Below, piece by piece: positions 1 to 64,000 of a stretch of 64,000 nucleotides of DNA (positions are counted from its first letter, which is position 1; every line of letters begins with the position of its first letter). Both the position numbers and the translations under genes were made by a program. This stretch comes from Escherichia phage PNJ1809-36: the sequence record MT944117.1; one strand, given 5' to 3'. The notes beneath the pieces were generated by a model. That model worked only from the letters and a program-made list of their open reading frames with translations. It was not told the DNA's origin and searched no databases.

Positions 1-160
1 GGAAGTCGCCGTAGGCTGAATCAATCTTACCTGTAATTGGGTTCTCTCGTGAACGAGGATCGTATTCTAATGTGATATGCGTTACACCAGGTAAAGTAAC
101 AAACTGACAACGGATGTTGACACGTGGTGCAATTGACACGCTAAACAGGCTGTTTGACAT
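1..160 (-). CDS. hypothetical protein, N-terminal part (gene runs off window start)
   Basis: ATG at 158-160 preceded by GGAGG on minus strand; open frame to position 1 (MSNSLFSVSIAPRVNIRCQF...). Confidence 0.4.
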   Translation of the reverse strand, partial: MSNSLFSVSIAPRVNIRCQFVTLPGVTHITLEYDPRSRENPITGKIDSAYGDF

Positions 161-307
161 TTAAACCTCCTCGTAGTAAGGCAAAGCTTTAATCAATTGT
201 TCTGAAGTACCATTCTCTATCCACGTAGCCCCGTTGTCAAGAGAAACATACCCTTTCTTATCGATAAATTTACGGAGACAGCCAGTGAACTTGTTTTTGT
301 AGATCAT
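161..307 (-). CDS. small hypothetical protein (48 aa)
   Basis: ATG at 307 overlaps stop of upstream gene (ATGA); stop abuts SD+ATG of next gene; MIYKNKFTGCLRKFIDKKGY... Confidence 0.4.
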   Translation of the reverse strand: MIYKNKFTGCLRKFIDKKGYVSLDNGATWIENGTSEQLIKALPYYEEV

Positions 308-747
308 TTCTTCTTTCCTTTCTTTAATTTGTTGTGACCTTTACCCTTATAAAGCTTGTGATTACGAGCAGACGGGTTATTTTGGTTCTCCAGTCGGCTA
401 ACAGGTGTATTCCAAAGGTTTCCTGCTACAAAAGATGCTGCCACAAGTTCTTCCAGGTATACAAAATCCAAAGCAGGTATCTTTGTTTCCCTCATCTCGC
501 GTTCTACATTAGACAACACGCCTTCTTCCTTACTATCTTCTTTTTCAATTACAGACCAACCCTCTTCCTGCCAAGCTTCCCCTCTGAACCAAGTTTCCAT
601 GTTATAACCTTGTTCGTCGAGAATAACACCATCTCGCATCTCAAACCATTCGCCACCACAAAAATGGCGGTGCTCAACACGTCTACCTTCCTTCATTGCT
701 TCTTTAGCTTCGAGCCAAGTCAGTTTGATGTTTTGGATGTTTTGCAT
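304..747 (-). CDS. DUF2829-like small protein (Tad2-like candidate) with Lys-rich C-terminal tail
   Basis: ORF 147 aa; SD AAGGAG upstream; N-terminal region WLEAKEAMKEGRRVEHRHF..GEWFEM...ETWF..EAWQEEGWSVIE resembles DUF2829 pattern (recalled, not searched). Confidence 0.45.
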   Translation of the reverse strand: MQNIQNIKLTWLEAKEAMKEGRRVEHRHFCGGEWFEMRDGVILDEQGYNMETWFRGEAWQEEGWSVIEKEDSKEEGVLSNVEREMRETKIPALDFVYLEELVAASFVAGNLWNTPVSRLENQNNPSARNHKLYKGKGHNKLKKGKKK

Positions 748-861
748 TTGTTTTCTCCTTTTGTTTGGTAGGAGTTGATCTTAACAAGATTAAAAAGTAT
801 GTCAATACTTGATCTGAAATTATTTTCAGGTATCATGTATGAACATTAACAAGAGAGGTAG

Positions 862-1155
862 ATGATGAACATTACTTTAGCAACTAAGAATATTTCTGAA
901 ACAATTAACGGTTTTGGTGTTATTGTAGCCTTGCACGGTAACAACGAGAAATGGTTGGCTTCTTTTGAAGAGGATCGTCAACACAATATCATTTTAGACG
1001 CTCCTATAAAAGTTATGCATATCCTTGGTGAAAACAAAGTGCTCACTTCCTCCCGTTCAAAGGAACAAATTACAAACGAATTAGTAAAACTGCTTGACAA
1101 TGTTCTTAACATGTTCGATAATGCACCTATCGACACAAAACGTGTCTTAATGTGA
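862..1155 (+). CDS. hypothetical protein (97 aa)
   Basis: ORF with SD AGAGAGG just upstream. Confidence 0.6.
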   Translation: MMNITLATKNISETINGFGVIVALHGNNEKWLASFEEDRQHNIILDAPIKVMHILGENKVLTSSRSKEQITNELVKLLDNVLNMFDNAPIDTKRVLM

Positions 1156-1167
1156 AAGGAGAATATA

Positions 1168-1659
1168 ATGGCTTACCCTGATTACATTGACGAACGTGCT
1201 ATGGGTTTCTTCCGTAACTTCTTGGTTGGTCGTTCTCACGGAGACAACGGTTCCAGTTATAAAACAAGCTGGGATAGTCAATGTGGCGCTAAGGCTACCA
1301 AAACTTTGAAAATGCCAGGTCGTCCGTTGTGCGCGTATTGTGGTAATGAAGCCTTAGCTCTTCAACCTGGTATTGAACATGGTGATTATACTATTAAAGG
1401 TTACACTTGTGTCTGCAAAGGTGCAATGGACGAGGCGGATTGGGTAAAAGAAAAAGCAGAGATGGAGGAACGCCATAAACGAGAAGTTTATGAAATGGAA
1501 AAACGTATGCCTGTTCCAGATTTGCAAGTTAAGAAAAATATTGTTGCGAAAATGATGGAAAAAGTCCAGAAAGCAGAGACGGAAGAAGACCTAAACCGTG
1601 CACTGGAAAACTTGCGTAATTTTAAAGAAGAAAAAGAGTTGCGCGAGATTATGTGGTAA
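1168..1659 (+). CDS. hypothetical protein, Cys-rich N-terminal region and charged helical C-terminus
   Basis: ORF 163 aa; SD AAAGGAG; CAYCGN...CVCKG cysteine pairs. Confidence 0.65.
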   Translation: MAYPDYIDERAMGFFRNFLVGRSHGDNGSSYKTSWDSQCGAKATKTLKMPGRPLCAYCGNEALALQPGIEHGDYTIKGYTCVCKGAMDEADWVKEKAEMEERHKREVYEMEKRMPVPDLQVKKNIVAKMMEKVQKAETEEDLNRALENLRNFKEEKELREIMW

Positions 1660-1696
1660 GGTATACTATTTCCATCAATTAAGAGAGGAGAACCAA

Positions 1697-1984
1697 ATGT
1701 ATTATTCACAAGATGAAGTAGCAAACATTAAACTGGCAGTGGGCGATCTTATTGTGTCACCTAACTACTATTGGGATAACACAGATTTGGTTGAAGTAGT
1801 AACCTATGTTGGAGTTGAAGGTATTGTGCTCTACACACTAGGTGGAGGTGTTGTTGGGGAAATGGAACGTTATACGACAACGAAGAAACTGGTAAGCTCT
1901 TATCACATGTTTTTACACCAAGGTTCGGAAGAGTATACAGCTTTCTTGTTGAAATTAGATGCAGATCGGGAGAAGGCACGATGA
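1697..1984 (+). CDS. hypothetical protein (95 aa)
   Basis: ATG 1697 after SD AGAGAGGAG; listed ORF 1598 start is an upstream alternative. Confidence 0.6.
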   Translation: MYYSQDEVANIKLAVGDLIVSPNYYWDNTDLVEVVTYVGVEGIVLYTLGGGVVGEMERYTTTKKLVSSYHMFLHQGSEEYTAFLLKLDADREKAR

Positions 1985-2337
1985 AAATTGTACACGATGA
2001 AATTCAAATAGAAGAAAGTGACCTGATGGATTTGGATGCAGCTTTGGGGAAGGTAATCTATGCAGGAATTAAAGCCTTCCGTGAGAAGGCAAACAATAGC
2101 ACGTTTGTCATGATCCCCACTAAACTGATGCGTGTTTTGTATCCAAATAGAAGTGCGCCGTATACAGATGAAGAAGAGGAGACAGGTAGAAGAGAGTGGT
2201 TAAATATTTTAGAAAAGATGGAGAATGCTTTTATTGATAGTGGTAATCCAGAAATCGTGTATGCTGAAGATCAAAGGAAGGCACGGTTAGAGGGCCGTCT
2301 TTTATTCGCTAGTTATTTTGATAATCTTTGGAGCTAA
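1981..2337 (+). CDS. hypothetical protein (118 aa)
   Basis: ORF; ATGA overlap with upstream stop. Confidence 0.6.
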   Translation: MKIVHDEIQIEESDLMDLDAALGKVIYAGIKAFREKANNSTFVMIPTKLMRVLYPNRSAPYTDEEEETGRREWLNILEKMENAFIDSGNPEIVYAEDQRKARLEGRLLFASYFDNLWS

Positions 2338-2339
2338 AT

Positions 2340-2516
2340 ATGTCTGAATTCTTCACAATGGCTTTCTTAGGGATCTATCTGATTATTAGTGCTGTTGGCT
2401 TAATCATGTCTCTAATAGAGGAAATGGGGATTAAGTGGAATTGTGCATTCGGTATAGCTCTTATGCTCACTCCAGTTTGGATTTACATTTGCAAATCGGT
2501 TGAACTAATTGGTTAA
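2340..2516 (+). CDS. small membrane protein (58 aa)
   Basis: internal ATG of listed ORF 2328; hydrophobic helix FLGIYLIISAVGLIMSLI. Confidence 0.5.
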   Translation: MSEFFTMAFLGIYLIISAVGLIMSLIEEMGIKWNCAFGIALMLTPVWIYICKSVELIG

Positions 2517-2526
2517 TGGAGGTAAT

Positions 2527-2865
2527 ATGTTTAGTAAAGAAATGAGAGAGGTAATCGCTACTCTGGTAGTTGATCATGGTGTTGAAGTTGAGCGTCACGT
2601 TTGGAAAGACGAGCCTCCTTTCTTTGATTTGGCATCACGGGCTAAAAGTCACATGTATCTCCTTGAAGATGATAAGGATTTTATTCTGCGTATGCGTTAT
2701 GATCGAGAGTTTAGAATTCCTCTTGACACAGATCCTGATGATGTAGTATTGTGGTTGGCAGAGCATTTCGCATTTAACGCTCTACATGGAAGAAGTTTTG
2801 GTAATGAACGTTGGGATACCATTTGTCGTAAACATAATATTGAACCAGAATACGGGAGTATGTAA
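2527..2865 (+). CDS. hypothetical protein (112 aa)
   Basis: ATG 2527 after SD GGAGG. Confidence 0.6.
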   Translation: MFSKEMREVIATLVVDHGVEVERHVWKDEPPFFDLASRAKSHMYLLEDDKDFILRMRYDREFRIPLDTDPDDVVLWLAEHFAFNALHGRSFGNERWDTICRKHNIEPEYGSM

Positions 2866-3116
2866 TGTTAAGTATCAAACCTAAAATGATTACTGAAGAT
2901 CAAAAAGATTACATTTATAAATGTGGTCGGGTGTGGAAAGAATACACTAAAGGTAATGAAGTTATTGTAGTTACGGAACATGCTATTTCTTTATCAGATC
3001 TTTTTGGTGATTATTTGCAAGTCATTAAAATTGGTATTGACAGAGGTTTGGTGCAGGTGTTAACATTATCCCAAGTTGAAGCAGAACACTTAGACAAAAT
3101 CATTGTCGAGTTCTAA
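2865..3116 (+). CDS. hypothetical protein (83 aa)
   Basis: ORF, start overlaps upstream stop. Confidence 0.55.
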   Translation: MLSIKPKMITEDQKDYIYKCGRVWKEYTKGNEVIVVTEHAISLSDLFGDYLQVIKIGIDRGLVQVLTLSQVEAEHLDKIIVEF

Positions 3117-3129
3117 GAGGAGAAAGAAT

Positions 3130-3294
3130 ATGATCTCTTTAGAATCAATAGCTTTTAAGAAAGGGTATACCGCAGGGTTCAAGTTTGGTATGTTTAATAA
3201 AGTAAATCCATATTGTCCAATGACACACAAAAAGGAATTCGAAGAATGGGAAGATGGATTTTCTAAAGGCTATCAGGCAAAAGGTTGGTTGTAA
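3130..3294 (+). CDS. hypothetical protein (54 aa)
   Basis: ATG 3130 after SD AAGAGGAG. Confidence 0.5.
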   Translation: MISLESIAFKKGYTAGFKFGMFNKVNPYCPMTHKKEFEEWEDGFSKGYQAKGWL

Positions 3295-3303
3295 GGAGAG
3301 AAT

Positions 3304-3468
3304 ATGATTTTAAACTTCATCATCAACTTGTGTTTGACATTGGGATTACTCTGTGCAATAGTATCCCCTCTGGTTGGTGAATATTGTTCTGAACTGGCGA
3401 TGTTTATAGTTCTTGGTGCGGCTATTGCTAATATGTTTATCGCTGCGATTTGTATGTTGTGGGAATAG
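3304..3468 (+). CDS. small membrane peptide (54 aa)
   Basis: SD AAGGAG + ATG 3304; two hydrophobic segments; below 60 aa so absent from ORF track. Confidence 0.45.
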   Translation: MILNFIINLCLTLGLLCAIVSPLVGEYCSELAMFIVLGAAIANMFIAAICMLWE

Positions 3469-3479
3469 GAGGGAAGTTT

Positions 3480-3836
3480 ATGAAAAAACTAATCTTAGCC
3501 ACATTGCTGGCTACCGTAAGCTTCACCACTTACGCTCAAAAATTTGTAGCAGTTAAAACGGATATTGGTAAAGATGTTGTGATCACAGGCAACAAATTTT
3601 ACTATACACCTGGGAATGGTGTTCTAGAAGAGTGCCAAGATGTTGAGGCATATACAGGAAAAGAAGATAACACGGAACGTCCTTTTTATTCGATTATAGC
3701 TACTTGCAAAAATGAAATAGTAGCTATTAAACAATACAAAGATGCCCCTGGAGGAGAGTACTTGTTAGTCAAGAATATTAAGAGTGAAAAAACTGCAAAG
3801 TTTACAGTAATTATTTTAAAAGGAGAAACGTTCTAA
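3480..3836 (+). CDS. secreted small protein with N-terminal signal peptide
   Basis: SD AGGAGGG + ATG 3480; MKKLILATLLATVSFTTYAQ signal-like N-terminus. Confidence 0.65.
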   Translation: MKKLILATLLATVSFTTYAQKFVAVKTDIGKDVVITGNKFYYTPGNGVLEECQDVEAYTGKEDNTERPFYSIIATCKNEIVAIKQYKDAPGGEYLLVKNIKSEKTAKFTVIILKGETF

Positions 3837-4975
3837 TGAAATACACTATTTTTGGAGATGTAGCTGTTGTAAATAAGGAATATGGCGTTGAAGCTAATAA
3901 ACTTCCTGCTGGAGTTTGGGTTGTCAACTGCGATCCGCACGGTAACTACTCTTTAGTGCGTGGCGAAAGTTTCTCTCTTCCGAACACTCTTTATGGGGAA
4001 ACTAAAGATCGCGCCGCACATGTTATTAAAACATTTGCTCGTCGTAGTAAAGAAGGTAAAAATACTGGGGTGTTACTGACAGGGACAAAAGGCAGTGGTA
4101 AGACGATGTTAGCTAAACTGATTAGCATGTCTCTAATGTCCACAGAAGGTTTAGGTATTCCAACCATTTTGGTTACACAGCCTTACACAGATGCTGGATT
4201 CTTAGAATTTATGAGTAAAATTACAGATCGTGCTGTTGTTTTATTTGACGAATTTGATAAAGTGTATGCTAAGAAAGAAGATCAGGAAGCACTGTTGACC
4301 TTGTTGGATGGAACAGGAAGTGGGAATAAACTTTACATCCTCACTAAAAATAGTGGTTATATCTCGGAATATTTTGTAAACCGTCCTAGTCGTATCTACT
4401 ACAGTTTCAATTACGATAAACTGTCTAGTGAAACTATGTTAGATTACTTGGATAAGAACTTGGTAAATAAAAAACACGTAGATAACTTCCAACGTTTATG
4501 GGATGTTAGCACAGAGTTGTCTTTCGATGTTATTCAAGGCATTGTAGAAGAATTGAATTTCTATCCAAAAATGACTTTTAAAGAATGTCTTGAAATGATG
4601 GGTATTTCTTTAGGCAATGATGCTAAATGGAATGTGGTTTCTATTGTAGCTAATGGCAAAACCTTGAAGGTGAATTGGATCAATAACTGGCACGACTTTA
4701 CCCCTACTAAGTTTTTGTCGGGTGCTTGTTCCTTGAACATCTATCTACAAAGCTTGAAAGATGATGAAGTGGAAGCAATGGAAACCAATAGTTATGTTAT
4801 CCTAGACGAAGATGGCGACCCACATATTGATCTATGTGCAACTGCTGATGGTCTAACTTGTGATCTGATTGAAGGTGGTAAGATCCTGGTGATGAGCACT
4901 ACACCAGGAAACACTCTGCGAGTGGTGCTGGAGCCTGTAACGCAGCGATCTACCACACTGGGTAGCGTATTCTGA
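3836..4975 (+). CDS. AAA+ family ATPase
   Basis: Walker A GTKGSGKT, Walker B VVLFDEFD, sensor ILTKN; 379 aa. Confidence 0.75.
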   Translation: MKYTIFGDVAVVNKEYGVEANKLPAGVWVVNCDPHGNYSLVRGESFSLPNTLYGETKDRAAHVIKTFARRSKEGKNTGVLLTGTKGSGKTMLAKLISMSLMSTEGLGIPTILVTQPYTDAGFLEFMSKITDRAVVLFDEFDKVYAKKEDQEALLTLLDGTGSGNKLYILTKNSGYISEYFVNRPSRIYYSFNYDKLSSETMLDYLDKNLVNKKHVDNFQRLWDVSTELSFDVIQGIVEELNFYPKMTFKECLEMMGISLGNDAKWNVVSIVANGKTLKVNWINNWHDFTPTKFLSGACSLNIYLQSLKDDEVEAMETNSYVILDEDGDPHIDLCATADGLTCDLIEGGKILVMSTTPGNTLRVVLEPVTQRSTTLGSVF

Positions 4976-4992
4976 TACAGCACAAATAGCTA

Positions 4993-5016
4993 AACCCGCT
5001 TCGGCGGGTTTTGTTA
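4993..5016 (+). terminator. rho-independent terminator (UUCG tetraloop)
   Basis: AACCCGC-TTCG-GCGGGTT followed by TTTGTT. Confidence 0.7.
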
Positions 5017-5044
5017 TATTGATTTCAGTTTAATAGGAAGAGAA

Positions 5045-6052
5045 TTGTTAGATATGCCAGTAAAGAAGAGTATTGAAACATATATGGAAGAATGTAAGCC
5101 GATAGCTGAGGCTAAAGGGATTACCATTCTCGGCACGTATGGAGAAGATAAAGGTGTGCATACGAAGATGATCAATCGTTGTGAGCATGGTCATGAATGG
5201 AATACTACAACGTTTCACAGTTTTAAAGATGGTCGAGGTTGTCCTAAGTGCGCCTACAGGGAACGTTCGAAAAAGAGAAGCAAAGCTATCACTATTCCAG
5301 ACCAGCAACACATACAAGATTTTATGAAGGTAGGTAAATTTAAGGAAGGCACTATTTTCACCAATACAGGAGAACGTAAAGGGTGTGATATAGTATGGAT
5401 GGTTGAATGTCCTGTTTGCTCTCATGATGAATATGTGGAAGCTGGGGTGTGTGATGGTAAATTCTATGCTACCGGAAGTCATCTTAAACGTGGGTGTCTC
5501 CCTTGCCGCTGTTCTACAAGTTACAAATACACAGAGGATCAGACCACCTATAGAACAAGAAAGGAAGTAGAAAGGAGAGGATATATATGGGTAGGATGGA
5601 TCGGTAAACCTTCAACAATGGGTAAGTTTAAATATGGATGTAAGGAGCACGGGGAACAGATAGGGCGTGCAGATGGTTTGCTACATAAGGGGAGTGGGTG
5701 TCCGCAGTGCGGGGGCCAAAACCAACAACAATGTTACATTAATCATATTTATGATGAAGATGGTATTCTTTGTGCACTGAAGTTTGGTATTGCCAATAGT
5801 AGTGATCGCCGTATCAAAGAACAGAATAGCCGCAATGTGTTTACTATGAGACAAGTTCAAGTGTGGCAGTTCCCCACTGTGAAGCAGTGCAAAAATTCAG
5901 AAAAGTATTGCAAAAAGGTGTTAGACACAGAAGCAGTGAGCAAATATGCTATGCCAGACGGCTACACAGAAACAGTGGAGCTATCTTGTCTGGCATCAAT
6001 ACAAAACATTTATAAACTTTATGGTGGAATATTACAGGAGGAAACATGTTAG
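5045..6052 (+). CDS. T5orf172/GIY-YIG-like domain protein with Cys-rich N-terminal repeats (homing-endonuclease-like)
   Basis: three GCPxC-type repeats; C-terminal KFGIANSSDRRIKEQNS resembles T5orf172 core; start may be TTG 5045 or ATG 5054. Confidence 0.55.
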   Translation: MLDMPVKKSIETYMEECKPIAEAKGITILGTYGEDKGVHTKMINRCEHGHEWNTTTFHSFKDGRGCPKCAYRERSKKRSKAITIPDQQHIQDFMKVGKFKEGTIFTNTGERKGCDIVWMVECPVCSHDEYVEAGVCDGKFYATGSHLKRGCLPCRCSTSYKYTEDQTTYRTRKEVERRGYIWVGWIGKPSTMGKFKYGCKEHGEQIGRADGLLHKGSGCPQCGGQNQQQCYINHIYDEDGILCALKFGIANSSDRRIKEQNSRNVFTMRQVQVWQFPTVKQCKNSEKYCKKVLDTEAVSKYAMPDGYTETVELSCLASIQNIYKLYGGILQEETC

Positions 6053-6411
6053 TTGACGTTCAAATTATGCGCAACGAAAGAATGGACTTCTTTGAAGCAG
6101 TAGAGAAACATCTGATCAGATGGGACTATGAATTTGTTCCTGCTGGATGTGGACCAGTAGAGCATTTAGCGGAAGACGATGATGTATACATGATCATTCG
6201 TCAAGTGTACCAGACAGACCAGTGTGAAGAAACTCCCGAACTGATTTTGTTTGAGTGTAAAGATCTTGCAAAATATTTTGACTATGGCGGAAAAGAGGGT
6301 CATAATCTCTCCAGATACAATAAACGTCTACTTATCTTAGACTACATGCGGAACAACAAACACAAACTCATCGACGCAGACGCAGTTTATGGCTACTGGT
6401 GGATGGATTAA
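6046..6411 (+). CDS. hypothetical protein (121 aa)
   Basis: SD CAGGAGG + ATG 6046. Confidence 0.6.
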   Translation: MLVDVQIMRNERMDFFEAVEKHLIRWDYEFVPAGCGPVEHLAEDDDVYMIIRQVYQTDQCEETPELILFECKDLAKYFDYGGKEGHNLSRYNKRLLILDYMRNNKHKLIDADAVYGYWWMD

Positions 6412-6424
6412 CAAAGGAGAAACT

Positions 6425-6613
6425 ATGGCACGTTTAGCAGATAACCCTGTATTCTACCCCGTTCTTGATCTTTATGATGAATTGACATATGTTGTGGAGC
6501 GGTATAATTACAATGAAGACCTCTTGGAGACAAACCTTAAAGTAGTTCTGATGAAAGCCTATCAGCAAGGGCAACGTGAAATTTTGGAGAGTATGAAAAA
6601 TGCGAATAACTGA
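6425..6613 (+). CDS. hypothetical protein (62 aa)
   Basis: ATG 6425 after SD AAAGGAG. Confidence 0.5.
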   Translation: MARLADNPVFYPVLDLYDELTYVVERYNYNEDLLETNLKVVLMKAYQQGQREILESMKNANN

Positions 6614-7142
6614 TGATTATGTATTCTTCTTTTCACATAAAGATGTTTTTAGTAATTGGTATATTGCACCCTTTACAGAAACCGAACCAAGTTACAATCA
6701 GACATTTAATTGTGTCGAACAATACATGATGTGGCGTAAAGCTTTGCTTTTTAATGATCACAACACTGCACAGGCTATTCTGACTCATAGCTTAAAACGA
6801 GAAGATGAGAAGATACAAGCTTATTACAAACGTATGGGTAGGGCAGTAGCAGGTTTCGATAACAAAATATGGGAAGAGAATCGTGAGCGTATTGTTATGC
6901 GAGGTTTATGCTTGAAGTATGTACAGAATCCAGACTTGTATGCCGATTTACGTCTATATCAATACAAAACATTTGTTGAAGCAAGTCCTTACGATAAGGT
7001 ATACGGAATTGGAATGGGGATGTATGAACCAGGGGTGCTAAACCCTGCCACCTGGAAAGGGCAGAATCTTTTAGGCAAATATCATAACAAACTGATCGAA
7101 ATACTTTTCCCAGACAAAATACCGCAAAGACGATATTTGTGA
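6600..7142 (+). CDS. NADAR-domain (YbiA/DUF1768-like) protein
   Basis: FSNWYIAPF, EQYMMWRKALLF, RMGRAV...W..NRE..VMRG...KY, YGIGMG...G.NLLGK blocks match the YbiA-family pattern. Confidence 0.75.
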   Translation: MRITDDYVFFFSHKDVFSNWYIAPFTETEPSYNQTFNCVEQYMMWRKALLFNDHNTAQAILTHSLKREDEKIQAYYKRMGRAVAGFDNKIWEENRERIVMRGLCLKYVQNPDLYADLRLYQYKTFVEASPYDKVYGIGMGMYEPGVLNPATWKGQNLLGKYHNKLIEILFPDKIPQRRYL

Positions 7143-7383
7143 TATTTTAACTTTTTTCATTTTTAGAACAAAGGTGTCACTTTGTAGCACAGAAATAAGG
7201 CTCCTACAGCACCGTAGAGAGCCTGTTATTTTGTCCTATACAAACCCTTATCTTTTTCAGTTTGCATCACTAGGATTCGATCTAAGTGGGTTCCTGAAGG
7301 TTTACCAATAAGATTAAAGGTTATCTCAAATTCCCACTACCTATTATCTCAAAAATCCCTCAAATTATTTAAACTTTTTAAGA

Positions 7384-7570
7384 ATTTACAAAAGTGAAAG
7401 TTGAAAACCAAAATTTAAAGTTTAGGAAAATTATCTTAAAATGTTAGATACAAAACAAAACTCAAAAGTCAAGGAAAATTTTAAAAATTTTGCGCGCCCA
7501 CAGTATTTAAAGTTTTTTTGCTTTTACAAAAATGAAAGTACAAAAGCAAAATTTAAAGTTTACAAAAATT
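7384..7570. repeat. two copies of a ~48-bp direct repeat (iteron-like)
   Basis: tttacaaaagtgaaagttgaaaaccaaaatttaaagtttaggaaaatt at ~7384 and a near-copy at ~7521. Confidence 0.7.
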
Positions 7571-7583
7571 TATGCAGATGGGA

Positions 7584-7698
7584 ATGAGAAGAGTTCTCAT
7601 ATGGAAATGCAAATGATAATGATTCGCATTTAGGTTTATAAATGAGATTGATTCTTATTTGATAAGGTAAATGATAATCATTCTCATTTAGAGAATGA
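7584..7698. promoter_or_regulatory. cluster of dyad-symmetric operator-like sites, Fur-box-like
   Basis: ATGAGAAgagTTCTCAT (7584-7600), AATGATAATGATTCGCATT (~7612), AATGATAATCATTCTCATT (~7669, 13-nt core identical to Fur box core AATGATAATCATT), CATTCTC-N5-GAGAATG (7679-7697). Confidence 0.4.
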
Positions 7699-7946
7699 CG
7701 CGCAGGGGCGGTGTTTGTCTCGCGCTCCCGTGTCCCCTCGCCATGTAATAAGAATAACAGATCCAGCCAGGAAAGCAAGCGATTATTTTATCTTTACATT
7801 TCTTTACAAATATATAGCGCCCAGCCTACCGGCGATCAACCTTCCAACCAGCGCCCTGGTATGTTAGCCCCGCCTTTACGCCGTGGGGTGGCGCTTCCTC
7901 TTCTGTATGTAAAACAGTATAAGCCCGATCCCTGGGCTTGTCAAGA

Positions 7947-8213
7947 TTATTTTTTGTTTTCTTGCCAGGAAAGGACACCTAACCAAAAATGCATATCGCC
8001 CCGCGCCCCTGGTGGGATCTTGCTTTCCCCGCCGCCACTGCAAGCCCATAAATAACCATCAGCAAACGGATCAAAATGGTCTATCTCTTCCACCTTATGA
8101 TCGCCCAGGTTGAGAACGGTTTCAACCTTTAAGCCCGTTGCGCTTGCTACCTGGTGCACCGTGCCGCCTTGCCAGCCCAATGAGTGCATAAGGTGTAATG
8201 TAGTATTTGTCAT
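7947..8213 (-). CDS. hypothetical protein (88 aa) inside a GC-rich island
   Basis: only clean ORF in 7700-8300; weak SD. Confidence 0.35.
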   Translation of the reverse strand: MTNTTLHLMHSLGWQGGTVHQVASATGLKVETVLNLGDHKVEEIDHFDPFADGYLWACSGGGESKIPPGARGDMHFWLGVLSWQENKK

Positions 8214-8322
8214 GGTGTCGCCCTTTCTTTGTTGTGCGCCCTGGTTGGCGCGGTAGAAAGATGATAGCCCTTTCTTTTATATATAGCAAGCAAAAAGAAA
8301 ATAAAAAAGATTGAAAAAGTGA

Positions 8323-8381
8323 TTGACGTTCGCCAGGTGGCGGCATAATATTTACCACGTAGGGCGGCAATGGTGCCGCTC
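8323..8381 (+). promoter_or_regulatory. early cassette promoter E1 with 5'-proximal stem-loop
   Basis: -35 TTGACG 8323-8328, -10 CATAAT/TAATAT ~8344-8351, stem-loop GGCGGCA-ATGG-TGCCGCT 8362-8379. Confidence 0.65.
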
Positions 8382-8400
8382 ATTATTTGGAGTTAAGATC

Positions 8401-8598
8401 ATGGCAACATTGCACATTGTGGCGAAAGCTGGACAAATCAACGTAATAGTAAACGGTTTTACTGAGTTCAGTCATCCCCAGGATGATCATGAAACGGTTT
8501 TATCTTTCATTGATTCACTGTTAGAAATGGGAGTAATTACAGAAGATCAGCATACTGCAAAATGCAAGCGCGTTAAGCAGATTGCAGGAATAGAATAA
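8401..8598 (+). CDS. hypothetical early protein (65 aa)
   Basis: ATG 8401 after SD GGAG; listed ORF 8323 start lies in promoter. Confidence 0.6.
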   Translation: MATLHIVAKAGQINVIVNGFTEFSHPQDDHETVLSFIDSLLEMGVITEDQHTAKCKRVKQIAGIE

Positions 8599-8603
8599 AA
8601 GTC

Positions 8604-8666
8604 TTGACAACAAGCCACAACCTGATAAGATGTATCACATAGGGCGGCGGAATGGTCCAGCCGCTC
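8604..8666 (+). promoter_or_regulatory. early cassette promoter E2 with 5'-proximal stem-loop
   Basis: -35 TTGACA 8604-8609, TGaTAAGAT ext -10 8623-8631, stem-loop GGCGGCGGA-ATGG-TCCAGCCGC 8642-8666. Confidence 0.65.
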
Positions 8667-8689
8667 ACAACAGAAGAGAGATTATAATC

Positions 8690-8962
8690 ATGGCATCATA
8701 TAGCGCAACAATGATCGTAGCTGGCACAACTGGTAAACCTATGAGCGGTGGCGGATCTTTCGCTAATATCAATATTGACGGGCGTTTATCCCTGGACGCA
8801 GCGATTGCCATTGCACGGGAAACATTTAAGAAAGAATGTAATTTCAACAAGCAAGATTATCTCGGTTTCGCTATTGAAAAAACCGCGCGCTTTGTTGATT
8901 ATAAAAGCCCGAAAATGGTTGATACTACACTAAAAGCGCAAGATGTAGCGTTTTTGCTTTAA
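8690..8962 (+). CDS. hypothetical early protein (90 aa)
   Basis: ATG 8690 after AGAAGAGAG SD-like leader. Confidence 0.6.
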   Translation: MASYSATMIVAGTTGKPMSGGGSFANINIDGRLSLDAAIAIARETFKKECNFNKQDYLGFAIEKTARFVDYKSPKMVDTTLKAQDVAFLL

Positions 8963-8965
8963 GGC

Positions 8966-9020
8966 TTGACATTAACGAATAATTTGTTAATATGTTACAT
9001 AAAGCGGGAATAGTTCCCGC
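8966..9020 (+). promoter_or_regulatory. early cassette promoter E3 with 5'-proximal stem-loop
   Basis: -35 TTGACA 8966-8971, TGtTAATAT 8985-8993, stem-loop GCGGGAA-TAG-TTCCCGC 9004-9020. Confidence 0.65.
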
Positions 9021-9038
9021 TATTTGTAAGGTGGTAGA

Positions 9039-9296
9039 ATGTTTTACATCAAATTAAAAGGTCACGTGATCGCGTTCAAAGATAACGCTTTTTACAGATT
9101 AGCAAAATATGCGTTAATACATCCCCACTATGTTTATATAAGGGGGCGTGATGAAATAAATATCTTTGATCAAACAACATGCGAGAACATCGAGATCCGC
9201 AAGGTTGGCGTACGTGATTATCGTACATCTTTCTACCCTTGCAAGGATTCAGCAAGTCTTTTTAAAGTATGCCAATTGTTGAAAAAAGGTGGTTAA
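9039..9296 (+). CDS. hypothetical early protein (85 aa)
   Basis: ORF; SD GGTGG. Confidence 0.6.
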   Translation: MFYIKLKGHVIAFKDNAFYRLAKYALIHPHYVYIRGRDEINIFDQTTCENIEIRKVGVRDYRTSFYPCKDSASLFKVCQLLKKGG

Positions 9297-9297
9297 T

Positions 9298-9855
9298 ATG
9301 GGCCGCGAATATGTGATCCAGTCTTGGGTAAAACATGAAGCAGATGATCCGCGCATCATTCCCGATCATCTTATCGATGAATCCACGGGATATAGCGGTG
9401 AGCAAATAGGTAACAGATTAGCACGTAGTAACGGCAACGTAAAAGCGCGTTATGTGCGCCCTGGCTGGCTGGCAAATGGTAACGCTGATTTATCCAGTGC
9501 GGAAGATGCGAGCGACGGCGCGAAAGATAATCCTTTGTACAAAGTTGATCCGGCTTTTCGTGTCCTGGATGAATACCCCAGCAAGATAGCGGCGCTTGAT
9601 GAAGCATTAGAAAGTAAGCGCATAACCTGGACCGCTTACAACATGGCAAAAAACGTACTTGATGGTAAATTGATTCAAGCCGAAAGAAAATTAGCCAAAA
9701 TTGCAGCCATAGCCCAGGAGGAAGACGAGGAGACAACGGAAGAGGAAGAGTACGAAGAGATCCCGCCGTTGTTGTGTATTGATGCTTTTCCTGATTATCA
9801 GCCGACAGAGGAAGAAAAAAGGATCGCACTAGAAAACTTTGAAAATAGTCTTTGA
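9298..9855 (+). CDS. hypothetical early protein with acidic C-terminus
   Basis: ATG 9298 after SD AAAGGTGG; listed 9289 start is GTG in same frame. Confidence 0.6.
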   Translation: MGREYVIQSWVKHEADDPRIIPDHLIDESTGYSGEQIGNRLARSNGNVKARYVRPGWLANGNADLSSAEDASDGAKDNPLYKVDPAFRVLDEYPSKIAALDEALESKRITWTAYNMAKNVLDGKLIQAERKLAKIAAIAQEEDEETTEEEEYEEIPPLLCIDAFPDYQPTEEEKRIALENFENSL

Positions 9856-9910
9856 CATATCGCCGCCACTGGTATAATATTTACCACGTAGGGCGGCAAT
9901 GGTGCCGCTC
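9852..9910 (+). promoter_or_regulatory. early cassette promoter E4 with 5'-proximal stem-loop
   Basis: -35 TTGACA 9852-9857, TGgTATAAT 9870-9878, stem-loop GGCGGCA-ATGG-TGCCGCT 9892-9909. Confidence 0.65.
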
Positions 9911-9937
9911 ATAGTGAAATTATGCAAGAGGTTTACA

Positions 9938-10033
9938 ATGATTAATAAAGAAAATAGCTTGACGGTTGGAACGATTAACGCTATCATTTTCGCCGTTCCA
10001 TTTTGGGTTGTAGTAGCGGCTATTATTTTCTAA
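9938..10033 (+). CDS. small hydrophobic peptide (31 aa)
   Basis: first ATG after E4 with SD AAGAGG; single hydrophobic helix. Confidence 0.4.
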   Translation: MINKENSLTVGTINAIIFAVPFWVVVAAIIF

Positions 10034-10041
10034 AAATATTC

Positions 10042-10102
10042 TTGACAACGTTTTTTAATCTGATAAGATGTATCACATAGGGCGGCGGAATACTTCCCCG
10101 CC
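10042..10102 (+). promoter_or_regulatory. early cassette promoter E5 with 5'-proximal stem-loop
   Basis: -35 TTGACA 10042-10047, TGaTAAGAT 10061-10069, stem-loop GGCGGCGGAA-TAC-TTCCCCGCC ~10080-10102. Confidence 0.65.
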
Positions 10103-10123
10103 AAAACAAAAAAGGGTAACACA

Positions 10124-10486
10124 ATGAGCAAGCAAATCAATACTATCATGTTTAATCTGGTATCTTTCCGCGATGATATGAAAAATTTACCACGTGAAAC
10201 GGTTGATATTCATGTTTCAGCTTATCGCGCCCTTATTGATATGTTACCGCTAAAACGTGATCAACATGCCGCTAATATGATGCTTAATGCTATGCTTAAA
10301 AAGATGATTCAAACGGATCTTACTCTGGCGTATGAGTATCAAGGGCGCTTATATGCTACTTACAACAAGGCGGTACCTGGTCTGGGAAGTACCGAAGAGT
10401 TGCACGGCTTAAACTTGGATCAGAACACTTGGGATAGTATGCGCCGCGTTATGGTATGGGCCGAAAGCGGTAAAATTTACGAATAA
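10124..10486 (+). CDS. hypothetical early protein (120 aa)
   Basis: ORF; SD AAAGGG. Confidence 0.65.
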   Translation: MSKQINTIMFNLVSFRDDMKNLPRETVDIHVSAYRALIDMLPLKRDQHAANMMLNAMLKKMIQTDLTLAYEYQGRLYATYNKAVPGLGSTEELHGLNLDQNTWDSMRRVMVWAESGKIYE

Positions 10487-10492
10487 AAACGG

Positions 10493-10552
10493 TTGACACT
10501 GTTTAAAATTCCGGTATAGTTTACCACATAGGGCGGGAAGTGGTTTCCCGCC
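10493..10552 (+). promoter_or_regulatory. early cassette promoter E6 with 5'-proximal stem-loop
   Basis: -35 TTGACA 10493-10498, -10 TATAGT 10515-10520, stem-loop GGCGGGAA-GTGGT-TTCCCGCC 10532-10552. Confidence 0.65.
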
Positions 10553-10574
10553 AACAATGAAAAAGGTTATCATC

Positions 10575-10940
10575 ATGGCTATTAATATTAATGTTTCCTC
10601 TTATGCTACCCTGGCTAACACGGCTAAAATTGAATTATCCAGCATTGAGGCGGTGCATATTAGCGCCCGTCGCTGGTTTCAACAGTCCTACGGTAACACA
10701 TATTTTTCTTTAATGGTTGACGTTGAGATCGGCGGTAAACTGATCGAGGTGGTTAACGTTCCGTTTCAATATGGCTATGGTGATCATTTTGATACCGTCG
10801 CCCTGGAAGAATTTAGCAAGGTTATCAACCTTGAGGGCAAGGAATTTTCACGCGGCGCGTATCTTTCCCGTTTTTGCCGTGACAATGGGATCACTGTATA
10901 CAGTCATGCAAGCGATGTTAAACGTAAAAAAGATCTATAA
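10575..10940 (+). CDS. hypothetical early protein (121 aa)
   Basis: ATG 10575 with SD AAAAGG; listed 10557 start abuts the hairpin with no SD. Confidence 0.6.
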   Translation: MAININVSSYATLANTAKIELSSIEAVHISARRWFQQSYGNTYFSLMVDVEIGGKLIEVVNVPFQYGYGDHFDTVALEEFSKVINLEGKEFSRGAYLSRFCRDNGITVYSHASDVKRKKDL

Positions 10941-10946
10941 AAAGCA

Positions 10947-11005
10947 TTGACAGCACGAATAAAAAGAGTAAACTGTATTACATAGAGAGCGGGAACACTT
11001 CCCGC
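10947..11005 (+). promoter_or_regulatory. early cassette promoter E7 with 5'-proximal stem-loop
   Basis: -35 TTGACA 10947-10952, -10 TAAACT 10969-10974, stem-loop GCGGGAA-CAC-TTCCCGC 10989-11005. Confidence 0.65.
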
Positions 11006-11029
11006 CTCACTGAAAAAGAGAGAAAAATC

Positions 11030-11269
11030 ATGGCTAAATCTAAAATGTACAACGGTCACAAAAACAAAACTCATTGGAATGTAAGCCTGTGGATTAATAA
11101 CGATGAGGGATTGTATCGGTTTGCATTGGGATTGATCAATGAGTGCGGTAATAAAGATCAGGCGGCTGATTTAATGTGCTACCGTTTGAAACAGGATGGA
11201 ATCACTACAACGCCAGACGGCTTTAAGTATAGTAAAACTGCAATCCGCGCCGCTATGGTTGGAATGTAA
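11030..11269 (+). CDS. hypothetical early protein (79 aa)
   Basis: ORF; SD AAGAGAG. Confidence 0.6.
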   Translation: MAKSKMYNGHKNKTHWNVSLWINNDEGLYRFALGLINECGNKDQAADLMCYRLKQDGITTTPDGFKYSKTAIRAAMVGM

Positions 11270-11282
11270 AGGAGACATAAAA

Positions 11283-11363
11283 ATGAAACATCGTTCGACC
11301 TATCTCACAAAACGTTTTAGCTTAGATCATAAATTGGGCTATTACGGAAGAAATAGAAAATAA
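11283..11363 (+). CDS. small basic peptide (26 aa)
   Basis: SD AAAGGAG + ATG 11283. Confidence 0.3.
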   Translation: MKHRSTYLTKRFSLDHKLGYYGRNRK

Positions 11364-11364
11364 T

Positions 11365-11424
11365 TTGACAACGTTTAAAATTAGTGTAAGATGTATCACA
11401 TAGGGCGGGAAGTGGTTTCCCGCC
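11365..11424 (+). promoter_or_regulatory. early cassette promoter E8 with 5'-proximal stem-loop
   Basis: -35 TTGACA 11365-11370, -10 TAAGAT 11387-11392, stem-loop GGCGGGAA-GTGGT-TTCCCGCC 11404-11424. Confidence 0.65.
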
Positions 11425-11446
11425 AACAACAGAGAGATTAAAGATT

Positions 11447-11674
11447 ATGGCTATCAATATTGTTCGTGTATCCGGCACCGTTGGCAGTTCCCAGGTTGTA
11501 GCAGTTGTAACAAACAAAAAGATTAATGATGTATGTGAGATCTTGAATAAGTGGGCTATTGCTAATTTTGGAGAATATGCGAGCGTCGAGTACATCGAAT
11601 CCTACCAGGTGCCAACCATCAGCCTAACCGATCTCAACGTTGATCGCCTGTTATGCCTGGATGAATTAATCTGA
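11447..11674 (+). CDS. hypothetical early protein (75 aa)
   Basis: ORF; leader AACAGAGAGATTAAAG. Confidence 0.6.
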   Translation: MAINIVRVSGTVGSSQVVAVVTNKKINDVCEILNKWAIANFGEYASVEYIESYQVPTISLTDLNVDRLLCLDELI

Positions 11675-11683
11675 AAAAGATTG

Positions 11684-11740
11684 TTGACACGGGAAAGAAA
11701 AAGAGTAAACTGTATTACGTAGGGCGGCAATGGTGCCGCT
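11684..11740 (+). promoter_or_regulatory. early cassette promoter E9 with 5'-proximal stem-loop
   Basis: -35 TTGACA 11684-11689, -10 TAAACT 11706-11711, stem-loop GGCGGCA-ATGG-TGCCGCT 11723-11740. Confidence 0.65.
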
Positions 11741-11764
11741 CACAACAGAAGAGAGATTATCACG

Positions 11765-11980
11765 ATGGCTAATATCCGCACACTGTTAAAAAATGCAAGT
11801 CAAGTTTTATTTTCAGATGACGAGTATTTCAATAAAGACATTACGGGCGTAAAAAGTCTTAAAGATGTAAAGGATGTAATAGGTATTCGCGGATCTTTAC
11901 GTAAGGGCGATTACTACGGTAACAAGGTGCAATATAAACTGTCAAAAGATTATGATTTTACTTTGACAATTATCAACTAA
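11765..11980 (+). CDS. hypothetical early protein (71 aa)
   Basis: ORF; leader CACAACAGAAGAGAGATTAT. Confidence 0.6.
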   Translation: MANIRTLLKNASQVLFSDDEYFNKDITGVKSLKDVKDVIGIRGSLRKGDYYGNKVQYKLSKDYDFTLTIIN

Positions 11981-11991
11981 GGGATCACAAA

Positions 11992-12150
11992 ATGAAAACT
12001 TGCCAATGTGGTAAAAAGTCTATCTCTGGTTTAAAACGTGGCGTTGCTCTTTGTCAATACCACTATAACGCTCAAACGTGGGGTAAGCAGTGGGCGGATC
12101 AGGTGGAAGAGGCAAAGAAAGAAAATATAAAAGTAGTTGCAAAGAAATAA
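11992..12150 (+). CDS. small Cys-containing protein (52 aa), possible zinc ribbon
   Basis: SD AAGGGA + ATG 11992; CQCG...LCQYHY. Confidence 0.4.
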   Translation: MKTCQCGKKSISGLKRGVALCQYHYNAQTWGKQWADQVEEAKKENIKVVAKK

Positions 12151-12198
12151 AAATAGAGTAAACTGTATTACATCAAGGCGGCGGAATGGTCCACCGCC
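12137..12198 (+). promoter_or_regulatory. early cassette promoter E10 with 5'-proximal stem-loop
   Basis: -35 TTGCAA 12137-12142, -10 TAAACT 12159-12164, two-helix stem-loop GGCGG-c-GGA-ATGG-TCC-a-CCGCC 12177-12198. Confidence 0.55.
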
Positions 12199-12222
12199 TA
12201 ACAAAGAGAAGAGGAAAATATC

Positions 12223-12390
12223 ATGATCACTTTCGCTACCCGTGAAGCCGCTCGCAACGTTGCACGTAAAGTTAACGCCGCCAACTTGGGCGCTACGCTT
12301 AAAGCCCCTGTAAAAGATGAATCAGGAAAATGGATCTTACCTGGTCTGCGTCATGCTGACAAGTTAGGTACTTTAAGCCTTAAAAAATAA
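12223..12390 (+). CDS. hypothetical early protein (55 aa)
   Basis: ATG 12223 after AGAGAAGAGG leader; N-terminus MITFA shared with next gene. Confidence 0.5.
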   Translation: MITFATREAARNVARKVNAANLGATLKAPVKDESGKWILPGLRHADKLGTLSLKK

Positions 12391-12393
12391 TCG

Positions 12394-12430
12394 TTGACTT
12401 TTCGTTATAGCGCCTTATAATGGGCGCTAT
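12394..12430 (+). promoter_or_regulatory. promoter E11 with perfect 8-bp inverted repeat flanking the -10
   Basis: -35 TTGACT 12394-12399, -10 TATAAT 12416-12421, IR ATAGCGCC (12406-12413) / GGCGCTAT (12423-12430). Confidence 0.6.
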
Positions 12431-12464
12431 AGAGAAGAGAAACCACTATTAACAAGGAAACATC

Positions 12465-12686
12465 ATGATTACTTTTGCTATTGTCGCCGTTGTTGCTGGT
12501 CAGGTTTACGTAAACGAGACATTTACTACAGAAGACAAGGCCGCAGGAGATATAACCGCCGTTTACAATGAGTGCAAGGCAGTAGAAAGGATGTTATCGC
12601 CTTGTATGCTAATGAGTGAACGTCAGGATGGGATAACAGTATTTACTAACATTGAAACAGGGTACCAAATGGTAGTAACAAAATAA
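12465..12686 (+). CDS. hypothetical early protein (73 aa)
   Basis: ORF; SD AAGGAAAC. Confidence 0.6.
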   Translation: MITFAIVAVVAGQVYVNETFTTEDKAAGDITAVYNECKAVERMLSPCMLMSERQDGITVFTNIETGYQMVVTK

Positions 12687-12689
12687 AGC

Positions 12690-12746
12690 TTGACACGTAT
12701 TTAATTTTCAGTAAACTGTTACACGTAGGGCGGGAATAGTTCCCGC
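12690..12746 (+). promoter_or_regulatory. early cassette promoter E12 with 5'-proximal stem-loop
   Basis: -35 TTGACA 12690-12695, -10 TAAACT 12712-12717, stem-loop GCGGGAA-TAG-TTCCCGC 12730-12746. Confidence 0.65.
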
Positions 12747-12764
12747 TAAAAAGAGAGAAAGACC

Positions 12765-13118
12765 ATGAAAGCACAAAATGCAATTAAAGAGTACATCCTT
12801 GCCGCTATCGATTTTAATGATTATGGTATTACAACCGAAAAAGAGAAGATCGCGGAATTGATGCGCCGTTTTAATTCCGAGTACTGGTACCCTGATAACC
12901 AATCACGTTTTAATTATAGTATTGTTAAAGCACTTGCATCATGGTTACAAGGTTTGCCATCAGATATTAATATCGCTTTCGAATATTGGGAAATTGATCG
13001 CTTGTTAACATCCTGGGGATACATTAAAGAGAATAGCAGCGATGATAAAATCCAACGAGAAAGGGAAAATTATTGGCTTTATATTGCAGGCGTGATCCTT
13101 GCTTGCTCTTATGAATGA
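12765..13118 (+). CDS. hypothetical early protein (117 aa)
   Basis: ORF; leader AAAGAGAGAAAGACC. Confidence 0.65.
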   Translation: MKAQNAIKEYILAAIDFNDYGITTEKEKIAELMRRFNSEYWYPDNQSRFNYSIVKALASWLQGLPSDINIAFEYWEIDRLLTSWGYIKENSSDDKIQRERENYWLYIAGVILACSYE

Positions 13119-13124
13119 TAAACC

Positions 13125-13178
13125 TTGACAATTTTACAAAACAGTTTAAATTAATAATATAGCGGCAATGGTGCCGCT
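13125..13178 (+). promoter_or_regulatory. early cassette promoter E13 with 5'-proximal stem-loop
   Basis: -35 TTGACA 13125-13130, -10 TAAATT ~13148-13153, stem-loop AGCGGCA-ATGG-TGCCGCT 13161-13178. Confidence 0.55.
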
Positions 13179-13197
13179 CATATAAAGAGGAAACAAA

Positions 13198-13344
13198 ATG
13201 AATACATCTAATCGCGCAGAAAAAATTCAATCTTCCAAGATCCGCAAGGCCTGGAATGAGGAAGTGATCCGCAAAGGCGACAAGCGCAATAAAACAAAGC
13301 GCGGGAAGAGTGACAAATATAATTGGATGGATTTAGAGAATTAA
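13198..13344 (+). CDS. small basic protein (48 aa), Lys/Arg-rich
   Basis: SD AAAGAGG + ATG 13198; KIRKAWNEEVIRKGDKRNKTKRGK. Confidence 0.45.
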   Translation: MNTSNRAEKIQSSKIRKAWNEEVIRKGDKRNKTKRGKSDKYNWMDLEN

Positions 13345-13352
13345 CATAACAA

Positions 13353-13378
13353 GGGCGCACCAAGCGCCCTTTCTTTTT
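13353..13378 (+). terminator. rho-independent terminator
   Basis: GGGCGC-ACCAA-GCGCCC followed by TTTCTTTTT; identical copy at 18808. Confidence 0.75.
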
Positions 13379-13399
13379 ACATGTAGAGGATAAACAAAA

Positions 13400-13585
13400 A
13401 TGACTTTAAACGAGCTTAAAACAGCCTATAACGCAACATTAAAAATAGCCGTGCGTTACCGTGACGAATACGGTTTTATTGCGCAGGGCGTGATCCTGGG
13501 CTTTTCTGACGATGGTTTGATCTATGTTGATGCACATCACAACAAGGTTAAACTTGAAAACGTCATTAGCATAAAATATCTTTAA
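13400..13585 (+). CDS. hypothetical early protein (61 aa)
   Basis: ORF; SD GAGGA. Confidence 0.55.
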   Translation: MTLNELKTAYNATLKIAVRYRDEYGFIAQGVILGFSDDGLIYVDAHHNKVKLENVISIKYL

Positions 13586-13591
13586 AAGTGG

Positions 13592-13650
13592 TTGACACCA
13601 TAACCGGACCTGTTAAACTGTATTACATCAGGCGGGGAATAGTTCCCCAC
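13592..13650 (+). promoter_or_regulatory. early cassette promoter E14 with 5'-proximal stem-loop
   Basis: -35 TTGACA 13592-13597, TGtTAAACT 13611-13619, stem-loop GGGGAA-TAG-TTCCCC 13634-13648. Confidence 0.65.
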
Positions 13651-13670
13651 CATACAAAAAGGTAAATATT

Positions 13671-13877
13671 ATGATCACCGCAAAACAAGAAAAAATCATT
13701 ATCGACGTTGCAGCCGTTGCCGCTATTGCTATTATCGGTACCTACTATGACACCGCGCGTCCTTCCTCCTTGCATGAGATCGCCGCCGTTGCATCAGTTG
13801 GCGTGCTGTTTTACGTTGGTAAACGTTATTTATCACCAATGATTAACAAGCTGACACCGTGGAAAAATAAAGGTTGA
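13671..13877 (+). CDS. small membrane protein (68 aa)
   Basis: ORF; two hydrophobic segments (VAAVAAIAIIGTYY, IAAVASVGVLFYVG). Confidence 0.6.
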   Translation: MITAKQEKIIIDVAAVAAIAIIGTYYDTARPSSLHEIAAVASVGVLFYVGKRYLSPMINKLTPWKNKG

Positions 13878-13929
13878 TCCTGTTTTATATTGTGTTATAG
13901 TTATCGTGTAGGGCGGCAATGGTGCCGCG
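13874..13929 (+). promoter_or_regulatory. early cassette promoter E15 with 5'-proximal stem-loop
   Basis: -35 TTGATC 13874-13879, TGtTATAGT 13893-13901, stem-loop GGCGGCA-ATGG-TGCCGC 13912-13929. Confidence 0.6.
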
Positions 13930-13948
13930 CCCCTTTGAGGATGCAATC

Positions 13949-14233
13949 ATGAGTAAAGCTAACACCGTGCTAATGTTTTCCCTGATTAATGATCCCGCTT
14001 ACTTGTCCAACATGACGCAGGAGGGTAACACATTAACGGCAACATTCACCAATAAGCTTGACCGAGTGATCATCATCTCACTGAAAACAGTTAGTAAAGG
14101 CTTTTACTCGTTAGCTTATCATTGGATCACTGATACCGATGAGACAAGCCAGGACTATAGCGCCCCTTTCCCTGAATCAATGGCACGGGAGATCATCGCC
14201 GCCGTTGTAAATGATGGTTTGTTTACTGCATAA
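13949..14233 (+). CDS. hypothetical early protein (94 aa)
   Basis: ATG 13949 after SD GAGGA; listed 13919 start lies within the hairpin. Confidence 0.6.
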   Translation: MSKANTVLMFSLINDPAYLSNMTQEGNTLTATFTNKLDRVIIISLKTVSKGFYSLAYHWITDTDETSQDYSAPFPESMAREIIAAVVNDGLFTA

Positions 14234-14251
14234 AATAATTTAGAAAAAGGC

Positions 14252-14308
14252 TTGCAATCATTTTGAGATAGTGTATATTTAATTCATAGGGCGGCGGGAA
14301 TAGTTCCC
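14252..14308 (+). promoter_or_regulatory. early cassette promoter E16 with short 5'-proximal stem-loop
   Basis: -35 TTGCAA 14252-14257, -10 TATATT 14274-14279, stem-loop GGGAA-TAG-TTCCC 14296-14308. Confidence 0.5.
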
Positions 14309-14331
14309 AAAGCAAACGAGAGGATTACACG

Positions 14332-14451
14332 ATGAGCAAGTACACAGTAGAATACACGGTAGAGAATCCGGTAGTATCCGAAGGTAAAAAGATGACATTT
14401 GCCATCAGTATAATCGCTTTCGTTGTCACTATCTTATCAATCATCTTATAA
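14332..14451 (+). CDS. small membrane peptide (39 aa)
   Basis: SD GAGAGGA + ATG 14332; C-terminal hydrophobic helix. Confidence 0.4.
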   Translation: MSKYTVEYTVENPVVSEGKKMTFAISIIAFVVTILSIIL

Positions 14452-14461
14452 GGTGCACACC

Positions 14462-14623
14462 ATGAAAATAACAGACATTATCAAAGAGATCGCCCTTGCC
14501 GCTGGCGTTGAAGTCGAGGAAGTGATCGCGCTCAATCTTACAGAAAACGATCTGCGCAACTATGAAGCGGAAAGCGTGAAAGCAAGCGGCGCGGTCCTGG
14601 TATATGATCCGGCTAACAAGTAA
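14462..14623 (+). CDS. hypothetical early protein (53 aa)
   Basis: ATG 14462 after SD AAGGTG; listed ORF 14423 start is upstream alternative. Confidence 0.5.
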   Translation: MKITDIIKEIALAAGVEVEEVIALNLTENDLRNYEAESVKASGAVLVYDPANK

Positions 14624-14632
14624 GGGGATAAC

Positions 14633-14743
14633 ATGAATCCGAAAGATATGCAAGCATGGAAAGGGTACGACGATCTAAGCGCCTTGCGCAATAAGTCAAG
14701 CCGTAACCTTAGACGGTTGGAAGCAAAGAAAAAGAAAAAATAG
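14633..14743 (+). CDS. small basic peptide (36 aa)
   Basis: SD AAGGGGA + ATG 14633; Lys-rich C-terminus. Confidence 0.35.
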   Translation: MNPKDMQAWKGYDDLSALRNKSSRNLRRLEAKKKKK

Positions 14744-14744
14744 T

Positions 14745-14801
14745 TTGACAAGTCCGCGTAGTCTGATAATATGTATCTTGTAGCGCGGCAATGGTGCCGC
14801 T
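14745..14801 (+). promoter_or_regulatory. early cassette promoter E17 with 5'-proximal stem-loop
   Basis: -35 TTGACA 14745-14750, TGaTAATAT 14764-14772, stem-loop GCGGCA-ATGG-TGCCGC 14785-14800. Confidence 0.65.
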
Positions 14802-14821
14802 CACAAGAAGAGAGAAAAATC

Positions 14822-15106
14822 ATGAAAATTACAAAAAGCCTAACTAATTATGCAGCACGTCGCGGATTATGCTTAACCGTTGAAAACTTAGGGAAAGAAG
14901 ACTTTTTGTGTTTTTGGGAGCTTGAGAATGATTGCGAGTGGATGTTTTCTTATTCTATCTGCGAAGATCAAAACGGTTGTTTGTTAACCTGGCGCGGTAA
15001 TATCTATTTACCGGAAGAAATTAAAGAAGAGTTACCAGGTACGATCATGACAGAGAGACAGCTTAAGGAAGTGATCAATTTTGTAGGGCAAAACATTAAA
15101 AAATAA
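14822..15106 (+). CDS. hypothetical early protein (94 aa)
   Basis: ATG 14822 after leader CACAAGAAGAGAGAAAAATC. Confidence 0.6.
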   Translation: MKITKSLTNYAARRGLCLTVENLGKEDFLCFWELENDCEWMFSYSICEDQNGCLLTWRGNIYLPEEIKEELPGTIMTERQLKEVINFVGQNIKK

Positions 15107-15107
15107 T

Positions 15108-15169
15108 TTGACAGTAGGCAAACAACGTAGTAAAGTTTATTACATAGAGCGGCGGAATGGTCCACCGCT
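15108..15169 (+). promoter_or_regulatory. early cassette promoter E18 with 5'-proximal stem-loop
   Basis: -35 TTGACA 15108-15113, -10 TAAAGT 15131-15136, two-helix stem-loop GCGG-c-GGA-ATGG-TCC-a-CCGC 15148-15169. Confidence 0.6.
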
Positions 15170-15191
15170 CACAACAGAAGAGAAACAAATC

Positions 15192-15362
15192 ATGATCCCG
15201 ACTATGTTTTATGTATCGCGCAAAGGTCACAATATTTTTTGGTCTGAAGATTTAAATGAAGCTATGACGTTTGCCCGTGATCGTGTTGCTATCGGTGGCG
15301 TTAACATCACCGTAACCGATGAAAATGGCATTGAATACTATAACGGCGACGATGAAGAATAA
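15192..15362 (+). CDS. hypothetical early protein (56 aa)
   Basis: ATG 15192 after conserved leader CACAACAGAAGAGAAACAAATC. Confidence 0.5.
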   Translation: MIPTMFYVSRKGHNIFWSEDLNEAMTFARDRVAIGGVNITVTDENGIEYYNGDDEE

Positions 15363-15369
15363 TTAATGA

Positions 15370-15390
15370 GGCGGGGGAGTATTCCCCGCC
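15370..15390 (+). ncRNA. promoter-less intercistronic GC stem-loop (same family as cassette hairpins)
   Basis: GGCGGGGGA-GTA-TTCCCCGCC, no T-run, no upstream -35/-10. Confidence 0.45.
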
Positions 15391-15409
15391 GTCAATAAAG
15401 AGGTAAATC

Positions 15410-15679
15410 ATGAAAATATCATTAGACGTTGCAATCAAGGCCATCGAATCTGGTTACATCCTGGTAAAAGATGATAAGGCTAAAATAGTGCATCATGTTA
15501 ACAAGGAAACAGGTGAAAGCATGATCACATATAAAGCCGCCTACTTTCTCCAATCAGTAGCAGATCCGCGCGTACAACGCCAGGTTACGGCGGCTATTGC
15601 TAAAAAATTATGTGCTTTACAGGGTACAAGTTTTAACGAGATCGCCCCGTGTTTTGAGTGGTCAAGCTTGAAAAAATAA
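15410..15679 (+). CDS. hypothetical early protein (89 aa)
   Basis: ORF; SD AAAGAGG. Confidence 0.6.
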   Translation: MKISLDVAIKAIESGYILVKDDKAKIVHHVNKETGESMITYKAAYFLQSVADPRVQRQVTAAIAKKLCALQGTSFNEIAPCFEWSSLKK

Positions 15680-15680
15680 T

Positions 15681-15742
15681 TTGACAACAATTATAAATCG
15701 GGTAGAATGTATTTCGTAGGGCGGGGCAATAAGGCAACGCCC
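15681..15742 (+). promoter_or_regulatory. early cassette promoter E19 with degenerate 5'-proximal stem-loop
   Basis: -35 TTGACA 15681-15686, -10 TAGAAT 15703-15708, GGGCG...CGCCC 15719-15742. Confidence 0.55.
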
Positions 15743-15760
15743 ATTAATGAGGGTAGAATC

Positions 15761-15865
15761 ATGTTAGAGAAAATTTTCACGGTCGTAGTAGTGGGCCTGG
15801 CGTTATCGGTTGGAGTGGTTGCGACTATGGCTAACATGATCCTATCTTCCCACGGTATCGGCTAA
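15761..15865 (+). CDS. small membrane peptide (34 aa)
   Basis: SD GAGGG + ATG 15761; hydrophobic helix. Confidence 0.4.
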   Translation: MLEKIFTVVVVGLALSVGVVATMANMILSSHGIG

Positions 15866-15879
15866 AAGAGAGACACAAC

Positions 15880-16266
15880 ATGAAAACAGAAATCATTATT
15901 GAAATCATCAACGGCTATAAAGAAGCCTTTATTTTTGCTGAATCAGCAAGGGATCATGAAGGTAATTTTATTGATAACTTAGACGATTATGATTTTTCTC
16001 CTAGCGCGGACGAACGGATCGCCCAGGATGTAACAGCCTTTATTAATGCTAATCTTGCCGCTATCTCTGAGGCAATGAGCGACGGCGCAACAGCCAACCA
16101 GATCGGGAATGATTTACATTTTACCCGTAACAGTCACGGCGTAGGCTTTTGGGATCGCCCTGAAATATACACCACTAACACAGCCAACCGCCTAACCAAT
16201 GCAGCTAAGTTTATGCCGAACGTGTCGGCTTACATTGGTGAAGATAATTTGATTTATATTGAATAA
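15880..16266 (+). CDS. hypothetical early protein (128 aa)
   Basis: ORF; SD AAAAGAGAG. Confidence 0.65.
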   Translation: MKTEIIIEIINGYKEAFIFAESARDHEGNFIDNLDDYDFSPSADERIAQDVTAFINANLAAISEAMSDGATANQIGNDLHFTRNSHGVGFWDRPEIYTTNTANRLTNAAKFMPNVSAYIGEDNLIYIE

Positions 16267-16272
16267 AAAGTA

Positions 16273-16329
16273 TTGACACAGATCGCCAGTGTGCTAATAT
16301 TTACCACGTAGGGCGGCAATGGTGCCGCC
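16273..16329 (+). promoter_or_regulatory. early cassette promoter E20 with 5'-proximal stem-loop
   Basis: -35 TTGACA 16273-16278, TGcTAATAT 16292-16300, perfect stem-loop GGCGGCA-ATGG-TGCCGCC 16312-16329. Confidence 0.65.
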
Positions 16330-16347
16330 GATAATGAGGAAAGTAAA

Positions 16348-16647
16348 ATGGAAACTATCGCTATTGTTACCGTAGAAAAACTGGTTGTTGGTGATGTATT
16401 CGCGTTAATGGTGCCTAACAGCAGCAAGCTGGGCGCTTATGAAGTAATGGATCATAAAAATGAATCATTTGGCGACGGTTGCACAATGGCGGTAAAATCC
16501 TTAAAGGATGGAATCATCCGTCAAGCTAATTGGCACAAAGGGAATCAAGTCGGATTAATATCAGCTAATTTCTTGCCAGAAGAGCAAACGTTAGACCAAC
16601 TATCAGGCGGTAAGACGTTAGCCGAACTACTGGAAACAGCGATCTAA
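16348..16647 (+). CDS. hypothetical early protein (99 aa)
   Basis: ORF; SD GAGGAAAG. Confidence 0.65.
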   Translation: METIAIVTVEKLVVGDVFALMVPNSSKLGAYEVMDHKNESFGDGCTMAVKSLKDGIIRQANWHKGNQVGLISANFLPEEQTLDQLSGGKTLAELLETAI

Positions 16648-16655
16648 TCAACAAA

Positions 16656-16669
16656 GGGCGGCAACGCCC
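16656..16669 (+). ncRNA. promoter-less intercistronic GNRA-tetraloop hairpin
   Basis: GGGCG-GCAA-CGCCC, no T-run. Confidence 0.4.
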
Positions 16670-16690
16670 CACATCAGAAAGGAAAAGATT

Positions 16691-16927
16691 ATGAGTATTG
16701 CAACAGTATTAACCGCCGTTAAAACCGCTGAATCATCCGGCTTGCATGTTGAGCTTATAGATCAACCAGGTGGCGATCTCCTTGTCCAGGTTTACCCGCC
16801 GAAAGTAGGAGATGATTATTATTGGTGCTATTCTGATACGTTCGAACAAGTAGACACGAAAGCGATCACGGCTTTTATTTTAAAAGCTGTTGAAGAAAAT
16901 AACTTTCATTATAACATCAATCAATAA
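16691..16927 (+). CDS. hypothetical early protein (78 aa)
   Basis: ORF; SD AAAGGAAAAG. Confidence 0.6.
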   Translation: MSIATVLTAVKTAESSGLHVELIDQPGGDLLVQVYPPKVGDDYYWCYSDTFEQVDTKAITAFILKAVEENNFHYNINQ

Positions 16928-16936
16928 ACTTTAAGC

Positions 16937-16952
16937 AGGGCGGTAACGCCCT
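16937..16952 (+). ncRNA. promoter-less intercistronic GNRA-tetraloop hairpin
   Basis: AGGGCG-GTAA-CGCCCT, no T-run. Confidence 0.4.
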
Positions 16953-16982
16953 ATTAAACGCAATAGGAAGAGGATAGAAAGC

Positions 16983-17273
16983 ATGAAAAAGATGATCGCA
17001 GTAGTTGCCCTGGTTGTTGGTATTAACGCGCCTGCAATGGCTAATGATTTGCCTGAATCCATCACGTTAACCGATATCAACGCGGTAAACCGGATCGGTG
17101 TTAATTATCGCCTATGCCTTGCCGCTAAAACTTTCCAGGACGGCACGACAGAATACCACGGATTCGAGGGTATCCGCTGCGGTGAGCTTGCACGCGACCT
17201 TAAGGAAGATCCAGACCTTGAGGCCATACCGATGACCGTAAACGGTAAAGCTTACGTAAACCGCCAACAATGA
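16983..17273 (+). CDS. secreted/periplasmic small protein with signal peptide
   Basis: MKKMIAVVALVVGINAPAMA signal-like N-terminus; SD GGAAGAGG. Confidence 0.65.
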   Translation: MKKMIAVVALVVGINAPAMANDLPESITLTDINAVNRIGVNYRLCLAAKTFQDGTTEYHGFEGIRCGELARDLKEDPDLEAIPMTVNGKAYVNRQQ

Positions 17274-17284
17274 GAAAGGTAATC

Positions 17285-17404
17285 ATGACAATGGGGATCA
17301 TAGTAGCAACGCTGGCGCTGATCCCCTTCCTGGTTGAATATGTGCTGATTAGTGTTGTCCTGGTAGTCAGTGACTTATTGGAAACGGTTGGCACCTGGTT
17401 TTAA
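17285..17404 (+). CDS. small membrane peptide (39 aa)
   Basis: SD GAGAAAGG + ATG 17285; hydrophobic throughout. Confidence 0.4.
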   Translation: MTMGIIVATLALIPFLVEYVLISVVLVVSDLLETVGTWF

Positions 17405-17416
17405 GGAGTAATAAAA

Positions 17417-17608
17417 ATGAATGCAGAACAAGTTAGAAAGGTATTAGCAGCGTTGCGGTATCACAACCATAGCAAGGTAAAGAATGATCCTGATTATGTG
17501 GATTCAAGCCTGGAAGAAGACACATTGCAAGCTATAAGCCATATGCAAGAATTGTTTAAGCGTATGACAGAGAAAAACAGATCTGATTATATAGGTGACG
17601 AGATCTAA
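17417..17608 (+). CDS. hypothetical early protein (63 aa)
   Basis: ORF; SD AAGGAG. Confidence 0.6.
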   Translation: MNAEQVRKVLAALRYHNHSKVKNDPDYVDSSLEEDTLQAISHMQELFKRMTEKNRSDYIGDEI

Positions 17609-17620
17609 TCCTTACAAAAA

Positions 17621-17646
17621 CAGGGCTTGCTTTTGTCCTGTTTTTT
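17621..17646 (+). terminator. putative rho-independent terminator
   Basis: CAGGGC-loop-GTCCTG (one G-U) followed by TTTTTT. Confidence 0.45.
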
Positions 17647-17785
17647 GTTATACTTATTGAACGGGCGGCACCTGGTAGCAGGGGAAGATAATCACCGGAC
17701 GACCCCGCTATATATTGATAGCTAACATCTATCAAACAACAAAACATCAAAGAAATAAACTATCAAATCTTTACAATGCTACCTA

Positions 17786-17846
17786 TTGACACCGGATCAC
17801 GCTTACATTATTATTTATCACGTAGGGCGAGCAATACAGCAAGCCC
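17786..17846 (+). promoter_or_regulatory. early cassette promoter E21 with degenerate 5' stem-loop
   Basis: -35 TTGACA 17786-17791, -10 TATTAT 17809-17814, conserved TTATCACGTAGGGCG initial sequence. Confidence 0.55.
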
Positions 17847-17863
17847 ACAAAGAGGAAAATAAA

Positions 17864-18232
17864 ATGAGCAAATCAGCAATTAAAGCACTTGAAAAAGCAC
17901 AAGAAGTGATCGCAACGTCAACCACTGGCGCAAAGGTTAATCTCGTTGGTTATCTGACAGATGAAACTATCCGTAAAAATTGGCGTAATGCTGATTTACT
18001 GGCTTGCTTATTGATTAATAGTGTCGCTAATGCTTTCCAGTGTGAAACAGCCGAGAGCCTGGAGGCAAACTTGTTCGACAGTATGGATCAAGCCATTGAA
18101 ACCTATATTCAATCAAATTTAGATAGCTGGAACAATAAAACATGGCCCGACAACTTACGCGATACAACTGATCAACTGATCCGCCTTGCCGTGATGGTTG
18201 AACGCGATAACGTTCACAACCGCACAAAGTAA
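17864..18232 (+). CDS. hypothetical early protein (122 aa)
   Basis: ATG 17864 after SD AAAGAGGAAAA. Confidence 0.65.
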   Translation: MSKSAIKALEKAQEVIATSTTGAKVNLVGYLTDETIRKNWRNADLLACLLINSVANAFQCETAESLEANLFDSMDQAIETYIQSNLDSWNNKTWPDNLRDTTDQLIRLAVMVERDNVHNRTK

Positions 18233-18243
18233 GATTATACAAG

Positions 18244-18263
18244 GGGCGCACTAAGCGCCCTTT
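18244..18263 (+). terminator. putative terminator hairpin (short T-tract)
   Basis: GGGCGC-ACTAA-GCGCCC followed by TTT. Confidence 0.4.
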
Positions 18264-18290
18264 AACGTAAAGAAATGTAAATAATGCGCT

Positions 18291-18327
18291 ATCCCCTATT
18301 GACAGGGGATCGGCGTTATATTATATT
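18291..18327 (+). promoter_or_regulatory. promoter E22 with 7-bp inverted repeat straddling the -35
   Basis: IR ATCCCCT (18291-18297) / AGGGGAT (18305-18311) around TTGACA 18299-18304; -10 TATATT 18322-18327. Confidence 0.55.
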
Positions 18328-18372
18328 TAACTCACTGGCAGCAAACAACGAAACGAAACAAAGGACAACACC

Positions 18373-18792
18373 ATGAACATTAAATCAAATAATCCAGCTT
18401 ACTCCTTCGATAACGCTTTTTGTCACGGTAGCGCCGCCAAAGGCTTCGAAATCGATGGTAAATTGGTTATCGTGAACGTTGACGGGGAAGAGGTTGCAGT
18501 ATATCCGGTAAACGATGTTAAAAGCCGTTTACAATGCCGCATGGATGTTACCGCATATCAGCTTGATCCGGTCCGTGTAGTTGCCCTGGTATTAGAGGAA
18601 GAGATCAAAGCAATGCATCATAGTAATAAGTTTATTGGTGACGCGCAGGATAATATGAACGTTTGCCGCCATAAAGTTAATGAAGCCTTGAAAGAATGCG
18701 GTTTTAAGGATCTGATGATTAAACGTGATGAAAAATTCCGCTTTCGTAATGACCTGGCAAACCGGATCTACTCAATCTATGAAGCGTTATAA
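18373..18792 (+). CDS. hypothetical protein (139 aa)
   Basis: ORF; SD AAAGGA. Confidence 0.65.
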   Translation: MNIKSNNPAYSFDNAFCHGSAAKGFEIDGKLVIVNVDGEEVAVYPVNDVKSRLQCRMDVTAYQLDPVRVVALVLEEEIKAMHHSNKFIGDAQDNMNVCRHKVNEALKECGFKDLMIKRDEKFRFRNDLANRIYSIYEAL

Positions 18793-18807
18793 TTGACAAC
18801 AAAACAA

Positions 18808-18833
18808 GGGCGCACCAAGCGCCCTTTCTTTTT
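18808..18833 (+). terminator. rho-independent terminator closing the early array
   Basis: GGGCGC-ACCAA-GCGCCC followed by TTTCTTTTT. Confidence 0.75.
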
Positions 18834-20366
18834 GCCCGAATAATGTTGATAGATTCCGCCTATGAAAAACCGACACAGAACAAAACTGAATAGATCGCGG
18901 TATCGAGCTAATCAACCATTAAACGAATAACCATACCTCCCAGGGTAACAGGTTGTTAGAGAGCCATTTAGAGCGGTTAAAATCGATCAACAACCAACAA
19001 CAAACCATCAAAAACACCCTTTTACCTCCTTTCTAGTGCAATGATAACCATTATCATCTATCCATGTTTATCTATGCAATATAAGTGCATAACTATAATG
19101 TTGATAATAGTTCGCAACAACTAACTAACCAACAACCTAAAACAATAAGCAAACTAATCATAATCAAAGGAATAATAGCAAGATGATTGATAACGACAAA
19201 CAATCAAACCATGATGAATACTAAGCAAGATAACGATAACACGACAAAACAACCAACTAACGAACAATAACAAACGAAACCATTAAAATAACAACTATTA
19301 GCAAAATAGTGCCTGAATGAAATCATTACAAAACGAATCATTCACAGGATCATCATTAGCACGCTATGCCGGACACATAGCGAGCTAATAATAAGCCAAC
19401 TACACCCCAACAATCATAACCATCGGTGATGGTTATTTCTTGTTACTGCGTAGCTTGCAATAATTGCAAGCGTAATGACGCTTACACTTATTGCGCTGGC
19501 TTATTATTAGCATTATATGTAATTACCAAGATCATAACATTAGCGCAATAACAATAATCATTGTGGTAATTACAAGATGAAATAATCGCTATCGCTCAAA
19601 GATTATTAGCAAGATGAATAATTGCACGTAGCAACATGAGCGAATAGCGACAGGTTGCATAGTGTGCACATAGATGTACACGCAGTGTATAAACATACAG
19701 GAAAATAAAGGCTAATCTTTTGGGGGCGAATACTATCGCGTAGCGATATGTTGAGCATCTTCTCTTAAACGTAAATAAAATCAGAAAATTCTTGATTTAT
19801 TTTAATTTTTATGTTAATAAACGTTTAAATAATAATCATTCTCATATGAATAATAGTCTGCTTGTCATGAGCGGGATTAGTTGACAATGTTCCGTCATAT
19901 GATGAGGTTGCCAAACCATTGATAAATAAGTGTTTGTGTGATTTATAATCAAGCGGCCCACCTTGTCGCTATGTTGGCATGAGCCTTGCATAAGTCATTG
20001 AATACGAATGATAATTATTCTCATTCGCATGATATTTGGGAATTGTCGCTGCGTGGACCTGACGGCCCGAAAATTCGCGTTAAGCACTTCTTACGTATGT
20101 GCCATGATTTTTGCCATATGATATTGATTCTACTAGATATTCTTGCCATGATTGCCATGAAACAGGGTGTCCCGAAATAATCTCTCCCTGTAGATATTTT
20201 GGGTTACTTTTTATACAAGAGTGGGGTGTCAAAAATAATTGGTATATATGGGATAATTGATAGGAATCCCCTATGATAATTCGATTGTAATTCCCTAAGA
20301 TTGATCGTATGATGTTGGTGATTGATGATTGCCATGAAAGATGGCTAACGATGAGAGGAGATTATC
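18834..20366. other. gene-free 1.5-kb region, strand-skewed A+C-rich (CAA/AAC-rich, G/T-poor on plus strand)
   Basis: no credible ORF; long tracts such as aaccaacaacaaaccatcaaaaacaccc and acaaaacaaccaactaacgaacaataacaaacg. Confidence 0.7.
20100..20337. repeat. five copies of TTGCCATGA-type motif including a perfect tandem pair
   Basis: TGCCATGA at ~20100, TTGCCATATGA ~20111, TTGCCATGATTGCCATGA 20143-20160, TTGCCATGA 20329-20337. Confidence 0.6.
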
Positions 20367-20741
20367 ATGCAAGAGAGTAAAAATGTTCCGTTGAGTAGTG
20401 CAACATTGCTTCGCTTCTATAAAGCATGGATTGCCAACTATCCTGCAATGAATCGCACAACGAGTGGCTTATGTGGTTGTCTGGTAGATTATGTAGATGA
20501 TTTTGTTGGTGAGACAACTAGAGAAGAAGATAGAAGATGGCGTGATCATTTGTTGGACCGTTTGAAATATGAAATGAGGAAACAATTTACATGTGCAGGG
20601 CTGGACTACAATCTTCCGTTCAATGCAGATTGCATGGATTACCTTTCAGAGTGTATAAACTTGGCGTGTCATACCAACACGTTACGTCTTCAATGGGTGA
20701 AAGACAGAATCGAAGATGCAAATAATGCTTGCATTGAATAA
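20367..20741 (+). CDS. paralog family member 1 (GLC...PF...WVKDR family)
   Basis: SD GAGAGGAG; FYKAWIANYP..SGLCGCL...LPFN...LRLQWVKDRIED. Confidence 0.65.
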   Translation: MQESKNVPLSSATLLRFYKAWIANYPAMNRTTSGLCGCLVDYVDDFVGETTREEDRRWRDHLLDRLKYEMRKQFTCAGLDYNLPFNADCMDYLSECINLACHTNTLRLQWVKDRIEDANNACIE

Positions 20742-20812
20742 AAATGTCTGTATGATGGTTTGCATGAGAGGTGCGATATCGCGCATAACAAACAGCTAAT
20801 GAGGAGATTGGA

Positions 20813-21025
20813 ATGCATAGCATGAAACGCATGAAAATTCGTATTGAGAATGATGGTGGTTATAAAGGATTGGCACATGCAAAATTTCCACTTGTGCTGG
20901 AAGCTACGGTGGAATACAGTGGGCTTGCTCATGTGCGATTCTCGAAGATGATGGAAGTGCAGGAGTGGTTTTGGGACGAGATAGATGCACGAGAAGGGGG
21001 AAGATTATGTTTTCTTTCCTCATGA
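20813..21025 (+). CDS. hypothetical protein (70 aa)
   Basis: SD GAGGAG + ATG. Confidence 0.6.
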   Translation: MHSMKRMKIRIENDGGYKGLAHAKFPLVLEATVEYSGLAHVRFSKMMEVQEWFWDEIDAREGGRLCFLSS

Positions 21026-21056
21026 ATATGAAATCGTTTATTAAAGGTTGTGTGCA

Positions 21057-21296
21057 ATGATCACACCACAACAGAATGAAGCAGCAATGGATCTTCTTGA
21101 TAGTTTGTATTTCGATAATTGGTACTCTGAATGTGAATGGATGAATATGCAAACTCTGAAAGAGAAGACAGAAGCGTTGATTACCGTAGATCAATTTCTT
21201 GCAGAGACGGAAAGAATGAATTATGATATGGCATCTCGCGCACGACGCGTTTCCATTTTCAATAAAATGTTAGCATTATGGGGAGGTAGAAAATGA
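21057..21296 (+). CDS. hypothetical protein (79 aa)
   Basis: first ATG in listed ORF 21048 (TTG start). Confidence 0.55.
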   Translation: MITPQQNEAAMDLLDSLYFDNWYSECEWMNMQTLKEKTEALITVDQFLAETERMNYDMASRARRVSIFNKMLALWGGRK

Positions 21297-21754
21297 GACA
21301 ATTCACTATACTGGCAGCTTATGTGCAATGTGTTCACGATTATGTTAGTGCTCATACAGGTTTGCTGGAAGTTAATAGTAAAATTGAAGGCAATATGGGT
21401 ACTGTCTATGTGCAACATACTTTATCTAACGTGCCGTATAAAGTGTTCACTGTTGTAGCTGCCGATTACAATCGTGTAGATGTGCGTTTCTTGGATCATA
21501 ATTTTCGTAACGCACTAGATAATATCGAAGATTATCTTCCCGTGAAACCTTTGTCATTTCCACCGAGTCGTGCAAATAATGTAGTGACAAACCTTAATGA
21601 AAGGAATGTGGCTATGCACAAAAAAGTCCGTCAACTGAAAACGCTGATGGAAATGCAAGAAGAGATTGAAAAAGAACTGAAAGAAGATTTTGGTATGCTT
21701 CCAAAAGACGCTTTGAAATGGTATGATGAACTAGGAGGAGAAAGTTATGAATAA
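21293..21754 (+). CDS. hypothetical protein (153 aa)
   Basis: SD GGGGAGG; ATGA overlap. Confidence 0.65.
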   Translation: MRQFTILAAYVQCVHDYVSAHTGLLEVNSKIEGNMGTVYVQHTLSNVPYKVFTVVAADYNRVDVRFLDHNFRNALDNIEDYLPVKPLSFPPSRANNVVTNLNERNVAMHKKVRQLKTLMEMQEEIEKELKEDFGMLPKDALKWYDELGGESYE

Positions 21755-21777
21755 AGAGACTACTGTATATTTAGTGA

Positions 21778-21921
21778 CTAAGAACACCCCAGGTTGGAAT
21801 CAGTGCTCAACACCTCGAAAAAATTCTCTCCAATGATAGCAGCAATACTGTTATCAAAGGTAGAATATAGTCGCATATAATCTTCATCCTGGAAACGGTA
21901 GACATGACCTTCTTTAAACAT
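21778..21921 (-). CDS. small antisense-oriented hypothetical protein (47 aa)
   Basis: internal ATG of listed ORF with strong SD AAGGAG 6 nt upstream. Confidence 0.45.
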   Translation of the reverse strand: MFKEGHVYRFQDEDYMRLYSTFDNSIAAIIGENFFEVLSTDSNLGCS

Positions 21922-22035
21922 TGTATGCTCCTTCTTGTTCAAGAGTGAAAGGAATGATTTCACCATAGCTGTATCGCATAGCATCAACTTCTGCTTCTGC
22001 ACGTTGTGCTAGTTCTAGTGTTGCACAGATTTTAT

Positions 22036-22389
22036 ATGGGGTTGTTGAGCACTGATGCAAATGGTAATATCTTGTCAATTGTTGTGATAGGGAGAGACGG
22101 TATTATCACTGCTAGTGATGGGGATCGTTACATAATCAATTCTGCTCATATAGATTATTTTGTTGACGGTGGTATTCGTGGTGGTCGTGGAAAACCCCAA
22201 GAAGAACCTGTTGATACAACAAAAGAAGAGTGGTATGTTGTAATGACTGATGACACCTGTATTTCTGGATTTGAAAGTTATGAAGAAGCTTTGAAAGAAG
22301 CAGCAGAGCATAAAATGGCTAATCCTACAGAAGAGGTTGAAGTTTATAAACGTTTGGTTGTTGCTACCATCGGCGTATCTTTTGTTTAA
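22036..22389 (+). CDS. hypothetical protein (117 aa)
   Basis: first ATG in listed ORF 22006; no clear SD, start uncertain. Confidence 0.45.
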   Translation: MGLLSTDANGNILSIVVIGRDGIITASDGDRYIINSAHIDYFVDGGIRGGRGKPQEEPVDTTKEEWYVVMTDDTCISGFESYEEALKEAAEHKMANPTEEVEVYKRLVVATIGVSFV

Positions 22390-22401
22390 AAGGGGAATGT
22401 T

Positions 22402-22839
22402 ATGTTTAAAGTTAATGCTGTTTACTGTTTCAAAACTAAAGCTGCCCGTGAAGCTTTCTCTATGATCTCTGATGAAAATTTCAAAATGGCAGCTTTGATT
22501 GAAGGGTCTTGTTTCCGCGTCGAAGATGTTAGTGAATCAGGCTCTGTTTGCTCATTGACTTTATTGGACAGCGGGGATATTATTGAAGCTGGACAGTATC
22601 CGTTCAGAAGTTGGGGGATATTGTTAGCTCGCGGAGAGCGTAACTTTTTTATGTGCGTGTCTGCGGGGGAAGTTGTGAAAGAAACTAAGGATGTTTCTGT
22701 TTACAATTCTGAATTTATAAGTTATAGTGAGTATCAACATCTGGAAGGCATTGTTGGTCACTTGTTATCTCTGATTAATATTGAATGTGACTTGCCTGAA
22801 TCATTGAAAGAAGAGTTGAAAGCATTAGATCTGCTATAA
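22402..22839 (+). CDS. hypothetical protein (145 aa)
   Basis: SD AAAGGGGA. Confidence 0.65.
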   Translation: MFKVNAVYCFKTKAAREAFSMISDENFKMAALIEGSCFRVEDVSESGSVCSLTLLDSGDIIEAGQYPFRSWGILLARGERNFFMCVSAGEVVKETKDVSVYNSEFISYSEYQHLEGIVGHLLSLINIECDLPESLKEELKALDLL

Positions 22840-22866
22840 TGTTTCACACAACGAAAGGAGAATAAG

Positions 22867-23166
22867 ATGAATCTGACTGAACAGTTACGCCGTATTGCAA
22901 AAGAAGCTTCCTTCAACTTCCCTGTTGAAGAAGTGATCGAGACATGTTTTGCTGAAGCACGAGCGGGAAACTCTTCAAGAAATTTCACGCCATCTGATTT
23001 TGGTTTGGATAATTCTCCTACTCACCCAGGGGAAATCTACAATCAGGTGAAATGGATGGATGAAGCAGTAGCAATTCTTCGTGAGCGTGGGCTTATTGTT
23101 TATAAAGAAATGGATCTGAACGGGGCATACGAGTGGATCACTATTGATTGGTCGGAGGTGAAATAA
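22867..23166 (+). CDS. hypothetical protein (99 aa)
   Basis: SD AAAGGAGA. Confidence 0.65.
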   Translation: MNLTEQLRRIAKEASFNFPVEEVIETCFAEARAGNSSRNFTPSDFGLDNSPTHPGEIYNQVKWMDEAVAILRERGLIVYKEMDLNGAYEWITIDWSEVK

Positions 23167-23375
23167 TGGTTACTATCACGTTGACAGTTACACAAGAGCA
23201 AGCAGAAGAATTACGTGATGCACTGGCATATATGGGACGCGCTTATTATATGCCTCACAAATCTCAAGATGTTTTTGCTACAGCCGTTGAGAAAGCTTTA
23301 AACAAATACCGAGAAACTCATGCCGTTCCTAAAGTATCAGCGGAAGAGTTTGGCACTTGGCACGAAGTTCACTGA
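23166..23375 (+). CDS. hypothetical protein (69 aa)
   Basis: ATG 23166 after GGAGGTG. Confidence 0.55.
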   Translation: MVTITLTVTQEQAEELRDALAYMGRAYYMPHKSQDVFATAVEKALNKYRETHAVPKVSAEEFGTWHEVH

Positions 23376-23385
23376 GGAGGTTTCG

Positions 23386-23619
23386 ATGAAAGGTAACAAG
23401 ATGAAAGTTAATCAAGTGCCGAGCGCATACACTTTGTGGCTTGCGCGAGCGTTACACCAGACGATCAAAAACCCTAAGAAGCCAATGAAGAGCGGGAAGA
23501 AGTTTATGTCTAAGGGCAAAACAACCTTTGGCTTCACTCGTATGTCTGTTAAGATGAAAAGACTGGGGTACAAGCCAAACTACGCTCGTTACCCTTCTGA
23601 ATACAACTGGTTTGACTAA
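23386..23619 (+). CDS. small basic protein (77 aa)
   Basis: ATG 23386 after GAGGAGG; Lys-rich. Confidence 0.55.
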   Translation: MKGNKMKVNQVPSAYTLWLARALHQTIKNPKKPMKSGKKFMSKGKTTFGFTRMSVKMKRLGYKPNYARYPSEYNWFD

Positions 23620-23631
23620 AAGGAGAAAGCA

Positions 23632-24105
23632 ATGGCAGGTTTGAAACTGGAGATGTTGACAAAGCAAGAATTTGTTCCCGAACACGGTGAAACTTACATT
23701 GCTTTCTTGATTAGTGATTTTTATGGGGATTTAGAGTATGTTGAACTGGAGTGTGAGTTTCACTACCAAATGATTGACGCAGAAACTGGTTATTGTTTGG
23801 GTACGTCTGCGGTGTATAATGGTGATAATGGCATTCCTTTTCATACCCCAATGAGGTACGAAGCGAAAAGCCGATTCAAACTTCTCACAGAAGAAGAAAA
23901 AGAGACATATAAATATCACGAAGAGGAGGATCAACGCTTCTGGTGGGAGAAAACTTGGTTCCTGTCTGATCGCCGTAATCTTCAGATTCACCCAGAAGAA
24001 CTGGATGAAATGTCCATCGGGATTATGAAGAAGAAAGACTTCATGTACCAGGTGAGAGAAGCTAATAAGTTCCGTGTTGCAACTAAAGAGGAGAACAAAA
24101 CATGA
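23632..24105 (+). CDS. hypothetical protein (157 aa)
   Basis: SD AAAGGAGAAAG. Confidence 0.65.
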   Translation: MAGLKLEMLTKQEFVPEHGETYIAFLISDFYGDLEYVELECEFHYQMIDAETGYCLGTSAVYNGDNGIPFHTPMRYEAKSRFKLLTEEEKETYKYHEEEDQRFWWEKTWFLSDRRNLQIHPEELDEMSIGIMKKKDFMYQVREANKFRVATKEENKT

Positions 24106-24320
24106 AAACATTTATTCGCGTAAAACATGATCCAAACAGCAGTTACCCATACGCGTATGTTGAACGTCATGAAGGAGCCTATTACACCATAAAACGTAAA
24201 GTCCCAACTGATACAGGGTTTAACTTTGATGTTATTGCGCTGGATGATCAAGGTGTTGATAATCTGGTGAATGCATTACTCGCATTGAAGGAAGTACGAT
24301 ATGAAAATCAGACTAATTGA
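24102..24320 (+). CDS. hypothetical protein (72 aa)
   Basis: SD AGAGGAG; ATGA overlap. Confidence 0.6.
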   Translation: MKTFIRVKHDPNSSYPYAYVERHEGAYYTIKRKVPTDTGFNFDVIALDDQGVDNLVNALLALKEVRYENQTN

Positions 24321-24492
24321 AAAGGGTGATACCATCTTCGAAACCCGTAAAGGTGAAATCACAGAGATTCCAGAAGAAAGATCAACAATCCTTGTCGATG
24401 GTGTTTTGAAATATTGCTGTAGTGTCTATAAATCTTACGAGAAGGATCAGTATGGCGATCCAGAAATCTGGTTTGTAGGAGATGTGTATTAA
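24301..24492 (+). CDS. hypothetical protein (63 aa)
   Basis: ORF overlapping upstream gene end. Confidence 0.5.
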   Translation: MKIRLIEKGDTIFETRKGEITEIPEERSTILVDGVLKYCCSVYKSYEKDQYGDPEIWFVGDVY

Positions 24493-24501
24493 GGGGGTAA
24501 A

Positions 24502-24861
24502 ATGAGCGGAGAATTTCGTAAAGTAAAAGATATCTCCTTGTTTGAAGGAGATGTTGTTAGGATGAACGGAAGATTGTTAAAATTTCACCAGTTGATGCAT
24601 CCAAGCACAACACGTAACGTGATGGTCATCTTCCAGGATGCTTTTGCTGCCAGCGATTACACTCCATATTCAGCAGAAACTGAAGTATATTTTGAAGGAT
24701 ATGTTGATCGACCACTTGCAAAAGAGATGTGGGACAAGTATCATATAAACATTACAGATTCACGGGGTGTCTTCTGGAACTACCCTAGTGAAGGTAAAGT
24801 GGCTTTCGATTCTTGTGATCGTTTAGCCGAAGAGATTGCCGAATGGCGCGATACTCACTAA
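24502..24861 (+). CDS. hypothetical protein (119 aa)
   Basis: SD AAGGGGG. Confidence 0.65.
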   Translation: MSGEFRKVKDISLFEGDVVRMNGRLLKFHQLMHPSTTRNVMVIFQDAFAASDYTPYSAETEVYFEGYVDRPLAKEMWDKYHINITDSRGVFWNYPSEGKVAFDSCDRLAEEIAEWRDTH

Positions 24862-24876
24862 AACAGGAGAAAGATT

Positions 24877-25053
24877 ATGGCTACTTTTCAACAACTGAAA
24901 GATGTTTCACGTTTAGTAAGAAAAATCCGAGAAGCAGACGCTGCTGTGCGGAATGCATTAACGCCAGCAGAGCGTGAAGATCTTGAAGAGGAGGTGAAAA
25001 CAGCCGAGAATGCTTTTGCTGCGTATCTTTCAACACTGTACACAGGAGGTTAA
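24877..25053 (+). CDS. hypothetical protein (58 aa)
   Basis: SD ACAGGAGAAAG + ATG; stop abuts next ATG. Confidence 0.5.
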   Translation: MATFQQLKDVSRLVRKIREADAAVRNALTPAEREDLEEEVKTAENAFAAYLSTLYTGG

Positions 25054-25368
25054 ATGTCAGAAGAACTAAAAGAATTTTATCAGGCATATCATAACTGGCT
25101 GTTAGCTGGCGCTCCAGATAATAATCCTTTCTGGCACGATAAAGGATTATGTAGTTGCCTCTACCTTTGGACTGGTGGTTACGATGATCTAAATTATGAA
25201 ATGCAAATGCAATTTCGAGAAGCAGGGTTGTCTGAAGAATACCCGTTTGATGACGGAGACTGGTTTAAATATGATTTTGCACAAAGAAACGGGCTATTGC
25301 ATTTGAATGCTGCCCGTATAAAATGGGTAAAAGATCATGCTACACAGGAGGATGTGCAATGCCAATAG
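25054..25368 (+). CDS. paralog family member 2 (GLC...PF...WVKDR family)
   Basis: SD CAGGAGG; FYQAYHNWLLAGAP..KGLCSCL...YPFD...ARIKWVKDH. Confidence 0.7.
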   Translation: MSEELKEFYQAYHNWLLAGAPDNNPFWHDKGLCSCLYLWTGGYDDLNYEMQMQFREAGLSEEYPFDDGDWFKYDFAQRNGLLHLNAARIKWVKDHATQEDVQCQ

Positions 25369-25559
25369 TGTTTAGTTTCTTGGTAATTGTTATGGTTGTT
25401 CTTTTCGCGGCATGGCTTTGGGATTTTGACCCAGGAGCAGCGCAGCAAAGAGCTACAGACTGGAAAGAACAGTGTATTGTGCTCAAACATGAACGAAATG
25501 CGGAGAAATTTCTTGACCTGGAGTGTGATCGCCTTGTAAGATACAAGCAAGATAAATAA
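25359..25559 (+). CDS. small membrane protein (66 aa)
   Basis: ATG 25359 after CAGGAGG; N-terminal hydrophobic helix. Confidence 0.55.
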   Translation: MPIVFSFLVIVMVVLFAAWLWDFDPGAAQQRATDWKEQCIVLKHERNAEKFLDLECDRLVRYKQDK

Positions 25560-25573
25560 CCTTGAGGTGCAAA

Positions 25574-25762
25574 ATGGTAATTGAGATTAAACTTGAATAT
25601 GCTGGGGCTGTTGCCCTGATCGCACAAATGTTGGGAGCAAAGATTGAAGAAGTGTATATCAATGCCTGGAGTGTAGAGATTGATGTTCCTATGGATAACA
25701 TTGCTAATCGCTTGCTGGTGGCAGAGTGTGAACGCACCAACATAATCTACAAAGGAGCATAA
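25574..25762 (+). CDS. hypothetical protein (62 aa)
   Basis: ATG 25574 after GAGGTG. Confidence 0.5.
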   Translation: MVIEIKLEYAGAVALIAQMLGAKIEEVYINAWSVEIDVPMDNIANRLLVAECERTNIIYKGA

Positions 25763-25763
25763 T

Positions 25764-25985
25764 ATGAAAATCAGAGTTTGTGATGTATTGGGTTATGTTG
25801 GTTTTAAGAATGTTCAGATTCCTTTTGTTGTTGAAGCACATCTTGTTAGCGATGATATGACAACATTCTTTGTTACGATAGAAGAAATGTCCAAAGTTGA
25901 GGGATGGGAGTGGTTTGAAGAAGATGTTTGGGAAGGTTGTGATTACGTATTTTTCTCTGATGAAGTGAATGTTCTTTCGGAGTAG
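25764..25985 (+). CDS. hypothetical protein (73 aa)
   Basis: SD AAAGGAG. Confidence 0.6.
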   Translation: MKIRVCDVLGYVGFKNVQIPFVVEAHLVSDDMTTFFVTIEEMSKVEGWEWFEEDVWEGCDYVFFSDEVNVLSE

Positions 25986-25987
25986 GT

Positions 25988-26194
25988 ATGTCTTGTTTTA
26001 CAAAAGCAGTATCCATATGTAAGAAACAGTATGAAAGTGATTACGGGATATTTAATATTCCAGCGGATCATACGGAGTATTGTTCATGTGGTGGCAGAAT
26101 GAAGAAAACAGTGATTTATGCGGATAATGAAGATGAACTTGTTCCGGTTATGGTTTGCAAAGCTTGTCATTCTGTTAAAACATTAAAAGCGTAA
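25988..26194 (+). CDS. small zinc-ribbon-like protein (68 aa)
   Basis: CSCGG...CKAC cysteine pairs; SD GGAG. Confidence 0.55.
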   Translation: MSCFTKAVSICKKQYESDYGIFNIPADHTEYCSCGGRMKKTVIYADNEDELVPVMVCKACHSVKTLKA

Positions 26195-26289
26195 GGAGTC
26201 GGGACACCCGACGATTGGAGCTAAAAATTTTGCGTACAACCCTTTCCGCCCAACAGGGGCGCGTCGGGTAAATAAAGAGGAGAGTTTAT
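26195..26289 (+). ncRNA. GC-rich structured intergenic element with alternative helices
   Basis: GTCGGG-ACA-CCCGAC (26198-26212); CCCGACG (26207-26213) can instead pair CGTCGGG (26262-26268); CCGCCC/GGGCG hairpin ~26246-26261. Confidence 0.35.
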
Positions 26290-26688
26290 ATGAAAAAGAT
26301 CATCGTAGGTTTATTGTTACTCATTGCATCACTCGGAACAGCAAATGCGTCTCAAGTTTATGAGTGTGTGTCAGATGTGGTTGTTAAAAATCTGAAAGGT
26401 GAAGTGATTTCTGGTCCTAAGAAAATGGCTTCTGTTGTCATTAATAAAGATAACTCCTTTATCCTTAAAAATTCAGGTGGTGCTTTGATGAGTGGCATTC
26501 TGCAATACACAGGAGAAAAAAGTAAAGATGGTAGTGCTATGTATGGTTCACAACAGTTTATTGGCACTACTGAAGTTGTGATGATGCGCACAGAGTATCG
26601 AGACACTTTAGCTTGGTTTGCATTTCTAAAAAATGATAAAACAATAACGAATGTTCTTACTCTAGAAGCTGATTGTACGCAACGATAA
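26290..26688 (+). CDS. secreted protein with signal peptide (132 aa)
   Basis: MKKIIVGLLLLIASLGTANA signal-like N-terminus; SD AAGAGGAG. Confidence 0.7.
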   Translation: MKKIIVGLLLLIASLGTANASQVYECVSDVVVKNLKGEVISGPKKMASVVINKDNSFILKNSGGALMSGILQYTGEKSKDGSAMYGSQQFIGTTEVVMMRTEYRDTLAWFAFLKNDKTITNVLTLEADCTQR

Positions 26689-26697
26689 GGGGGATTT

Positions 26698-27153
26698 ATG
26701 ACTAAAATGAGACATTACGCTGTAAACTGCAACGATGCTTGGCGTTTGTGTCCTGATGATCCGACAGAAGGTACATTTGTAAGATATGAGGATTATAAAG
26801 AGTTATCGGATGCTGTAATCGCATTGTTAACTGATATCCGTTCACGTTATCCAGGACAAGATTTCACTTGCCCTCACATCAAACTTCTTGCTTGCCTGGT
26901 AGAAGGTGAGAAAGAAGTGGAAGATGGCTTCAAGCGTGTAGAGTATCAAGGTGAAACTTTAGATGTTCCTGAATTTGTTAATTATATTGCAACAGATTCA
27001 AGTGGCGAGCGTTATGGTTACACTCATAAACCGGAGATTCCAGATTTCGCTTATGCGTGGCGTATTCCTTATGAAGTTTTTAATGTTGCAGATTGCTGGT
27101 ATTTAGGAGAAGGAAACAACCTTAATTGGCGTGATTCCTTGGTTCAGGTTTAA
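26698..27153 (+). CDS. hypothetical protein (151 aa)
   Basis: SD AAGGGGG. Confidence 0.65.
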   Translation: MTKMRHYAVNCNDAWRLCPDDPTEGTFVRYEDYKELSDAVIALLTDIRSRYPGQDFTCPHIKLLACLVEGEKEVEDGFKRVEYQGETLDVPEFVNYIATDSSGERYGYTHKPEIPDFAYAWRIPYEVFNVADCWYLGEGNNLNWRDSLVQV

Positions 27154-27157
27154 CAAT

Positions 27158-27421
27158 ATGAAAGAGACATTGCCAGCAGCATACCGTTTGAATGATGAAC
27201 GTATTTGGGAGTGGACCGACGTTTCTTGTTTTTACCCTGAAATAGTTCAATATTGGCGAGCAAAAGGGTGTGTTGTAGTTATCAACCCATGTGGACCAGT
27301 GGATGAAGATTGCTTGTATCTCGATGGAAAGTGGCACAGTTATTGTCGCTGGCCTTTTGAGTGGATGTGTAAAGAAGATCTCCCAGAGGGTTGGGAGTAT
27401 CCAAAAGCAAATAGGAGATAA
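27158..27421 (+). CDS. hypothetical protein (87 aa)
   Basis: first ATG within listed ORF 27131. Confidence 0.5.
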   Translation: MKETLPAAYRLNDERIWEWTDVSCFYPEIVQYWRAKGCVVVINPCGPVDEDCLYLDGKWHSYCRWPFEWMCKEDLPEGWEYPKANRR

Positions 27422-27422
27422 T

Positions 27423-27785
27423 ATGTCTGAAGATTTTGTTGAAGTGTTTGTCAAAGACGAAGAAACTGGTTTAGGCACAGGTTTCATTTGTGAAGAAACC
27501 TTTAAACGTGAACAAGAAAAAGCTATTCTTATGCGAAACTATGATCACGCATTAGAACAATGGAAAAATGCAGAACAAAAATGCAAAAACCTTTATGCAG
27601 AAAATAGAAAACTACAAGATCAAATGGAGTTGTTAGCTATCAGTTTACGATCTCTCATTTTGGCTGTAGAAGATGGTTTTAAAAATCCAGATGGTTTTCC
27701 TGTGAGCGATATTGAACATGATTTGTATCTTGCTCGTGGTGCTTACTTCTATGTTAAACAGAAGTCTGTAGAAGGAGAGAAGTGA
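27423..27785 (+). CDS. hypothetical protein (120 aa), coiled-coil-like
   Basis: ATG 27423 after SD AATAGGAGA; listed 27291 start overlaps upstream gene. Confidence 0.6.
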   Translation: MSEDFVEVFVKDEETGLGTGFICEETFKREQEKAILMRNYDHALEQWKNAEQKCKNLYAENRKLQDQMELLAISLRSLILAVEDGFKNPDGFPVSDIEHDLYLARGAYFYVKQKSVEGEK

Positions 27786-27982
27786 TGGAAGAAAAACTGG
27801 AACGTATTATCGAGTTAGCCATGTCTATTGGCTACGACGATTGTTTTCTCCAAACTATTGGAGAAACAGAGAACGATTACGACTCTTGGGTGAAAGAGTT
27901 GGAAGAACTTAAAACTTCCTTGATTGCTGACTTTGCTGAAGCAGAGGATAAAGCAGATCGTTACAACTATCTGTGTCGATAA
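27782..27982 (+). CDS. hypothetical acidic protein (66 aa)
   Basis: SD GAAGGAGAG; ATGA overlap. Confidence 0.6.
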   Translation: MMEEKLERIIELAMSIGYDDCFLQTIGETENDYDSWVKELEELKTSLIADFAEAEDKADRYNYLCR

Positions 27983-27985
27983 GCC

Positions 27986-28013
27986 TTGACATTTATTTTA
28001 TGTATGGTATACA
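27986..28013 (+). promoter_or_regulatory. sigma70-type promoter
   Basis: TTGACA 27986-27991, 16-nt spacer, TGgTATACA 28005-28013. Confidence 0.6.
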
Positions 28014-28044
28014 TACATTATCAACGTGAGCAAGGTGGTGTAAT

Positions 28045-28317
28045 ATGAATAAAGATCGGTTTCTTTCTTTAGTCGCGGAAGCTCCTTTTGATGTTCTTGG
28101 GGTGAGATTATGGAAAGACAGAAACTATGGGTTAGATGTTCAAACATACTCTCTTTGGTTGGTTGGGGAGCACAGTTTAGATGAAAGCTTGTGCATGGGT
28201 AGGGATTCTCGTTCCCTCTGTTTAAAGTTCAGAAGCTTAGAACGCGCAAACAAAGAGCAAGAAAAACTAACGAGGTGGCTAAATGAAAACAAGCGCAAGG
28301 TTGATGGAGTTTTATAA
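28045..28317 (+). CDS. hypothetical protein (90 aa)
   Basis: SD AAGGTGG. Confidence 0.6.
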   Translation: MNKDRFLSLVAEAPFDVLGVRLWKDRNYGLDVQTYSLWLVGEHSLDESLCMGRDSRSLCLKFRSLERANKEQEKLTRWLNENKRKVDGVL

Positions 28318-28609
28318 AATTTATTTAGCATGGATTGATGTTGGTGCTCCTGATGGTAAACCTTTTCGGCGGGATTGCGGTTTGTGTGCCAACTTATTCG
28401 ACTATGTGCACGCGGATGGCTACAATCCCCTTATAACAACCTTGTCAGATGAAATGCACGCACAGTTTTACCACAAAGGGTTGAGTCAAGAATTACCCTT
28501 CAATGAGAACTACGATGCATATGTCTTAGAATCAGATGCAGAGGTATGTCACCTGAATGTGGACAGGATTAATTGGGTAAGAGATCGTATTGCAGAGGAG
28601 GATGAATAA
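28283..28609 (+). CDS. paralog family member 3 (GLC...PF...WVKDR family)
   Basis: FYKIYLAWIDVGAP..CGLCANL...LPFN...DRINWVRDR; start 28283 or 28304. Confidence 0.65.
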   Translation: MKTSARLMEFYKIYLAWIDVGAPDGKPFRRDCGLCANLFDYVHADGYNPLITTLSDEMHAQFYHKGLSQELPFNENYDAYVLESDAEVCHLNVDRINWVRDRIAEEDE

Positions 28610-28836
28610 TGTCGGATTATAACTGGTATGAACTTGAGGCTGTTTGTCAGTTTTATGACTCAATAGTTCTGCGTGATCCAATCTGTCAAGAATTGAGTCG
28701 CCGTGCAAGTGCATTGGCAATCCGTGTTAAAATAAACGGTTGGAACGCAGATTTGGAAAAAGAGTTGGAATTTCTCTTAGAAAACACGCGGGTCTTCCGC
28801 AAAGTGTTCCCTGAATGGTTTGAGATGGAAGAATGA
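28609..28836 (+). CDS. hypothetical protein (75 aa)
   Basis: SD GAGGAGG; ATGA overlap. Confidence 0.6.
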   Translation: MSDYNWYELEAVCQFYDSIVLRDPICQELSRRASALAIRVKINGWNADLEKELEFLLENTRVFRKVFPEWFEMEE

Positions 28837-29051
28837 TCATGTGGATTGTGCGTCTTAAGTATGATGGCAAGTTTCCGTGGGAGAAAGATGTTTGTGCTTG
28901 TGATTCGGCAGCACATGCCAAAGCAGCGGGTCAGGCAGTAGTTGACATGTATAACAACACTTCCGTTGATCCAGAAATGGCAGGTGTTACAATGAGCATG
29001 TTCACTTACTATTCTTTTGAGGTTTACTATCATGAAGGAGAGTGGAAATGA
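28833..29051 (+). CDS. hypothetical protein (72 aa)
   Basis: ORF; ATGA overlap both ends. Confidence 0.55.
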   Translation: MIMWIVRLKYDGKFPWEKDVCACDSAAHAKAAGQAVVDMYNNTSVDPEMAGVTMSMFTYYSFEVYYHEGEWK

Positions 29052-29368
29052 GCGAAGAACTATTAACATTTTACCGCACGTATTTGGCATGGTTGGAAGC
29101 TGGTGCTCCTGAAGGCGAACCGTTCACCCGTTGCACAGGTTTGTGCTCGAACCTCTATCATTTTTACGATATGGGTGAAAGCGAACGATACGAACCCGTA
29201 CTGGATGAAATGCATGAGCAGTTCTACCGCAAAGGTTTGGTTATGGTGTTGCCTTTCAACAGTAATTTTGGAAAGTACACCTTAGAAGCGGAAAAAAGCC
29301 GCTGTCACTTGAATGTGGATCGTGTGAACTGGGTAAAAGAACGTGTAGCAGAAGAAATAATTGGTTGA
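29048..29368 (+). CDS. paralog family member 4 (GLC...PF...WVKDR family)
   Basis: ATG 29048 after AAGGAGAG; FYRTYLAWLEAGAP..TGLCSNL...LPFN...DRVNWVKER. Confidence 0.7.
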   Translation: MSEELLTFYRTYLAWLEAGAPEGEPFTRCTGLCSNLYHFYDMGESERYEPVLDEMHEQFYRKGLVMVLPFNSNFGKYTLEAEKSRCHLNVDRVNWVKERVAEEIIG

Positions 29369-29422
29369 CAGAGGGATCTGTCTTTGTCATAATCATCTCA
29401 TCGAAACAGAGAGGAGAGAATC

Positions 29423-29836
29423 ATGAAAAAGTTTATTTGCACCCGTTCCACTAACAGTGATATCCTTGTAGGTAAGGTTATCAAAGGAGAACTCTTCCAT
29501 GCAAACGGTAAGAAATATATTCTGCTGAAAGATTCTTTCAACGGGGAATATCCGCGCTGCACTTTCTTCAATTACAACACTCCATTTGCTTTAGAAGGAG
29601 ATGCTTGGGACTGGGCTGAACTCAATCCTTGTTGTGAGGAAGAAGAATCTATGTTCTTAGGTTTAAACGTTTACCGTGTAGATTACACCATGTGCGGAGC
29701 GGAACATTCTGTTCGCGTAGAAGCCGAATCCAAGCTACAAGCACCTTTCAAGGCGGGATTGCCTTTGGGTCATTGTTTGGCAAACATTGAAGATGTTGTG
29801 ATCCAAAGAGTTGTTTTAGAGAAAGGGGCTATTTGA
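29423..29836 (+). CDS. hypothetical protein (137 aa)
   Basis: SD AGAGGAGAG. Confidence 0.65.
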   Translation: MKKFICTRSTNSDILVGKVIKGELFHANGKKYILLKDSFNGEYPRCTFFNYNTPFALEGDAWDWAELNPCCEEEESMFLGLNVYRVDYTMCGAEHSVRVEAESKLQAPFKAGLPLGHCLANIEDVVIQRVVLEKGAI

Positions 29837-29889
29837 CAGAAAACGGTACAATATTTAAAATATAAAGATTAACCACAAAAGGAGAGAAA

Positions 29890-30189
29890 ATGCAAGTTGA
29901 AGACCTGATCCAGATTCTGAATAGAGCCAAAGAGAAGGGTGCTATCAAAGACTGGAAACGTGAAACGAGTGAAGACCTATCTCACTGTTGCCGAGAATTT
30001 TACATCGAAGGTATTGCTGACGATCATTATACTATCGAATGGTATATCAACTTAATGACCCTTAAGCACGGTTCATTTGAGATTTGGTTTGATGACATTG
30101 ATGTAAATGGTTTTCATCCTGGCTATAAAATCGCTATGCAGTTATCTTATCGTAGAGAAGTTGTAGCACATTTGGGTTTACATAACTAA
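29890..30189 (+). CDS. hypothetical protein (99 aa)
   Basis: SD AAAAGGAGAG. Confidence 0.65.
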   Translation: MQVEDLIQILNRAKEKGAIKDWKRETSEDLSHCCREFYIEGIADDHYTIEWYINLMTLKHGSFEIWFDDIDVNGFHPGYKIAMQLSYRREVVAHLGLHN

Positions 30190-30199
30190 GGAGAAAAGA

Positions 30200-30523
30200 A
30201 TGCAAGCAGTTGTTAACGAAGCTATTATGAACTTATCCTTCTTGTTAGCTGGTTTAGGAGGTGTTCTCATAGGTTTGGGTCTTATCTGGTGTATTCGTCG
30301 ATTAATCGGGTACCGACAAAAAGGTGTTTCATGTTTTGTATCTTACAATTTTACAACTGCTTACAGCAATGAAGTTGGATCTGGTAATGCTCAAGCATTT
30401 TTACCAACATATCCTCCTACGGTGGAAGATATTCGAAACTTGGAAGTACAACTTATGGGACTAGGTGATAACTATACATCTCTAGTTATTCAAAATATTT
30501 TTCGACTAAAACAGGGGGCGTGA
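30200..30523 (+). CDS. membrane protein (107 aa)
   Basis: SD AAGGAG; N-terminal hydrophobic helix LAGLGGVLIGLGLIWCI. Confidence 0.6.
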   Translation: MQAVVNEAIMNLSFLLAGLGGVLIGLGLIWCIRRLIGYRQKGVSCFVSYNFTTAYSNEVGSGNAQAFLPTYPPTVEDIRNLEVQLMGLGDNYTSLVIQNIFRLKQGA

Positions 30524-30736
30524 ATGAAGGTACATTACCCTCATCCCTTTGATCCTAAAAACAAAGCCGTAATTCTTCGTCAGTGGCAACGGGTTTGTCG
30601 TACTAAATGTCCAATCAATAGCCCACACAATGTAGACAAGGACTATCTTGGTACATTTGTTGAATACACTTACATAGACAAAAACAAGCGTAAACAACAT
30701 GTCGAGGAATACTGCTTAAGAGTAGAATGGCTGTAA
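30524..30736 (+). CDS. hypothetical protein (70 aa)
   Basis: SD AGGGGG; ATGA overlap. Confidence 0.55.
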   Translation: MKVHYPHPFDPKNKAVILRQWQRVCRTKCPINSPHNVDKDYLGTFVEYTYIDKNKRKQHVEEYCLRVEWL

Positions 30737-30748
30737 ATAATAAATACC

Positions 30749-30777
30749 TTGACAAGTGTTTATTCGTTTTGTAAAGT
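30749..30777 (+). promoter_or_regulatory. sigma70-type promoter upstream of recombinase gene
   Basis: TTGACA 30749-30754, 17-nt spacer, TAAAGT 30772-30777. Confidence 0.55.
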
Positions 30778-30806
30778 GGGAATACAGCAATGGTTTAGGA
30801 GTGGTT

Positions 30807-31478
30807 ATGAAAAAGTTTGTTGTTTACAGTCGTCTTTCTAAACAGAAAAAAGGTGAGGCACAATATGGTATGGAGAGCCAAGAGAATGATATCCGTTACT
30901 TCTTAGACTCTGTGCCTGATGCGGAAGTTATTGGTCAATTTTCTGAATACTATTCGGGTAAGGGCGATTGGAAGCAACGTAAGGAACTGGTTAAAGCGGT
31001 TGAAATGTGTAAAGCTACCGGAGCAACTTTATTGGTAGCTAAAGTTGACCGCTTGGGTCGTAACAACGCCTCTGTAGCAACTCTTCTAGAGATGATCGAT
31101 GTTAAGATAGCCATCATGCCAGACGCAGATAAAATGGTTATACAGCTTCTGTCTGTTCTGGCTGAACAAGAAGTTAGAGGTATTGCTGATCGTATTAAAA
31201 AGGGTCTTGCTGTAGCAAAAAGCAAAGGTGTTTTATTAGGCAGTGCTAATCCTAAAACTGCCGCTGCACGTAGAAAAGGGAAAATGGAATACAACTCTGT
31301 TAAAGCAGACGCTTTTGCAGAGACATTCCGTGAACGCTTGGAGATCCTTAGAGATTTAAATACACCTTACAAAACTATTGCTGAAAAATTCAATAGTAAG
31401 AAAATAGCAACAGCACGTGGTGGTAAATGGGATGCTAAAACTGTTTCTCGTTTGTGTGCCAGACTGAACATTAAATAG
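30807..31478 (+). CDS. serine recombinase (resolvase/invertase family)
   Basis: VVYSRLSKQ (catalytic Ser region), LLVAKVDRLGRN, QLLSVLAEQEVRGIADRIKKGL match resolvase catalytic domain; C-terminal HTH-like tail; ATG 30807 after GGAGTGG. Confidence 0.8.
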   Translation: MKKFVVYSRLSKQKKGEAQYGMESQENDIRYFLDSVPDAEVIGQFSEYYSGKGDWKQRKELVKAVEMCKATGATLLVAKVDRLGRNNASVATLLEMIDVKIAIMPDADKMVIQLLSVLAEQEVRGIADRIKKGLAVAKSKGVLLGSANPKTAAARRKGKMEYNSVKADAFAETFRERLEILRDLNTPYKTIAEKFNSKKIATARGGKWDAKTVSRLCARLNIK

Positions 31479-31486
31479 GAGAGGAT

Positions 31487-31909
31487 ATGAAACAAGAAAA
31501 TGAATCTGTAGATCACTTAATCATGCTGTCAGCCCTTTTTGCCGGATGGGACGTATTTTTTGAAAATTTGTTCAATTCTTCTACAGATGGTTCCGATTTT
31601 ATGCGCCAGTTTAAACGACGAACTGTTGAGGACTATGCTTTCTATTCAGGTCGGATTGAAAAAGGTTACGAAGATACAAATACAACACTCACCATTAAAG
31701 TTTTAGATGTGATGTTTAGTGTTATAGATGCTATCGACGAAAGTCTTCCGATCCTAGACAATTGTAATACGAAAGCCTATGTTTACAAAATAGCTCGTGC
31801 TTATGTGTCTGCAAACAGTTGTCTTCTTTCCACCCAGATTGCCGTGAACAATCTTGCCAACTTGTTTGATGAAGGAGAAACTTTTTATGACAATCGATTT
31901 GAAGTGTAA
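31487..31909 (+). CDS. hypothetical protein (140 aa)
   Basis: SD AATAGGAGAGG. Confidence 0.65.
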   Translation: MKQENESVDHLIMLSALFAGWDVFFENLFNSSTDGSDFMRQFKRRTVEDYAFYSGRIEKGYEDTNTTLTIKVLDVMFSVIDAIDESLPILDNCNTKAYVYKIARAYVSANSCLLSTQIAVNNLANLFDEGETFYDNRFEV

Positions 31910-32252
31910 GAGGATTCTTTTAGATTTCTATAATAATTGGTTAGAACACCTCCGTCTCTTTCCAAGAGAAAGTGGTTACGCTGATGTTGGCTTATGCCGA
32001 GGTCTGCGTATGTATATAAGTGATGAATTTCGGGCAGAGCATTCTTTAGCATATTCTGTTTATGGTATGCAATTAGCCAGTTTTGAAAACGCTGGCTTAG
32101 ATACAACTTTCCCATTTAACACAGCAAAATCTTTTGATCAAGAGTGTAAGGAAAAACGTTGCATGTTTAATGAAAAACGTGTACAGTGGGTTAAGGATCG
32201 AGTTAAACAACTGGAACAAGAGTTGGATTTCTTCTATGATGAGGCAGAATAA
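31887..32252 (+). CDS. paralog family member 5 (GLC...PF...WVKDR family)
   Basis: ATG 31887 after GAAGGAGAAA; FYNNWLEHL..VGLCRGL...FPFN...KRVQWVKDR. Confidence 0.6.
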   Translation: MTIDLKCKRILLDFYNNWLEHLRLFPRESGYADVGLCRGLRMYISDEFRAEHSLAYSVYGMQLASFENAGLDTTFPFNTAKSFDQECKEKRCMFNEKRVQWVKDRVKQLEQELDFFYDEAE

Positions 32253-32524
32253 TGGATAGACAAACCTTAAAAACAATGGCAGATGCCACTAATTCCCCGT
32301 ACTTTGAAAAAGTAAGTAAATTGGTAGCTCAAGCCGCAGAGGAAGGATATTATAACATAAACATCCATAACCCAAGTCTTATACTAGAAATGCCAAGTGA
32401 TAAGAAGATACAAGAGAGTATCTGTGAAGGTATTGTTAGTTACTGGCGCGAGCGTGGGTGTGGTGCAAACATGGCTTTAGACAGTGCAAACATTGTAAGA
32501 TATATAAATATTTCTTGGGGGTGA
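32252..32524 (+). CDS. hypothetical protein (90 aa)
   Basis: SD GAGGCAG. Confidence 0.6.
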   Translation: MDRQTLKTMADATNSPYFEKVSKLVAQAAEEGYYNINIHNPSLILEMPSDKKIQESICEGIVSYWRERGCGANMALDSANIVRYINISWG

Positions 32525-32528
32525 TTTT

Positions 32529-33140
32529 ATGATTCAATGCACTCATATCCAAATTACTTGGAGAGATGAACTTTACCATTTGGGACAATTTACTGTAGGG
32601 GAAACATACCCTGTCATTAAACATAATCCTAACATCGCAAACTTTGATAGGATGGTTCTTGTTGAGGACGATCTGGGTCAAACTTATTCTTTAGATCTAA
32701 AATATCCGTTTTCTTACGGCTACGATTGGATCGTTACTTTTGAAGACGTGGAGGAAAATAAAACAATGAACGAAAAAAATTCTTGGTATTATCGTTGTGA
32801 ACTGCCGCCAGTAGGTGAAAAGGTTATCTTTGTTCCTGATTTGGAAAGATATTCTTGGGACAGTTCTTATTCTATTCCTAAAGAAGGCACCGAAGTTGAA
32901 GTTATTGCACATCGCACAACTTCGCATGGTAACGATGTAGCAGTTGTTTTCTGGGATGATGAAGGCGCTGCTTGTGCAGGTGGCTTTGTTGCAGGTAATT
33001 TTGAACCCCTGCCAGATCCTTTGAAGGAGGCAATTTTAGGCGTAGCTTCTTTTGGACTCTCTTACACATCTGCACAAGAGATCGTAGAAGGTATTTTAAA
33101 CGGTACCGTTCCAAACGAAATTTTTAAACAGATTAAATAA
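32529..33140 (+). CDS. hypothetical protein (203 aa)
   Basis: SD GGGGGTG. Confidence 0.65.
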   Translation: MIQCTHIQITWRDELYHLGQFTVGETYPVIKHNPNIANFDRMVLVEDDLGQTYSLDLKYPFSYGYDWIVTFEDVEENKTMNEKNSWYYRCELPPVGEKVIFVPDLERYSWDSSYSIPKEGTEVEVIAHRTTSHGNDVAVVFWDDEGAACAGGFVAGNFEPLPDPLKEAILGVASFGLSYTSAQEIVEGILNGTVPNEIFKQIK

Positions 33141-33147
33141 TAGTTGC

Positions 33148-33175
33148 ACCCCGTTCTGCGGGGTGTTATTGTATA
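33148..33175 (+). terminator. putative rho-independent terminator
   Basis: CACCCCG-TTCTG-CGGGGTG followed by TTATTGTAT. Confidence 0.55.
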
Positions 33176-33191
33176 TGTAAAGGAGGCGCTA

Positions 33192-33530
33192 ATGTATTAC
33201 ACTGAAGACTACATATTGTATAACTTTTTTAAAGGTTGGTTGAAATGGGCGGAACAAGCTCCTGTCGGAGATTGTGTTTTTCCTTGGGATTCTCGTCAAG
33301 GCTTGTGTCGTTGTTTGGAAGATTGGCTTATAACCACAAACTACAATTCAGAAACTAAGAAATCTACATCAAACAGATTAAAAATGTTGTTTGAAGAAGA
33401 TGGTTTAGATCCAATTTATCCTTTCGGTGAGGAAAGTTTCCACAATGGTCTTTTCCTTGGCACTCAACATTATGATAAAGATCGTGTAGATTGGGTAAAA
33501 GAAAAGGTAGCACAGTATGAATGGGGTTAA
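33192..33530 (+). CDS. paralog family member 6 (GLC...PF...WVKDR family)
   Basis: ATG 33192 after AGGAGG; FFKGWLKWAEQAP..QGLCRCL...YPFG...DRVDWVKEK. Confidence 0.65.
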   Translation: MYYTEDYILYNFFKGWLKWAEQAPVGDCVFPWDSRQGLCRCLEDWLITTNYNSETKKSTSNRLKMLFEEDGLDPIYPFGEESFHNGLFLGTQHYDKDRVDWVKEKVAQYEWG

Positions 33531-33720
33531 GAATTATCACCGCTGGTTAGAAAGCTATCTTAAGAAATGTGAACTTGGTGTTCCAGGTTATACTTACGAC
33601 ACGGACGAGATCCTTGATGAAATGGAAGTTTGGTTTAAAGAGCCTCGTGAACTATTGGAAAACATTCTAATGGCTTGGGATGGTACGGCACAAAGCATTG
33701 AAGGAGGTAGAAATGAGTAA
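33517..33720 (+). CDS. hypothetical protein (67 aa)
   Basis: ORF overlapping upstream gene end. Confidence 0.5.
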   Translation: MNGVKNYHRWLESYLKKCELGVPGYTYDTDEILDEMEVWFKEPRELLENILMAWDGTAQSIEGGRNE

Positions 33721-33847
33721 GAAATTGTTTAATATTCGTGAGAATCGTGATGGATCGTTCTCTGTAGTCAATGAGTTTAATGTTTCGGTTGGGACTTTTA
33801 TTACTAAACGTCAAGCAGAACAAGTAAGAGATACTTTAAACAAGTAA
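33713..33847 (+). CDS. small hypothetical protein (44 aa)
   Basis: strong SD GAAGGAGG + ATG 33713. Confidence 0.45.
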   Translation: MSKKLFNIRENRDGSFSVVNEFNVSVGTFITKRQAEQVRDTLNK

Positions 33848-33864
33848 ATTTTTAAGGGGGACTT

Positions 33865-34284
33865 ATGTTAGGTAAGATCAAAGCTTTTTTCAAACGTATT
33901 GTTGAAGGAAGTCCAACAGAAGGTGCATTAGGAAGATCTCTAACAGGAGAACCGCTTGCCATAATTTCTATCAGTCGGTATGGTGGATATTCAATTAAAC
34001 AAACACCTTTAGGTATAGAAGGTAGTATGCTTTCTTGGACAATATCTCAAGTTGGTGATAACAGGCTTGCAGCTATAGCATTGCTTCGTGGGGAGTATGA
34101 CTATTGTTTATCAGCGCCTTGTAAAAAGCATCTCATAGAGCACATTAGAGACAGAGTAGAAAGAGAAGGCGGATACTTCTTCGAAACTAAGAGAAACGAA
34201 CAAGGAACTCTTGACTTCACTAAGGTTTACTGGGACAATCATACTCGTCAAACTGTTGAACAACTTCTGGAGGAAAGATGTTAA
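33865..34284 (+). CDS. hypothetical protein (139 aa)
   Basis: SD AAGGGGG. Confidence 0.65.
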   Translation: MLGKIKAFFKRIVEGSPTEGALGRSLTGEPLAIISISRYGGYSIKQTPLGIEGSMLSWTISQVGDNRLAAIALLRGEYDYCLSAPCKKHLIEHIRDRVEREGGYFFETKRNEQGTLDFTKVYWDNHTRQTVEQLLEERC

Positions 34285-34487
34285 AAGCTTTTGCTGTATA
34301 CTCTACTGTAGGATTCTTTTATTGGATTATAGTTGTTGTTGGATGTTGGTTGGGTTCTTCTGTTGTGATGGGAGAATGGTTAACATACAATGTATTTGAA
34401 TGGGATGTAGTTTGTAGATCATTACTTGTTATATGGACTGCTATTGTTTGTTGGATAACTGTTAGTCTAACATTAGATCTATATTGA
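34278..34487 (+). CDS. small membrane protein (69 aa)
   Basis: two hydrophobic helices; start overlaps upstream stop. Confidence 0.5.
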   Translation: MLKAFAVYSTVGFFYWIIVVVGCWLGSSVVMGEWLTYNVFEWDVVCRSLLVIWTAIVCWITVSLTLDLY

Positions 34488-34496
34488 TTAATAGAT

Positions 34497-34573
34497 GGTA
34501 GATAGATGATCATAGTTTATCTACCTTCACTTACGTTTCATACCTCACTATCGTGAGTAACATGAAACATTAT
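34497..34573. repeat. nested inverted repeats in 360-bp intergenic gap
   Basis: GGTAGATA-N13-TATCTACC (34497-34525) and GTTTCAT-N15-ATGAAAC (~34545-34573). Confidence 0.5.
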
Positions 34574-34847
34574 TATATAGAAATCTACTACTCGCTATCG
34601 CTCGTAAACATATGTTTAGGGTACCATATTTTTTTGAAAAAGTCAATGCTGATTCACCTATCAATTATCTGTTTAAGATAAATCTTACCTATCAATCTAA
34701 CTCTTAACTAGTATTGCACCTATAGTAAGACTATTCCTATAGTTATTAACCCTCTTCTTCTGTAGAATGTAATTAGATCCTTGACAAACTCACAAAGCTT
34801 GTGTTACATTGTGTCTCACAAGTGAATAATACTGAACAGGAGGAAGA

Positions 34848-35063
34848 ATGAGTTCCAATTTTCTATACAAAGCAAAAGATTCACGAGATGGAGAGAACCA
34901 TTGGTGGTTGATCACAGAAGATGGTGTTATCATCCTACCGTGGGACGGAGAGACGAAAGTTCAAATACTAGAGAAAGTAAAAGGTGTTAGTTTTAATATT
35001 AGTCATGATATAACAACTTTCAAAGCTTTTGCTATGAATCCTAGTCTTGTTGCTGAATGGTAA
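34848..35063 (+). CDS. hypothetical protein (71 aa)
   Basis: SD ACAGGAGGAAG; possible TTGACA promoter ~34781. Confidence 0.6.
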   Translation: MSSNFLYKAKDSRDGENHWWLITEDGVIILPWDGETKVQILEKVKGVSFNISHDITTFKAFAMNPSLVAEW

Positions 35064-35076
35064 TCCAGGAGAAGAT

Positions 35077-35295
35077 ATGACTAAAATGTATGCAGCCGTT
35101 GATAAGCTGGATGGGTCTGATTCTGTTTTTATTTTGAATAAAATGGGTGTCTTAGTTTATGCCCGAACTTCTCAAAACATAGAGCACCAAGTGGAAGCAG
35201 CGCAAATTTTAGAGCAAATAACCCCTCCATACCTATATTCAAATGTTGAGCGTTTTAACGATGCACTTGGTCTGACATTAATAGCGGAGTGGTAA
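35077..35295 (+). CDS. hypothetical protein (72 aa)
   Basis: ATG 35077 after CAGGAGAAG. Confidence 0.55.
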   Translation: MTKMYAAVDKLDGSDSVFILNKMGVLVYARTSQNIEHQVEAAQILEQITPPYLYSNVERFNDALGLTLIAEW

Positions 35296-35297
35296 TA

Positions 35298-35495
35298 ATG
35301 GCGAAAATGTTAGCAATTGATGATGTTGTAACAATTACTACGTCCATACCTTGTCCTCCTATGCCTTGCCCCTATTGTGGTGGTTCAGGGTATGTTATGG
35401 CGGATGTAGGTCAAATCTACGAGTGTAATCCGTGCAAAACCACGGGTTATATCCAAATAGAATCAGAGGAGAAACACTATGAGCCAAAACGCTAA
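35298..35495 (+). CDS. small Cys-rich protein (65 aa)
   Basis: CPPMPCPYCGG...CNPC; ATG 35298. Confidence 0.55.
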   Translation: MAKMLAIDDVVTITTSIPCPPMPCPYCGGSGYVMADVGQIYECNPCKTTGYIQIESEEKHYEPKR

Positions 35496-35928
35496 AGAAA
35501 AAGAAGTAATCACGGTAATCCGTCAGATGGAAGGTGCCGAAAACAATGCTTTTGTTACTAAGATTCTTCTTAATATCTTTGAAGATGTTATTTTAAACAA
35601 TCCTGGTCATAAAGATTATCAGTATGATGTTATGATGGGTGCTTTGCTTGAGATTAACAAAAACACTTTTGCTGAATATGAGCAACACATGCTTTTACCA
35701 GAGGAAGATCAGGATTATTTGTTATCTGGTGCTTTAAGTGCACAAGAAAATTTCTACCACGTTCTTAATATGGCTTATGCAGATGAACTTGCTGTCTCCC
35801 TTGAAGAGCGGATTCAAATGGTTCGTGACGTAATGAATGAACAAATCCAAGAAGTTGAAGATCTGGTAGCAGAGCCTTTAGCAGAAATTCGTGCAGCTAT
35901 TGAAAAACAAAAAGGAACTCAATCATGA
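35479..35928 (+). CDS. hypothetical protein (149 aa)
   Basis: SD CAGAGGAGAAA. Confidence 0.65.
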   Translation: MSQNAKEKEVITVIRQMEGAENNAFVTKILLNIFEDVILNNPGHKDYQYDVMMGALLEINKNTFAEYEQHMLLPEEDQDYLLSGALSAQENFYHVLNMAYADELAVSLEERIQMVRDVMNEQIQEVEDLVAEPLAEIRAAIEKQKGTQS

Positions 35929-36092
35929 TGCAAGTAGGTGATGTGGTTTGTCTTAAAGGTGCAAACAAACAAATGACAGTAATAGAAAGTTATGGTGAAT
36001 CTTGTAAAGTAACTTGGTTTGATGAAAACGGCGAGTTGCAACACGCTATATTCGATCAAAAAGCTTTGAGGAAGGTTGAAGAAAAAGAATGA
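35925..36092 (+). CDS. small protein (55 aa), DUF2158-like
   Basis: VGDVVCLKGANKQMTV motif; ATGA overlaps on both sides. Confidence 0.45.
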   Translation: MMQVGDVVCLKGANKQMTVIESYGESCKVTWFDENGELQHAIFDQKALRKVEEKE

Positions 36093-36352
36093 GCCATCCG
36101 TCAATATTTTTCTGTTTTGTAGATCTTGAAAACGAGTCTTTAATCGTTGATAGTGAGGGTTACTTCACTTATTGGGAATCCGAGCACGAAACTATAAGTG
36201 TAGTGAAAGAAATTATGCAAACCAATCCAAACCTACCAGCACATAAGTACGGTATTGCAAAAGTGTTTGTTACTAAAACAGAGTACACAAAAGAGCGAAG
36301 CACTTTGTACCATAATATTGAAGTGATTCACTATTTCAAAGATGTTATTTAG
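36089..36352 (+). CDS. hypothetical protein (87 aa)
   Basis: ORF; ATGA overlap. Confidence 0.6.
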   Translation: MSHPSIFFCFVDLENESLIVDSEGYFTYWESEHETISVVKEIMQTNPNLPAHKYGIAKVFVTKTEYTKERSTLYHNIEVIHYFKDVI

Positions 36353-36360
36353 GAGGTTAT

Positions 36361-36969
36361 ATGGAAGAGAAGATTTGGGATGGTAAAGATCCTTTAGAAG
36401 TTGGACACGTAGCACGTGTCAAAAAATCTACTACAGGTCCTGGTTTTTCTGGTTTGTATCATATACCAGAAGAAGGTCAGCACGTTACAATTTTGGCTCG
36501 TGACAAACAAAACGGAGCAACGCCTGTGTGGATTGTTCGCTGGTATGACAAAGATCTTAACATTTGCTTGTCACCTATTATGGCTCATTTGCTGGAAGCC
36601 CCTTGCTCTGAAGAAGCTCTAATTTTTGTTTCGGCTTTTCAGAAAGCCACAGGTTTAACATTAGATGCAAAAGATGTGCAAAAAGCATTTGACATTATTC
36701 AGGAAGACAACGATACTACATCTAACGACGAACTGGTTGAAGTTACAATCTTATCTTCAGCAGATATCCGAGAGATTGATAATTGTGATTTTCCAATCAC
36801 ATTTAAAATGTCGCAGAAAGACATGCAGTCATCTGGAAGTTGTTTTGGTATACCTCGTTGGTTTTTTGATTCTATCAAAAATTCTACTACAGAGGGATCA
36901 GACTATGATCAAGATGACATGCTTTGGTTCTTAAAAAACCGAGAGATTGTTCTCTCACCACTTAAATAA
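36361..36969 (+). CDS. hypothetical protein (202 aa)
   Basis: SD AGGAGG. Confidence 0.7.
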   Translation: MEEKIWDGKDPLEVGHVARVKKSTTGPGFSGLYHIPEEGQHVTILARDKQNGATPVWIVRWYDKDLNICLSPIMAHLLEAPCSEEALIFVSAFQKATGLTLDAKDVQKAFDIIQEDNDTTSNDELVEVTILSSADIREIDNCDFPITFKMSQKDMQSSGSCFGIPRWFFDSIKNSTTEGSDYDQDDMLWFLKNREIVLSPLK

Positions 36970-36978
36970 GGAGAAATA

Positions 36979-37080
36979 ATGGTTTCATTTATCGTAGGTG
37001 TAGTTGTAGGCTATCTGATTAACAAATATCAAGACGTTATCACGGCAAAAGTAAAAGACATTTTAGACTCATCTAAATAA
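36979..37080 (+). CDS. small membrane peptide (33 aa)
   Basis: SD AAGGAGAAA + ATG 36979. Confidence 0.4.
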   Translation: MVSFIVGVVVGYLINKYQDVITAKVKDILDSSK

Positions 37081-37132
37081 TCTATCAAAGCTGCATCTTC
37101 AATAGGTGCAGCCTTTTAAAAGGAGATATGGC

Positions 37133-37306
37133 ATGACTAAACGCACTGATTTTAAATGTATGCATTGTGGGAAATCTTTTGGGGATCATCAAGCTCGCAC
37201 ATTCAACTGTCCACGTAAAGGTCGCGGAAATTTTAAAGGTTTTAATCCCGCACATGTTTATTCTCCAGATTACGATAAGCCAGAAGAAGAAAAATTTGTT
37301 ATTTAA
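37133..37306 (+). CDS. small zinc-ribbon-like protein (57 aa)
   Basis: CMHCG...CPRKG; SD AAAGGAG. Confidence 0.5.
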   Translation: MTKRTDFKCMHCGKSFGDHQARTFNCPRKGRGNFKGFNPAHVYSPDYDKPEEEKFVI

Positions 37307-37318
37307 TAAGGAGGTCAT

Positions 37319-37600
37319 ATGGAACTCGTTCAAGAATTGTATAATGCTTTAGGAGCAAAAGGAAAAGATTGGCCCGAACATGCGCTTATTGCTATAAGAG
37401 ACTCCGATGGTGAGATTAAGTTTTCAAGCGTAAGTAAAGAGCACATCGTAGAAACAAAACTGGGTATTTACATGCGTGGAACTTATTGCTTATTCAACAC
37501 CAGAATGGTAGAAGCTCCTGTTATTGAAAATGGGACAAAAGATTGCCCCACAATCGTAACAAAAGCTGAATATGAGAAGTTTTTCTACGCTAAGGCTTGA
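37319..37600 (+). CDS. hypothetical protein (93 aa)
   Basis: SD AAGGAGG. Confidence 0.65.
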   Translation: MELVQELYNALGAKGKDWPEHALIAIRDSDGEIKFSSVSKEHIVETKLGIYMRGTYCLFNTRMVEAPVIENGTKDCPTIVTKAEYEKFFYAKA

Positions 37601-37644
37601 CACAGGAACAATACTATAGGATAGTGATCCTATCGTAGCAATAG

Positions 37645-37667
37645 AACCCGCTTCGGCGGGTTTTTTC
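37645..37667 (+). terminator. rho-independent terminator (UUCG tetraloop)
   Basis: AACCCGC-TTCG-GCGGGTT followed by TTTTTT; same stem as 4993. Confidence 0.75.
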
Positions 37668-37691
37668 ATATCTGTAGCAATAGGAGGTCGT

Positions 37692-37922
37692 GTGTTAAAT
37701 AAAATCGAAGAAGGTTGTATGGCATTTTTGGTAGATAACCCGTTTCCCTTTATGGTTAAGGTCCATGTAGGAGAGTATTTAGGTTATGACGAATGGGATT
37801 GTAGTATCAATAGTGAAATGCACCACTACCAACCAACAATACTTAAGACGGATCAAATGGCGCGTATTACAGTAGAGGATGAATTGATCATCGAGTTATA
37901 CGAGAGAGCACTGCACAAGTAA
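37692..37922 (+). CDS. hypothetical protein (76 aa), GTG start
   Basis: AGGAGG 4 nt upstream of GTG 37692. Confidence 0.55.
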   Translation: MLNKIEEGCMAFLVDNPFPFMVKVHVGEYLGYDEWDCSINSEMHHYQPTILKTDQMARITVEDELIIELYERALHK

Positions 37923-37965
37923 GCTAGAACCCACCTAAATCGAACAGAGACGCTCTAAAATAGAA

Positions 37966-37995
37966 AAGGCACCCACTTGGGTGCCTTTGTTTTAT
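37966..37995. terminator. bidirectional terminator at convergence of plus and minus blocks
   Basis: GGCACCCA-CTT-TGGGTGCC flanked by A-run upstream and T-run downstream. Confidence 0.7.
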
Positions 37996-38264
37996 TCTTC
38001 GTTAGATTGCGTCTCAGACGCGTTAAATTCGGTTTCAGTACAACTTGCTAGGTAACTTATATTTTGCATCACTACAACTACAGGTGTTTGAAGTTTATCT
38101 TCTAGCCCCGCAGCCACTTGAGCCAAGGCATTATCAATATTTGATTTCCTAACGCCTGTTCCATGTCCTGTTGCCAAGTAAAGATTACCTTCCCCTTTTT
38201 GTGTAGCATTAGCAAAGTAGTAAACGTAATGTGCAAGGTAGTAATCACGGATTTCTTCAGTCAT
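37992..38264 (-). CDS. hypothetical protein (90 aa)
   Basis: ORF; last gene of minus-strand block. Confidence 0.6.
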   Translation of the reverse strand: MTEEIRDYYLAHYVYYFANATQKGEGNLYLATGHGTGVRKSNIDNALAQVAAGLEDKLQTPVVVVMQNISYLASCTETEFNASETQSNEE

Positions 38265-38281
38265 TTTATTCTCCTAATAAG

Positions 38282-38300
38282 AAAGGGGCCGAAGCCCCTT
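38282..38300 (-). terminator. UUCG-tetraloop hairpin (partial terminator or mRNA stabiliser)
   Basis: minus strand GGGGC-TTCG-GCCCC followed by TTTCTTATT. Confidence 0.5.
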
Positions 38301-38307
38301 GAGTGGT

Positions 38308-39108
38308 TTATTTGTTTAAGTGGTCTTCGACCATTTTAATGAAACCTTCATTGCTGAAGGCTGTTGCAGCTTTTTCTCGGTAAACAAAAACTCCACGATC
38401 TTCATAGAGAAGTGTTTCTTCGTAATTAACTCCAGGGTTAACTACAACCATTTTTGTCCCGATATTAAGAGCAGGAAAAAGCTCCCAGTTAAAATTGATA
38501 ACTTGATTAGAGCAACCCACTACAATCACCATATCTTGAGCCGTCAAGCCGTCTAAGATGTGGTACATATCGTTATACAATGGGGCAGTCTCCCCAAAGA
38601 ACACTACATTGGGCTTCACATACTTGTAATCATCCACATCGATAGCAGCATAGCCAACATCTTTGATGATTCTATTGTCTACGATCACTTCAGGCAGGAA
38701 GCCGTGAACATGTAGAACATCTTCATGAACAACACCCGCTTGTTCCAGAAGATCATCTACGTTTGTCGTGATGTTGATAACACGATCACAGCCGTACTCT
38801 TGAAACCATTCCGCGATCTGGTAATGCGCAGCGTTAGGAGACACACTATCCATCTCTACGCGACGTTTATTGTAGAAGTCATGAGTTTTACGGTAGAGGT
38901 TGTATCCCTCTGCATCTAATCCACCAACAGCGCCAGGAACACACTGTTCTTGCTGGTAGCCAGCACGGAAATTGAAAATGTCACACACTTCAGAAAGGTC
39001 GTATTCATCCCACAAAGCTTTACCACTTTCTGTGTCAGTGCGGAAAGTACGAATACCGCTATCGGCGCTTAAGCCAGCGCCGCTAATCACTATTAATCGT
39101 CTTGGCAT
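38308..39108 (-). CDS. Sir2-family (sirtuin-like) NAD-dependent protein
   Basis: GAGLSADSGIRTFR, TTNVDDL, HVHG, VVFFGE, GCS motifs; no CxxC zinc-ribbon pairs; SD GAGGAGG. Confidence 0.8.
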   Translation of the reverse strand: MPRRLIVISGAGLSADSGIRTFRTDTESGKALWDEYDLSEVCDIFNFRAGYQQEQCVPGAVGGLDAEGYNLYRKTHDFYNKRRVEMDSVSPNAAHYQIAEWFQEYGCDRVINITTNVDDLLEQAGVVHEDVLHVHGFLPEVIVDNRIIKDVGYAAIDVDDYKYVKPNVVFFGETAPLYNDMYHILDGLTAQDMVIVVGCSNQVINFNWELFPALNIGTKMVVVNPGVNYEETLLYEDRGVFVYREKAATAFSNEGFIKMVEDHLNK

Positions 39109-39578
39109 TCTTCCTCCTCAAATGGATCATAAGAATCGTACTCGTAAGTATCATCTTCTGAAAATTCTACTTCGAAATAAATATCAAACTCTGCAAACAG
39201 ACGTAGGATGTTAGACATGCTGTAATAATTATCGCAGGCAGATTCAGCTTCATAGTAAACATAAAGCAAATGGTTAGCCTTATCATCTTCCAAATATTTC
39301 CCGTCTGCATACGCATAGTCTGCATATGCTTTACCTGCATCTTCCACAAGAGAACGATCAAGCAGAGTAGGAAATGGTTTCTCTTTTTCTTTTAGTTTGC
39401 TCACCAACCAATGTGCAATATCATTCCATTCTGCATCCATACCACTAAAGCAACTTGCTTCTTCTCCAAAAGAAGCTTCTCCTAAATCGCCACTAATACG
39501 AACAACATTAGATGAACTATAGCCACACGTTTCACAATCAGAGTAACTATTATGCACATTGACATTTACTTGAAACAT
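39093..39578 (-). CDS. hypothetical acidic protein (161 aa)
   Basis: SD AGGAGGG; Asp/Glu/Tyr-rich; overlaps Sir2-like start by 16 nt. Confidence 0.65.
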   Translation of the reverse strand: MFQVNVNVHNSYSDCETCGYSSSNVVRISGDLGEASFGEEASCFSGMDAEWNDIAHWLVSKLKEKEKPFPTLLDRSLVEDAGKAYADYAYADGKYLEDDKANHLLYVYYEAESACDNYYSMSNILRLFAEFDIYFEVEFSEDDTYEYDSYDPFEEEECQDD

Positions 39579-39596
39579 ATTCCCTCCTATAAAAGA

Positions 39597-39627
39597 AAAG
39601 CCCCCTGAAACAGGAGGCTTTGTTCAG
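39597..39627 (-). terminator. putative terminator hairpin
   Basis: minus strand GCCTCCTG-TTTC-CAGGGGGC followed by TTTTCTTTT. Confidence 0.45.
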
Positions 39628-39636
39628 ATATCTGCA

Positions 39637-40290
39637 CTATACCAGACTTTGAAGGTATTTGTCAAGTGCTTCTTGATCACCTTGACAAACATAGCAACGG
39701 AAGTCTTGAGCAGAAGGTTCTTTGTCCTCGTCCCAATCCCAATAGACAGTACCTTTATAGCGTGAGCCTGGGAACTCGAAGTATGCCACATGAGTAATAT
39801 GGTGTGGGCCACCCCAAAACTCTGTAAAAGTAAATTGAGGATACGCTGCTTTAACTGTATTTTCAAACCAAGTTTTACGATCTAATGCTTCGTTTATAAA
39901 ATAAGCATGGCGTTCCATTTCATCCCACGTTTTCCAGACACTTCTCTCATCAGGAGAAAAGACAAGCCATTCTGGAAGGTAGAGAGTGTCATAGTAATCA
40001 TCATATTCGATCTCGGAGACGCACGAAGCTGACTCCTCCAGTTTTGAGTAATCAAAAGCAGAATATACCCACCAACCATCTTCCAGTAACGCTTTGATAG
40101 GGACGAAGCCTTTATCAGCATATTGATCGAATTGTTTGACACGGTGGCTTGTGCAGTCTTCAAACTCACATTCTAAACGATATGCACCTTTTCGACGAGC
40201 CTCAAGACCGTGTGCACTGAAAATAACAACACTTCCTTCACCATCATTACGATCTACTTGATAAGCAACTACTTGTTTTGAATTTGACAT
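39637..40290 (-). CDS. hypothetical protein (217 aa)
   Basis: SD AAGGAG; TAATG overlap with upstream gene. Confidence 0.7.
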   Translation of the reverse strand: MSNSKQVVAYQVDRNDGEGSVVIFSAHGLEARRKGAYRLECEFEDCTSHRVKQFDQYADKGFVPIKALLEDGWWVYSAFDYSKLEESASCVSEIEYDDYYDTLYLPEWLVFSPDERSVWKTWDEMERHAYFINEALDRKTWFENTVKAAYPQFTFTEFWGGPHHITHVAYFEFPGSRYKGTVYWDWDEDKEPSAQDFRCYVCQGDQEALDKYLQSLV

Positions 40291-40973
40291 TATTTCTCCT
40301 TATCTAGAAGATTGTTAGACAAAAACACTGCACGAGCAAAACCACGTGCGGTTAAGGATCTAAGTTGTTTTGTTTTTGCACTAGCTCCACCTAAGCTTTT
40401 CCAACCCCAGAAGCAGCCTATATGATCTACTGGTTTCTTCACTGGTTGAACAAAACCATTGCCGTGCCAAATACAAGTTTTCTTTGTATACCCATCACGG
40501 GTAGGCATTTTAGGATGAAAGCTTCCTTCCTCTTCAAACAAATACCCACCATACTCATAAGGATCAAAGTAAAAATCGGGTTTACGCCATAAGGTTGAAA
40601 GTTTACCTACTGGGTTCTCAATCATCCAAGGAACATTATATTTGTTACCCAAAGATTCCACTACACGAATATTAGCTAAAGCTTCATCTAGTTCCTCTGT
40701 GCTACGTTCGTGTTTGCTACCACTACCTGCTAACATAGTGCAAGGTGGAAATCCAAAAATAATATCGGGTTTAGGTATCCCATGATCTTCAGGGTTGAAT
40801 GTAGAATCTATCCAGGCATTCACATAGGTTATGTTTGGGTGCTCCATCCTAACCTCGTATTTACCGTGATCCCCTTCATCAGCGTTTACACAAAAACACT
40901 TGTGACCTGCTTCGGCATAACGTAACACCATAATCCCAGATCCGTCAAACATAGACAAAACTGTTTTACTCAT
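40290..40973 (-). CDS. minimal C5-cytosine methyltransferase-like protein
   Basis: motif I SMFDGSG, motif IV GFPPC, motif VI ENPVG in canonical order and spacing; only 227 aa; ATG 40973 after GGAGGGG. Confidence 0.55.
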   Translation of the reverse strand: MSKTVLSMFDGSGIMVLRYAEAGHKCFCVNADEGDHGKYEVRMEHPNITYVNAWIDSTFNPEDHGIPKPDIIFGFPPCTMLAGSGSKHERSTEELDEALANIRVVESLGNKYNVPWMIENPVGKLSTLWRKPDFYFDPYEYGGYLFEEEGSFHPKMPTRDGYTKKTCIWHGNGFVQPVKKPVDHIGCFWGWKSLGGASAKTKQLRSLTARGFARAVFLSNNLLDKEK

Positions 40974-41361
40974 TACCCCTCCATTCAAGACAAGCCATAA
41001 CTTTACGCCAATCACTTTCTGTAAGAAAAATCTCGTTTGCTTTCTTCCACAAATCTAAATCGTGAAGGGTTGGAATACGATATGTTAGTTCACAGAATCT
41101 ATGCTCTTCTTCTGTAATATAACCAAAATGCAGAGCCACATCGTGAAACCAACACCAACCATGCATCTCTCGAACAACATGGTCATGCTGAGACATTGTT
41201 TTATGCCGTAAACCTAACCAACAAGGAACAGATACTTTAGTAGTCTTTAATCTGTGATCAACAGTATTAGAGTATTCAATAATAGCTGTCAGTTTCAATC
41301 GTGCTTTTTCTAAATCCTCATGGGTCACTTTGAAATAACTTTCTGAAAGATATCCACACAT
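40966..41361 (-). CDS. hypothetical protein (131 aa)
   Basis: ATG 41361 after AAGGAGG; listed 41379 start is TTG. Confidence 0.6.
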   Translation of the reverse strand: MCGYLSESYFKVTHEDLEKARLKLTAIIEYSNTVDHRLKTTKVSVPCWLGLRHKTMSQHDHVVREMHGWCWFHDVALHFGYITEEEHRFCELTYRIPTLHDLDLWKKANEIFLTESDWRKVMACLEWRGNE

Positions 41362-41362
41362 A

Positions 41363-42304
41363 TTAATAACCTCCTTCAAAACGCTTAACTACATGTTGAT
41401 TAGCTTTAAAACGTTCAACATAGTCGTTTTCGCCCATGTTTTCATATAGCTTAGTAACAACATAAAAGTTTTCCCAAGCATATTCCCTAAACCAACCACT
41501 AGTGATGGATGTGCAGACTTTAGATAAAGCCATTATAAAACTTTGCTTAGGGGTTGGACCTCCGATCTCTTCACCGAAAGGAATTTGTGAACGTTCCAAA
41601 GCCAAAACACACGCTTCTTCATAAACACCTAACAGGCGCACATGTTTTGGTTGAGCAAAAAACTTTTCTTTGCTGGTCATAACTTCACTTCCATCTTTCA
41701 TATAAGATTTATATGCTGGAGCATCCATTAACGCGATTGCTTCATGGATAGAATCATGATCATAAACATACGGAACCTCGTCACCTTTAAAGAAGTCTTT
41801 ACTTTTTACGTTTAAGTTCGGATGAGAGTAAGTGTATGTTTCTTTCTCACGTAACTCATAAATACTCTTAAGATTTTCTGGGATCTTTGCGCCCAGTGAC
41901 CGCATGAAATGAATATCTTTCATAGTTTTAAAGAAGTGAGGACTATCCTTTTTAAAACGATGACTCATTTTAAGAAGGTAGAGCACATCTAAAGGAGCAA
42001 CAACATGTCCAGCGTAAGTTCGACGAACATCATCAGAATCTTCACAATAACTAATCAAAGCTTCTGTGCTATCTCCTTGAGAAGCAATATCATATTCCAA
42101 ATGTGCACCAGCTATCATTTTGACGTGGCCTTTGTTCCCTTTACGTTCTACAAGTTCAACAAACTCGTCTTGAGAGAACATTTTTGATAATTCTTCCCAC
42201 TCTTGTTCTGTACACAGGTAATCTAAATCTACACAAGGGCGATACAAGTCTTTTCCCATGTCCATAGCATGAATTTGTAATGCACGGCTACCAATTAACA
42301 CCAT
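41363..42304 (-). CDS. hypothetical protein (313 aa), possible nucleotidyltransferase-like N-terminus
   Basis: SD AGAGGAG; IGSRAL...VDLDY resembles a GS...DxD NTase motif with atypical spacing. Confidence 0.7.
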   Translation of the reverse strand: MVLIGSRALQIHAMDMGKDLYRPCVDLDYLCTEQEWEELSKMFSQDEFVELVERKGNKGHVKMIAGAHLEYDIASQGDSTEALISYCEDSDDVRRTYAGHVVAPLDVLYLLKMSHRFKKDSPHFFKTMKDIHFMRSLGAKIPENLKSIYELREKETYTYSHPNLNVKSKDFFKGDEVPYVYDHDSIHEAIALMDAPAYKSYMKDGSEVMTSKEKFFAQPKHVRLLGVYEEACVLALERSQIPFGEEIGGPTPKQSFIMALSKVCTSITSGWFREYAWENFYVVTKLYENMGENDYVERFKANQHVVKRFEGGY

Positions 42305-42334
42305 AATATTTCTCCTCTATTGGTTGATAGGTTA

Positions 42335-42363
42335 AGTTTATCAAGCTTCCAGATTCCTGTCAA
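42335..42363 (-). promoter_or_regulatory. sigma70-type promoter on minus strand
   Basis: minus strand TTGACA (42358-42363), 17-nt spacer, TAAACT (42335-42340). Confidence 0.6.
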
Positions 42364-42388
42364 TAAAAAACCCGCCGAAGCGGGTTAT
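42364..42388 (-). terminator. rho-independent terminator (UUCG tetraloop)
   Basis: minus strand AACCCGC-TTCG-GCGGGTT followed by TTTTTTATT. Confidence 0.7.
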
Positions 42389-42394
42389 TATTTA

Positions 42395-42667
42395 CTAACA
42401 CATTGAGGAAGAAGAGATCCAAACACCTCTTGTGGTTAAACCATTTTCATCCAACTCTACACCATAATCTTCACAAATGAAATCAATATAGTGATCTGCG
42501 GCTGGCGTTCCTGTAGGGTAATAAGTTTCTCCGTTACCGTAGTCACCTATCCAAGCTTGTTCCTGAAACTGTTCACAGAGTTCTTCAATTTCCTTACGAA
42601 ACTTTCTTTGTGCTTGTTCCATCTCTTTAACTTTCTTTTTTATCAGCAGTTCGCCTTCAGACTCCAC
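42395..42667 (-). CDS. hypothetical protein (90 aa), GTG start
   Basis: AAGGAG 5 nt upstream of GTG. Confidence 0.6.
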   Translation of the reverse strand: MESEGELLIKKKVKEMEQAQRKFRKEIEELCEQFQEQAWIGDYGNGETYYPTGTPAADHYIDFICEDYGVELDENGLTTRGVWISSSSMC

Positions 42668-42676
42668 AATCTCTCC

Positions 42677-42895
42677 TTAACAGCTACTACTGTGCCAAAC
42701 GCCTTGAGAATTAACGACGAAACCATCATCACCTTCACCATAACAAGAAGAGGATTGCCAATCTTCAAAACAGATTGCGTCATCTTCTAAGCTAAGACCA
42801 AAACCAGCATCTTCGGCTTCTTTTGTAAGTTCGTCCACTAAAGCCATAATAGCTTGGGCTTTTTCAGTTAATTCTTCAATGTTACGATAACTCAT
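42677..42895 (-). CDS. hypothetical acidic protein (72 aa)
   Basis: ATG 42895 after GAGGAG; TAATG overlap. Confidence 0.55.
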   Translation of the reverse strand: MSYRNIEELTEKAQAIMALVDELTKEAEDAGFGLSLEDDAICFEDWQSSSCYGEGDDGFVVNSQGVWHSSSC

Positions 42896-43164
42896 TAGTA
42901 TTTCTCCTCTGGTTGGAAAACGGAACGACAGGCCCACATAGAAGCTTCTTTCAACTTAGTCTTTGCTATTGAAATTTGGTCAAGGCGGGTGGATATATTG
43001 GTAGACTCTTCCAAATCTTCACAATCATCCAGTTCAGCCCACAATTCAGACATTAGAGCATCAAAGATTAATCCTAATCGAACTTCAGCATCTTTAATAG
43101 CATTCACTTTACCAATTTTGTCATCGGTATGCGGTTTATAACCTTTGATATCTTCGATTCCCAC
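42895..43164 (-). CDS. hypothetical protein (89 aa), GTG start
   Basis: AGGAGG 4 nt upstream of GTG 43164; listed 43203 TTG start lacks SD. Confidence 0.5.
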   Translation of the reverse strand: MGIEDIKGYKPHTDDKIGKVNAIKDAEVRLGLIFDALMSELWAELDDCEDLEESTNISTRLDQISIAKTKLKEASMWACRSVFQPEEKY

Positions 43165-43175
43165 TTTACCTCCTA

Positions 43176-43373
43176 TTAACAACTTAAAGAAGATGGATGC
43201 CAATTTGTTCCAGTATTCTCATTTTCATCTTCTGGATCATAATAACCACCCATCCCATATTCAGGAGAGAAACTGAAACCTTCACCAGTCTCGTCTGCTA
43301 ACTGTTCTGCTTCCGCTAAAGCCTCATAAGCTGCTTTTACGGCTTCTTCTACTGTTTTAAACTTGGTCGTCAT
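43176..43373 (-). CDS. hypothetical acidic protein (65 aa)
   Basis: SD GGAGAGGAG. Confidence 0.6.
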   Translation of the reverse strand: MTTKFKTVEEAVKAAYEALAEAEQLADETGEGFSFSPEYGMGGYYDPEDENENTGTNWHPSSLSC

Positions 43374-43647
43374 AAAATTTCTCCTCTCCTAAAGACATGT
43401 TGACATGAAATGCGCGGTATGTAAATTCGTTGTCCGTTGTGTTAGAATAAAACTCAAATTGAACAACACCGTCTTGAGAAGACAAATACATGCCAATTTG
43501 AACTGTTCCTTCTGGTACCAGGTAAGCATACTCTGGACGTAGTGTTACATTGTAAAAATAAAGTTCCCCAACACCCATTTCATCCCAAGCTTCCCAAGCG
43601 GTAACGAAGTTACTTTCAAAACTTGTTACTGATCCGAACTCTGCCAT
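43357..43647 (-). CDS. hypothetical protein (96 aa)
   Basis: SD GAGGAGG. Confidence 0.65.
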   Translation of the reverse strand: MAEFGSVTSFESNFVTAWEAWDEMGVGELYFYNVTLRPEYAYLVPEGTVQIGMYLSSQDGVVQFEFYSNTTDNEFTYRAFHVNMSLGEEKFYDDQV

Positions 43648-44138
43648 AAAACCTCCTCAATCTTGTAGTTTGACTCCATCTCCAACACATTTCCACGAAC
43701 ATCTCTCCGAAGAAAGGCATAAGCTTTATTAGGTATTGTAGACTCATATTTAACCATATCTGGCACAGCAAAAGATACTACTACTCCTGCTGGGCTTCTG
43801 TCAAGAGCCTTATTAATATTTCTAAGGATATCGTTAGCCAAGATTTCTGCCAATTCTCCAAGAACAGTTTCGGTTATATCTTTATATCCCATTAAATATT
43901 TGTTGATATCTTTCATCTCTGTATTGTTCAGAGTATAGTCTAAAGGATAAAAATTCAAAGAGGAGTCACTTTTATGTGTCCACATGAAATGCACCCGATC
44001 CGAGCAGAATCGTAACCCTCTACGAAGAATATCTTCTACAACAGGGAGAATTTCTTTTGTCACATCATTAACCATGTTGTAATCTAAGATTTCTGCCAAG
44101 TTTGTTCTTTGTTCACCACGTTTACGTCTAGGAATCAC
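43626..44138 (-). CDS. hypothetical protein (170 aa)
   Basis: ORF; start codon uncertain (GTG 44138 or ATG 44075). Confidence 0.55.
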   Translation of the reverse strand: MIPRRKRGEQRTNLAEILDYNMVNDVTKEILPVVEDILRRGLRFCSDRVHFMWTHKSDSSLNFYPLDYTLNNTEMKDINKYLMGYKDITETVLGELAEILANDILRNINKALDRSPAGVVVSFAVPDMVKYESTIPNKAYAFLRRDVRGNVLEMESNYKIEEVLWQSSDQ

Positions 44139-44709
44139 TTGTTATTGCCCTCATTACCAAAGGTCGTAGAAAATCGTAAATCTCTTGTTTTGTTTTCCCA
44201 CGAATGTTTAAACAAGGAACATTATTGGCTTTAGCTATCTTCCAAGCCGTAGCTGTTCCACCTTTTGCATCTCCATGTTTATCAGTATTAGCACAAGCCA
44301 ACAAGAAACATGATGGAGCAGGATTCTCCAAATCTCTGCCTAACACTTGATGCACATTACGTTGGTGCAATTTTCTAGCACCCTGCTTAAGCTTTTCATA
44401 AGCTGGGTGAACATCTTTGATCCATTGCACAGAGATAGCATAGTTCATTGTATCTGGTTTTGCAAGAACAATAACATCACCTGGAATCTGATTACCTTTG
44501 AAATTTTCCCAAGGAACATAAATTTCCTTGTTAGTAGGATTTTCAGACTCTTGGACACCTGTTTCAAAAGCAGAATCACTACCCTCTGCCTTACCAGACC
44601 GTAATTTAAACCCAAGGTTTGAAAGCCATTTCCCTATGCCTACCATCAAAGCCCACTCTTCTTCAGATATGTCCCTACTTCCAACTCCCGTATAGAACAG
44701 TTCTGCCAT
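44128..44709 (-). CDS. Rossmann-fold protein, SLOG/DprA-like (tentative)
   Basis: YTGVGSR and SGKAEGSDSAFETG motifs; ATG 44709 after GAGGTGA. Confidence 0.4.
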   Translation of the reverse strand: MAELFYTGVGSRDISEEEWALMVGIGKWLSNLGFKLRSGKAEGSDSAFETGVQESENPTNKEIYVPWENFKGNQIPGDVIVLAKPDTMNYAISVQWIKDVHPAYEKLKQGARKLHQRNVHQVLGRDLENPAPSCFLLACANTDKHGDAKGGTATAWKIAKANNVPCLNIRGKTKQEIYDFLRPLVMRAITSDS

Positions 44710-44716
44710 AATCACC

Positions 44717-45025
44717 TCAACAAGTAATTTCAAAAGGTGTATAGGGTTCCGTATTTCTCATAATCCAAGGACTGCTAGGATTGCTCGGATCATAAGGACC
44801 AAAAGGTTTTATGGTAGGTTGTGTTTCTTTCTTCTGAATCTCTTCAAAAATACGACGAAGTTCAGAATATTCTTGATCCACCATAAGATTCGGTGCATCT
44901 GATTCTACAGTTTGCAGGTTATCTTCCTTAAGAACAATCTCACGAACAAGATTAACATCTTCTGTTTCTAAGATAACTTCTTTACGGATATTACCTACAC
45001 TTTGAATAATTGTAATTTTATACAT
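44717..45025 (-). CDS. hypothetical protein (102 aa)
   Basis: SD GAGGAGG. Confidence 0.65.
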   Translation of the reverse strand: MYKITIIQSVGNIRKEVILETEDVNLVREIVLKEDNLQTVESDAPNLMVDQEYSELRRIFEEIQKKETQPTIKPFGPYDPSNPSSPWIMRNTEPYTPFEITC

Positions 45026-45768
45026 TAATCCTCCTCAAGAGTTGAATAAAATTGAAGACCACCATCCATATCGAAATAAGCAAATGTTAAGTTATTATTG
45101 AACACAGATCCAGTATCCATATAAACACGATTCGCATTGATAATAGGTGTTTTTACATAAGAGTGTCCATGAAACACATAATCCACACCCATCACAACAG
45201 GAAGTTTCATTCCCTCTTTAGCACAGTCTACCATATCTCTGTCCCACATAAGTGCTTCAGCAAAACGGTTTTCCTGTGTTTTTGTCATCTTCGAAATGTA
45301 TTCTGGAAGATCTGTTACAGGGAGATATTCCAAAGAAGATGGATACCCACCATGAATAAACGCAAGTTTCATGCCTCTGTAGTTAACAATGAGAACAACA
45401 GGTAAATCTTCTGTCATCATTGCTAAGGCTGTAGCTCCTTCTTCACCACATTCTTCAAATACCGTATATCCTCCATTTTGATACCAACACTCGTAGTAGC
45501 TACGATCTCCTTCCAGCATACCTTTAATCATCATGTCTTCATGATTGCCACGAATAGCGTAGCGATTGTGTTTACGAGTAAATTCTAAAACACAACGAAA
45601 GTTTTGCTTTCCACGATCAGTAAGATCTCCTAAAGATACAACCACATCTGTATCTCGGATACCTAACTTTGCCTTTCCTTTTTCATACAGATTATAACAA
45701 CCATGTAGATCTCCAATTATAAAAAGATCTTGATCGCTTTTAACAGTAATTTCTCTATGTATGATCAC
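45025..45768 (-). CDS. PPP-family metallophosphatase (Ser/Thr protein phosphatase-like)
   Basis: GDLHGCY, GDLTDRG, RGNHE motifs; GTG start after GAGGAGG. Confidence 0.8.
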   Translation of the reverse strand: MIIHREITVKSDQDLFIIGDLHGCYNLYEKGKAKLGIRDTDVVVSLGDLTDRGKQNFRCVLEFTRKHNRYAIRGNHEDMMIKGMLEGDRSYYECWYQNGGYTVFEECGEEGATALAMMTEDLPVVLIVNYRGMKLAFIHGGYPSSLEYLPVTDLPEYISKMTKTQENRFAEALMWDRDMVDCAKEGMKLPVVMGVDYVFHGHSYVKTPIINANRVYMDTGSVFNNNLTFAYFDMDGGLQFYSTLEED

Positions 45769-46094
45769 TTATCCTCCTCAAAATCTAAGAAAATAAAAAT
45801 ATTCACCTTTCCTTCAATCTCTTGTTCTAAAACAAGATCGGCAAATTCTGCATAAGCTTTCTCTTCAACTTTTTCAATATGCTCTGCGGCATCTTTAAAA
45901 GGCGTATCCCCATCCACCTTTACTAATAAGAAAAGAGATCGCATTTCTACGCTTTTACTGTTACGAGGAAGGAAATCTACAGCTTCAACAATTCTCCAAC
46001 CCAAATAGCCAGGGGTTTTATGAATCTCTCCTAAATACTTTTCTAATATTTTACGACCCTCGTCGATAAGGGCTTGTTCTGTAGTAATTTCCAT
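45765..46094 (-). CDS. hypothetical protein (109 aa)
   Basis: SD GAGGAGGAAGG. Confidence 0.65.
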   Translation of the reverse strand: MEITTEQALIDEGRKILEKYLGEIHKTPGYLGWRIVEAVDFLPRNSKSVEMRSLFLLVKVDGDTPFKDAAEHIEKVEEKAYAEFADLVLEQEIEGKVNIFIFLDFEEDK

Positions 46095-46104
46095 TCCTTC
46101 CTCC

Positions 46105-46677
46105 TCAAATTATTAACGAAACCGCATGACTAAATCTTGGTTCAGATATAACCTCTGCTACAGTAACATATGTATCGTGCAGCCAAAAAGATTCTACTCT
46201 ACAAACACAAATACCGTTGATAATGAAATCTACACAGGCTTTATTATTTTCGCACACTTGTTGACTATAAACAACCCCTAAAGAGTCATAAAGTGATCTC
46301 ACTGTTGCTACCATTTCATCTGTTTCGTCTTCCTGTGAAACAAAGAAAACGAATACAGACAAGTTATTAGCGAAAGTATTGCTATTCTCTACCTCAACCG
46401 ACTTACAAGGTAAAAAGGAGTAATATTTACCATTAGGTATCAATTTCGCCTCAACCTGGTTAAGTATGCTTTGAGATGGTTTTGTTACATAAAAAAGATT
46501 TTCTGTTGGGTTTTCAACATTACTCCTTACTATGCAACGAGTGGGGTTCGAAGAATCAAAAACATGATCGAAATCGACACACACAGGTAAGTTAACAACT
46601 TTAAACTTTTTGCTAAGAATGCTTACTGCTGTAAAAATCAAACCAGCATTTATTTTGCCAGTGAAAGTTGAACGCAT
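46105..46677 (-). CDS. hypothetical protein (190 aa)
   Basis: ATG 46677 after GAGGAG; listed 46695 start has no SD. Confidence 0.6.
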   Translation of the reverse strand: MRSTFTGKINAGLIFTAVSILSKKFKVVNLPVCVDFDHVFDSSNPTRCIVRSNVENPTENLFYVTKPSQSILNQVEAKLIPNGKYYSFLPCKSVEVENSNTFANNLSVFVFFVSQEDETDEMVATVRSLYDSLGVVYSQQVCENNKACVDFIINGICVCRVESFWLHDTYVTVAEVISEPRFSHAVSLII

Positions 46678-46691
46678 AACTACTCCTCGGA

Positions 46692-46886
46692 TCATTCTAC
46701 CAAAGAGAATTCCGCCTCTTCCAGGTAGATTACAGACCTTGTTGCATGATATTTAACGCTCCAGAAATTACCTTCGCGCCGTAAAAGTATCTCATTCACA
46801 TCAAGATTGCTTAGAAAAACCATATAACTTAAAGCTTGTTGACGCGTTGAGAATTGTTTCTCTAAAAGTTCTTCTCCGCTCTGCAT
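46692..46886 (-). CDS. hypothetical protein (64 aa)
   Basis: SD AAGGAGGG. Confidence 0.6.
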   Translation of the reverse strand: MQSGEELLEKQFSTRQQALSYMVFLSNLDVNEILLRREGNFWSVKYHATRSVIYLEEAEFSLVE

Positions 46887-46931
46887 AATCCCTCCTTAAA
46901 ATACTCCCTCCGAAAAGGGAGTATAAGTATA

Positions 46932-47135
46932 TCACGTAGTTGTTATGTTGTCTTCTTGGATTCTAGAATCCACTTCTGCAAACATATCTTCTGCACTGTA
47001 ATTATTTCCAGTCCAGCGTGATAAAAGGATAGCACCAATCTCTTTTGCATGAGATTCGGACTCCGCATAAACGTTAGTCCCAGTGTCACCTTTTTTCTTT
47101 TCATGTGCATAAATGCAGTAATAATTGTAAGCCAT
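46932..47135 (-). CDS. hypothetical protein (67 aa)
   Basis: TAATG overlap with upstream gene. Confidence 0.55.
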   Translation of the reverse strand: MAYNYYCIYAHEKKKGDTGTNVYAESESHAKEIGAILLSRWTGNNYSAEDMFAEVDSRIQEDNITTT

Positions 47136-47371
47136 TAGTCTTCCCAGTCATTGCCCTCGGTAGAGTGAACCAAAGCTCGCACGATACCGCCGTAATCTAC
47201 TGCCTGATTTGCAGCATGTTCGGCATAAACTTCAATGGCTTTTTTGAAGAAAAGAGCAGTAGCTGCTTCAATATTATCCATTTCGCCATCTACGTCAGTA
47301 GAAAGTGAAAGGTTGAGGCTTTCATCTACTTCATCAAAATCAATAGCCACTGTCATAATTAGTTTACCCAT
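47135..47371 (-). CDS. hypothetical acidic protein (78 aa)
   Basis: SD AAGGAG. Confidence 0.65.
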   Translation of the reverse strand: MGKLIMTVAIDFDEVDESLNLSLSTDVDGEMDNIEAATALFFKKAIEVYAEHAANQAVDYGGIVRALVHSTEGNDWED

Positions 47372-47383
47372 AGTTCACACTCC

Positions 47384-47893
47384 TTAAACAAAATAAAATG
47401 GTTGAGAGAGGCCCAAACGATTCTTTGGGTCGTATACATACCAAGCGTATGCTGTCTTATCTGTTCCACCTGCAACAAACGAAGGCCGTTCTGAAAGGAC
47501 TATAAGGTTTGTTGGTGGATTCTTTTGATGGAACTCTCGTCGTTTCTTTGACTCCAAGAAGCCCAACCGAAGAAGATAAATACAAACATCCGCCTCTTTT
47601 AAGCTCTTTTCCAAGAACTCCATTGCTAACTTAAATGGAGGATTTGTGATTATAATATCGGGACGATTTTCCCATTTATGACTAAAATAATCTTTACCTT
47701 CTTCAAGTTCGCAATATTCTGAACCTTCAGGAAAATGGCGATAAATCGCTTCAGCTTCACCTCTACAAGGTTCTGCAAAAACCCAACCTTCTTCCTTTAG
47801 ATTTTTGAAATCTATAACACTAAACAAACTATTGATTGCTTTTTGCGGTGTCGGATAATAATCGCTCGTTGGGCGATCATAATCTAATGCCAT
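47384..47893 (-). CDS. small amino-methyltransferase-like protein (NPPF motif), candidate phage Dam-type N6-adenine MTase
   Basis: DYYPTP near N-terminus and IIITNPPF catalytic-like motif; SD AGAGGAG. Confidence 0.5.
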   Translation of the reverse strand: MALDYDRPTSDYYPTPQKAINSLFSVIDFKNLKEEGWVFAEPCRGEAEAIYRHFPEGSEYCELEEGKDYFSHKWENRPDIIITNPPFKLAMEFLEKSLKEADVCIYLLRLGFLESKKRREFHQKNPPTNLIVLSERPSFVAGGTDKTAYAWYVYDPKNRLGLSQPFYFV

Positions 47894-48311
47894 CTAAAAT
47901 CTCCTCTTTTGTAATATTATCCAACTCTTTAAAGGATGAAATCTCGTTTAATAATCCTATTTGATCAGCCTCTAGAGGATAAGTGTTTTTATCTGTTTTT
48001 CTAGACAGAATATCTTCAACAAACTTATCAATAGCCAAAGAAGAATCATAAAATTTTAAAAGTTGGTAATCCATAGGAGATATTTTGTCATCTCTTAGAA
48101 ATATTTCTAACATGTTTTCAGTAGTATCGTGGTTTAGTGTATGTTCACCAAAAATATTAACTTCGTAAACATCTTTGCCAAACCAACGTTTCTTCTTTTC
48201 AACAGTATAGGTTTTTGCCACCAGACCATCTAAACAGTTTCTTGCCCTCTTACATGTTTGACGGTAAGAGTGGATAGCGCCTTCAACAAACTTAGCAGGA
48301 ACTTGTAACAT
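47877..48311 (-). CDS. hypothetical protein (144 aa)
   Basis: SD ATAGGAG. Confidence 0.65.
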   Translation of the reverse strand: MLQVPAKFVEGAIHSYRQTCKRARNCLDGLVAKTYTVEKKKRWFGKDVYEVNIFGEHTLNHDTTENMLEIFLRDDKISPMDYQLLKFYDSSLAIDKFVEDILSRKTDKNTYPLEADQIGLLNEISSFKELDNITKEEILDGIRL

Positions 48312-48329
48312 TATTAATCTCCTATGTTT

Positions 48330-48352
48330 AAGAAATGCCCCCGAAGGGGCAG
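48330..48352 (-). terminator. UUCG-tetraloop hairpin (partial terminator)
   Basis: minus strand GCCCC-TTCG-GGGGC followed by ATTTCTT. Confidence 0.5.
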
Positions 48353-48356
48353 TTTG

Positions 48357-49049
48357 TTAAATAGCGGTTCCTTCGAAATCCGCCACATTTACGAGATTAA
48401 TATTTTCAGATTTAGAAGTCAAGTTGTTTTCTGCAACAGATTTTTCTTCAGTATCCGCCTCGTTACCTGCCACGTTACGAGGTTCTTCTTCACCGTAGGG
48501 ATTACCGAATTTCAAAAGATTGATCAATTCTTCTTTGGAGAAGTTTTCTAAATCATCGTCTGTTAATTCAATAATCTCGTCTTGTTCTTCAATAAATGTT
48601 TCACCACCAGAAAAAGCATCTCGCTTTTTAGCTACTTCCATAGCTTGTTCTGGTGTTGCCCCTGCGTCAAGAGCAGCTAAAGCAAAGTCTGACCCACTTC
48701 CTACTGCATAATATTCTTCATCAATCGGATATGCACGTGTTGGGTTGTTACCTTCGTGCAAGAAAATACGTCCGTCTGGATGAACAACAAGTGCAATAAA
48801 CTCTTCATCTTCTTTATCTGGATCAGAGTGAATCATCAAACCAGGGACAGCATCACGTGCTGCTTCGCACTGTAGATTTTGTTCAAACCATTGAAAGAAA
48901 GAAAGCACGGAGGTCAGACGACCAGCACCACCTACAAGGTAATCTCCAATTTTTCGGACCTTTTTGAAATTAATAGAATCTACACGTCCACCAAAAGTTA
49001 CCTTACCGTCACTCAAAATCTTATTTTTGGTTGCAATAATTGTCGTCAC
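48357..49049 (-). CDS. HslV-like Ntn-hydrolase peptidase with acidic C-terminal extension
   Basis: MTTII N-terminus (Thr after Met), GGRVDS...KKVRKIGDYLVGGAG, AVGSGS; C-terminal 90 aa Glu/Asp-rich; GTG start after GAGGAGG. Confidence 0.7.
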   Translation of the reverse strand: MTTIIATKNKILSDGKVTFGGRVDSINFKKVRKIGDYLVGGAGRLTSVLSFFQWFEQNLQCEAARDAVPGLMIHSDPDKEDEEFIALVVHPDGRIFLHEGNNPTRAYPIDEEYYAVGSGSDFALAALDAGATPEQAMEVAKKRDAFSGGETFIEEQDEIIELTDDDLENFSKEELINLLKFGNPYGEEEPRNVAGNEADTEEKSVAENNLTSKSENINLVNVADFEGTAI

Positions 49050-49549
49050 TATTCTTCCTCCTCTGTTAATGTTTTAAGAACCGCTTTCCCGCCATTCACA
49101 TATTTGCAGATGTATTCTATCGCACGTAGTGTCTCTTTGTCAACAAAAATTTGATCAGACGTTGCGAGCGGGTTATTAAGAAGATCACTGCAATCACGAA
49201 CAAGCAGTGCTTTCTTATTAAACAAATTACTTAAGAACAGTAACTTCGCCTCTTCTTCTGTTATGTGCAGAAGGCTAGGATCGGAGCCAGCTATTCCTAT
49301 TATACAATCAAACAAGCTTTCTTTACTATCAGAAAGTTCTTGAAAATGGTTTAAAAGCCAATCTTCTCCTAGACACCAACATTTAAACATTTCCAGTTTA
49401 TCTCGGAGGGTCATATTCTCTAAAGTAAGAGCAATCTCTTTTTCAATATGGTTTACACAAATTTGACGAAATTCGTTAGGTTTTACGAGTCCCGTTTGAT
49501 AGCACTCATCTATACCGCTTCTTCCGATAGCTATTGTTGCTACACCCAT
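49049..49549 (-). CDS. hypothetical protein (166 aa)
   Basis: ATG 49549 after AAGGAGG. Confidence 0.65.
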   Translation of the reverse strand: MGVATIAIGRSGIDECYQTGLVKPNEFRQICVNHIEKEIALTLENMTLRDKLEMFKCWCLGEDWLLNHFQELSDSKESLFDCIIGIAGSDPSLLHITEEEAKLLFLSNLFNKKALLVRDCSDLLNNPLATSDQIFVDKETLRAIEYICKYVNGGKAVLKTLTEEEE

Positions 49550-49584
49550 CAATCCTCCTTATAAATGGCTTCCCTGCCATGTCA

Positions 49585-50343
49585 TTAAATAAACACTTCA
49601 GTAATCAGTTTAGACAAACGTCCACGTTTATTATCGTCCGTTGTCAGTTCAACGTATCCAATAAAATCTACAATTGGCTCACGAACACCTTCTTCATTTT
49701 CTGGATATAAAAGTTCCAAAATTTGATGCAGACCATTGCTACGTTTTTTAATTGCATATGTCTGGCGAACATCGCCTAATACAATAACATGCGTATTAAT
49801 ACCTGCACGTTCAATAAGAAGTTTAAGTGTTTCTGTTGACATAAGTTGTGCTTCGTCAATAATGACGATTGTATTATCCAGGGTGGCCCCCAACAAATAG
49901 TTAGGAATATTCAATTCGATCTTACCTGATCCAATATCGTTTTCCAATTTGTTGGCTGTCATGAATTGCTGGAAAATACGTTTTGTAGATTCATAGTGTG
50001 CTGCTAGTTTATCTGTTTTATCTCCAGACAAGAAACCAATCTGGTCATCTCCGACTTCAGTAGGGTTCTTGATAAAAAGTAGTTTACGGAAGTCTCCTGA
50101 ACGAAGCATCTGCAAAGCTTTCCATAAAGCAACAGAGGTTTTACCAGTCCCTGCCGGAGCATTTACAACAGTCAGATCATTCCAAATCATGCTTTGAACA
50201 ATCTTATTTTGGTCCCCTTCAGGCATAAATTCATCTAAACGGTAATCGTCATTACCTACCGCTTTTGCTGCATAACGGCTTTCAATCTTTGCTGAATTAG
50301 CCAGTTTCTGCCGTTGTGTTTTAGCTGCGGTTTTATTTCCCAT
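49585..50343 (-). CDS. phoH: PhoH-like ATPase
   Basis: Walker A APAGTGKT; PhoH-like body; ATG 50343 after AAGGAG. Confidence 0.85.
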   Translation of the reverse strand: MGNKTAAKTQRQKLANSAKIESRYAAKAVGNDDYRLDEFMPEGDQNKIVQSMIWNDLTVVNAPAGTGKTSVALWKALQMLRSGDFRKLLFIKNPTEVGDDQIGFLSGDKTDKLAAHYESTKRIFQQFMTANKLENDIGSGKIELNIPNYLLGATLDNTIVIIDEAQLMSTETLKLLIERAGINTHVIVLGDVRQTYAIKKRSNGLHQILELLYPENEEGVREPIVDFIGYVELTTDDNKRGRLSKLITEVFI

Positions 50344-50360
50344 AGTAGCACTCCTTTTAG

Positions 50361-50378
50361 AAGGGGCCGAAGCCCCTT
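50361..50378 (-). other. intercistronic UUCG-tetraloop hairpin without T-run
   Basis: minus strand GGGGC-TTCG-GCCCC between lysozyme stop and phoH SD. Confidence 0.5.
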
Positions 50379-50380
50379 TA

Positions 50381-50881
50381 TTAGTTGTAAGCATCTAAAG
50401 TTCCAGAAGTCAGAACTTTAATTACTCGTTCAGCACGGTTTGGCGTCTGGCTATACCATCGGCTTTTACGCATGTTTTTACCTGCTTGAGTATAATATGC
50501 ATTGCTGATTAAAGTCAAGCTATTTTGAAACCCTTCAGCACCTTTTAACCCCAACTGGAAAACCATGTTGATTATTCCCAATTTACGAGTATCACTAACC
50601 TTATCATAGATTGGTGATAAGATAGCACTGTTTTTTATGTCTCTCTTCACTTTTGCAACATCGTCAGCAAAGATTTGACGGGCTTCTTTTTCTGTGATAA
50701 CTCCATTAGTCTTACGACCAAGAAGATTATCTAAGATTTGAATAGCCTTTGCTTTATCTTTTATTTTAGTCAGAAGGTGTCCTATGCCGACTGTCCAATA
50801 ACCAAGATGGTCTTGATAAACAGTAAGCTTCAGTCCTTCATCGACTCGTAGCATATCAAACTCATCTACTACTTTAGCCAT
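50381..50881 (-). CDS. T4-type lysozyme (endolysin, muramidase)
   Basis: MLRVDEGLKLTVYQDHLGYWTVGIGHLL closely parallels T4 lysozyme N-terminus incl. catalytic Glu/Asp/Thr region. Confidence 0.9.
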   Translation of the reverse strand: MAKVVDEFDMLRVDEGLKLTVYQDHLGYWTVGIGHLLTKIKDKAKAIQILDNLLGRKTNGVITEKEARQIFADDVAKVKRDIKNSAILSPIYDKVSDTRKLGIINMVFQLGLKGAEGFQNSLTLISNAYYTQAGKNMRKSRWYSQTPNRAERVIKVLTSGTLDAYN

Positions 50882-50888
50882 TTACTTC

Positions 50889-51038
50889 CTATTCGTCGTC
50901 TCCTACTCCGTGATCCAACTCGTTAAACAACAGATGTTCTGGAGAAGTTTCACGTTTTGGTTTCGTTTTCTTTATGTTGGACTTCAGCTCATTTGCCAAA
51001 GCACGAGAAAAGATCTTACGTTTCTGTTTACTTTTCAT
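50889..51038 (-). CDS. small hypothetical protein (49 aa), basic N-term and acidic C-term
   Basis: ORF between glutaredoxin and lysozyme genes, stop 4 nt before lysozyme SD. Confidence 0.4.
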   Translation of the reverse strand: MKSKQKRKIFSRALANELKSNIKKTKPKRETSPEHLLFNELDHGVGDDE

Positions 51039-51043
51039 AATTG

Positions 51044-51304
51044 TTACTCCGCAATTTGAGCCATGAGATCACGCAGTTCGGTAAAACCGCCTACGTATGT
51101 TACCTCCCCGTTCACTTCGGACAGAATTTGTGGAAATGTGCGTGGAGGAACTCCGGTAAGATCAACAACTGTTTTAGTCATTGATTCTAAATCATAGTCT
51201 TGATCAAGACTTAAATATTCAAACTGTTTATTGCGCATGGTTAATAGTTGTTTTGACATTTCACAAAATTGACAGTTAGGTTTACCAAAAATTACAAATT
51301 CCAT
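51044..51304 (-). CDS. glutaredoxin/NrdH-like redoxin
   Basis: 86 aa with CQFC (CxxC) active site near N-terminus; adjacent to nrd genes. Confidence 0.7.
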   Translation of the reverse strand: MEFVIFGKPNCQFCEMSKQLLTMRNKQFEYLSLDQDYDLESMTKTVVDLTGVPPRTFPQILSEVNGEVTYVGGFTELRDLMAQIAE

Positions 51305-52146
51305 TACCTCTCCTTATTAAGTAATACTGCTAAAGACTGTTCAATACCTTTATTTAAATCTGATTTTGTAAGATAGTGACTGGTTACTAGTTGTGACTTC
51401 ACCGGACGTGCTGCTGGAGCATTATAGGTTGAAGCTGATACCGCCGATATCTTAACAGGTTCTGGCATCTGTGTCAAGATCTTTTCCGCAAACTCCGCCC
51501 AAGAAATAAGATGGCTTCCTGCAAAATGGTAAGTCTTAACAGACCTTGACCAACCTGTTTTTAATACTTCAAAAATAGCTTCTGCTAAATCTGGAGCATA
51601 TGTTGGACAAGAGAACTGATCAGCAACAATAATAAAATCACGTTGTCCATCATTATAGCGAGACAACATGGTTTTTAGAAAGTTATTTCCAAATTCGCTA
51701 TATACCGAGGCTGTTCGAATAATATATGCATTTGGGTTAACTCCTCGCACCATTTTTTCACCAAGTTCTTTCGTATACCCATAATTGTTTATTGGGTTAG
51801 GTGTAGTATCTTCAAAAATAGGATGAGAATAATTAAAAATATAGTCTGTAGAAATATGCACAAAATCAATTTTAAGTTTGCTGCACACTGCCGCAATATT
51901 TGCAGGTCCATACGCATTAACAGCCAAAGCAGTAGCAAAATCATGTTCTGCTTTATCTACAGCCGTATAAGCGGCGCAATTAATAACACCATCTACATAA
52001 TCTTCAATAATAGCGTTTCGCACAGCTTCAAAATTTGTAATATCTACACGTTCTTTAGGATAAATTAAAGATACATTTGAAGGAGCCACTTTACGTAAAG
52101 CTTGTCCCAGTTGTCCATTACCGCCCAATACCAGATATGTTAGCAT
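51304..52146 (-). CDS. rmlD: dTDP-4-dehydrorhamnose reductase
   Basis: N-terminal GGNGQLG Rossmann motif; 280 aa; operon with rmlC/A/B. Confidence 0.85.
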   Translation of the reverse strand: MLTYLVLGGNGQLGQALRKVAPSNVSLIYPKERVDITNFEAVRNAIIEDYVDGVINCAAYTAVDKAEHDFATALAVNAYGPANIAAVCSKLKIDFVHISTDYIFNYSHPIFEDTTPNPINNYGYTKELGEKMVRGVNPNAYIIRTASVYSEFGNNFLKTMLSRYNDGQRDFIIVADQFSCPTYAPDLAEAIFEVLKTGWSRSVKTYHFAGSHLISWAEFAEKILTQMPEPVKISAVSASTYNAPAARPVKSQLVTSHYLTKSDLNKGIEQSLAVLLNKER

Positions 52147-52706
52147 ACACCCTCGCTACGTAACTGTTGAAAAGATTTAGCCATTGCATCTTTTGTTGAT
52201 AGAATAGGTTTAAAACCTTCGTCAAAAATCATATCGAAGCCCCAATCGATCCCTATATCAGGATCATCCCAACGTAAACTTTGTTCACTAGAAGGGTCGT
52301 ATGGAGTTGTGCATTTGTATTCAAAGATAGCATCCATACTCAAAACTATAAAACCATGAGCCAAACCAGGCGGAAGCCAAAACTGCGTATGGTGTCGTGC
52401 ACGAAGAACAACACCGTCCCAAGCACCGTAAGTTGGACTATCTTTACGTAAATCTACAGCGAAATCCAATACTTCCCCACTTACACAACGAACTAGCTTA
52501 CCTTGCGGGTTATTTGTTTGAAAGTGCATTCCTCGCAAAACACCGAAGTTTGATTTAGACATGTTATCTTGAACGAAAGTTTGTCTACCAATAATATCTT
52601 CGTATTTTTGTTCATTATATGTTTCTAGAAAGAAACCACGATCATCTTTATAAACGTCTGGTTTGATAATTACCGCACCTTCAATTTTTGTTTTTTCTAC
52701 TTTCAT
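52140..52706 (-). CDS. rmlC: dTDP-4-dehydrorhamnose 3,5-epimerase
   Basis: RGMHFQ motif region; ATG 52706 forms ATGA overlap with rmlA stop. Confidence 0.85.
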
Positions 52707-53581
52707 TTTCTCTCCGCTAATTTGAGTAGGTATTGCCCGTACTCTGTTTTCTTCAGTGAGTTTCCATGATACACCAAAGTCTCTAAAGAAATCCACCCTT
52801 TTTTGAAAGCAATTTCTTCCAGGCACGCAATCTTCAATCCTTGACAGTTCTCAATAGTCTGCACGAATTGACCGGCTTCCATCAGACTGGCGTGTGTTCC
52901 TGTGTCAAGCCAAGTAAATCCTCGTCCGAGAACTTCCACTTGTAACTTCCTGTCTTCTAGGTAGCTGCGATTGATATCAGTGATCTCCAGTTCTCCACGC
53001 GCGGAAGGGGTTACTTCTAATGCACGTTGAATAACAGAGTTATCATAGAAATACAAACCTGTGACAGCATAATCTGATTTAGGATTTTCAGGTTTCTCTT
53101 CAATAGAAATAGCTTGACGATTACTCCCAAATTCAACCACACCGAATCGTTCAGGATCTTTCACCAAATACCCGAAAATACAAGCTCCGCCCCAAACATC
53201 TACCATCTCACTGGCGTTAATCAGTAGTTTACCAAAGCTTTGTCCGAAGAATAGGTTGTCACCTAAAATAAGAGCAACAGAGTCTTCTCCGATAAAATCT
53301 TTACCTATGATGAAAGCTTCCGCAAGACCTCGTGGCTCGGATTGGATTGCGTAAGTGAGTTTTATCCCAAACATAGACCCATCTCCGAGAAGATACTCAA
53401 AGTCTTCCTGATCACCTGGTGTGGTGATGATTAAAATATCCTTAATGTCAGCCAACATCAATACCGATAAAGGGTAGTAGATCATGGGTTTGTCATACAC
53501 AGGGAGCAATTGCTTGCTCACACTGCGTGTTACCGGATGAAGGCGGGTTCCACTTCCTCCCGCCAAAATAATACCTTTCAT
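52703..53581 (-). CDS. rmlA: glucose-1-phosphate thymidylyltransferase
   Basis: [19 protein letters not shown]-terminus; SD AAGGAGGG. Confidence 0.9.
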
Positions 53582-53589
53582 AACCCTCC

Positions 53590-54582
53590 TTAAATTTTCT
53601 CACTCCACCATTGAGGGTTGTTTAAGTACCATTCAATCGTTGAGTAGAGATCTTGTTCAAATGTAGAGTTTGCACTCCAGCCCAGTTCAGACTCTATCTT
53701 AGAAGGATTGATTTCATAACGCAAGTCATGTCCTTTACGATCTTCAACAAAAGTTATCAAGTTGGAAGAAGGGTAGGTTACTGCTTCTGGATGTACAGTA
53801 TCCATATAGTCACAAACCATATAGATGATCTCCATATTGGTTTTGGGATTACGTGTTCCAACATTATACGTTTGACCTGGTTCTCCACCTGTTGCCACTT
53901 GAAGAATAGCTCGCGCATGATCCTCAACAAAAAGCCAGTCTCGCACCTGGTCGCCTTTACCATACACCGGAATCTCTTTATTCGTCAAGATACTTGTGAT
54001 GATTTTTGGGATCAGCTTTTCTGGATGTTGATAAGGCCCAAAGTTATTGGAGCAGTTGGTTATCACAACAGGCAAATCGTAGGTGCGGTGCCAAGCTTTC
54101 ACAAGATGGTCAGATGCCGCCTTAGACGCACTGTATGGGCTTGAAGGGGCATAAGCTGTCTCTTCGGTAAAAGGAACGCCAGAGTCTGCCATATCGCCGT
54201 ACACTTCGTCTGTGGAGACGTGTACGAACATCTTCAGTTTATTTTTTGGGAGGAGCCTTGCAGCTTCCAATAAATTGTATGTACCAATAATATTGGAGTC
54301 AATGAAAACTCGTGGATTCTTGATAGAATTATCCACATGACTCTCTGCCGCTAAGTGAATGATGAAATCGGGATTGCACTCTACTACTAAACTTTTGACC
54401 TGGGTTTCGTTTGCCAAATCTGTCATGCTTAGTTTAATGTGAGTGATATCGCCTACATTCTCAATATCTGCTGCATAGCCCATCTTATCAACGACAAAAA
54501 CTTCGTTATTAGGATCTTGACAAAGAGAGCGCACCACGGCACTCCCAATAAAACCAAGACCACCTGTTACCAGATAGCGCAT
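53590..54582 (-). CDS. rmlB: dTDP-glucose 4,6-dehydratase
   Basis: [17 protein letters not shown] Rossmann N-terminus; SDR dehydratase length; SD AAGGAG. Confidence 0.9.
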
Positions 54583-54591
54583 CAGTTCTCC

Positions 54592-54918
54592 TTACCAGAC
54601 ATGTTGAGAAATAATAGTTTCCGTTTTAATGTTATATTTTTCAAGTAGTTTTGCATAGGCTTCTTTTGCATTCTCATTCAATTGCTCAAGATCTACAGCT
54701 ATGCTTCCTTCTCCGCCTTCTAAATCAAGGCCATATATGCAATAAGACTCATCCGCATCGTAGAAAGGAGAGATGCGGCTTAAGTCAAGACCTTCTTGTA
54801 AGAACCAGTTAAAATCTCCGTCAAATTCTTCTTCAATTCTAGGGTCTTCTCCTACAGCCTCTTCCCACTTATTAAAAGGTGCACCCTGTAACATACGCCA
54901 TTCGATATCAATACCCAT
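54592..54918 (-). CDS. hypothetical acidic protein (108 aa)
   Basis: ORF; overlaps upstream small gene. Confidence 0.6.
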   Translation of the reverse strand: MGIDIEWRMLQGAPFNKWEEAVGEDPRIEEEFDGDFNWFLQEGLDLSRISPFYDADESYCIYGLDLEGGEGSIAVDLEQLNENAKEAYAKLLEKYNIKTETIISQHVW

Positions 54919-55072
54919 TTTTCATCTCCTCCTCTTCTTGAGCAGCTTTAATAATTGCTTCATAAATATCGTAAGCAATGCCTCCACAACATCTAGCTTC
55001 GAAAGCTATTGCTTCTGCAATGTGATCTGTTAATTCTCGTGGAATGCGGACATATTCTTTTTCACTCTCCAT
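54908..55072 (-). CDS. small hypothetical protein (54 aa)
   Basis: SD GGAGG + ATG 55072. Confidence 0.4.
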   Translation of the reverse strand: MESEKEYVRIPRELTDHIAEAIAFEARCCGGIAYDIYEAIIKAAQEEEEMKNGY

Positions 55073-55214
55073 CTTCTACCTCCAACCCTTCTTTTTCAAA
55101 GATTACTACTCGTCCCTCACCATGACAATTCAGGCAAGGAAATGTTACCATAATTTCCACTTCCATCTGTCCAGTCCCACCGCACACAGGACAAAAAATA
55201 AGTTTTTCAGCCAT
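55062..55214 (-). CDS. small zinc-ribbon protein (50 aa)
   Basis: CPVCGG...CLNCHG; TAATG overlap with upstream stop. Confidence 0.45.
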   Translation of the reverse strand: MAEKLIFCPVCGGTGQMEVEIMVTFPCLNCHGEGRVVIFEKEGLEVEDGE

Positions 55215-55423
55215 TATTCCTCCTTAATTATTTCAAACTTGGCAACACCATTTACAATAATATGACCACAAGACATAACTCCTAGCCAAGGATCGCCGTT
55301 TTTCTTCAGGCGTTTACCGAATACATCACAAAAACCATTCTTCATTTCGGAGGCTTCATAAGAAGCCCCTTTGTCAAAAACGTCTTTGAATGTGTCGATT
55401 ATACCAACACATCTCAAAATCAT
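55214..55423 (-). CDS. hypothetical protein (69 aa)
   Basis: TAATG overlap with nrdB stop. Confidence 0.55.
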   Translation of the reverse strand: MILRCVGIIDTFKDVFDKGASYEASEMKNGFCDVFGKRLKKNGDPWLGVMSCGHIIVNGVAKFEIIKEE

Positions 55424-56508
55424 TAGAAGTCAAGCTCCTCATCATCAGAGAGATCTTTGTTAGCTGAATTCAATTTGTAATTAGTTAACTGAATCTCTTG
55501 GGCTGCTGACTGAATCAAATCAGGATTCAACCATTTTTCCATCCAAGCTAAAGGACTATGTTTAGGTGCTTTAAACTTGGCTTTCATTTTCAATCGACGA
55601 TAAATAGGAGCAGCATTGAAATAAACCCACTGTTTAGACAATTCAGCGTTAAGACCTACAATAAAACGACCTTCACTAAACAGGTAGTCACACCACTGTT
55701 CCTCTTGTTCAACAACAGTGTCGAGGATCAAAGTCAACTCTTCAATATTGTCTTCGTAAATTTTACGCCAAATTGGGTCATGCATCAATGCATCAATTAC
55801 AGCATAATCCATCTTAACATGCAAGATTTCATCTAGCATAATTTTCTGGATCAGTTTACAAGCCCCAACAAACAGTTGTTGTTCTGCCATAGCAAAAGTA
55901 GCAGAGAAGGAAGATATAAACTGAATACCTTCTAATCCAATCAGGGCTACCATCCCTTTAAGAATCAGCAGTCGAAGTTCATCGTTAGCTTCAATCAATC
56001 CTAGAGCATACTTATGACCAGCTTCTTCCAACTGACCCATGATATCAGCAATGATACCCATACGATTGAAAATTTTATCATTAATCATAATCTGATTGAT
56101 GACTTCAATTGGATCTGGAGTACATTGACGGATTATTTCAGAATACGTTAACGCATGGAGAACTTCCATTTCACTCTGCTTCATCATCATAGCACAGGCT
56201 TCATTGTTACTCAAGAATGGAGAGAACAAAGTGATGATTGATTTTGCAAGAGAATCATTTTCCCATTGGAACGATAAGTTTTTAATCATAACATCATAGT
56301 TGTTTTTAGAACAAGCTACGAAATCTTTACGTGTCTGATCCAGATTAACTTCGTTTTCATCCCAATCTTGTGCTTTTTGAAGTTTGTAGAGTTTGTGCAT
56401 TTCAGGGTAAGTCACGTTGATAGAATCAAAAATCCCCAACTGTTCCCCCATGAAAACTGGATATTTACCTGTTTTGTAAGTCTCGTTATGTAAATTAATT
56501 GCTGCCAT
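55423..56508 (-). CDS. nrdB: ribonucleotide reductase class Ia beta subunit
   Basis: 361 aa; NrdB-like ferritin-fold protein next to nrdA; SD GGAGG. Confidence 0.9.
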   Translation of the reverse strand: MAAINLHNETYKTGKYPVFMGEQLGIFDSINVTYPEMHKLYKLQKAQDWDENEVNLDQTRKDFVACSKNNYDVMIKNLSFQWENDSLAKSIITLFSPFLSNNEACAMMMKQSEMEVLHALTYSEIIRQCTPDPIEVINQIMINDKIFNRMGIIADIMGQLEEAGHKYALGLIEANDELRLLILKGMVALIGLEGIQFISSFSATFAMAEQQLFVGACKLIQKIMLDEILHVKMDYAVIDALMHDPIWRKIYEDNIEELTLILDTVVEQEEQWCDYLFSEGRFIVGLNAELSKQWVYFNAAPIYRRLKMKAKFKAPKHSPLAWMEKWLNPDLIQSAAQEIQLTNYKLNSANKDLSDDEELDF

Positions 56509-56833
56509 TTAAATCCTCCACTATTTCACAAAAACCTCTTAAGCTTAAAATATCTTCTTCCTCAAAATCATTGCTCCGGTAGAAAGCTTCCAGTGCTTCC
56601 CATACGCTTCTACCAAGTATAACAGTCACTGTTTCTTCACTTCTTGCCCTTGTTATTGCGTAAGCCGTGGCTTCTGGATAAAAAGATTCCCAAATCTGCA
56701 TGTTAGCTATTTCAAGACCGCCAAGATAATGGTGACACCAAGTAGGGGTAAAATCTTCAGGGCGAATCAACAGAGGCTTAAACCCAGGTCGGTAGATTGG
56801 GGTTACTCCAGGTAAAACTATAAGTGTGCTCAT
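56495..56833 (-). CDS. hypothetical protein (112 aa) between nrdA and nrdB
   Basis: internal ATG of listed ORF (avoids overlap with nrdA and terminator hairpin). Confidence 0.5.
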   Translation of the reverse strand: MSTLIVLPGVTPIYRPGFKPLLIRPEDFTPTWCHHYLGGLEIANMQIWESFYPEATAYAITRARSEETVTVILGRSVWEALEAFYRSNDFEEEDILSLRGFCEIVEDLNGSN

Positions 56834-56846
56834 AATCCTCCTCAAT

Positions 56847-56872
56847 AAAAAGGGGCTGAAGCCCCTAGTTTC
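56847..56872 (-). terminator. hairpin terminator/attenuator after nrdA
   Basis: minus strand GGGGC-TTCA-GCCCC followed by TTTTTATT. Confidence 0.55.
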
Positions 56873-56873
56873 A

Positions 56874-59114
56874 TCACATTTTGCAAGCTTCACAACCACC
56901 ATCAGAATCTTCTTGTGCTAAAGAGTCTGCTGATTTTGTTCTACTGTTAAGGTAATACAATGACTTGCCACCCAGTCTAGCAAAATTCAGAATAAACTGC
57001 ATCTCAGCTTTCACTGATAAACGTCCACCTACCAATTTAGAATAATCTAGCCAAGAATCACAAGAAATTCCTTGGTCCGTAAACTTGGTAAAGATACCAT
57101 ACATTTCTGCAAGATCTTTAGCCGGAGTGTCCCAGGCAGACTGGTAGAACATTTTCAGTTTTTCATAGTCTGGAACAATAAATAATACACTACCTTTCTG
57201 ACTTTGTTTATACATAATAGTATCACGAACAGGATACAGAGAGTTAGTAGTATTGCTTACCAAACTGCTGGACTCATTAGGTGCAATAGCAGCCAAGACA
57301 CTGTTACGGATACCACCTTGTTCAATGATTTCAGCACGTAAGCCTTCCCAGTCCATTTTAAGATCAAAATTACCGATACTATCTACTGTTTTAGCATAAG
57401 TGTCAATTGGTAGCCAACCTTGAGGCCATTTGGTCTTATCGATCCATTCTGCATTACCTTTTTCCTTAGCCAGACGCAGAGAGGCTTTTGCCAACCAAAA
57501 GTAATGACGTTCTGCAAGTTCATGCATTAATTTTTTAGCATAAGCGTCTGAATAATTTACAAAATTACTTGCCAAATAATGCGCTAAGTTTGTAATGCCT
57601 ACACCAATAGATCTACGTGCTTTAGCAGTTATTTCGTTATGTTTAAATGGATAATCCATTGTTTCAATAACGTTGTCAATTGTCAATACAGTGTAGTATG
57701 CAACATCCTCATATTCTTCAGGTAAGACACGACCAGCAACAATAGAAGATAAGAAGCATAAAGCCAATTCTTGATTTTCTGTATTCTCACCAGTAAAGAG
57801 ATCCGGCATACTGTGGAAAGCTTTAGTTGGTAAGAAGATCTCTTGACACAGGTTTGATTGATACACCGTATCCAGGAAAGGTGTATGGTTGTTAACGTTG
57901 TCAGCAAAGAACATGTAAATACGTCCTGTTTCTGCACGTTGAACAATAATCTCTGTCAGAAGATCACGAGCCTTAACAAATTTTTTCTTAATGCGACGAC
58001 GGCTTACTTTGTCATAAACTGCATCAAACTCTTCTTCACTTTTATACAAAGCTTCATAAAGTTCAGGAGCATCATCACAACTAACTAACATCCAATCTTC
58101 GTTTTTTGCTGCTCGACGCAAGAACGAACGGTTAACAACAATAGAATAATCCAGTTTGTCTACTCGTTTATCTATAGGTGTTGTTGGATTCTTCAGTCGA
58201 ATCAGATCGTCGAAGTCTGGTTCAAGTATGGTAAAGGTAACTGTAGCACTACCTCCACGGCTTGCTTGCTTCGAAGCTCCAACACTATCTTCCATCCATT
58301 TCAGATACGGAAGAAGACCACCATGAATAATACGATTATTCTTAACACCTTGACCTGTGGCACGAGTTTGAAGATTAACACCAATACCTGCGTTATTCAA
58401 CGTATACTCATGAGCTAAGTAATTAGCAATGGCTAAAGACTCTGCCGTATCGTCTGCACGGAACAAACAACAAGACGCACTTCCTTTGATTGGAGTTCGT
58501 AGAGTTGTCAGATACGGCGATGGCAGATTAATCTTAAGATCGCTAACATAAGTATAAAGTTTTTTAATATCTTCTATACGGCGTTCTTTTGGTTGGATCT
58601 CCATAACCTTCATTGCGATACCAATGAAAAGAAACTGTGGAGACTCATGCACCACATCGTTTACTGCATCTCGAATAAGATATTTATCTACCATCTGACG
58701 TAAAACAGAATAACCATAAGTTAGATTTTTATTATGCTTTACAATCTTACCGATTTCTTTGATCTCTTCATCAGTATAATCCATTTTAGCCCAATGTCCA
58801 CGTTCTACCATATCATGATAAAAGGTATTCAGTGAAGGGATACTGTGGTATCCCCCATGAGCCTGTTTGTAAATCATACCCAGAAGAAGTCTTCCTGCCA
58901 TATCACTGTAAGCTTGTGTTTTCTTGTCAATACACGCTGCAATCATTGCTTTATGCAGATCACGTGTAGACACACCGTCATAACACCGCTTCACAGCTTC
59001 TAATTCAATTTCAGACCAGTTTAGTTTACCTGCTGCAAATTCAGACCACTTGCGAAGTTTTTCTGGATTAAACTCCTCTGTCTTACCGTTAGATTTAGTT
59101 ACAAAACGAATCAA
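56874..59114 (-). CDS. nrdA: ribonucleotide reductase class Ia alpha subunit
   Basis: 746 aa; ATP-cone N-terminus similar to T4 NrdA; C-terminal Cys pair CEACKM; TTG start after GGAGGAG. Confidence 0.95.
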   Translation of the reverse strand: MIRFVTKSNGKTEEFNPEKLRKWSEFAAGKLNWSEIELEAVKRCYDGVSTRDLHKAMIAACIDKKTQAYSDMAGRLLLGMIYKQAHGGYHSIPSLNTFYHDMVERGHWAKMDYTDEEIKEIGKIVKHNKNLTYGYSVLRQMVDKYLIRDAVNDVVHESPQFLFIGIAMKVMEIQPKERRIEDIKKLYTYVSDLKINLPSPYLTTLRTPIKGSASCCLFRADDTAESLAIANYLAHEYTLNNAGIGVNLQTRATGQGVKNNRIIHGGLLPYLKWMEDSVGASKQASRGGSATVTFTILEPDFDDLIRLKNPTTPIDKRVDKLDYSIVVNRSFLRRAAKNEDWMLVSCDDAPELYEALYKSEEEFDAVYDKVSRRRIKKKFVKARDLLTEIIVQRAETGRIYMFFADNVNNHTPFLDTVYQSNLCQEIFLPTKAFHSMPDLFTGENTENQELALCFLSSIVAGRVLPEEYEDVAYYTVLTIDNVIETMDYPFKHNEITAKARRSIGVGITNLAHYLASNFVNYSDAYAKKLMHELAERHYFWLAKASLRLAKEKGNAEWIDKTKWPQGWLPIDTYAKTVDSIGNFDLKMDWEGLRAEIIEQGGIRNSVLAAIAPNESSSLVSNTTNSLYPVRDTIMYKQSQKGSVLFIVPDYEKLKMFYQSAWDTPAKDLAEMYGIFTKFTDQGISCDSWLDYSKLVGGRLSVKAEMQFILNFARLGGKSLYYLNSRTKSADSLAQEDSDGGCEACKM

Positions 59115-59130
59115 CTTCTCCTCCCTATTA

Positions 59131-59373
59131 TTAATGCATATTCAAAACATCTACATCATAACCGAACTTCATTTCATTAAAAAGTCCATTAGCATATAGA
59201 AAACCTTCAAAATGAGTTATGTCATCAAACCCTTTTGCTTTTGCTCGACGGTCTGCTTCTTGTCTTTTAGGAGATAAACGTTTTGAAGTGTCTAGAATTA
59301 CAGTTACATTACAACCAACAGTTTCATCAAAATAGACTTCGATTTCACAGCCTTCATATTTATTATCAGTCAT
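59131..59373 (-). CDS. hypothetical protein (80 aa)
   Basis: ORF; ATG 59373 preferred over 59385. Confidence 0.55.
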   Translation of the reverse strand: MTDNKYEGCEIEVYFDETVGCNVTVILDTSKRLSPKRQEADRRAKAKGFDDITHFEGFLYANGLFNEMKFGYDVDVLNMH

Positions 59374-59381
59374 TGTCCCTC

Positions 59382-59792
59382 TCATTGATTAGTATCATCT
59401 GCTTTCGCAGGATCATAAGAGTTACCGAAATCATCCATCTTAATATGTGACGCACCCCAACCTGTAAATTCTTCATCACCAAAATGAAAAATATCATTTT
59501 CTTGATAGATTCGTTTAAAACCACAATTAGGTGAAACAGGGAAAGTGAAAAGCGTTGTATTTGAAAACACTACTCGCTTATCGTTATTGCTTCGGATATT
59601 CACATTACGCTCAACAGAATAGTGTGAATCTTCAGCCATACCCAGCATTACAAGCGACGCTCTAATAACAGCATTTTGTTTCTCGTGTGGGATATTGCCA
59701 TTGTGTTTATTTGATTCTAGTTTCCAGATAGGGGTAGACATTACAGTAGACATGCTTACGGTAGCCCAAGTTGTAGTATTTACTAATGACAT
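59382..59792 (-). CDS. hypothetical protein (136 aa)
   Basis: ATG 59792 after AAGGAG; listed 59825 start falls in upstream hairpin. Confidence 0.6.
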   Translation of the reverse strand: MSLVNTTTWATVSMSTVMSTPIWKLESNKHNGNIPHEKQNAVIRASLVMLGMAEDSHYSVERNVNIRSNNDKRVVFSNTTLFTFPVSPNCGFKRIYQENDIFHFGDEEFTGWGASHIKMDDFGNSYDPAKADDTNQ

Positions 59793-59813
59793 ATTTTCTC
59801 CTTCATTTTGAAT

Positions 59814-59874
59814 GGGAGGACTCACCTCCTCCCAGTATTGTGCTATATTATACTAAAACTAATACTAAAGTCAA
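59814..59874 (-). promoter_or_regulatory. sigma70-type promoter with 5'-UTR hairpin (minus strand)
   Basis: minus strand TTGACT (59869-59874), 16-nt spacer, TATAAT (59847-59852), then GGGAGGA-loop-TCCTCCC hairpin 59814-59833. Confidence 0.6.
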
Positions 59875-59890
59875 TAACTATTTAAACAGA

Positions 59891-60889
59891 TCACCATTTA
59901 GTATGATTTGTTAAAAGTTGACGATGTTGAATCCAGCCTTTGAAATTGCCAGACCAAAACTTACCATTACGATCTACATGGGTAATACCTGGTTCCCAAG
60001 AGTTAAAATCCCAAGGAGCATTGATAAACAAATCTTCAAAACAGTTCTCTCCATATTGTTCGCATGTTTCTTGAATTGGAGTGGCTTGATGTTCAAACGG
60101 AGAAGCATGAACCTTGCGCCCAGTCAGCAAACGACCATAGATATCTAAAGCTTTATCTTTAGTTGCATTTAAACGACGATAGCTAACCTGTGCACAACAT
60201 GAAGCTGAAATAGCTTTAGCTTCTTCCAAAGTAAGCACAACAACTTCTCCAGATTCATCTTGAACGTAGTATCCACCAAAAACAAAATGATCGTCACCTT
60301 CTGTGCCAATATTATCGTAGAAATGGTCTACATAAGGTGTGTGCCATTGCCCTGGTTTCAGCACTTCTGGTGTAGATCCTTCATACTCTTTGTGCATCTC
60401 TTTAGCCAAAGCTTCGATAGTAGGATCGGCTTCTTTGTCATCACGTAGCCACCAGAAATTTTCATATTCTGTTGCTGTCAGAACTGTTTTAATTCGTTGG
60501 AAAGGTTCCAGAAGACGGTTTGCAACTTGTTTGTGGTACCCTGCCAAAGAGAATTCTTCTGCAAAACGTGCTGCACTAAGCGCGGCAAGATCCCACCACT
60601 CTTGAGCAGTATAACCTGCATCAATAAGAGCGTCATGATCAACACCTTTATCCTGCATACCAGGTTGGTTAGCCCCAAAACGATAAGGACGAGCAGGTTG
60701 ATTTCGCACCATTTCAATCAGTGTTTTAACAGGTATAGCACGGCTAGAAGCAGCATTACGACTGAACAGGCGGTGAGTCATCAATTCTGAATGAATAATA
60801 CGTGGATATTCTAGTTCAAAAGTTACAATCTCTTTTCCGTCTTCAGTGATGGAATGCGCAATAATACTAGCCGAAATCTGTTTTGTCAT
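59891..60889 (-). CDS. thyX: flavin-dependent thymidylate synthase-like protein (ThyX family, divergent)
   Basis: THRLFSRNAASSRAIP resembles the ThyX RHR-x7-S signature with Thr for first Arg; 332 aa, longer than typical ThyX. Confidence 0.7.
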   Translation of the reverse strand: MTKQISASIIAHSITEDGKEIVTFELEYPRIIHSELMTHRLFSRNAASSRAIPVKTLIEMVRNQPARPYRFGANQPGMQDKGVDHDALIDAGYTAQEWWDLAALSAARFAEEFSLAGYHKQVANRLLEPFQRIKTVLTATEYENFWWLRDDKEADPTIEALAKEMHKEYEGSTPEVLKPGQWHTPYVDHFYDNIGTEGDDHFVFGGYYVQDESGEVVVLTLEEAKAISASCCAQVSYRRLNATKDKALDIYGRLLTGRKVHASPFEHQATPIQETCEQYGENCFEDLFINAPWDFNSWEPGITHVDRNGKFWSGNFKGWIQHRQLLTNHTKW

Positions 60890-60898
60890 TTTTTCTCC

Positions 60899-61507
60899 TT
60901 AGTTTTTAAAATTGTTCAAAGTGTTAAAAACATCCAAACATGTTAGCCACTGATCTTCTAAACCTGTGATCACAACATTTGGTTTTTTCTTTAGTTCTTC
61001 TAGATGGTTATCTTTATAAGGCGTATTAAAATATATTTTAACCACTTCATCTGGAAAATATAGTAGGTTATCAGCCCTGTCATCTATTGCTATATCACAA
61101 GGCAATAAGTATTTTTCTTTCGTAGCAAAAAAGCCGTTACCAGATCCTTTGCTAAAATCAATCGTATCTAACGTTCTTAAAACATGCTTATGTTTAGAAC
61201 TTAAGTGACCACCTTTTGTCACACTTGCGATCAAAAGATTGCTACCTTTCCTTGAAACATACTTTAAGAAATCTGGCATACCTGGAACAAAACCCATTGT
61301 ATCATAGAGATGAGGATTATCCAGAAATCCGTAAGGATCTATATTGAACTCCTCCCTGAAACCAGGAAAGTAGTTGGTAAGATCATAGTCTGCATTTTTT
61401 GTGAATGTGTCTATCTTAACACCAAGTCCACTAATCTTATTCAACCATTCTAACCAAGCAACATCTAATGGAGCCACAACTAAATCCCAATCACATACTA
61501 TCTGCAT
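60899..61507 (-). CDS. HAD-family 5'-deoxyribonucleotidase (T5 Dmp-like)
   Basis: N-terminal IVCDWDLV (DxD), later SVTKGG and AIDDRADN. Confidence 0.65.
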   Translation of the reverse strand: MQIVCDWDLVVAPLDVAWLEWLNKISGLGVKIDTFTKNADYDLTNYFPGFREEFNIDPYGFLDNPHLYDTMGFVPGMPDFLKYVSRKGSNLLIASVTKGGHLSSKHKHVLRTLDTIDFSKGSGNGFFATKEKYLLPCDIAIDDRADNLLYFPDEVVKIYFNTPYKDNHLEELKKKPNVVITGLEDQWLTCLDVFNTLNNFKN

Positions 61508-61526
61508 AAAACCTCCTCTCTCTTTT

Positions 61527-61554
61527 AGTATAGTTATCTTATACTAACTTTCAA
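61527..61554 (-). promoter_or_regulatory. putative sigma70-type promoter for nucleotidase-thyX unit
   Basis: minus strand TTGAAA-N16-TATACT; overlaps 3' end of HNH ORF. Confidence 0.45.
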
Positions 61555-62119
61555 TTTCCTGCAATAGGATTTTGACTATTTGTTTGCGGCGTTTCGCTAC
61601 TGTGCTTTCAGGTTCTATTTTACGCTTCTTCAACCAAGCTTTATCTTTCTTAGCTCTACACAAAGCTATTGCTTCTTTTTCAGCTTTCGCTTCTTCAAAA
61701 GATATACCTTGTTTATCTGCATAAGCAAGAATAGAGTTGCACAATTTACAAACCATTCGCAAATCTTCTTCTTTCACATAGATCAAACGGAAAACAAAAA
61801 GGGGAATATCCTCAAAACATTGAAGTTGTTTTGCTGCGTGAATATGATCCACTTGGAAGTCTTTCATTCCTCCTCTGTGTCCACATATTTCGCACTCACA
61901 ATTCCAAACTTGTTTTGGTTTTCCAGTTTTCTTGTCTATCATCACATTGCCGTCTTTATCTACACGATCAACTTTAAAACGCCTTGCATTGATAACCTTA
62001 ATTTTATTAGGGTGTCTCATCCATGCTTTTCTAAAACATCCCCTAAGATAAGTATAAAATTCAGCTTGTGTTTTCCAGGGTGTTCCTTCACCCCACATTA
62101 TTTTTGGTTCACCTGCCAA
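61544..62119 (-). CDS. HNH homing endonuclease
   Basis: CECEICGH...FQVDHIHA...CKLCN (HNH-type His/Cys/Asn motif); basic C-terminus. Confidence 0.7.
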   Translation of the reverse strand: MAGEPKIMWGEGTPWKTQAEFYTYLRGCFRKAWMRHPNKIKVINARRFKVDRVDKDGNVMIDKKTGKPKQVWNCECEICGHRGGMKDFQVDHIHAAKQLQCFEDIPLFVFRLIYVKEEDLRMVCKLCNSILAYADKQGISFEEAKAEKEAIALCRAKKDKAWLKKRKIEPESTVAKRRKQIVKILLQEIES

Positions 62120-62164
62120 TATTGCTCACCTTTTTAGCTGTATATTCCCCTGGTGGGATATTGT

Positions 62165-62198
62165 GTTTAAAAAACAAAAGGCGGTCTAACCCCGCCTT
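62165..62198 (-). terminator. rho-independent terminator upstream of HNH gene
   Basis: minus strand AAGGCGG-loop-CCGCCTT followed by TTTTGTTTTTT. Confidence 0.6.
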
Positions 62199-62286
62199 GC
62201 ACATTGTTTCTGGAATAGTCAAAGTTAGTAAAAGTTTATCACCTTTTCGGTTGAATATTTTATAAACTTCTCCTGCTCCATATTGT

Positions 62287-62688
62287 TTAGTATTGCTCGC
62301 CACTAATACGTTCCTTAAGTTGTTTAATAGCTTCGATTGCATCTACATAAGAAGAGTTATACATGTGTTTCAGTGCTACTCGTACTAAAGGATCTTTTGT
62401 GAAGAAATCAATAAGAAGCATAGCTTGATCATGTTTAGCTGCATTTGTCATAGATGGATAATTTTCACGAACCATATACGTGCTATTTTGCATAAGGGTT
62501 CTTTCTAGTTCAATACAATGAATAGCTTTATCTAGGTTAATCTGACGTTCACCTTTAATACGTGTTGCGTATTTTGCCAATTTGCAAAAACAAGGTGTGC
62601 CACCAACCAAATAAGCTAGTTCAATAGGTTGCATTGCCATTTTTGTGTAGTGATCACCGTCAACCTGATTATCAAAAGCATTAGACAT
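62287..62688 (-). CDS. hypothetical protein, DUF3310-like (tentative)
   Basis: 133 aa; N-terminal VDGDHY motif; next to nucleotide-metabolism genes. Confidence 0.35.
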   Translation of the reverse strand: MSNAFDNQVDGDHYTKMAMQPIELAYLVGGTPCFCKLAKYATRIKGERQINLDKAIHCIELERTLMQNSTYMVRENYPSMTNAAKHDQAMLLIDFFTKDPLVRVALKHMYNSSYVDAIEAIKQLKERISGEQY

Positions 62689-62908
62689 AATTTTCCTCCT
62701 GAATTCCTACTGCACCTTCTTCTGGGTAGTCTGCATAATAAGCTACCCTACCTTGATAGATAACATCACCATCATTATTGTAGATTGCTGTATCTTCTTG
62801 AATTGTTATTTCAACATCAAGTAAATCTGGGTCTTTCTCGATGGTATAGTTCAAACCTAACATTTCAAACAGTTCGAAAATTTCGTTACCTGTTAATGTA
62901 ATGCTCAT
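62681..62908 (-). CDS. hypothetical protein (75 aa)
   Basis: ATG 62908 after AAAAGGAGG; listed 62944 GTG start lies in promoter. Confidence 0.6.
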   Translation of the reverse strand: MSITLTGNEIFELFEMLGLNYTIEKDPDLLDVEITIQEDTAIYNNDGDVIYQGRVAYYADYPEEGAVGIQEENYV

Positions 62909-62935
62909 ATTTCCTCCTTTTATTGTGGTTAGCAG

Positions 62936-62964
62936 AGTATACACTAATATAAAATTTTTGTCAA
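62936..62964 (-). promoter_or_regulatory. sigma70-type promoter (minus strand)
   Basis: minus strand TTGACA (62959-62964), 17-nt spacer, TATACT (62936-62941). Confidence 0.7.
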
Positions 62965-62990
62965 TAAAAAAGGGAGCAATAAGCTCCCTG
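62963..62990 (-). terminator. rho-independent terminator after exonuclease gene
   Basis: minus strand AGGGAGC-TTATT-GCTCCCT followed by TTTTTTATT. Confidence 0.7.
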
Positions 62991-62994
62991 ATTA

Positions 62995-63954
62995 TTAGAT
63001 TCCAATAATAGTTGCTGCTCGTTTATCCTTGGATCTGGTGTTTGCTCTACTACGTGACAAACCGCCGCAAGATTCACAACGAATGATATCGAAAGAACTT
63101 ACCGCAGTGTGGTATTGTTTACCAGTAACAACGTGAACGTGATCACTGCCACAACGAGAACAACGGACCTTCTCATCTGGGTAATAAGCGGATAAGTTAG
63201 GATGCTGTGGAATCCACGGAAGGATTTTCATATACAAATCACGGAGTGAAACAACATCACCATCATTGTAAATCTGCATACGTTCAAAAGCATCACGATC
63301 ACCTTCACAACATGCTTTCCATAAAGGGAATCCCTCGTTATCCAGTTTTTCACTTTCTGTTTCGAAATATGCTCCCATTTCTTTAAGGGAGTTGGAAGGA
63401 AGTGCAAATTGTTTCTTAGCTGCCTTCAATGTATCAACAACTACATAATTAGAAGGAGGAGCCATATCGTGATATGCAAATCGTTGGTTAATGTATGCAC
63501 GGTCAAACTTATACCCGTTGTGTGCCACAACTACATCTGCCTCATTCAGAAGGTTCCAAAGATCTTGGCAAAGCTCCCAATCATCTGTATGATCAATATC
63601 AAAAAGAGGATAAGAAGACAAGTTCTTACCTTCCACTTCACCAGTATACAGGTCAGCAGAAGAGTAAGATAACAAATAACCCCTACGAATTACTTGATCT
63701 GGAGAAATGAAGGCTTTGAATCGACGGAAAGTATATGCAATCTCTGGTGCAGTTTCAACATCAATAATTTTAATAACGGGTTGTTTCTTTTTAACTGGCT
63801 CTTGTTTACTTGCTCCAAATCGTGCAAGGAAATCGTTCACTGTGCTTTTTCTTGTTGGACTACCTAAAACAATTGCTGCAATATTACGAGAAGACATACC
63901 CTCTGCACTCATACTAAGGATATCTGCTTTCTGCTCTTCTGTTAATCTGCTCAC
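62995..63954 (-). CDS. DnaQ-like 3'-5' exonuclease (DEDD family) with N-terminal HTH and C-terminal Cys pairs
   Basis: IDVETAPE (Exo I), VVAHNGYKFD (Exo II), YNDGD (Exo III-like); N-terminal HTH-like segment; CSRCG...CESCGG. Confidence 0.65.
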   Translation of the reverse strand: MSRLTEEQKADILSMSAEGMSSRNIAAIVLGSPTRKSTVNDFLARFGASKQEPVKKKQPVIKIIDVETAPEIAYTFRRFKAFISPDQVIRRGYLLSYSSADLYTGEVEGKNLSSYPLFDIDHTDDWELCQDLWNLLNEADVVVAHNGYKFDRAYINQRFAYHDMAPPSNYVVVDTLKAAKKQFALPSNSLKEMGAYFETESEKLDNEGFPLWKACCEGDRDAFERMQIYNDGDVVSLRDLYMKILPWIPQHPNLSAYYPDEKVRCSRCGSDHVHVVTGKQYHTAVSSFDIIRCESCGGLSRSRANTRSKDKRAATIIGI

Positions 63955-64000
63955 TCTGCCTCCTGTTGTGAGATGTATGACTGAAGCATACTCTCAAATG

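What the first reader, a model, noticed from the sequence alone, without database searches (positions are those of the whole stretch)
18834..20366. 1.5-kb gene-free region with extreme A+C strand bias and TTGCCATGA repeats
Between the early array terminator and the next gene there is no credible ORF. The plus strand is dominated by CAA/AAC-type words with very little G or T over several hundred bases, followed by Fur-like dyads and five TTGCCATGA copies including a perfect tandem pair at 20143-20160. A strand-asymmetric non-coding tract this long in a compact phage genome is unusual; it could be an origin with iterons, a genome-terminus-proximal region, or the template for a structured or C/A-rich non-coding RNA.
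Basis: seen in the sequence. Interest (0 to 1): 0.65.

Follow-up and report, generated by a model that had tools for sequence, protein, structure and literature searches.

The report
Phage genome end with terminal repeat
This gene-free stretch is where the linear DNA of a phAPEC8-like E. coli phage begins and ends (a 329-bp terminal repeat plus its non-coding flanks), and beside the repeat sits a previously undescribed, strongly conserved Y-shaped nucleic-acid fold.

Summary
Window 18834-20366 has no credible gene, contains the most A+C-rich stretch of the 64 kb, and carries Fur-box-like dyads and TTGCCATGA repeats. The window is a Phapecoctavirus (phAPEC8-like) genome opened away from its physical ends. 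By homology to phages with determined termini (Schickermooser, exact 329-bp repeat; BME3, PhageTerm), window 19754-20082 is the direct terminal repeat. Both edges carry GTTR^AGC. So 18834-19753 is the right-end non-coding arm and 20083-20366 the left-end leader. TTGCCATGA is conserved only among close relatives and is unlikely to be an iteron. The conserved parts are the repeat edges, the Fur-like boxes (17/19 to consensus in phage VEcB) and a roughly 165-nt Y-shaped structure at 19344-19521. That structure shows covariation in 24 distinct sequences. All wobble pairs fall on the minus strand. It has no Rfam match. A diverged copy sits at the same relative position in rV5. I read it as a cis element of concatemer processing or packaging, or a minus-strand RNA; these tools cannot decide. 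The terminus itself is known for this subfamily; the structured element appears new.

The parts
18806..18835 (.). Bidirectional intrinsic terminator that ends the rightward array of small early genes
   Evidence: Stem of 8 pairs (6 G-C) followed by a T run on both strands. Annotated as a terminator in phAPEC8 and Schickermooser. Conserved across genera.
18836..19343 (+). G-poor, A+C-rich untranslated tract of the right genome arm; on the minus strand it is C-poor and G+T-rich
   Evidence: It holds the top three A+C windows of the 64 kb and has GC skew down to -0.38. In 13 lineages the homologous tract has G 9-15% and C/G 1.2-2.1. A>T is seen mainly in Phapecoctavirus. rV5 has the same G-poor tract.
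19037..19112 (.). Conserved block: a Fur-box-like palindrome (19037-19055, 15/19), then TATGCAATATAAGTGCATAACTATAAT, then a second weaker dyad
   Evidence: One search gives the score. Searches show the block conserved across genera. In Justusliebigvirus both dyads read AATGATAATCATTCT.
19344..19521 (-). Conserved Y-shaped structured element. Closing helix P2 pairs 19384-19398 with 19497-19511. Arm B includes hairpin 19416-19436. Arm A includes the invariant palindrome 19453-19471. The adjoining hairpin P1 pairs 19362-19368 with 19376-19382.
   Evidence: 24 distinct sequences, 60 pairs, 94% of cells paired, 18 pairs with compensatory double changes, 0/500 shuffles reach the observed values. Four helices are 100% paired on the minus strand with 15 G.U cells. 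The plus strand has no G.U and 12 A.C cells in RNAalifold's 38-pair version. Minimum free energy is -57 to -68 kcal/mol on the minus strand and -43 to -51 on the plus strand in 8 lineages, with the same Y shape on the minus strand throughout. One copy in the window and in each fetched locus. No Rfam match. A diverged copy occurs in rV5 on the same strand and at the same relative position.
19522..19753 (.). Variable spacer ending in a G run (19722-19726), a small G+C hairpin ATCGC-GTA-GCGAT (19735-19747) and ATGTTG (19748-19753) just before the left cut site
   Evidence: The spacer carries indels and replacements even among close relatives. The unit 'small hairpin + TGTTG^AGC' is kept in most lineages compared, with a different hairpin sequence in each, and is repeated 2-3 times in Klebsiella phages.
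19754..20082 (.). Direct terminal repeat, present once in this permuted sequence. The left physical end starts at AGCATCTTCT (19754). The right physical end stops at CGCGTTA (20082).
   Evidence: The Schickermooser record has an exact 329-bp repeat at both ends that maps to 19754-20082; its paper reports 328 bp. The BME3 PhageTerm repeat of 342 bp has homologous edges. The VEcB record starts exactly at the left edge. Other records break at 19753 or 20081/2. Both GTTR^AGC sites, 321-412 bp apart (329-354 in most), are found in nearly every lineage compared. The repeat contains Fur-like boxes at 19825-19843 and 20004-20028.
20083..20366 (+). Left-end leader before the first gene (ATG at 20367). 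It holds TTGCCATGA-type repeats (20099, 20143, 20152, 20329), a promoter-like TTGCCA-18-AATAAT (20152-20181), a GGGTGTC..AAATAAT motif (20165-20181, with a second diverged copy near 20224-20240) and a 24-nt tandem (20252-20301).
   Evidence: The GGGGTGT..AAATAAT motif pair is shared with Justusliebigvirus VEcB. TTGCCATGA is not shared.

Best explanation
The region is the physical terminus (concatemer junction) of a phage that packages unit-length DNA with short direct terminal repeats, as T7 does. The window is an assembly opened elsewhere, so the two ends are joined and the repeat appears once, at 19754-20082. I infer that the packaging enzyme cuts replicated concatemers at two related sites, GTTG^AGCA (19753|19754) and GTTA^AGCA (20082|20083), and that the 329 bp between them is copied so each genome carries it at both ends. 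To the left lies the right-end non-coding arm. It consists of the terminator, a roughly 500-nt G-poor/C>G tract, a Y-shaped structure about 240 bp from the repeat, and a variable spacer. To the right lies the roughly 285-bp left-end leader with the first early promoter candidates. For the G-poor tract I infer that it lets host Rho stop any rightward read-through before it reaches the junction. The same composition would make a leftward transcript Rho-resistant. For the Y element I infer a cis role in making ends: either the minus strand folds so that helix P2 presents a paired 3' end that primes copying of the repeat, or the fold marks the site where packaging starts. The Fur-like boxes most likely bind host Fur, with unknown consequence. 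The location of the repeat, the conserved edges and the structure with its strand bias are shown here. Every functional step is inference.
For: The window is 96-97% identical to phAPEC8-like phages, which have the same unannotated gap. The exact 329-bp terminal repeat of Schickermooser maps to 19754-20082 and is reported in its paper. A separate paper states that Stephanstirmvirinae genomes end in direct terminal repeats. BME3's PhageTerm repeat of 342 bp has the same edges to within 1 nt. VEcB starts at the left edge, and 3A1_SA_NWU, Mt1B1_P17, BI-EHEC and WPEC2 break at these edges. Two GTTR^AGC sites 321-412 bp apart (329-354 in most) occur in nearly all lineages compared. For the structure, see the covariation and controls, the strand asymmetry and the rV5 homolog at the same relative place. 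The G-poor tract is conserved in composition where the sequence has diverged. rV5 encodes a Pol A polymerase and a gp4-like primase-helicase whose homologs include podovirus primase/helicases. A Vequintavirinae phage has a 514-bp repeat with packaging that its authors call T7-type.
Against: No reads or virion DNA of this particular phage were available, so the ends are placed by homology only. Some GenBank relatives are deposited as circular or break elsewhere in the gap. One Vequintavirus paper infers headful packaging. The short boundary motif is not statistically unusual on its own in the window. No convincing sigma-70 promoter or Rho site could be demonstrated. The T7 hairpin-intermediate model is recalled from memory (Chung, Nardone and Hinkle 1990) and could not be checked in the library.
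Confidence: 0.8

Rival explanations
1. The Y-shaped element is the structured 5' domain of a minus-strand non-coding RNA. That RNA would run leftward through the G+U-rich tract to the bidirectional terminator at 18826-18806, giving roughly 700 nt. It would act in trans, or as a packaging or replication-primer RNA. The terminal location would then be incidental or related to packaging.
For: All 15 non-Watson-Crick cells in four helices are G.U on the minus strand. Several G.U pairs are invariant or nearly so (89-145 in all 24 sequences, 38-76 in 22). With RNA parameters the minus strand is 14-19 kcal/mol more stable than the plus strand in 8 lineages. With DNA parameters the gap is only 2-6 kcal/mol. 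The multi-helix junction has conserved unpaired joiners. A -10-like hexamer (TATAAT, TACAAT, TAGAAT, GATAAT) lies 0 or 16 nt upstream of P2 in several lineages. The C-poor downstream tract would escape Rho. The terminator works on the minus strand too.
Against: No promoter is conserved in position and no -35 element is present. No terminator closes the conserved unit. There is no Rfam relative. No transcript data exist for this subfamily. G.T is also the best tolerated DNA mismatch.
Confidence: 0.4
2. The region is a replication origin in which TTGCCATGA repeats (or GCTAAT repeats) are iterons for an initiator protein and the A+C tract is an unwinding or R-loop zone.
For: TTGCCATGA-type words cluster locally, all in one orientation. 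ATTAGC(A) is about 10-fold enriched, with extra direct GCTAATAATA copies upstream of the element in Klebsiella phages and Tr1. The tract has strong GC skew. T4 origins use R-loops (from memory).
Against: TTGCCATGA is not conserved beyond close relatives and is irregularly spaced. GCTAAT repeats are absent from rV5, although the structure is kept there. No initiator gene is adjacent. An RNA from either strand would not be purine-rich, which disfavours stable R-loops.
Confidence: 0.12
3. The inverted repeats are only binding sites for dimeric proteins on duplex DNA (Fur, terminase small subunit, a phage repressor) and no nucleic-acid fold forms.
For: The palindrome GCTTGCAAYAATTGCAAGC and the outer 10 bp of P2 are invariant within Stephanstirmvirinae. 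Fur-like palindromes occur throughout the region.
Against: Hairpins P1 and P3 and the inner part of P2 change sequence completely while keeping their pairing. In rV5 even the outer part of P2 is replaced by a different complementary pair. The one-sided wobble pattern has no explanation on duplex DNA.
Confidence: 0.08

Closest known systems
T7-type short direct terminal repeats and concatemer junction (T7/T3; reported for the relatives Schickermooser, BME3 and KPP-1)
   Same: A unit-length genome with a few-hundred-bp exact repeat at both ends. The repeat lies in non-coding DNA and is flanked by repeat-rich, gene-free sequence. The phages compared encode a Pol A polymerase and a gp4-like primase-helicase. 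In T7 an inverted repeat roughly 200 bp left of the right-end repeat forms a hairpin intermediate (from memory).
   Different: The hosts' RNA polymerase is used and there are no T7-type promoters. The repeat is 329 bp in a roughly 150-kb myovirus. The nearby structure is a three-way junction with covariation rather than a simple palindrome. The cut-site motif GTTR^AGC is specific to this group.
phi29 packaging RNA (pRNA)
   Same: A structured nucleic acid of about 120-170 nt built around a three-way junction, with paired 5' and 3' ends, encoded near a genome end of a phage.
   Different: No match to any Rfam model, pRNA included. phi29 uses protein-primed ends without a terminal-repeat junction. 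No evidence here that the element is transcribed or is part of the motor.
E. coli Fur boxes
   Same: Matches of 14-17 out of 19 to GATAATGATAATCATTATC, including the exact central palindrome AATGATAATCATT. The boxes are clustered and conserved in position across genera.
   Different: They lie in a lytic phage's terminal repeat and non-coding arms, not over a recognised iron-regulated promoter. Binding is untested.
Rho-dependent terminator (rut) regions
   Same: A long untranslated stretch that is C-rich relative to G, lying downstream of an intrinsic terminator.
   Different: It is mostly A-rich rather than C-rich, far longer than a typical rut site, and no termination data exist.
The 'non-coding' box on the rV5 genome map (Kropinski et al. 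2013)
   Same: A 2.6-kb gene-free gap after the homolog of the gene at 18373-18792, with a G-poor tract and a diverged Y element on the same strand.
   Different: The rV5 gap is longer, lies between convergent gene arrays, and lacks both the GTTR^AGC motif and the GCTAAT repeats. Its termini were not determined here.

Membership tests
Direct-terminal-repeat genome terminus (T7-type packaging) | The same sequence is present at both physical ends of virion DNA | tested here: met
   Met in relatives, not in this phage's own virion DNA. The Schickermooser record has an exact 329-bp repeat at both ends that maps to 19754-20082 (paper). The first and last 342 nt of the BME3 record are identical.
Direct-terminal-repeat genome terminus (T7-type packaging) | Fixed read starts and about twofold coverage over the repeat in sequencing of virion DNA | not testable with these tools
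   No reads were available. Reported for BME3 and KPP-1.
Direct-terminal-repeat genome terminus (T7-type packaging) | Conserved, specific cut sites at both edges of the repeat | tested here: met
   GTTR^AGC occurs at both edges, 321-412 bp apart (329-354 in most), in nearly all lineages compared. Independent records begin or end exactly there.
Iteron-type replication origin | Regularly spaced direct repeats conserved among relatives, with an adjacent initiator gene and unwinding element | tested here: not met
   TTGCCATGA spacing is 112, 125, 44, 9 and 177 bp. The motif is lost in phiWec181/188 and was not seen in the one Justusliebigvirus leader read, VEcB. No initiator gene is adjacent.
Fur box | Close match to the 19-bp consensus, more often than chance | tested here: met
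   Five loci with at least 14/19 in 1.5 kb; 17 in the window against 3.8 expected. A 17/19 match in the VEcB repeat.
Fur box | Binding by Fur-Fe2+ and iron-dependent regulation | not testable with these tools
   Needs a gel-shift or ChIP experiment and infection of a fur mutant.
Any described RNA family (Rfam 15, including phi29 pRNA and Y-like RNAs) | Covariance-model score at or near the family's gathering threshold | tested here: not met
   No match at gathering thresholds over the 64 kb. Only chance-level matches at E up to 10 over 18700-20450.
Structured functional RNA in general | Secondary structure supported by compensatory changes beyond controls | tested here: met
   18 of 60 pairs show double changes and 94% of cells are paired. 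No shuffle out of 500 reaches the observed values, and the slid controls give 25-54% paired.
Structured functional RNA in general | The element is transcribed (promoter, terminator, detected transcript) | tested here: inconclusive
   Only weak -10-like hexamers in varying positions. No transcript data for the subfamily.
Rho-dependent terminator region | Untranslated stretch of at least about 80 nt with C>G and little structure | tested here: met
   C/G of 1.7-2.0 over roughly 460-520 nt with no ORF. Structure content of the tract and actual termination were not tested.

The most novel reading that the evidence does not exclude
The Y-shaped element is a new class of phage nucleic-acid machine part shared by Stephanstirmvirinae and Vequintavirinae. 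It would be either a minus-strand RNA that takes part in genome packaging or primes replication at the genome end, or a self-folding DNA strand that primes duplication of the terminal repeat. Host Fur bound inside the repeat would tie end processing or early expression to iron status.
Probability: 0.35. Interest if true: 0.8.

Novelty: new variant of a known kind. Interest (0 to 1): 0.58.

Why it matters
Most of the roughly 130 deposited genomes of this therapeutic-phage group are opened arbitrarily and leave this gap blank. Placing the terminal repeat and its cut-site motif gives a rule for orienting and annotating them correctly. How short terminal repeats are duplicated during packaging is understood only for T7 and T3. 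A conserved, strand-specific structure about 240 bp from the repeat, kept across two myovirus subfamilies, gives that question a defined target for mutagenesis. Near-consensus Fur boxes inside the repeat of a strictly lytic phage would, if bound, link infection to host iron status.

Tried and rejected
Coding potential: ten small ORFs had no PHROG match. The 45-aa minus-strand ORF in the tract is broken by an indel that is not a multiple of three in phiWec188. tRNA and tmRNA: none found. Rfam: nothing. TTGCCATGA as iterons: rejected for lack of conservation. 'The tract is more conserved than the genes': rejected. In phiWec188 the upstream genes are equally about 95% identical, so this is a mosaic block. 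ZCKP1 does keep the tract while its upstream genes are replaced. Sigma-70 promoters: counts are no higher than in shuffles, and no promoter is conserved upstream of the element on the minus strand. The two minus-strand promoter-like sites inside the repeat do not keep their spacing in VEcB (my reading). Boundary motif as a window-wide signal: not significant alone. Pattern scans for the P2 arms: only 20 of the 116 IMG/VR and metagenome stretches were real homologs. KPP-1 (514-bp repeat): a weak model hit about 257 nt from the repeat whose fold is not convincing, so inconclusive. bov25_3: the record break is not a demonstrable terminus. Literature on the T7 hairpin intermediate and on Fur boxes in lytic phages: the searches returned nothing usable.

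Full report
**Identity and context**

The window is a Phapecoctavirus (phAPEC8-like, Stephanstirmvirinae) genome. The query 18700-20500, which spans the finding, is 96-97% identical to SKA64, Ro121c4YLVW and phAPEC8. In phAPEC8 the homologous stretch (5513-7021) is also unannotated. It lies between a predicted terminator and gene 0018. Small genes on the + strand run into the region from the left and out of it to the right.

**Checking the observation**

- No ORF inside 18834-20366 exceeds 64 aa, and ten of the small ORFs have no PHROG relative.
- The three most A+C-rich 200-nt windows of the whole 64 kb are 19101-19400, at 70-73% against a mean of 50.2% and sd of 4.7. The composition over 18960-19420 is A 208, C 104, G 51, T 98.
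- TTGCCATGA has three exact copies and three with one mismatch, all on the + strand, between 19862 and 20337. The window has 29 such matches in all. The tandem pair is real.
- Five sites in the region match the E. coli Fur consensus at 14/19 or better. The window has 17 such loci against 3.8 expected.

**What the region is**

A distant BLAST showed that many independent GenBank records break inside this gap at the same two points.
- Query position 1248/1249, which is window 20081/20082: Schickermooser, Mt1B1_P17, BI-EHEC and WPEC2.
- Query position 920, which is window 19753: 3A1_SA_NWU.

The Schickermooser paper reports a 328-bp terminal repeat. Its record carries an exact 329-bp repeat at both ends that maps to window 19754-20082. 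BME3 is a Justusliebigvirus whose 342-bp repeat was determined with PhageTerm. The first and last 342 nt of its record are identical, and its edges are homologous to those of Schickermooser to within one base. The VEcB record begins exactly at the left edge. A recent paper states that Stephanstirmvirinae genomes end in direct terminal repeats.

Both edges carry the same short motif:
- Left edge: ...ATGTTG^AGCATCTTCTCTTAAACG.
- Right edge: ...GAAAATTCGCGTTA^AGCAC.

Nearly every lineage I could compare has these two sites, 321-412 bp apart and 329-354 bp in most. The lineages were Phapecoctavirus, the phiWec group, Justusliebigvirus, Citrobacter Tr1, several Klebsiella phages, and IMG/VR and metagenome contigs. 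In most lineages the left site is preceded by a small G+C hairpin whose sequence differs between lineages. In Klebsiella phages and Tr1 the hairpin-plus-TGTTGAGC unit is repeated two or three times about 67 nt apart.

The window is therefore a permuted assembly in which the ends are joined:
- 18834-19753 is the right-end non-coding arm.
- 19754-20082 is the terminal repeat.
- 20083-20366 is the left-end leader.

**What is conserved and what is not**

The gap of 1.5-2.0 kb exists across the subfamily, and its first 500-650 nt are always skewed. Comparing 13 lineages, the shared trait is G depletion on the + strand, with G at 9-15% and C/G at 1.2-2.1. The strong excess of A over T is seen mainly in Phapecoctavirus.

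TTGCCATGA is kept only in the closest relatives. It is replaced in phiWec181/188, and I did not see it in the Justusliebigvirus leader I read, that of VEcB.

The Fur-like boxes are conserved in position across genera. VEcB's repeat contains GCAAATGATAATCATTATC, a 17/19 match that includes the exact central palindrome.

The near-identity of the tract between the window and phiWec188 is part of a larger mosaic block that includes the upstream genes. It does not by itself show selection on the non-coding DNA.

**A conserved structure**

The most conserved block across genera is 19344-19521. I collected 24-25 distinct versions from phage records, IMG/VR and metagenomes.

RNAalifold on the + strand found helices with compensatory changes in 12 of 38 pairs. 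On that strand every non-Watson-Crick cell but one was A.C or C.A, and none was G.U. Read on the minus strand, the four helices P1-P4 are 100% paired in all 24 sequences, with 15 G.U cells.

Single-sequence folds of eight lineages give the same Y shape on the minus strand.
- A 14-15-bp closing helix holds two long arms.
- Minus strand: minimum free energy of -57 to -68 kcal/mol and z-scores of -8.8 to -11.
- Plus strand: -43 to -51 kcal/mol, with less consistent folds.

The full Y structure plus the adjoining hairpin comprises 60 pairs.
- 94% of cells are paired.
- 18 pairs show double changes.
- No shuffle out of 500 reaches the observed pairing or covariation.
- The slid controls give 25-54% paired.
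- Several G.U pairs are invariant or nearly so.

A covariance model finds exactly one copy in the window and in each fetched locus. No Rfam family matches.

The model also hits rV5 and bov25_3 (Vequintavirinae) at E about 1e-6. The hits are on the same strand, 660-890 nt downstream of the homolog of gene 18373-18792, inside the gap that the rV5 paper drew as a 'non-coding' box. In rV5 even the part of the closing helix that is invariant in Stephanstirmvirinae is replaced by a different complementary pair. The minus-strand fold is again the more stable one, at -91.9 against -81.7 kcal/mol. The structure is therefore older than its sequence. That rules out plain protein-binding sites on duplex DNA as the whole explanation.

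**How it most likely works**

What is shown:
- the position of the repeat and its conserved edges;
- the structure and its strand bias;
- the conserved composition of the tract;
- the conserved Fur-like boxes.

What is inferred:
- Concatemers are cut at the two GTTR^AGC sites, and the 329 bp between them is duplicated, as in T7-type packaging. rV5 encodes a Pol A polymerase and a gp4-like primase-helicase. A Vequintavirinae phage, KPP-1, has a 514-bp repeat with packaging its authors call T7-type.
- The G-poor, C>G untranslated tract after the intrinsic terminator is what a Rho loading zone looks like. It would stop rightward read-through before the junction. The same composition would make a leftward transcript resistant to Rho.
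- The Y element has two readings that these tools cannot separate.
  - One reading is minus-strand DNA. In T7, as I recall from Chung, Nardone and Hinkle (1990), an inverted repeat about 200 bp left of the right-end repeat forms a hairpin intermediate that allows the repeat to be copied. I could not verify that paper. Here helix P2 would place a minus-strand 3' end in a paired position, ready to be extended rightward through the repeat.
  - The other reading is a minus-strand RNA. The strand asymmetry in stability is far larger with RNA parameters (14-19 kcal/mol) than with DNA parameters (2-6 kcal/mol). Invariant G.U pairs and conserved junction nucleotides are also typical of RNA.
  - Against the RNA reading, I found no promoter conserved in position, and no transcript data exist for the subfamily.

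**Novelty**

Short terminal repeats are already reported for relatives, so the main identity of the region is ordinary. The following appear undescribed in the papers and libraries I could search:
- the cut-site motif;
- the Y-shaped element shared by two subfamilies, with its one-strand wobble signature;
- the near-consensus Fur boxes inside the repeat.

Noticed in passing
window 7143-7710: A second gene-free gap. It holds a pair of roughly 45-nt direct repeats (about 7392-7440 and 7530-7575) and a cluster of Fur-box-like sites at 7609-7691. The best site is GTAAATGATAATCATTCTC, 16/19, which is the best match in the window.
   Followed up: partly
L134 (rV5, NC_011041.1) 3921-6524, element at 4580-4807 on the minus strand: The 2.6-kb 'non-coding' box on the rV5 genome map contains a diverged homolog of the Y-shaped element and a G-poor tract in the same order and strand as in the window.
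   Followed up: partly
window 18373-18792: The last gene before the gap encodes a 139-aa protein that is 89-92% identical to rV5 gp159 and its Vequintavirus homologs. This suggests the gene and the adjoining non-coding arm are exchanged or retained as a module between the two subfamilies.
   Followed up: no
L020/L023 (BME3, PP239276.1): The deposited BME3 record repeats its first 788 nt at 146169-146956, in addition to the 342-nt terminal repeat. Its 'DTR-L' feature (146957-147298) does not coincide with the true terminal copy. This looks like an assembly or annotation artefact.
   Followed up: partly
L012, L018, L019, L009 (Klebsiella phages KP13-26, FKP3, KP2025; Citrobacter Tr1), spacer between element and repeat: The unit 'small G+C hairpin + TGTTG^AGC' and the word GCTAATAATA(C) are each repeated two or three times at intervals of about 45-67 nt. 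This looks like an array of spare or decoy cut or binding sites.
   Followed up: no
hits: Records labelled Campylobacter, Acinetobacter and Pseudomonas phages are 89-95% identical to these E. coli phages across the region. This suggests mislabelled hosts or contaminating coliphages in those data sets.
   Followed up: no
window 20165-20181 and about 20224-20257; L011 (VEcB) about 414-440 and 491-530: A paired motif, GGGGTGT(N)3-4AAATAAT...GGTATA, in the left-end leader is conserved between Phapecoctavirus and Justusliebigvirus although TTGCCATGA is not. It may be an early regulatory or promoter element.
   Followed up: partly
L137 (Klebsiella phage KPP-1, MT438396.1) 3787-3953: There is a weak covariance-model hit (17.7 bits) about 257 nt from KPP-1's experimentally defined 514-bp terminal repeat, pointing away from the repeat as in the window. 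The fold is not convincing.
   Followed up: partly

Follow-up and report, generated by a model that had tools for sequence, protein, structure and literature searches.

Why a lytic phage should carry six diverged copies of one small gene, and what such genes might do for it, is the question raised by the window analysed here, a stretch of 64,000 nucleotides from an E. coli Phapecoctavirus (phAPEC8-like, genome ~150 kb). The original prediction, made from the sequence alone, described six open reading frames (ORFs) with a common colinear motif, did not recognise the family, and read the copy number as a sign of diversifying selection of the kind seen for anti-defence or host-targeting effectors. 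All six ORFs were found on the plus strand at the starts it had given, and are listed below with the E value against the PHROG 2510 profile, the E value against an HMM built from the other five (given for four of the copies), the Shine-Dalgarno (SD) sequence and the dN/dS against orthologs.

Copy 1: 20367-20741, plus strand, 124 aa; PHROG 2510 E 2e-25; leave-one-out HMM E 9e-19; SD GAGGAG; dN/dS 0.24.
Copy 2: 25054-25368, plus strand, 104 aa; PHROG 2510 E 8e-29; leave-one-out HMM E 8e-23; SD AGGAGG; dN/dS 0.016, the tightest constraint in the set.
Copy 3: 28283-28609, plus strand, 108 aa; PHROG 2510 E 3.5e-32; SD GAGGTGG; dN/dS 0.21.
Copy 4: 29048-29368, plus strand, 106 aa; PHROG 2510 E 1e-30; SD AGGAGAG; dN/dS 0.18.
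Copy 5: 31887-32252, plus strand, 121 aa; PHROG 2510 E 3.5e-26; leave-one-out HMM E 1e-17; SD AAGGAGA; dN/dS 0.084.
Copy 6: 33192-33530, plus strand, 112 aa; PHROG 2510 E 6e-27; leave-one-out HMM E 4.5e-16; SD AAGGAGG; dN/dS 0.064.

The six genes are genuine, deeply diverged members of a single family that is widespread and confined to phages. Alignment with MAFFT bore out the colinear motif, with 15 invariant columns common to all six (L, F, P, GLC, L, F, GL, PF, R and WV) at 25-40% identity to the first sequence. Leave-one-out HMMs recovered every omitted member (E 4.5e-16 to 1e-31), the best unrelated ORF among the 675 six-frame ORFs of the window reaching E 0.1-0.9, and an HMM of the six searched against the whole 64-kb window returned exactly six copies. 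In pairwise BLASTP, 14 of the 15 comparisons reached significance (E 4e-5 to 1e-39); 20367/33192, the weakest pair, is connected via other members. An SD sequence was located 5-9 nt upstream of the ATG in 6/6 ORFs, and the PHROG 2510 profile was matched by all six over the whole domain at E values in the order of 1e-25 to 1e-32. The reading that these ORFs are non-coding or alike by chance can be given practically no credence, being refuted by leave-one-out E values of some 1e-16 to 1e-31, by the upstream SD sequences and ortholog dN/dS well below 1, and by homologs in the thousands and a high-confidence predicted fold. The plus-strand small-gene block and the lytic nature of the phage likewise hold, the window being 96-98% identical to Phapecoctavirus genomes.

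The copies differ in how far they have drifted apart. Copies 3 and 4 (28283/29048) share 54% identity over HMM match columns (50-52% by BLASTP), and copy 3 is the most typical member. The most divergent is copy 6 (33192), with 24-29% identity to the other five. Copy 5 (31887) is also divergent, several of its otherwise common polar residues being replaced (E57G, Q61S and H90M). The proteins of both 31887 and 33192 keep the Cys, PF, R and W of the motif, with some polar positions absent.

Beyond the window, the family was found to comprise 1,902 clusters (50% identity) at E<=1e-3 and 948 at E<=1e-10, and is carried by 258 phage records, whose hosts are all Proteobacteria. It occurs in N4-like, T7-like, T1-like, rV5-like and jumbo phages and in a lambdoid prophage. 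The wider motif reads L, FY, W ... GLC.(N/C)L ... (E)M..QF..AGL....PF(N) ... Y..E ... (C)H.N..R..WV, in which L, FY, W, GL, L, F, L, PF and WV make up the hydrophobic core motif of a domain of ~100 residues. Across 220 domain instances, numbered by the 28283 protein, conservation amounts to 99% for Cys35 and for PF, 98% for Arg95, 91% for Asn92, 81% for Gln61, 78% for Glu57 and 75% for His90, so that Cys35 and Arg95 are the two essentially invariant polar residues. A zinc site common to the family was rejected, at least three Cys/His residues at positions 35/37/89/90 being present in 47% of 232 domains.

The 28283 protein, the one of the six that was modelled, is confidently predicted by AlphaFold2 to adopt a compact fold of five helices (pLDDT 95.1, pTM 0.87), and a Foldseek search of BFVD retrieved 17 uncharacterised phage proteins that share it (TM 0.70-0.87, E<1e-3). 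No relative of this predicted fold was found among solved structures, nor among PDB sequences in profile searches with two alignments. Pfam and NCBIfam gave no match near threshold for the six genes; among 132 diverse members, no Pfam family was matched at E<=1 by more than two; and a word-index homolog search returned close relatives only, with no informative names or domain fusions. The original prediction was thus right that the family is an unrecognised one, and it maps to no well-characterised housekeeping domain. Annotated relatives are all named "hypothetical protein".

The domain also occurs in tandem. Among 192 collected family sequences, 18 are two-domain and 2 three-domain proteins, and the model of a tandem two-domain member (pLDDT 94.7, pTM 0.81) suggests a fixed packing between the domains. 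Scans of fusion proteins against Pfam, NCBIfam and PADLOC gave nothing consistent. The PHROG 2510 profile, an automatic cluster devoid of functional annotation, has 219 positions, of which the six cover only ~5-113; evidently it also spans tandem two-domain members. Both this profile and the weaker PHROGs 6418, 27059 and 2176 are labelled "unknown function". In BcepSaruman gp339 and BcepSauron gp341 of Burkholderia phages (344 aa), and in metagenomic two-domain members, the domain is repeated two or three times, whereas the copies of the window are separate single-domain genes scattered over 13 kb. Another large phage (L013) possesses six family domains in four adjacent genes, an independent cluster.

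The nearest relative in a model phage is gp3 of N4 (YP_950481.1, 104 aa), which matches the six-sequence HMM over its full length (58 bits, E 7e-20), carries the GLC, PFN, CHLN and R..W motifs, recovers the Phapecoctavirus copies by reciprocal tblastn, and is likewise a small gene within a block of small early genes. It differs in being single in N4 as opposed to six here, and in sharing ~30% identity. No function for N4 gp3 is reported in the N4 review consulted or came up in full-text searches, and literature searches on N4 gp3, PHROG 2510, the phAPEC8/Stephanstirmvirinae paralogs and early genes yielded no functional statement. The six are expressed-looking, purifying-selected paralogs of the phage-restricted PHROG 2510, which may be called "N4 gp3-like".

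Where timing can be judged from gene position, members appear to lie among early or accessory genes. N4 carries its copy as gene 3, which falls between two pairs of early genes, gp1/gp2, whose products are cofactors of middle transcription, and gp15/gp16. N4-like phages that infect Achromobacter, Erwinia and E. coli keep the gene at the same left-end position. The Ralstonia T7-like phage RSB1 carries it as ORF5, just upstream of a gp0.7-type kinase in the class I region, and in a lambdoid prophage a fusion protein lies between the cI side and xis/int, that is, at the ea22 position of the pL-side accessory region. The prophage fusion protein P0149 does not come from E. coli. The literature yielded no expression data for Phapecoctavirus, and a sigma-70 promoter scan of the six-gene block performed no better than on shuffled sequence. 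Large virulent phages, those of the T4 type among them, carry multi-copy families of small early ORFans in plastic regions, which the present locus resembles in its many small genes of unknown function, its single strand-biased block, its gain and loss by gene units and its mosaicism. The likeness is one of genome behaviour alone, with no homology implied, and the promoter-plus-hairpin cassettes typical of such regions mark the neighbouring small-gene block at 8-18 kb, not the six-gene block. A duplicated two-gene cassette was rejected as the origin of the copies, the neighbours of the six being mutually non-homologous save for a separate pair, 20813/25764.

As regards selection, the original prediction fared less well: the paralogous family is real, but its diversifying selection was not borne out. 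Each paralog was compared with its orthologs in seven related genomes (Nei-Gojobori), and the resulting dN/dS of 0.016-0.24 indicates purifying selection in the same range as neighbouring genes (mostly 0.06-0.25), these being gene-wide values from few close genomes that a few positively selected sites could escape. The paralogs, moreover, are ancient and betray no recent burst, since they share 24-54% identity in the identity matrices and since the closest relatives of 25054 and 33192 belong to other genomes; as a set, they are as distant from one another as from members in unrelated phages. The copy number is 5, 6, 7 or 10 across eight Phapecoctavirus genomes, the differences being clean gene-sized indels. 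Copy 4 (29048) is dispensable, as it is cleanly missing in phages ESCO5 and phAPEC8_ev052, where 29050-29353 is gone as one unit. In the more distant PsgM04F no ortholog was found for either 31887 or 33192 (the best matches reach 35-36% identity), and the corresponding part of its block is taken up by other, divergent members of the family.

The best explanation overall, which is put forward tentatively and falls short of being probable, regards the domain as an accessory module for host interaction, expressed early and built around the invariant Cys and Arg, probably dimeric, whose paralogs have become subfunctionalised. It would probably bind a host protein or a ligand common to Proteobacteria, as opposed to performing catalysis; if dimeric, each paralog could pair with itself or with another. 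The old Phapecoctavirus copies would each have a distinct conserved job, not a part in an ongoing arms race, and recombination between paralogs would add or remove them one whole gene at a time. The hint of a dimer comes from the tandem two- and three-domain proteins and the confident tandem model, and a binding scaffold is favoured over one fixed active site because several of the commoner polar residues are gone from 31887 and 33192, which are nonetheless strongly constrained. Binding, dimerisation and early timing in the present phage are all points that we infer, early timing being made less certain by the lack of promoter-plus-hairpin cassettes in the six-gene block. A Cys conserved at 99%, frequently with an adjacent His, would fit catalysis or metal binding just as well. 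The six could be small enzymes or metal- or cofactor-binding proteins whose substrate, be it a small molecule, a nucleotide signal or a macromolecule, differs between paralogs and is acted on by Cys35 together with His90, Asn92, Arg95 and Glu57; this seems quite unlikely, even if conservation on the scale described for these residues and Gln61 in very different phages is unusual for a pure binding scaffold. Distinctly unlikely, too, is a regulator intrinsic to the phage, for instance a cofactor of its transcription or replication, directed at no host target. The gene order of N4, where gene 3 directly follows gp1 and gp2, the constant left-end position in its relatives and the strong purifying selection on each ortholog are consistent with such a role, but the family spans phages that transcribe and replicate their genomes in unrelated ways, single copies are dispensable in nature, and 5-10 copies are hard to square with one cofactor role.

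Gene position makes an anti-defence or host-effector role plausible, as accessory and early blocks are the usual place of anti-defence genes, and the variable copy number among close relatives (5 to 10), the turnover seen in PsgM04F and the recurrence of expansions in other large phages all point in the same direction. In its full form, with six anti-defence or host-targeting effectors diversifying in an arms race, this idea is nevertheless unlikely in view of the ortholog dN/dS and of the age of the paralogs set out above. Nor did the six resemble known systems: PADLOC profiles gave one chance-level match (PifA, E 0.02, 11 bits), and no fold similarity was found to the solved anti-defence folds (among them the Ocr, ArdA, Acb2, Tad1/Tad2, Gad and Acr families). 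A DNA mimic akin to Ocr or ArdA was rejected on charge, the acidity of the six being no more than moderate (pI 4.5-5.3, net charge -4 to -10) in a family whose median pI is 5.5 and upper decile above 8. General anti-restriction genes are in many cases plasmid-borne, whereas the present family is almost absent from plasmids, and a plasmid leading-region gene was rejected on finding it in 1 of 72,556 plasmid records. MazG proteins are all-helical. For Phapecoctavirus and Justusliebigvirus, the anti-defence gene on record is Atd1, a MazG-like (p)ppGpp pyrophosphatase (PMC11724313; bioRxiv 10.1101/2022.06.09.495361), and like the six it is a small protein of the same phage genus, one that acts on host physiology. 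Identity with Atd1 was rejected, as the six have neither a MazG Pfam match nor an EExxE-type motif in their alignment. A bolder proposal, again an unlikely one, is that of a previously unrecognised and very widespread counter-defence or host-takeover class with an N4 gp3-like new fold that forms homo- and heterodimers. Large phages would maintain paralogs and tandem fusions as a combinatorial set, each member disabling its own target among the immune sensors, effectors and signalling molecules of the host via the Cys/Arg site; its founding member would be an unstudied gene of the model phage N4.

What the family provides is a solid lead as opposed to an explained system. Phage early genes are for the most part dark matter, to which this family offers an unusually good entry point, being very large, restricted to phages of Proteobacteria and endowed with a confidently predicted fold that has no solved relative. 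It includes a gene of the tractable phage N4, and its near-invariant Cys/Arg signature suggests clean point-mutant experiments. Comparative material is at hand in the 5-10 copies per genome, the natural single-gene knockouts (ESCO5 and ev052, lacking 29048) and the tandem fusions. Should a host-takeover or counter-defence module prove true, thousands of "hypothetical proteins" would be annotated at once; should it not, the family would be one more among many uncharacterised PHROGs.

Some minor observations concern the two ends of the block. A terminator-like hairpin lies at 33146-33166, just 5' of copy 6 (33192). Copy 1 (20367) is the first gene past an ORF-poor stretch at 18.8-20.36 kb and is numbered gene 1 in several GenBank records, and in some relatives an additional family copy is inserted at its 5' end.

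The six open reading frames of the original prediction are present at exactly the starts proposed, each with a good Shine-Dalgarno sequence upstream of its ATG, and are labelled 'hypothetical protein' in all annotated relatives. They are named here by start coordinate:

20367-20741, + strand, family gene 20367
25054-25368, + strand, family gene 25054
28283-28609, + strand, family gene 28283
29048-29368, + strand, family gene 29048
31887-32252, + strand, family gene 31887
33192-33530, + strand, family gene 33192

An end-to-end MAFFT alignment of the six reproduced the predicted colinear motif with 15 invariant columns. Leave-one-out HMMs built from five members recovered the omitted sixth at E values of 4.5e-16 to 1e-31, the top unrelated ORF among the 675 six-frame ORFs of the window reaching only 0.1-0.9, and an HMM of all six returned exactly six matches across the 64 kb. 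The similarity is far above chance, these scores rule out an artefact, and the paralogous family is real. Its placement in a + strand small-gene block likewise holds, the GC skew being positive from 20 to 38 kb. The surrounding 14-kb stretch is 96-98% identical to ~50 full-length genomes of Phapecoctavirus, the phAPEC8-like E. coli myoviruses (~150 kb, subfamily Stephanstirmvirinae).

All six genes matched PHROG 2510, of unknown function, at E values of 1e-25 to 1e-32, and scans of Pfam, NCBIfam and PADLOC gave zero matches, in agreement with the proposal of an unrecognised, non-housekeeping family. When 132 diverse members were searched against Pfam at E<=1, no Pfam family was matched by more than two. 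HMMER, run exhaustively against 1.84 billion cluster representatives, detected 1,902 clusters at E<=1e-3, of which 948 reached E<=1e-10. The typical member is a single domain of 95-125 aa; of 192 collected sequences, 18 carry the domain doubled and two tripled, the latter from Burkholderia phages BcepSaruman and BcepSauron, and rare members bear an N-terminal transmembrane segment or a C-terminal zinc ribbon, or sit within modular prophage proteins. By tblastn the family is present in 258 of 50,697 phage records, and the hosts of all 258 are Proteobacteria. Phapecoctavirus, Justusliebigvirus and Klebsiella ZCKP1 have multiple copies, rV5-like phages and a jumbo Erwinia phage one or two, and N4-like, T7-like and T1-like phages one. 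A single plasmid among 72,556 gave a match.

The AlphaFold2 model of the 28283 protein (29-sequence alignment; pLDDT 95.1, pTM 0.87) predicts five helices, at residues 5-19, 34-42, 50-64, 77-85 and 93-107. Foldseek gave a best E value of only 1.9 against the PDB, and among predicted viral structures retrieved 17 uncharacterised phage proteins (TM 0.70-0.87); within the limits of these searches, the predicted fold is therefore without a solved relative and apparently new. The model of a natural two-domain member (pLDDT 94.7, pTM 0.81) implies fixed packing between its domains, which hints, without proving it, at dimerisation of the single-domain members. Across 220 domain instances (28283 numbering), conserved hydrophobic positions are L7, F10, Y11, W17, L34, L38, M58, F62, L67, P72, F73, Y80, W98 and V99. 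Two polar positions are near-invariant, Cys35 (99%) and Arg95 (98%), followed by Asn92 (91%), Gln61 (81%), Glu57 (78%), His90 (75%), Glu83 (74%), Asn74 (71%) and Cys89 (44%). A family-wide zinc site was rejected, at least three Cys/His being found at candidate positions in only 47% of domains, as was likeness to DNA mimics, the proteins being only mildly acidic.

The diversifying selection originally envisaged is unsupported. Nei-Gojobori dN/dS against orthologs in seven related genomes was 0.24, 0.016, 0.21, 0.18, 0.084 and 0.064 for 20367, 25054, 28283, 29048, 31887 and 33192, respectively, indistinguishable from neighbouring genes and thus indicative of ordinary purifying selection on each copy. 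The paralogs share 24-54% identity, the nearest relatives of 25054 (~50%) and 33192 (~36%) are in other phages or metagenomes rather than their own genome, and a six-domain cluster in an unrelated metagenomic 104-kb phage contig shows divergence of the same depth; the copies are therefore old, with no recent burst. Only 28283 and 29048 (54%) look, from their sequences, like a later duplication. The contig cluster, at 3953-6474, comprises four adjacent genes (111, 233, 244 and 107 aa), two of them tandem fusions, and is independent of the Phapecoctavirus set.

Copy number within the genus is dynamic, and in this the genome is analogous to other large virulent phages with their plastic regions of small genes.

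Family copies per genome
ESCO5: 5, the 29048 copy missing
This window, SF1-1, Ro121lw: 6 each
phAPEC8_ev052: 6, a different set with an extra upstream copy and without the 29048 copy
Mt1B1_P17, AV125: 7, the additional one upstream of the 20367 ortholog
PsgM04F: 10, of which three are consecutive genes that overlap

These differences arise through clean indels of gene units. ESCO5 and phAPEC8_ev052 lack window 29050-29353, the whole 29048 gene, as a single block, and the extra copy of Mt1B1_P17 is a 314-nt insertion with its junction in the shared 5' end of the 20367 gene (window 20386-20399); an HMM scan placed the extra copies of AV125 and phAPEC8_ev052 at the same position. Both events are consistent with unequal recombination among the paralogs.

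Of the named relatives, N4 gp3 is the closest, a clear and reciprocal match (58 bits) for which no function was reported in the literature searched. Its gene lies between gp1/gp2 and gp15/gp16; according to an N4 review, gp1 and gp2 are early products, and infections with ORF15 or ORF16 mutants mimic loss of early gene products. In the Ralstonia T7-like phage RSB1 the member is ORF5, directly upstream of a gp0.7-type kinase; in a T1-like Shigella phage it is among small genes after a helicase/VRR-NUC module; and in a lambdoid prophage the domain forms part of a modular protein of 441 aa whose gene occupies the lambda ea22 position, with the cI side on one flank and xis/int on the other. All four are early or accessory locations. 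The promoter-plus-hairpin cassettes of the 8-18 kb block are absent from the block holding the six genes, so that early expression in Phapecoctavirus is inferred.

Taken together, the confinement to phages of Proteobacteria, the early or accessory blocks, the copies individually dispensable in nature, the frequent duplication and tandem fusion and the constrained orthologs lead us to favour, tentatively and at somewhat under even chances, a modular host-interaction protein. A small, stable helical domain whose core is invariant and whose conserved patch centres on Cys and Arg would act on a host protein or ligand, probably by binding as a dimer, each old paralog having its own specificity. The arms-race anti-defence role first suggested appears unlikely given the low dN/dS and the old paralogs, though these dN/dS values are gene-wide averages. 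The sole anti-defence gene listed for Phapecoctavirus, Atd1, a MazG-like pyrophosphatase (PMC11724313), is unrelated to the family.

Ranking next, and rather doubtful, is a Cys-dependent enzyme or cofactor binder: Cys35 is 99% conserved, but 31887 and 33192, both constrained, keep the Cys, Pro-Phe, Arg and Trp while missing several other conserved polar residues, and an enzyme-like fold match is absent. Least probable is a phage-intrinsic transcription or replication cofactor, which the adjacency of N4 gene 3 to gp1/gp2 would favour, but the family spans phages of unrelated strategies and is multi-copy and dispensable. Uncharacterised phage families are common; this one is distinguished by its size, apparently new fold, invariant Cys/Arg, recurrent expansion and fusion, and a directly testable N4 gene.

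The cassettes, at least 14 copies on the + strand of window 8300-17850, begin with a sigma-70-like promoter (TTGACA-N17-TAnnnT) followed by (C/T)AC(A/G)TAGGGCGG, where a short GC-rich hairpin starts, and end with an RBS and the ATG of a small gene. ACRTAGGGCGG has 14 matches, all on the + strand (0.5 expected), and zero in 20-64 kb. The cassettes resemble a repeated element made up of an early promoter and a 5' stem-loop, and mark that block as a transcription class different from the family block. A bidirectional terminator-like hairpin, AAGGGCGCACCAAGCGCCCTT, lies at 18806-18826, with further copies near 13351 and 18242, and precedes an ORF-poor ~1.5 kb (18800-20366). Several GenBank Phapecoctavirus records begin at window ~19754, so that the 20367 copy is 'gene 1' in such maps.

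In the middle of the small-gene block of this virulent phage, 30807-31478 (a longer ORF starts from a GTG at 30756) encodes a serine recombinase that matches Pfam Resolvase and PHROG 125 'DNA invertase'; some records wrongly name it 'methionine ABC transporter ATP-binding protein'. This gene apart, the ten larger neighbours scanned in the block matched no Pfam family and only function-unknown PHROGs. A second, smaller paralog pair, 20813-21025 (70 aa) and 25764-25985 (73 aa), shares 33% identity (E 3e-8), and the ortholog of the latter in Shigella phage SF1-1 is annotated 'protein ea8.5'. Near 38000 the GC skew reverses and coding passes to the other strand, the genes between 38 and 64 kb being on the - strand; the corresponding arm of the related PsgM04F carries Sir2-like, DNA methyltransferase, DprA-like, NinI-like phosphatase and tRNA-synthetase-like genes. 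Records labelled as Campylobacter, Acinetobacter or Pseudomonas phages are near-identical in DNA to E. coli Phapecoctavirus, Campylobacter B15 and Acinetobacter ABPW7 at 96-97%, and the 28283 ortholog of PsgM04F is 81% identical as protein; such host labels may be unreliable.
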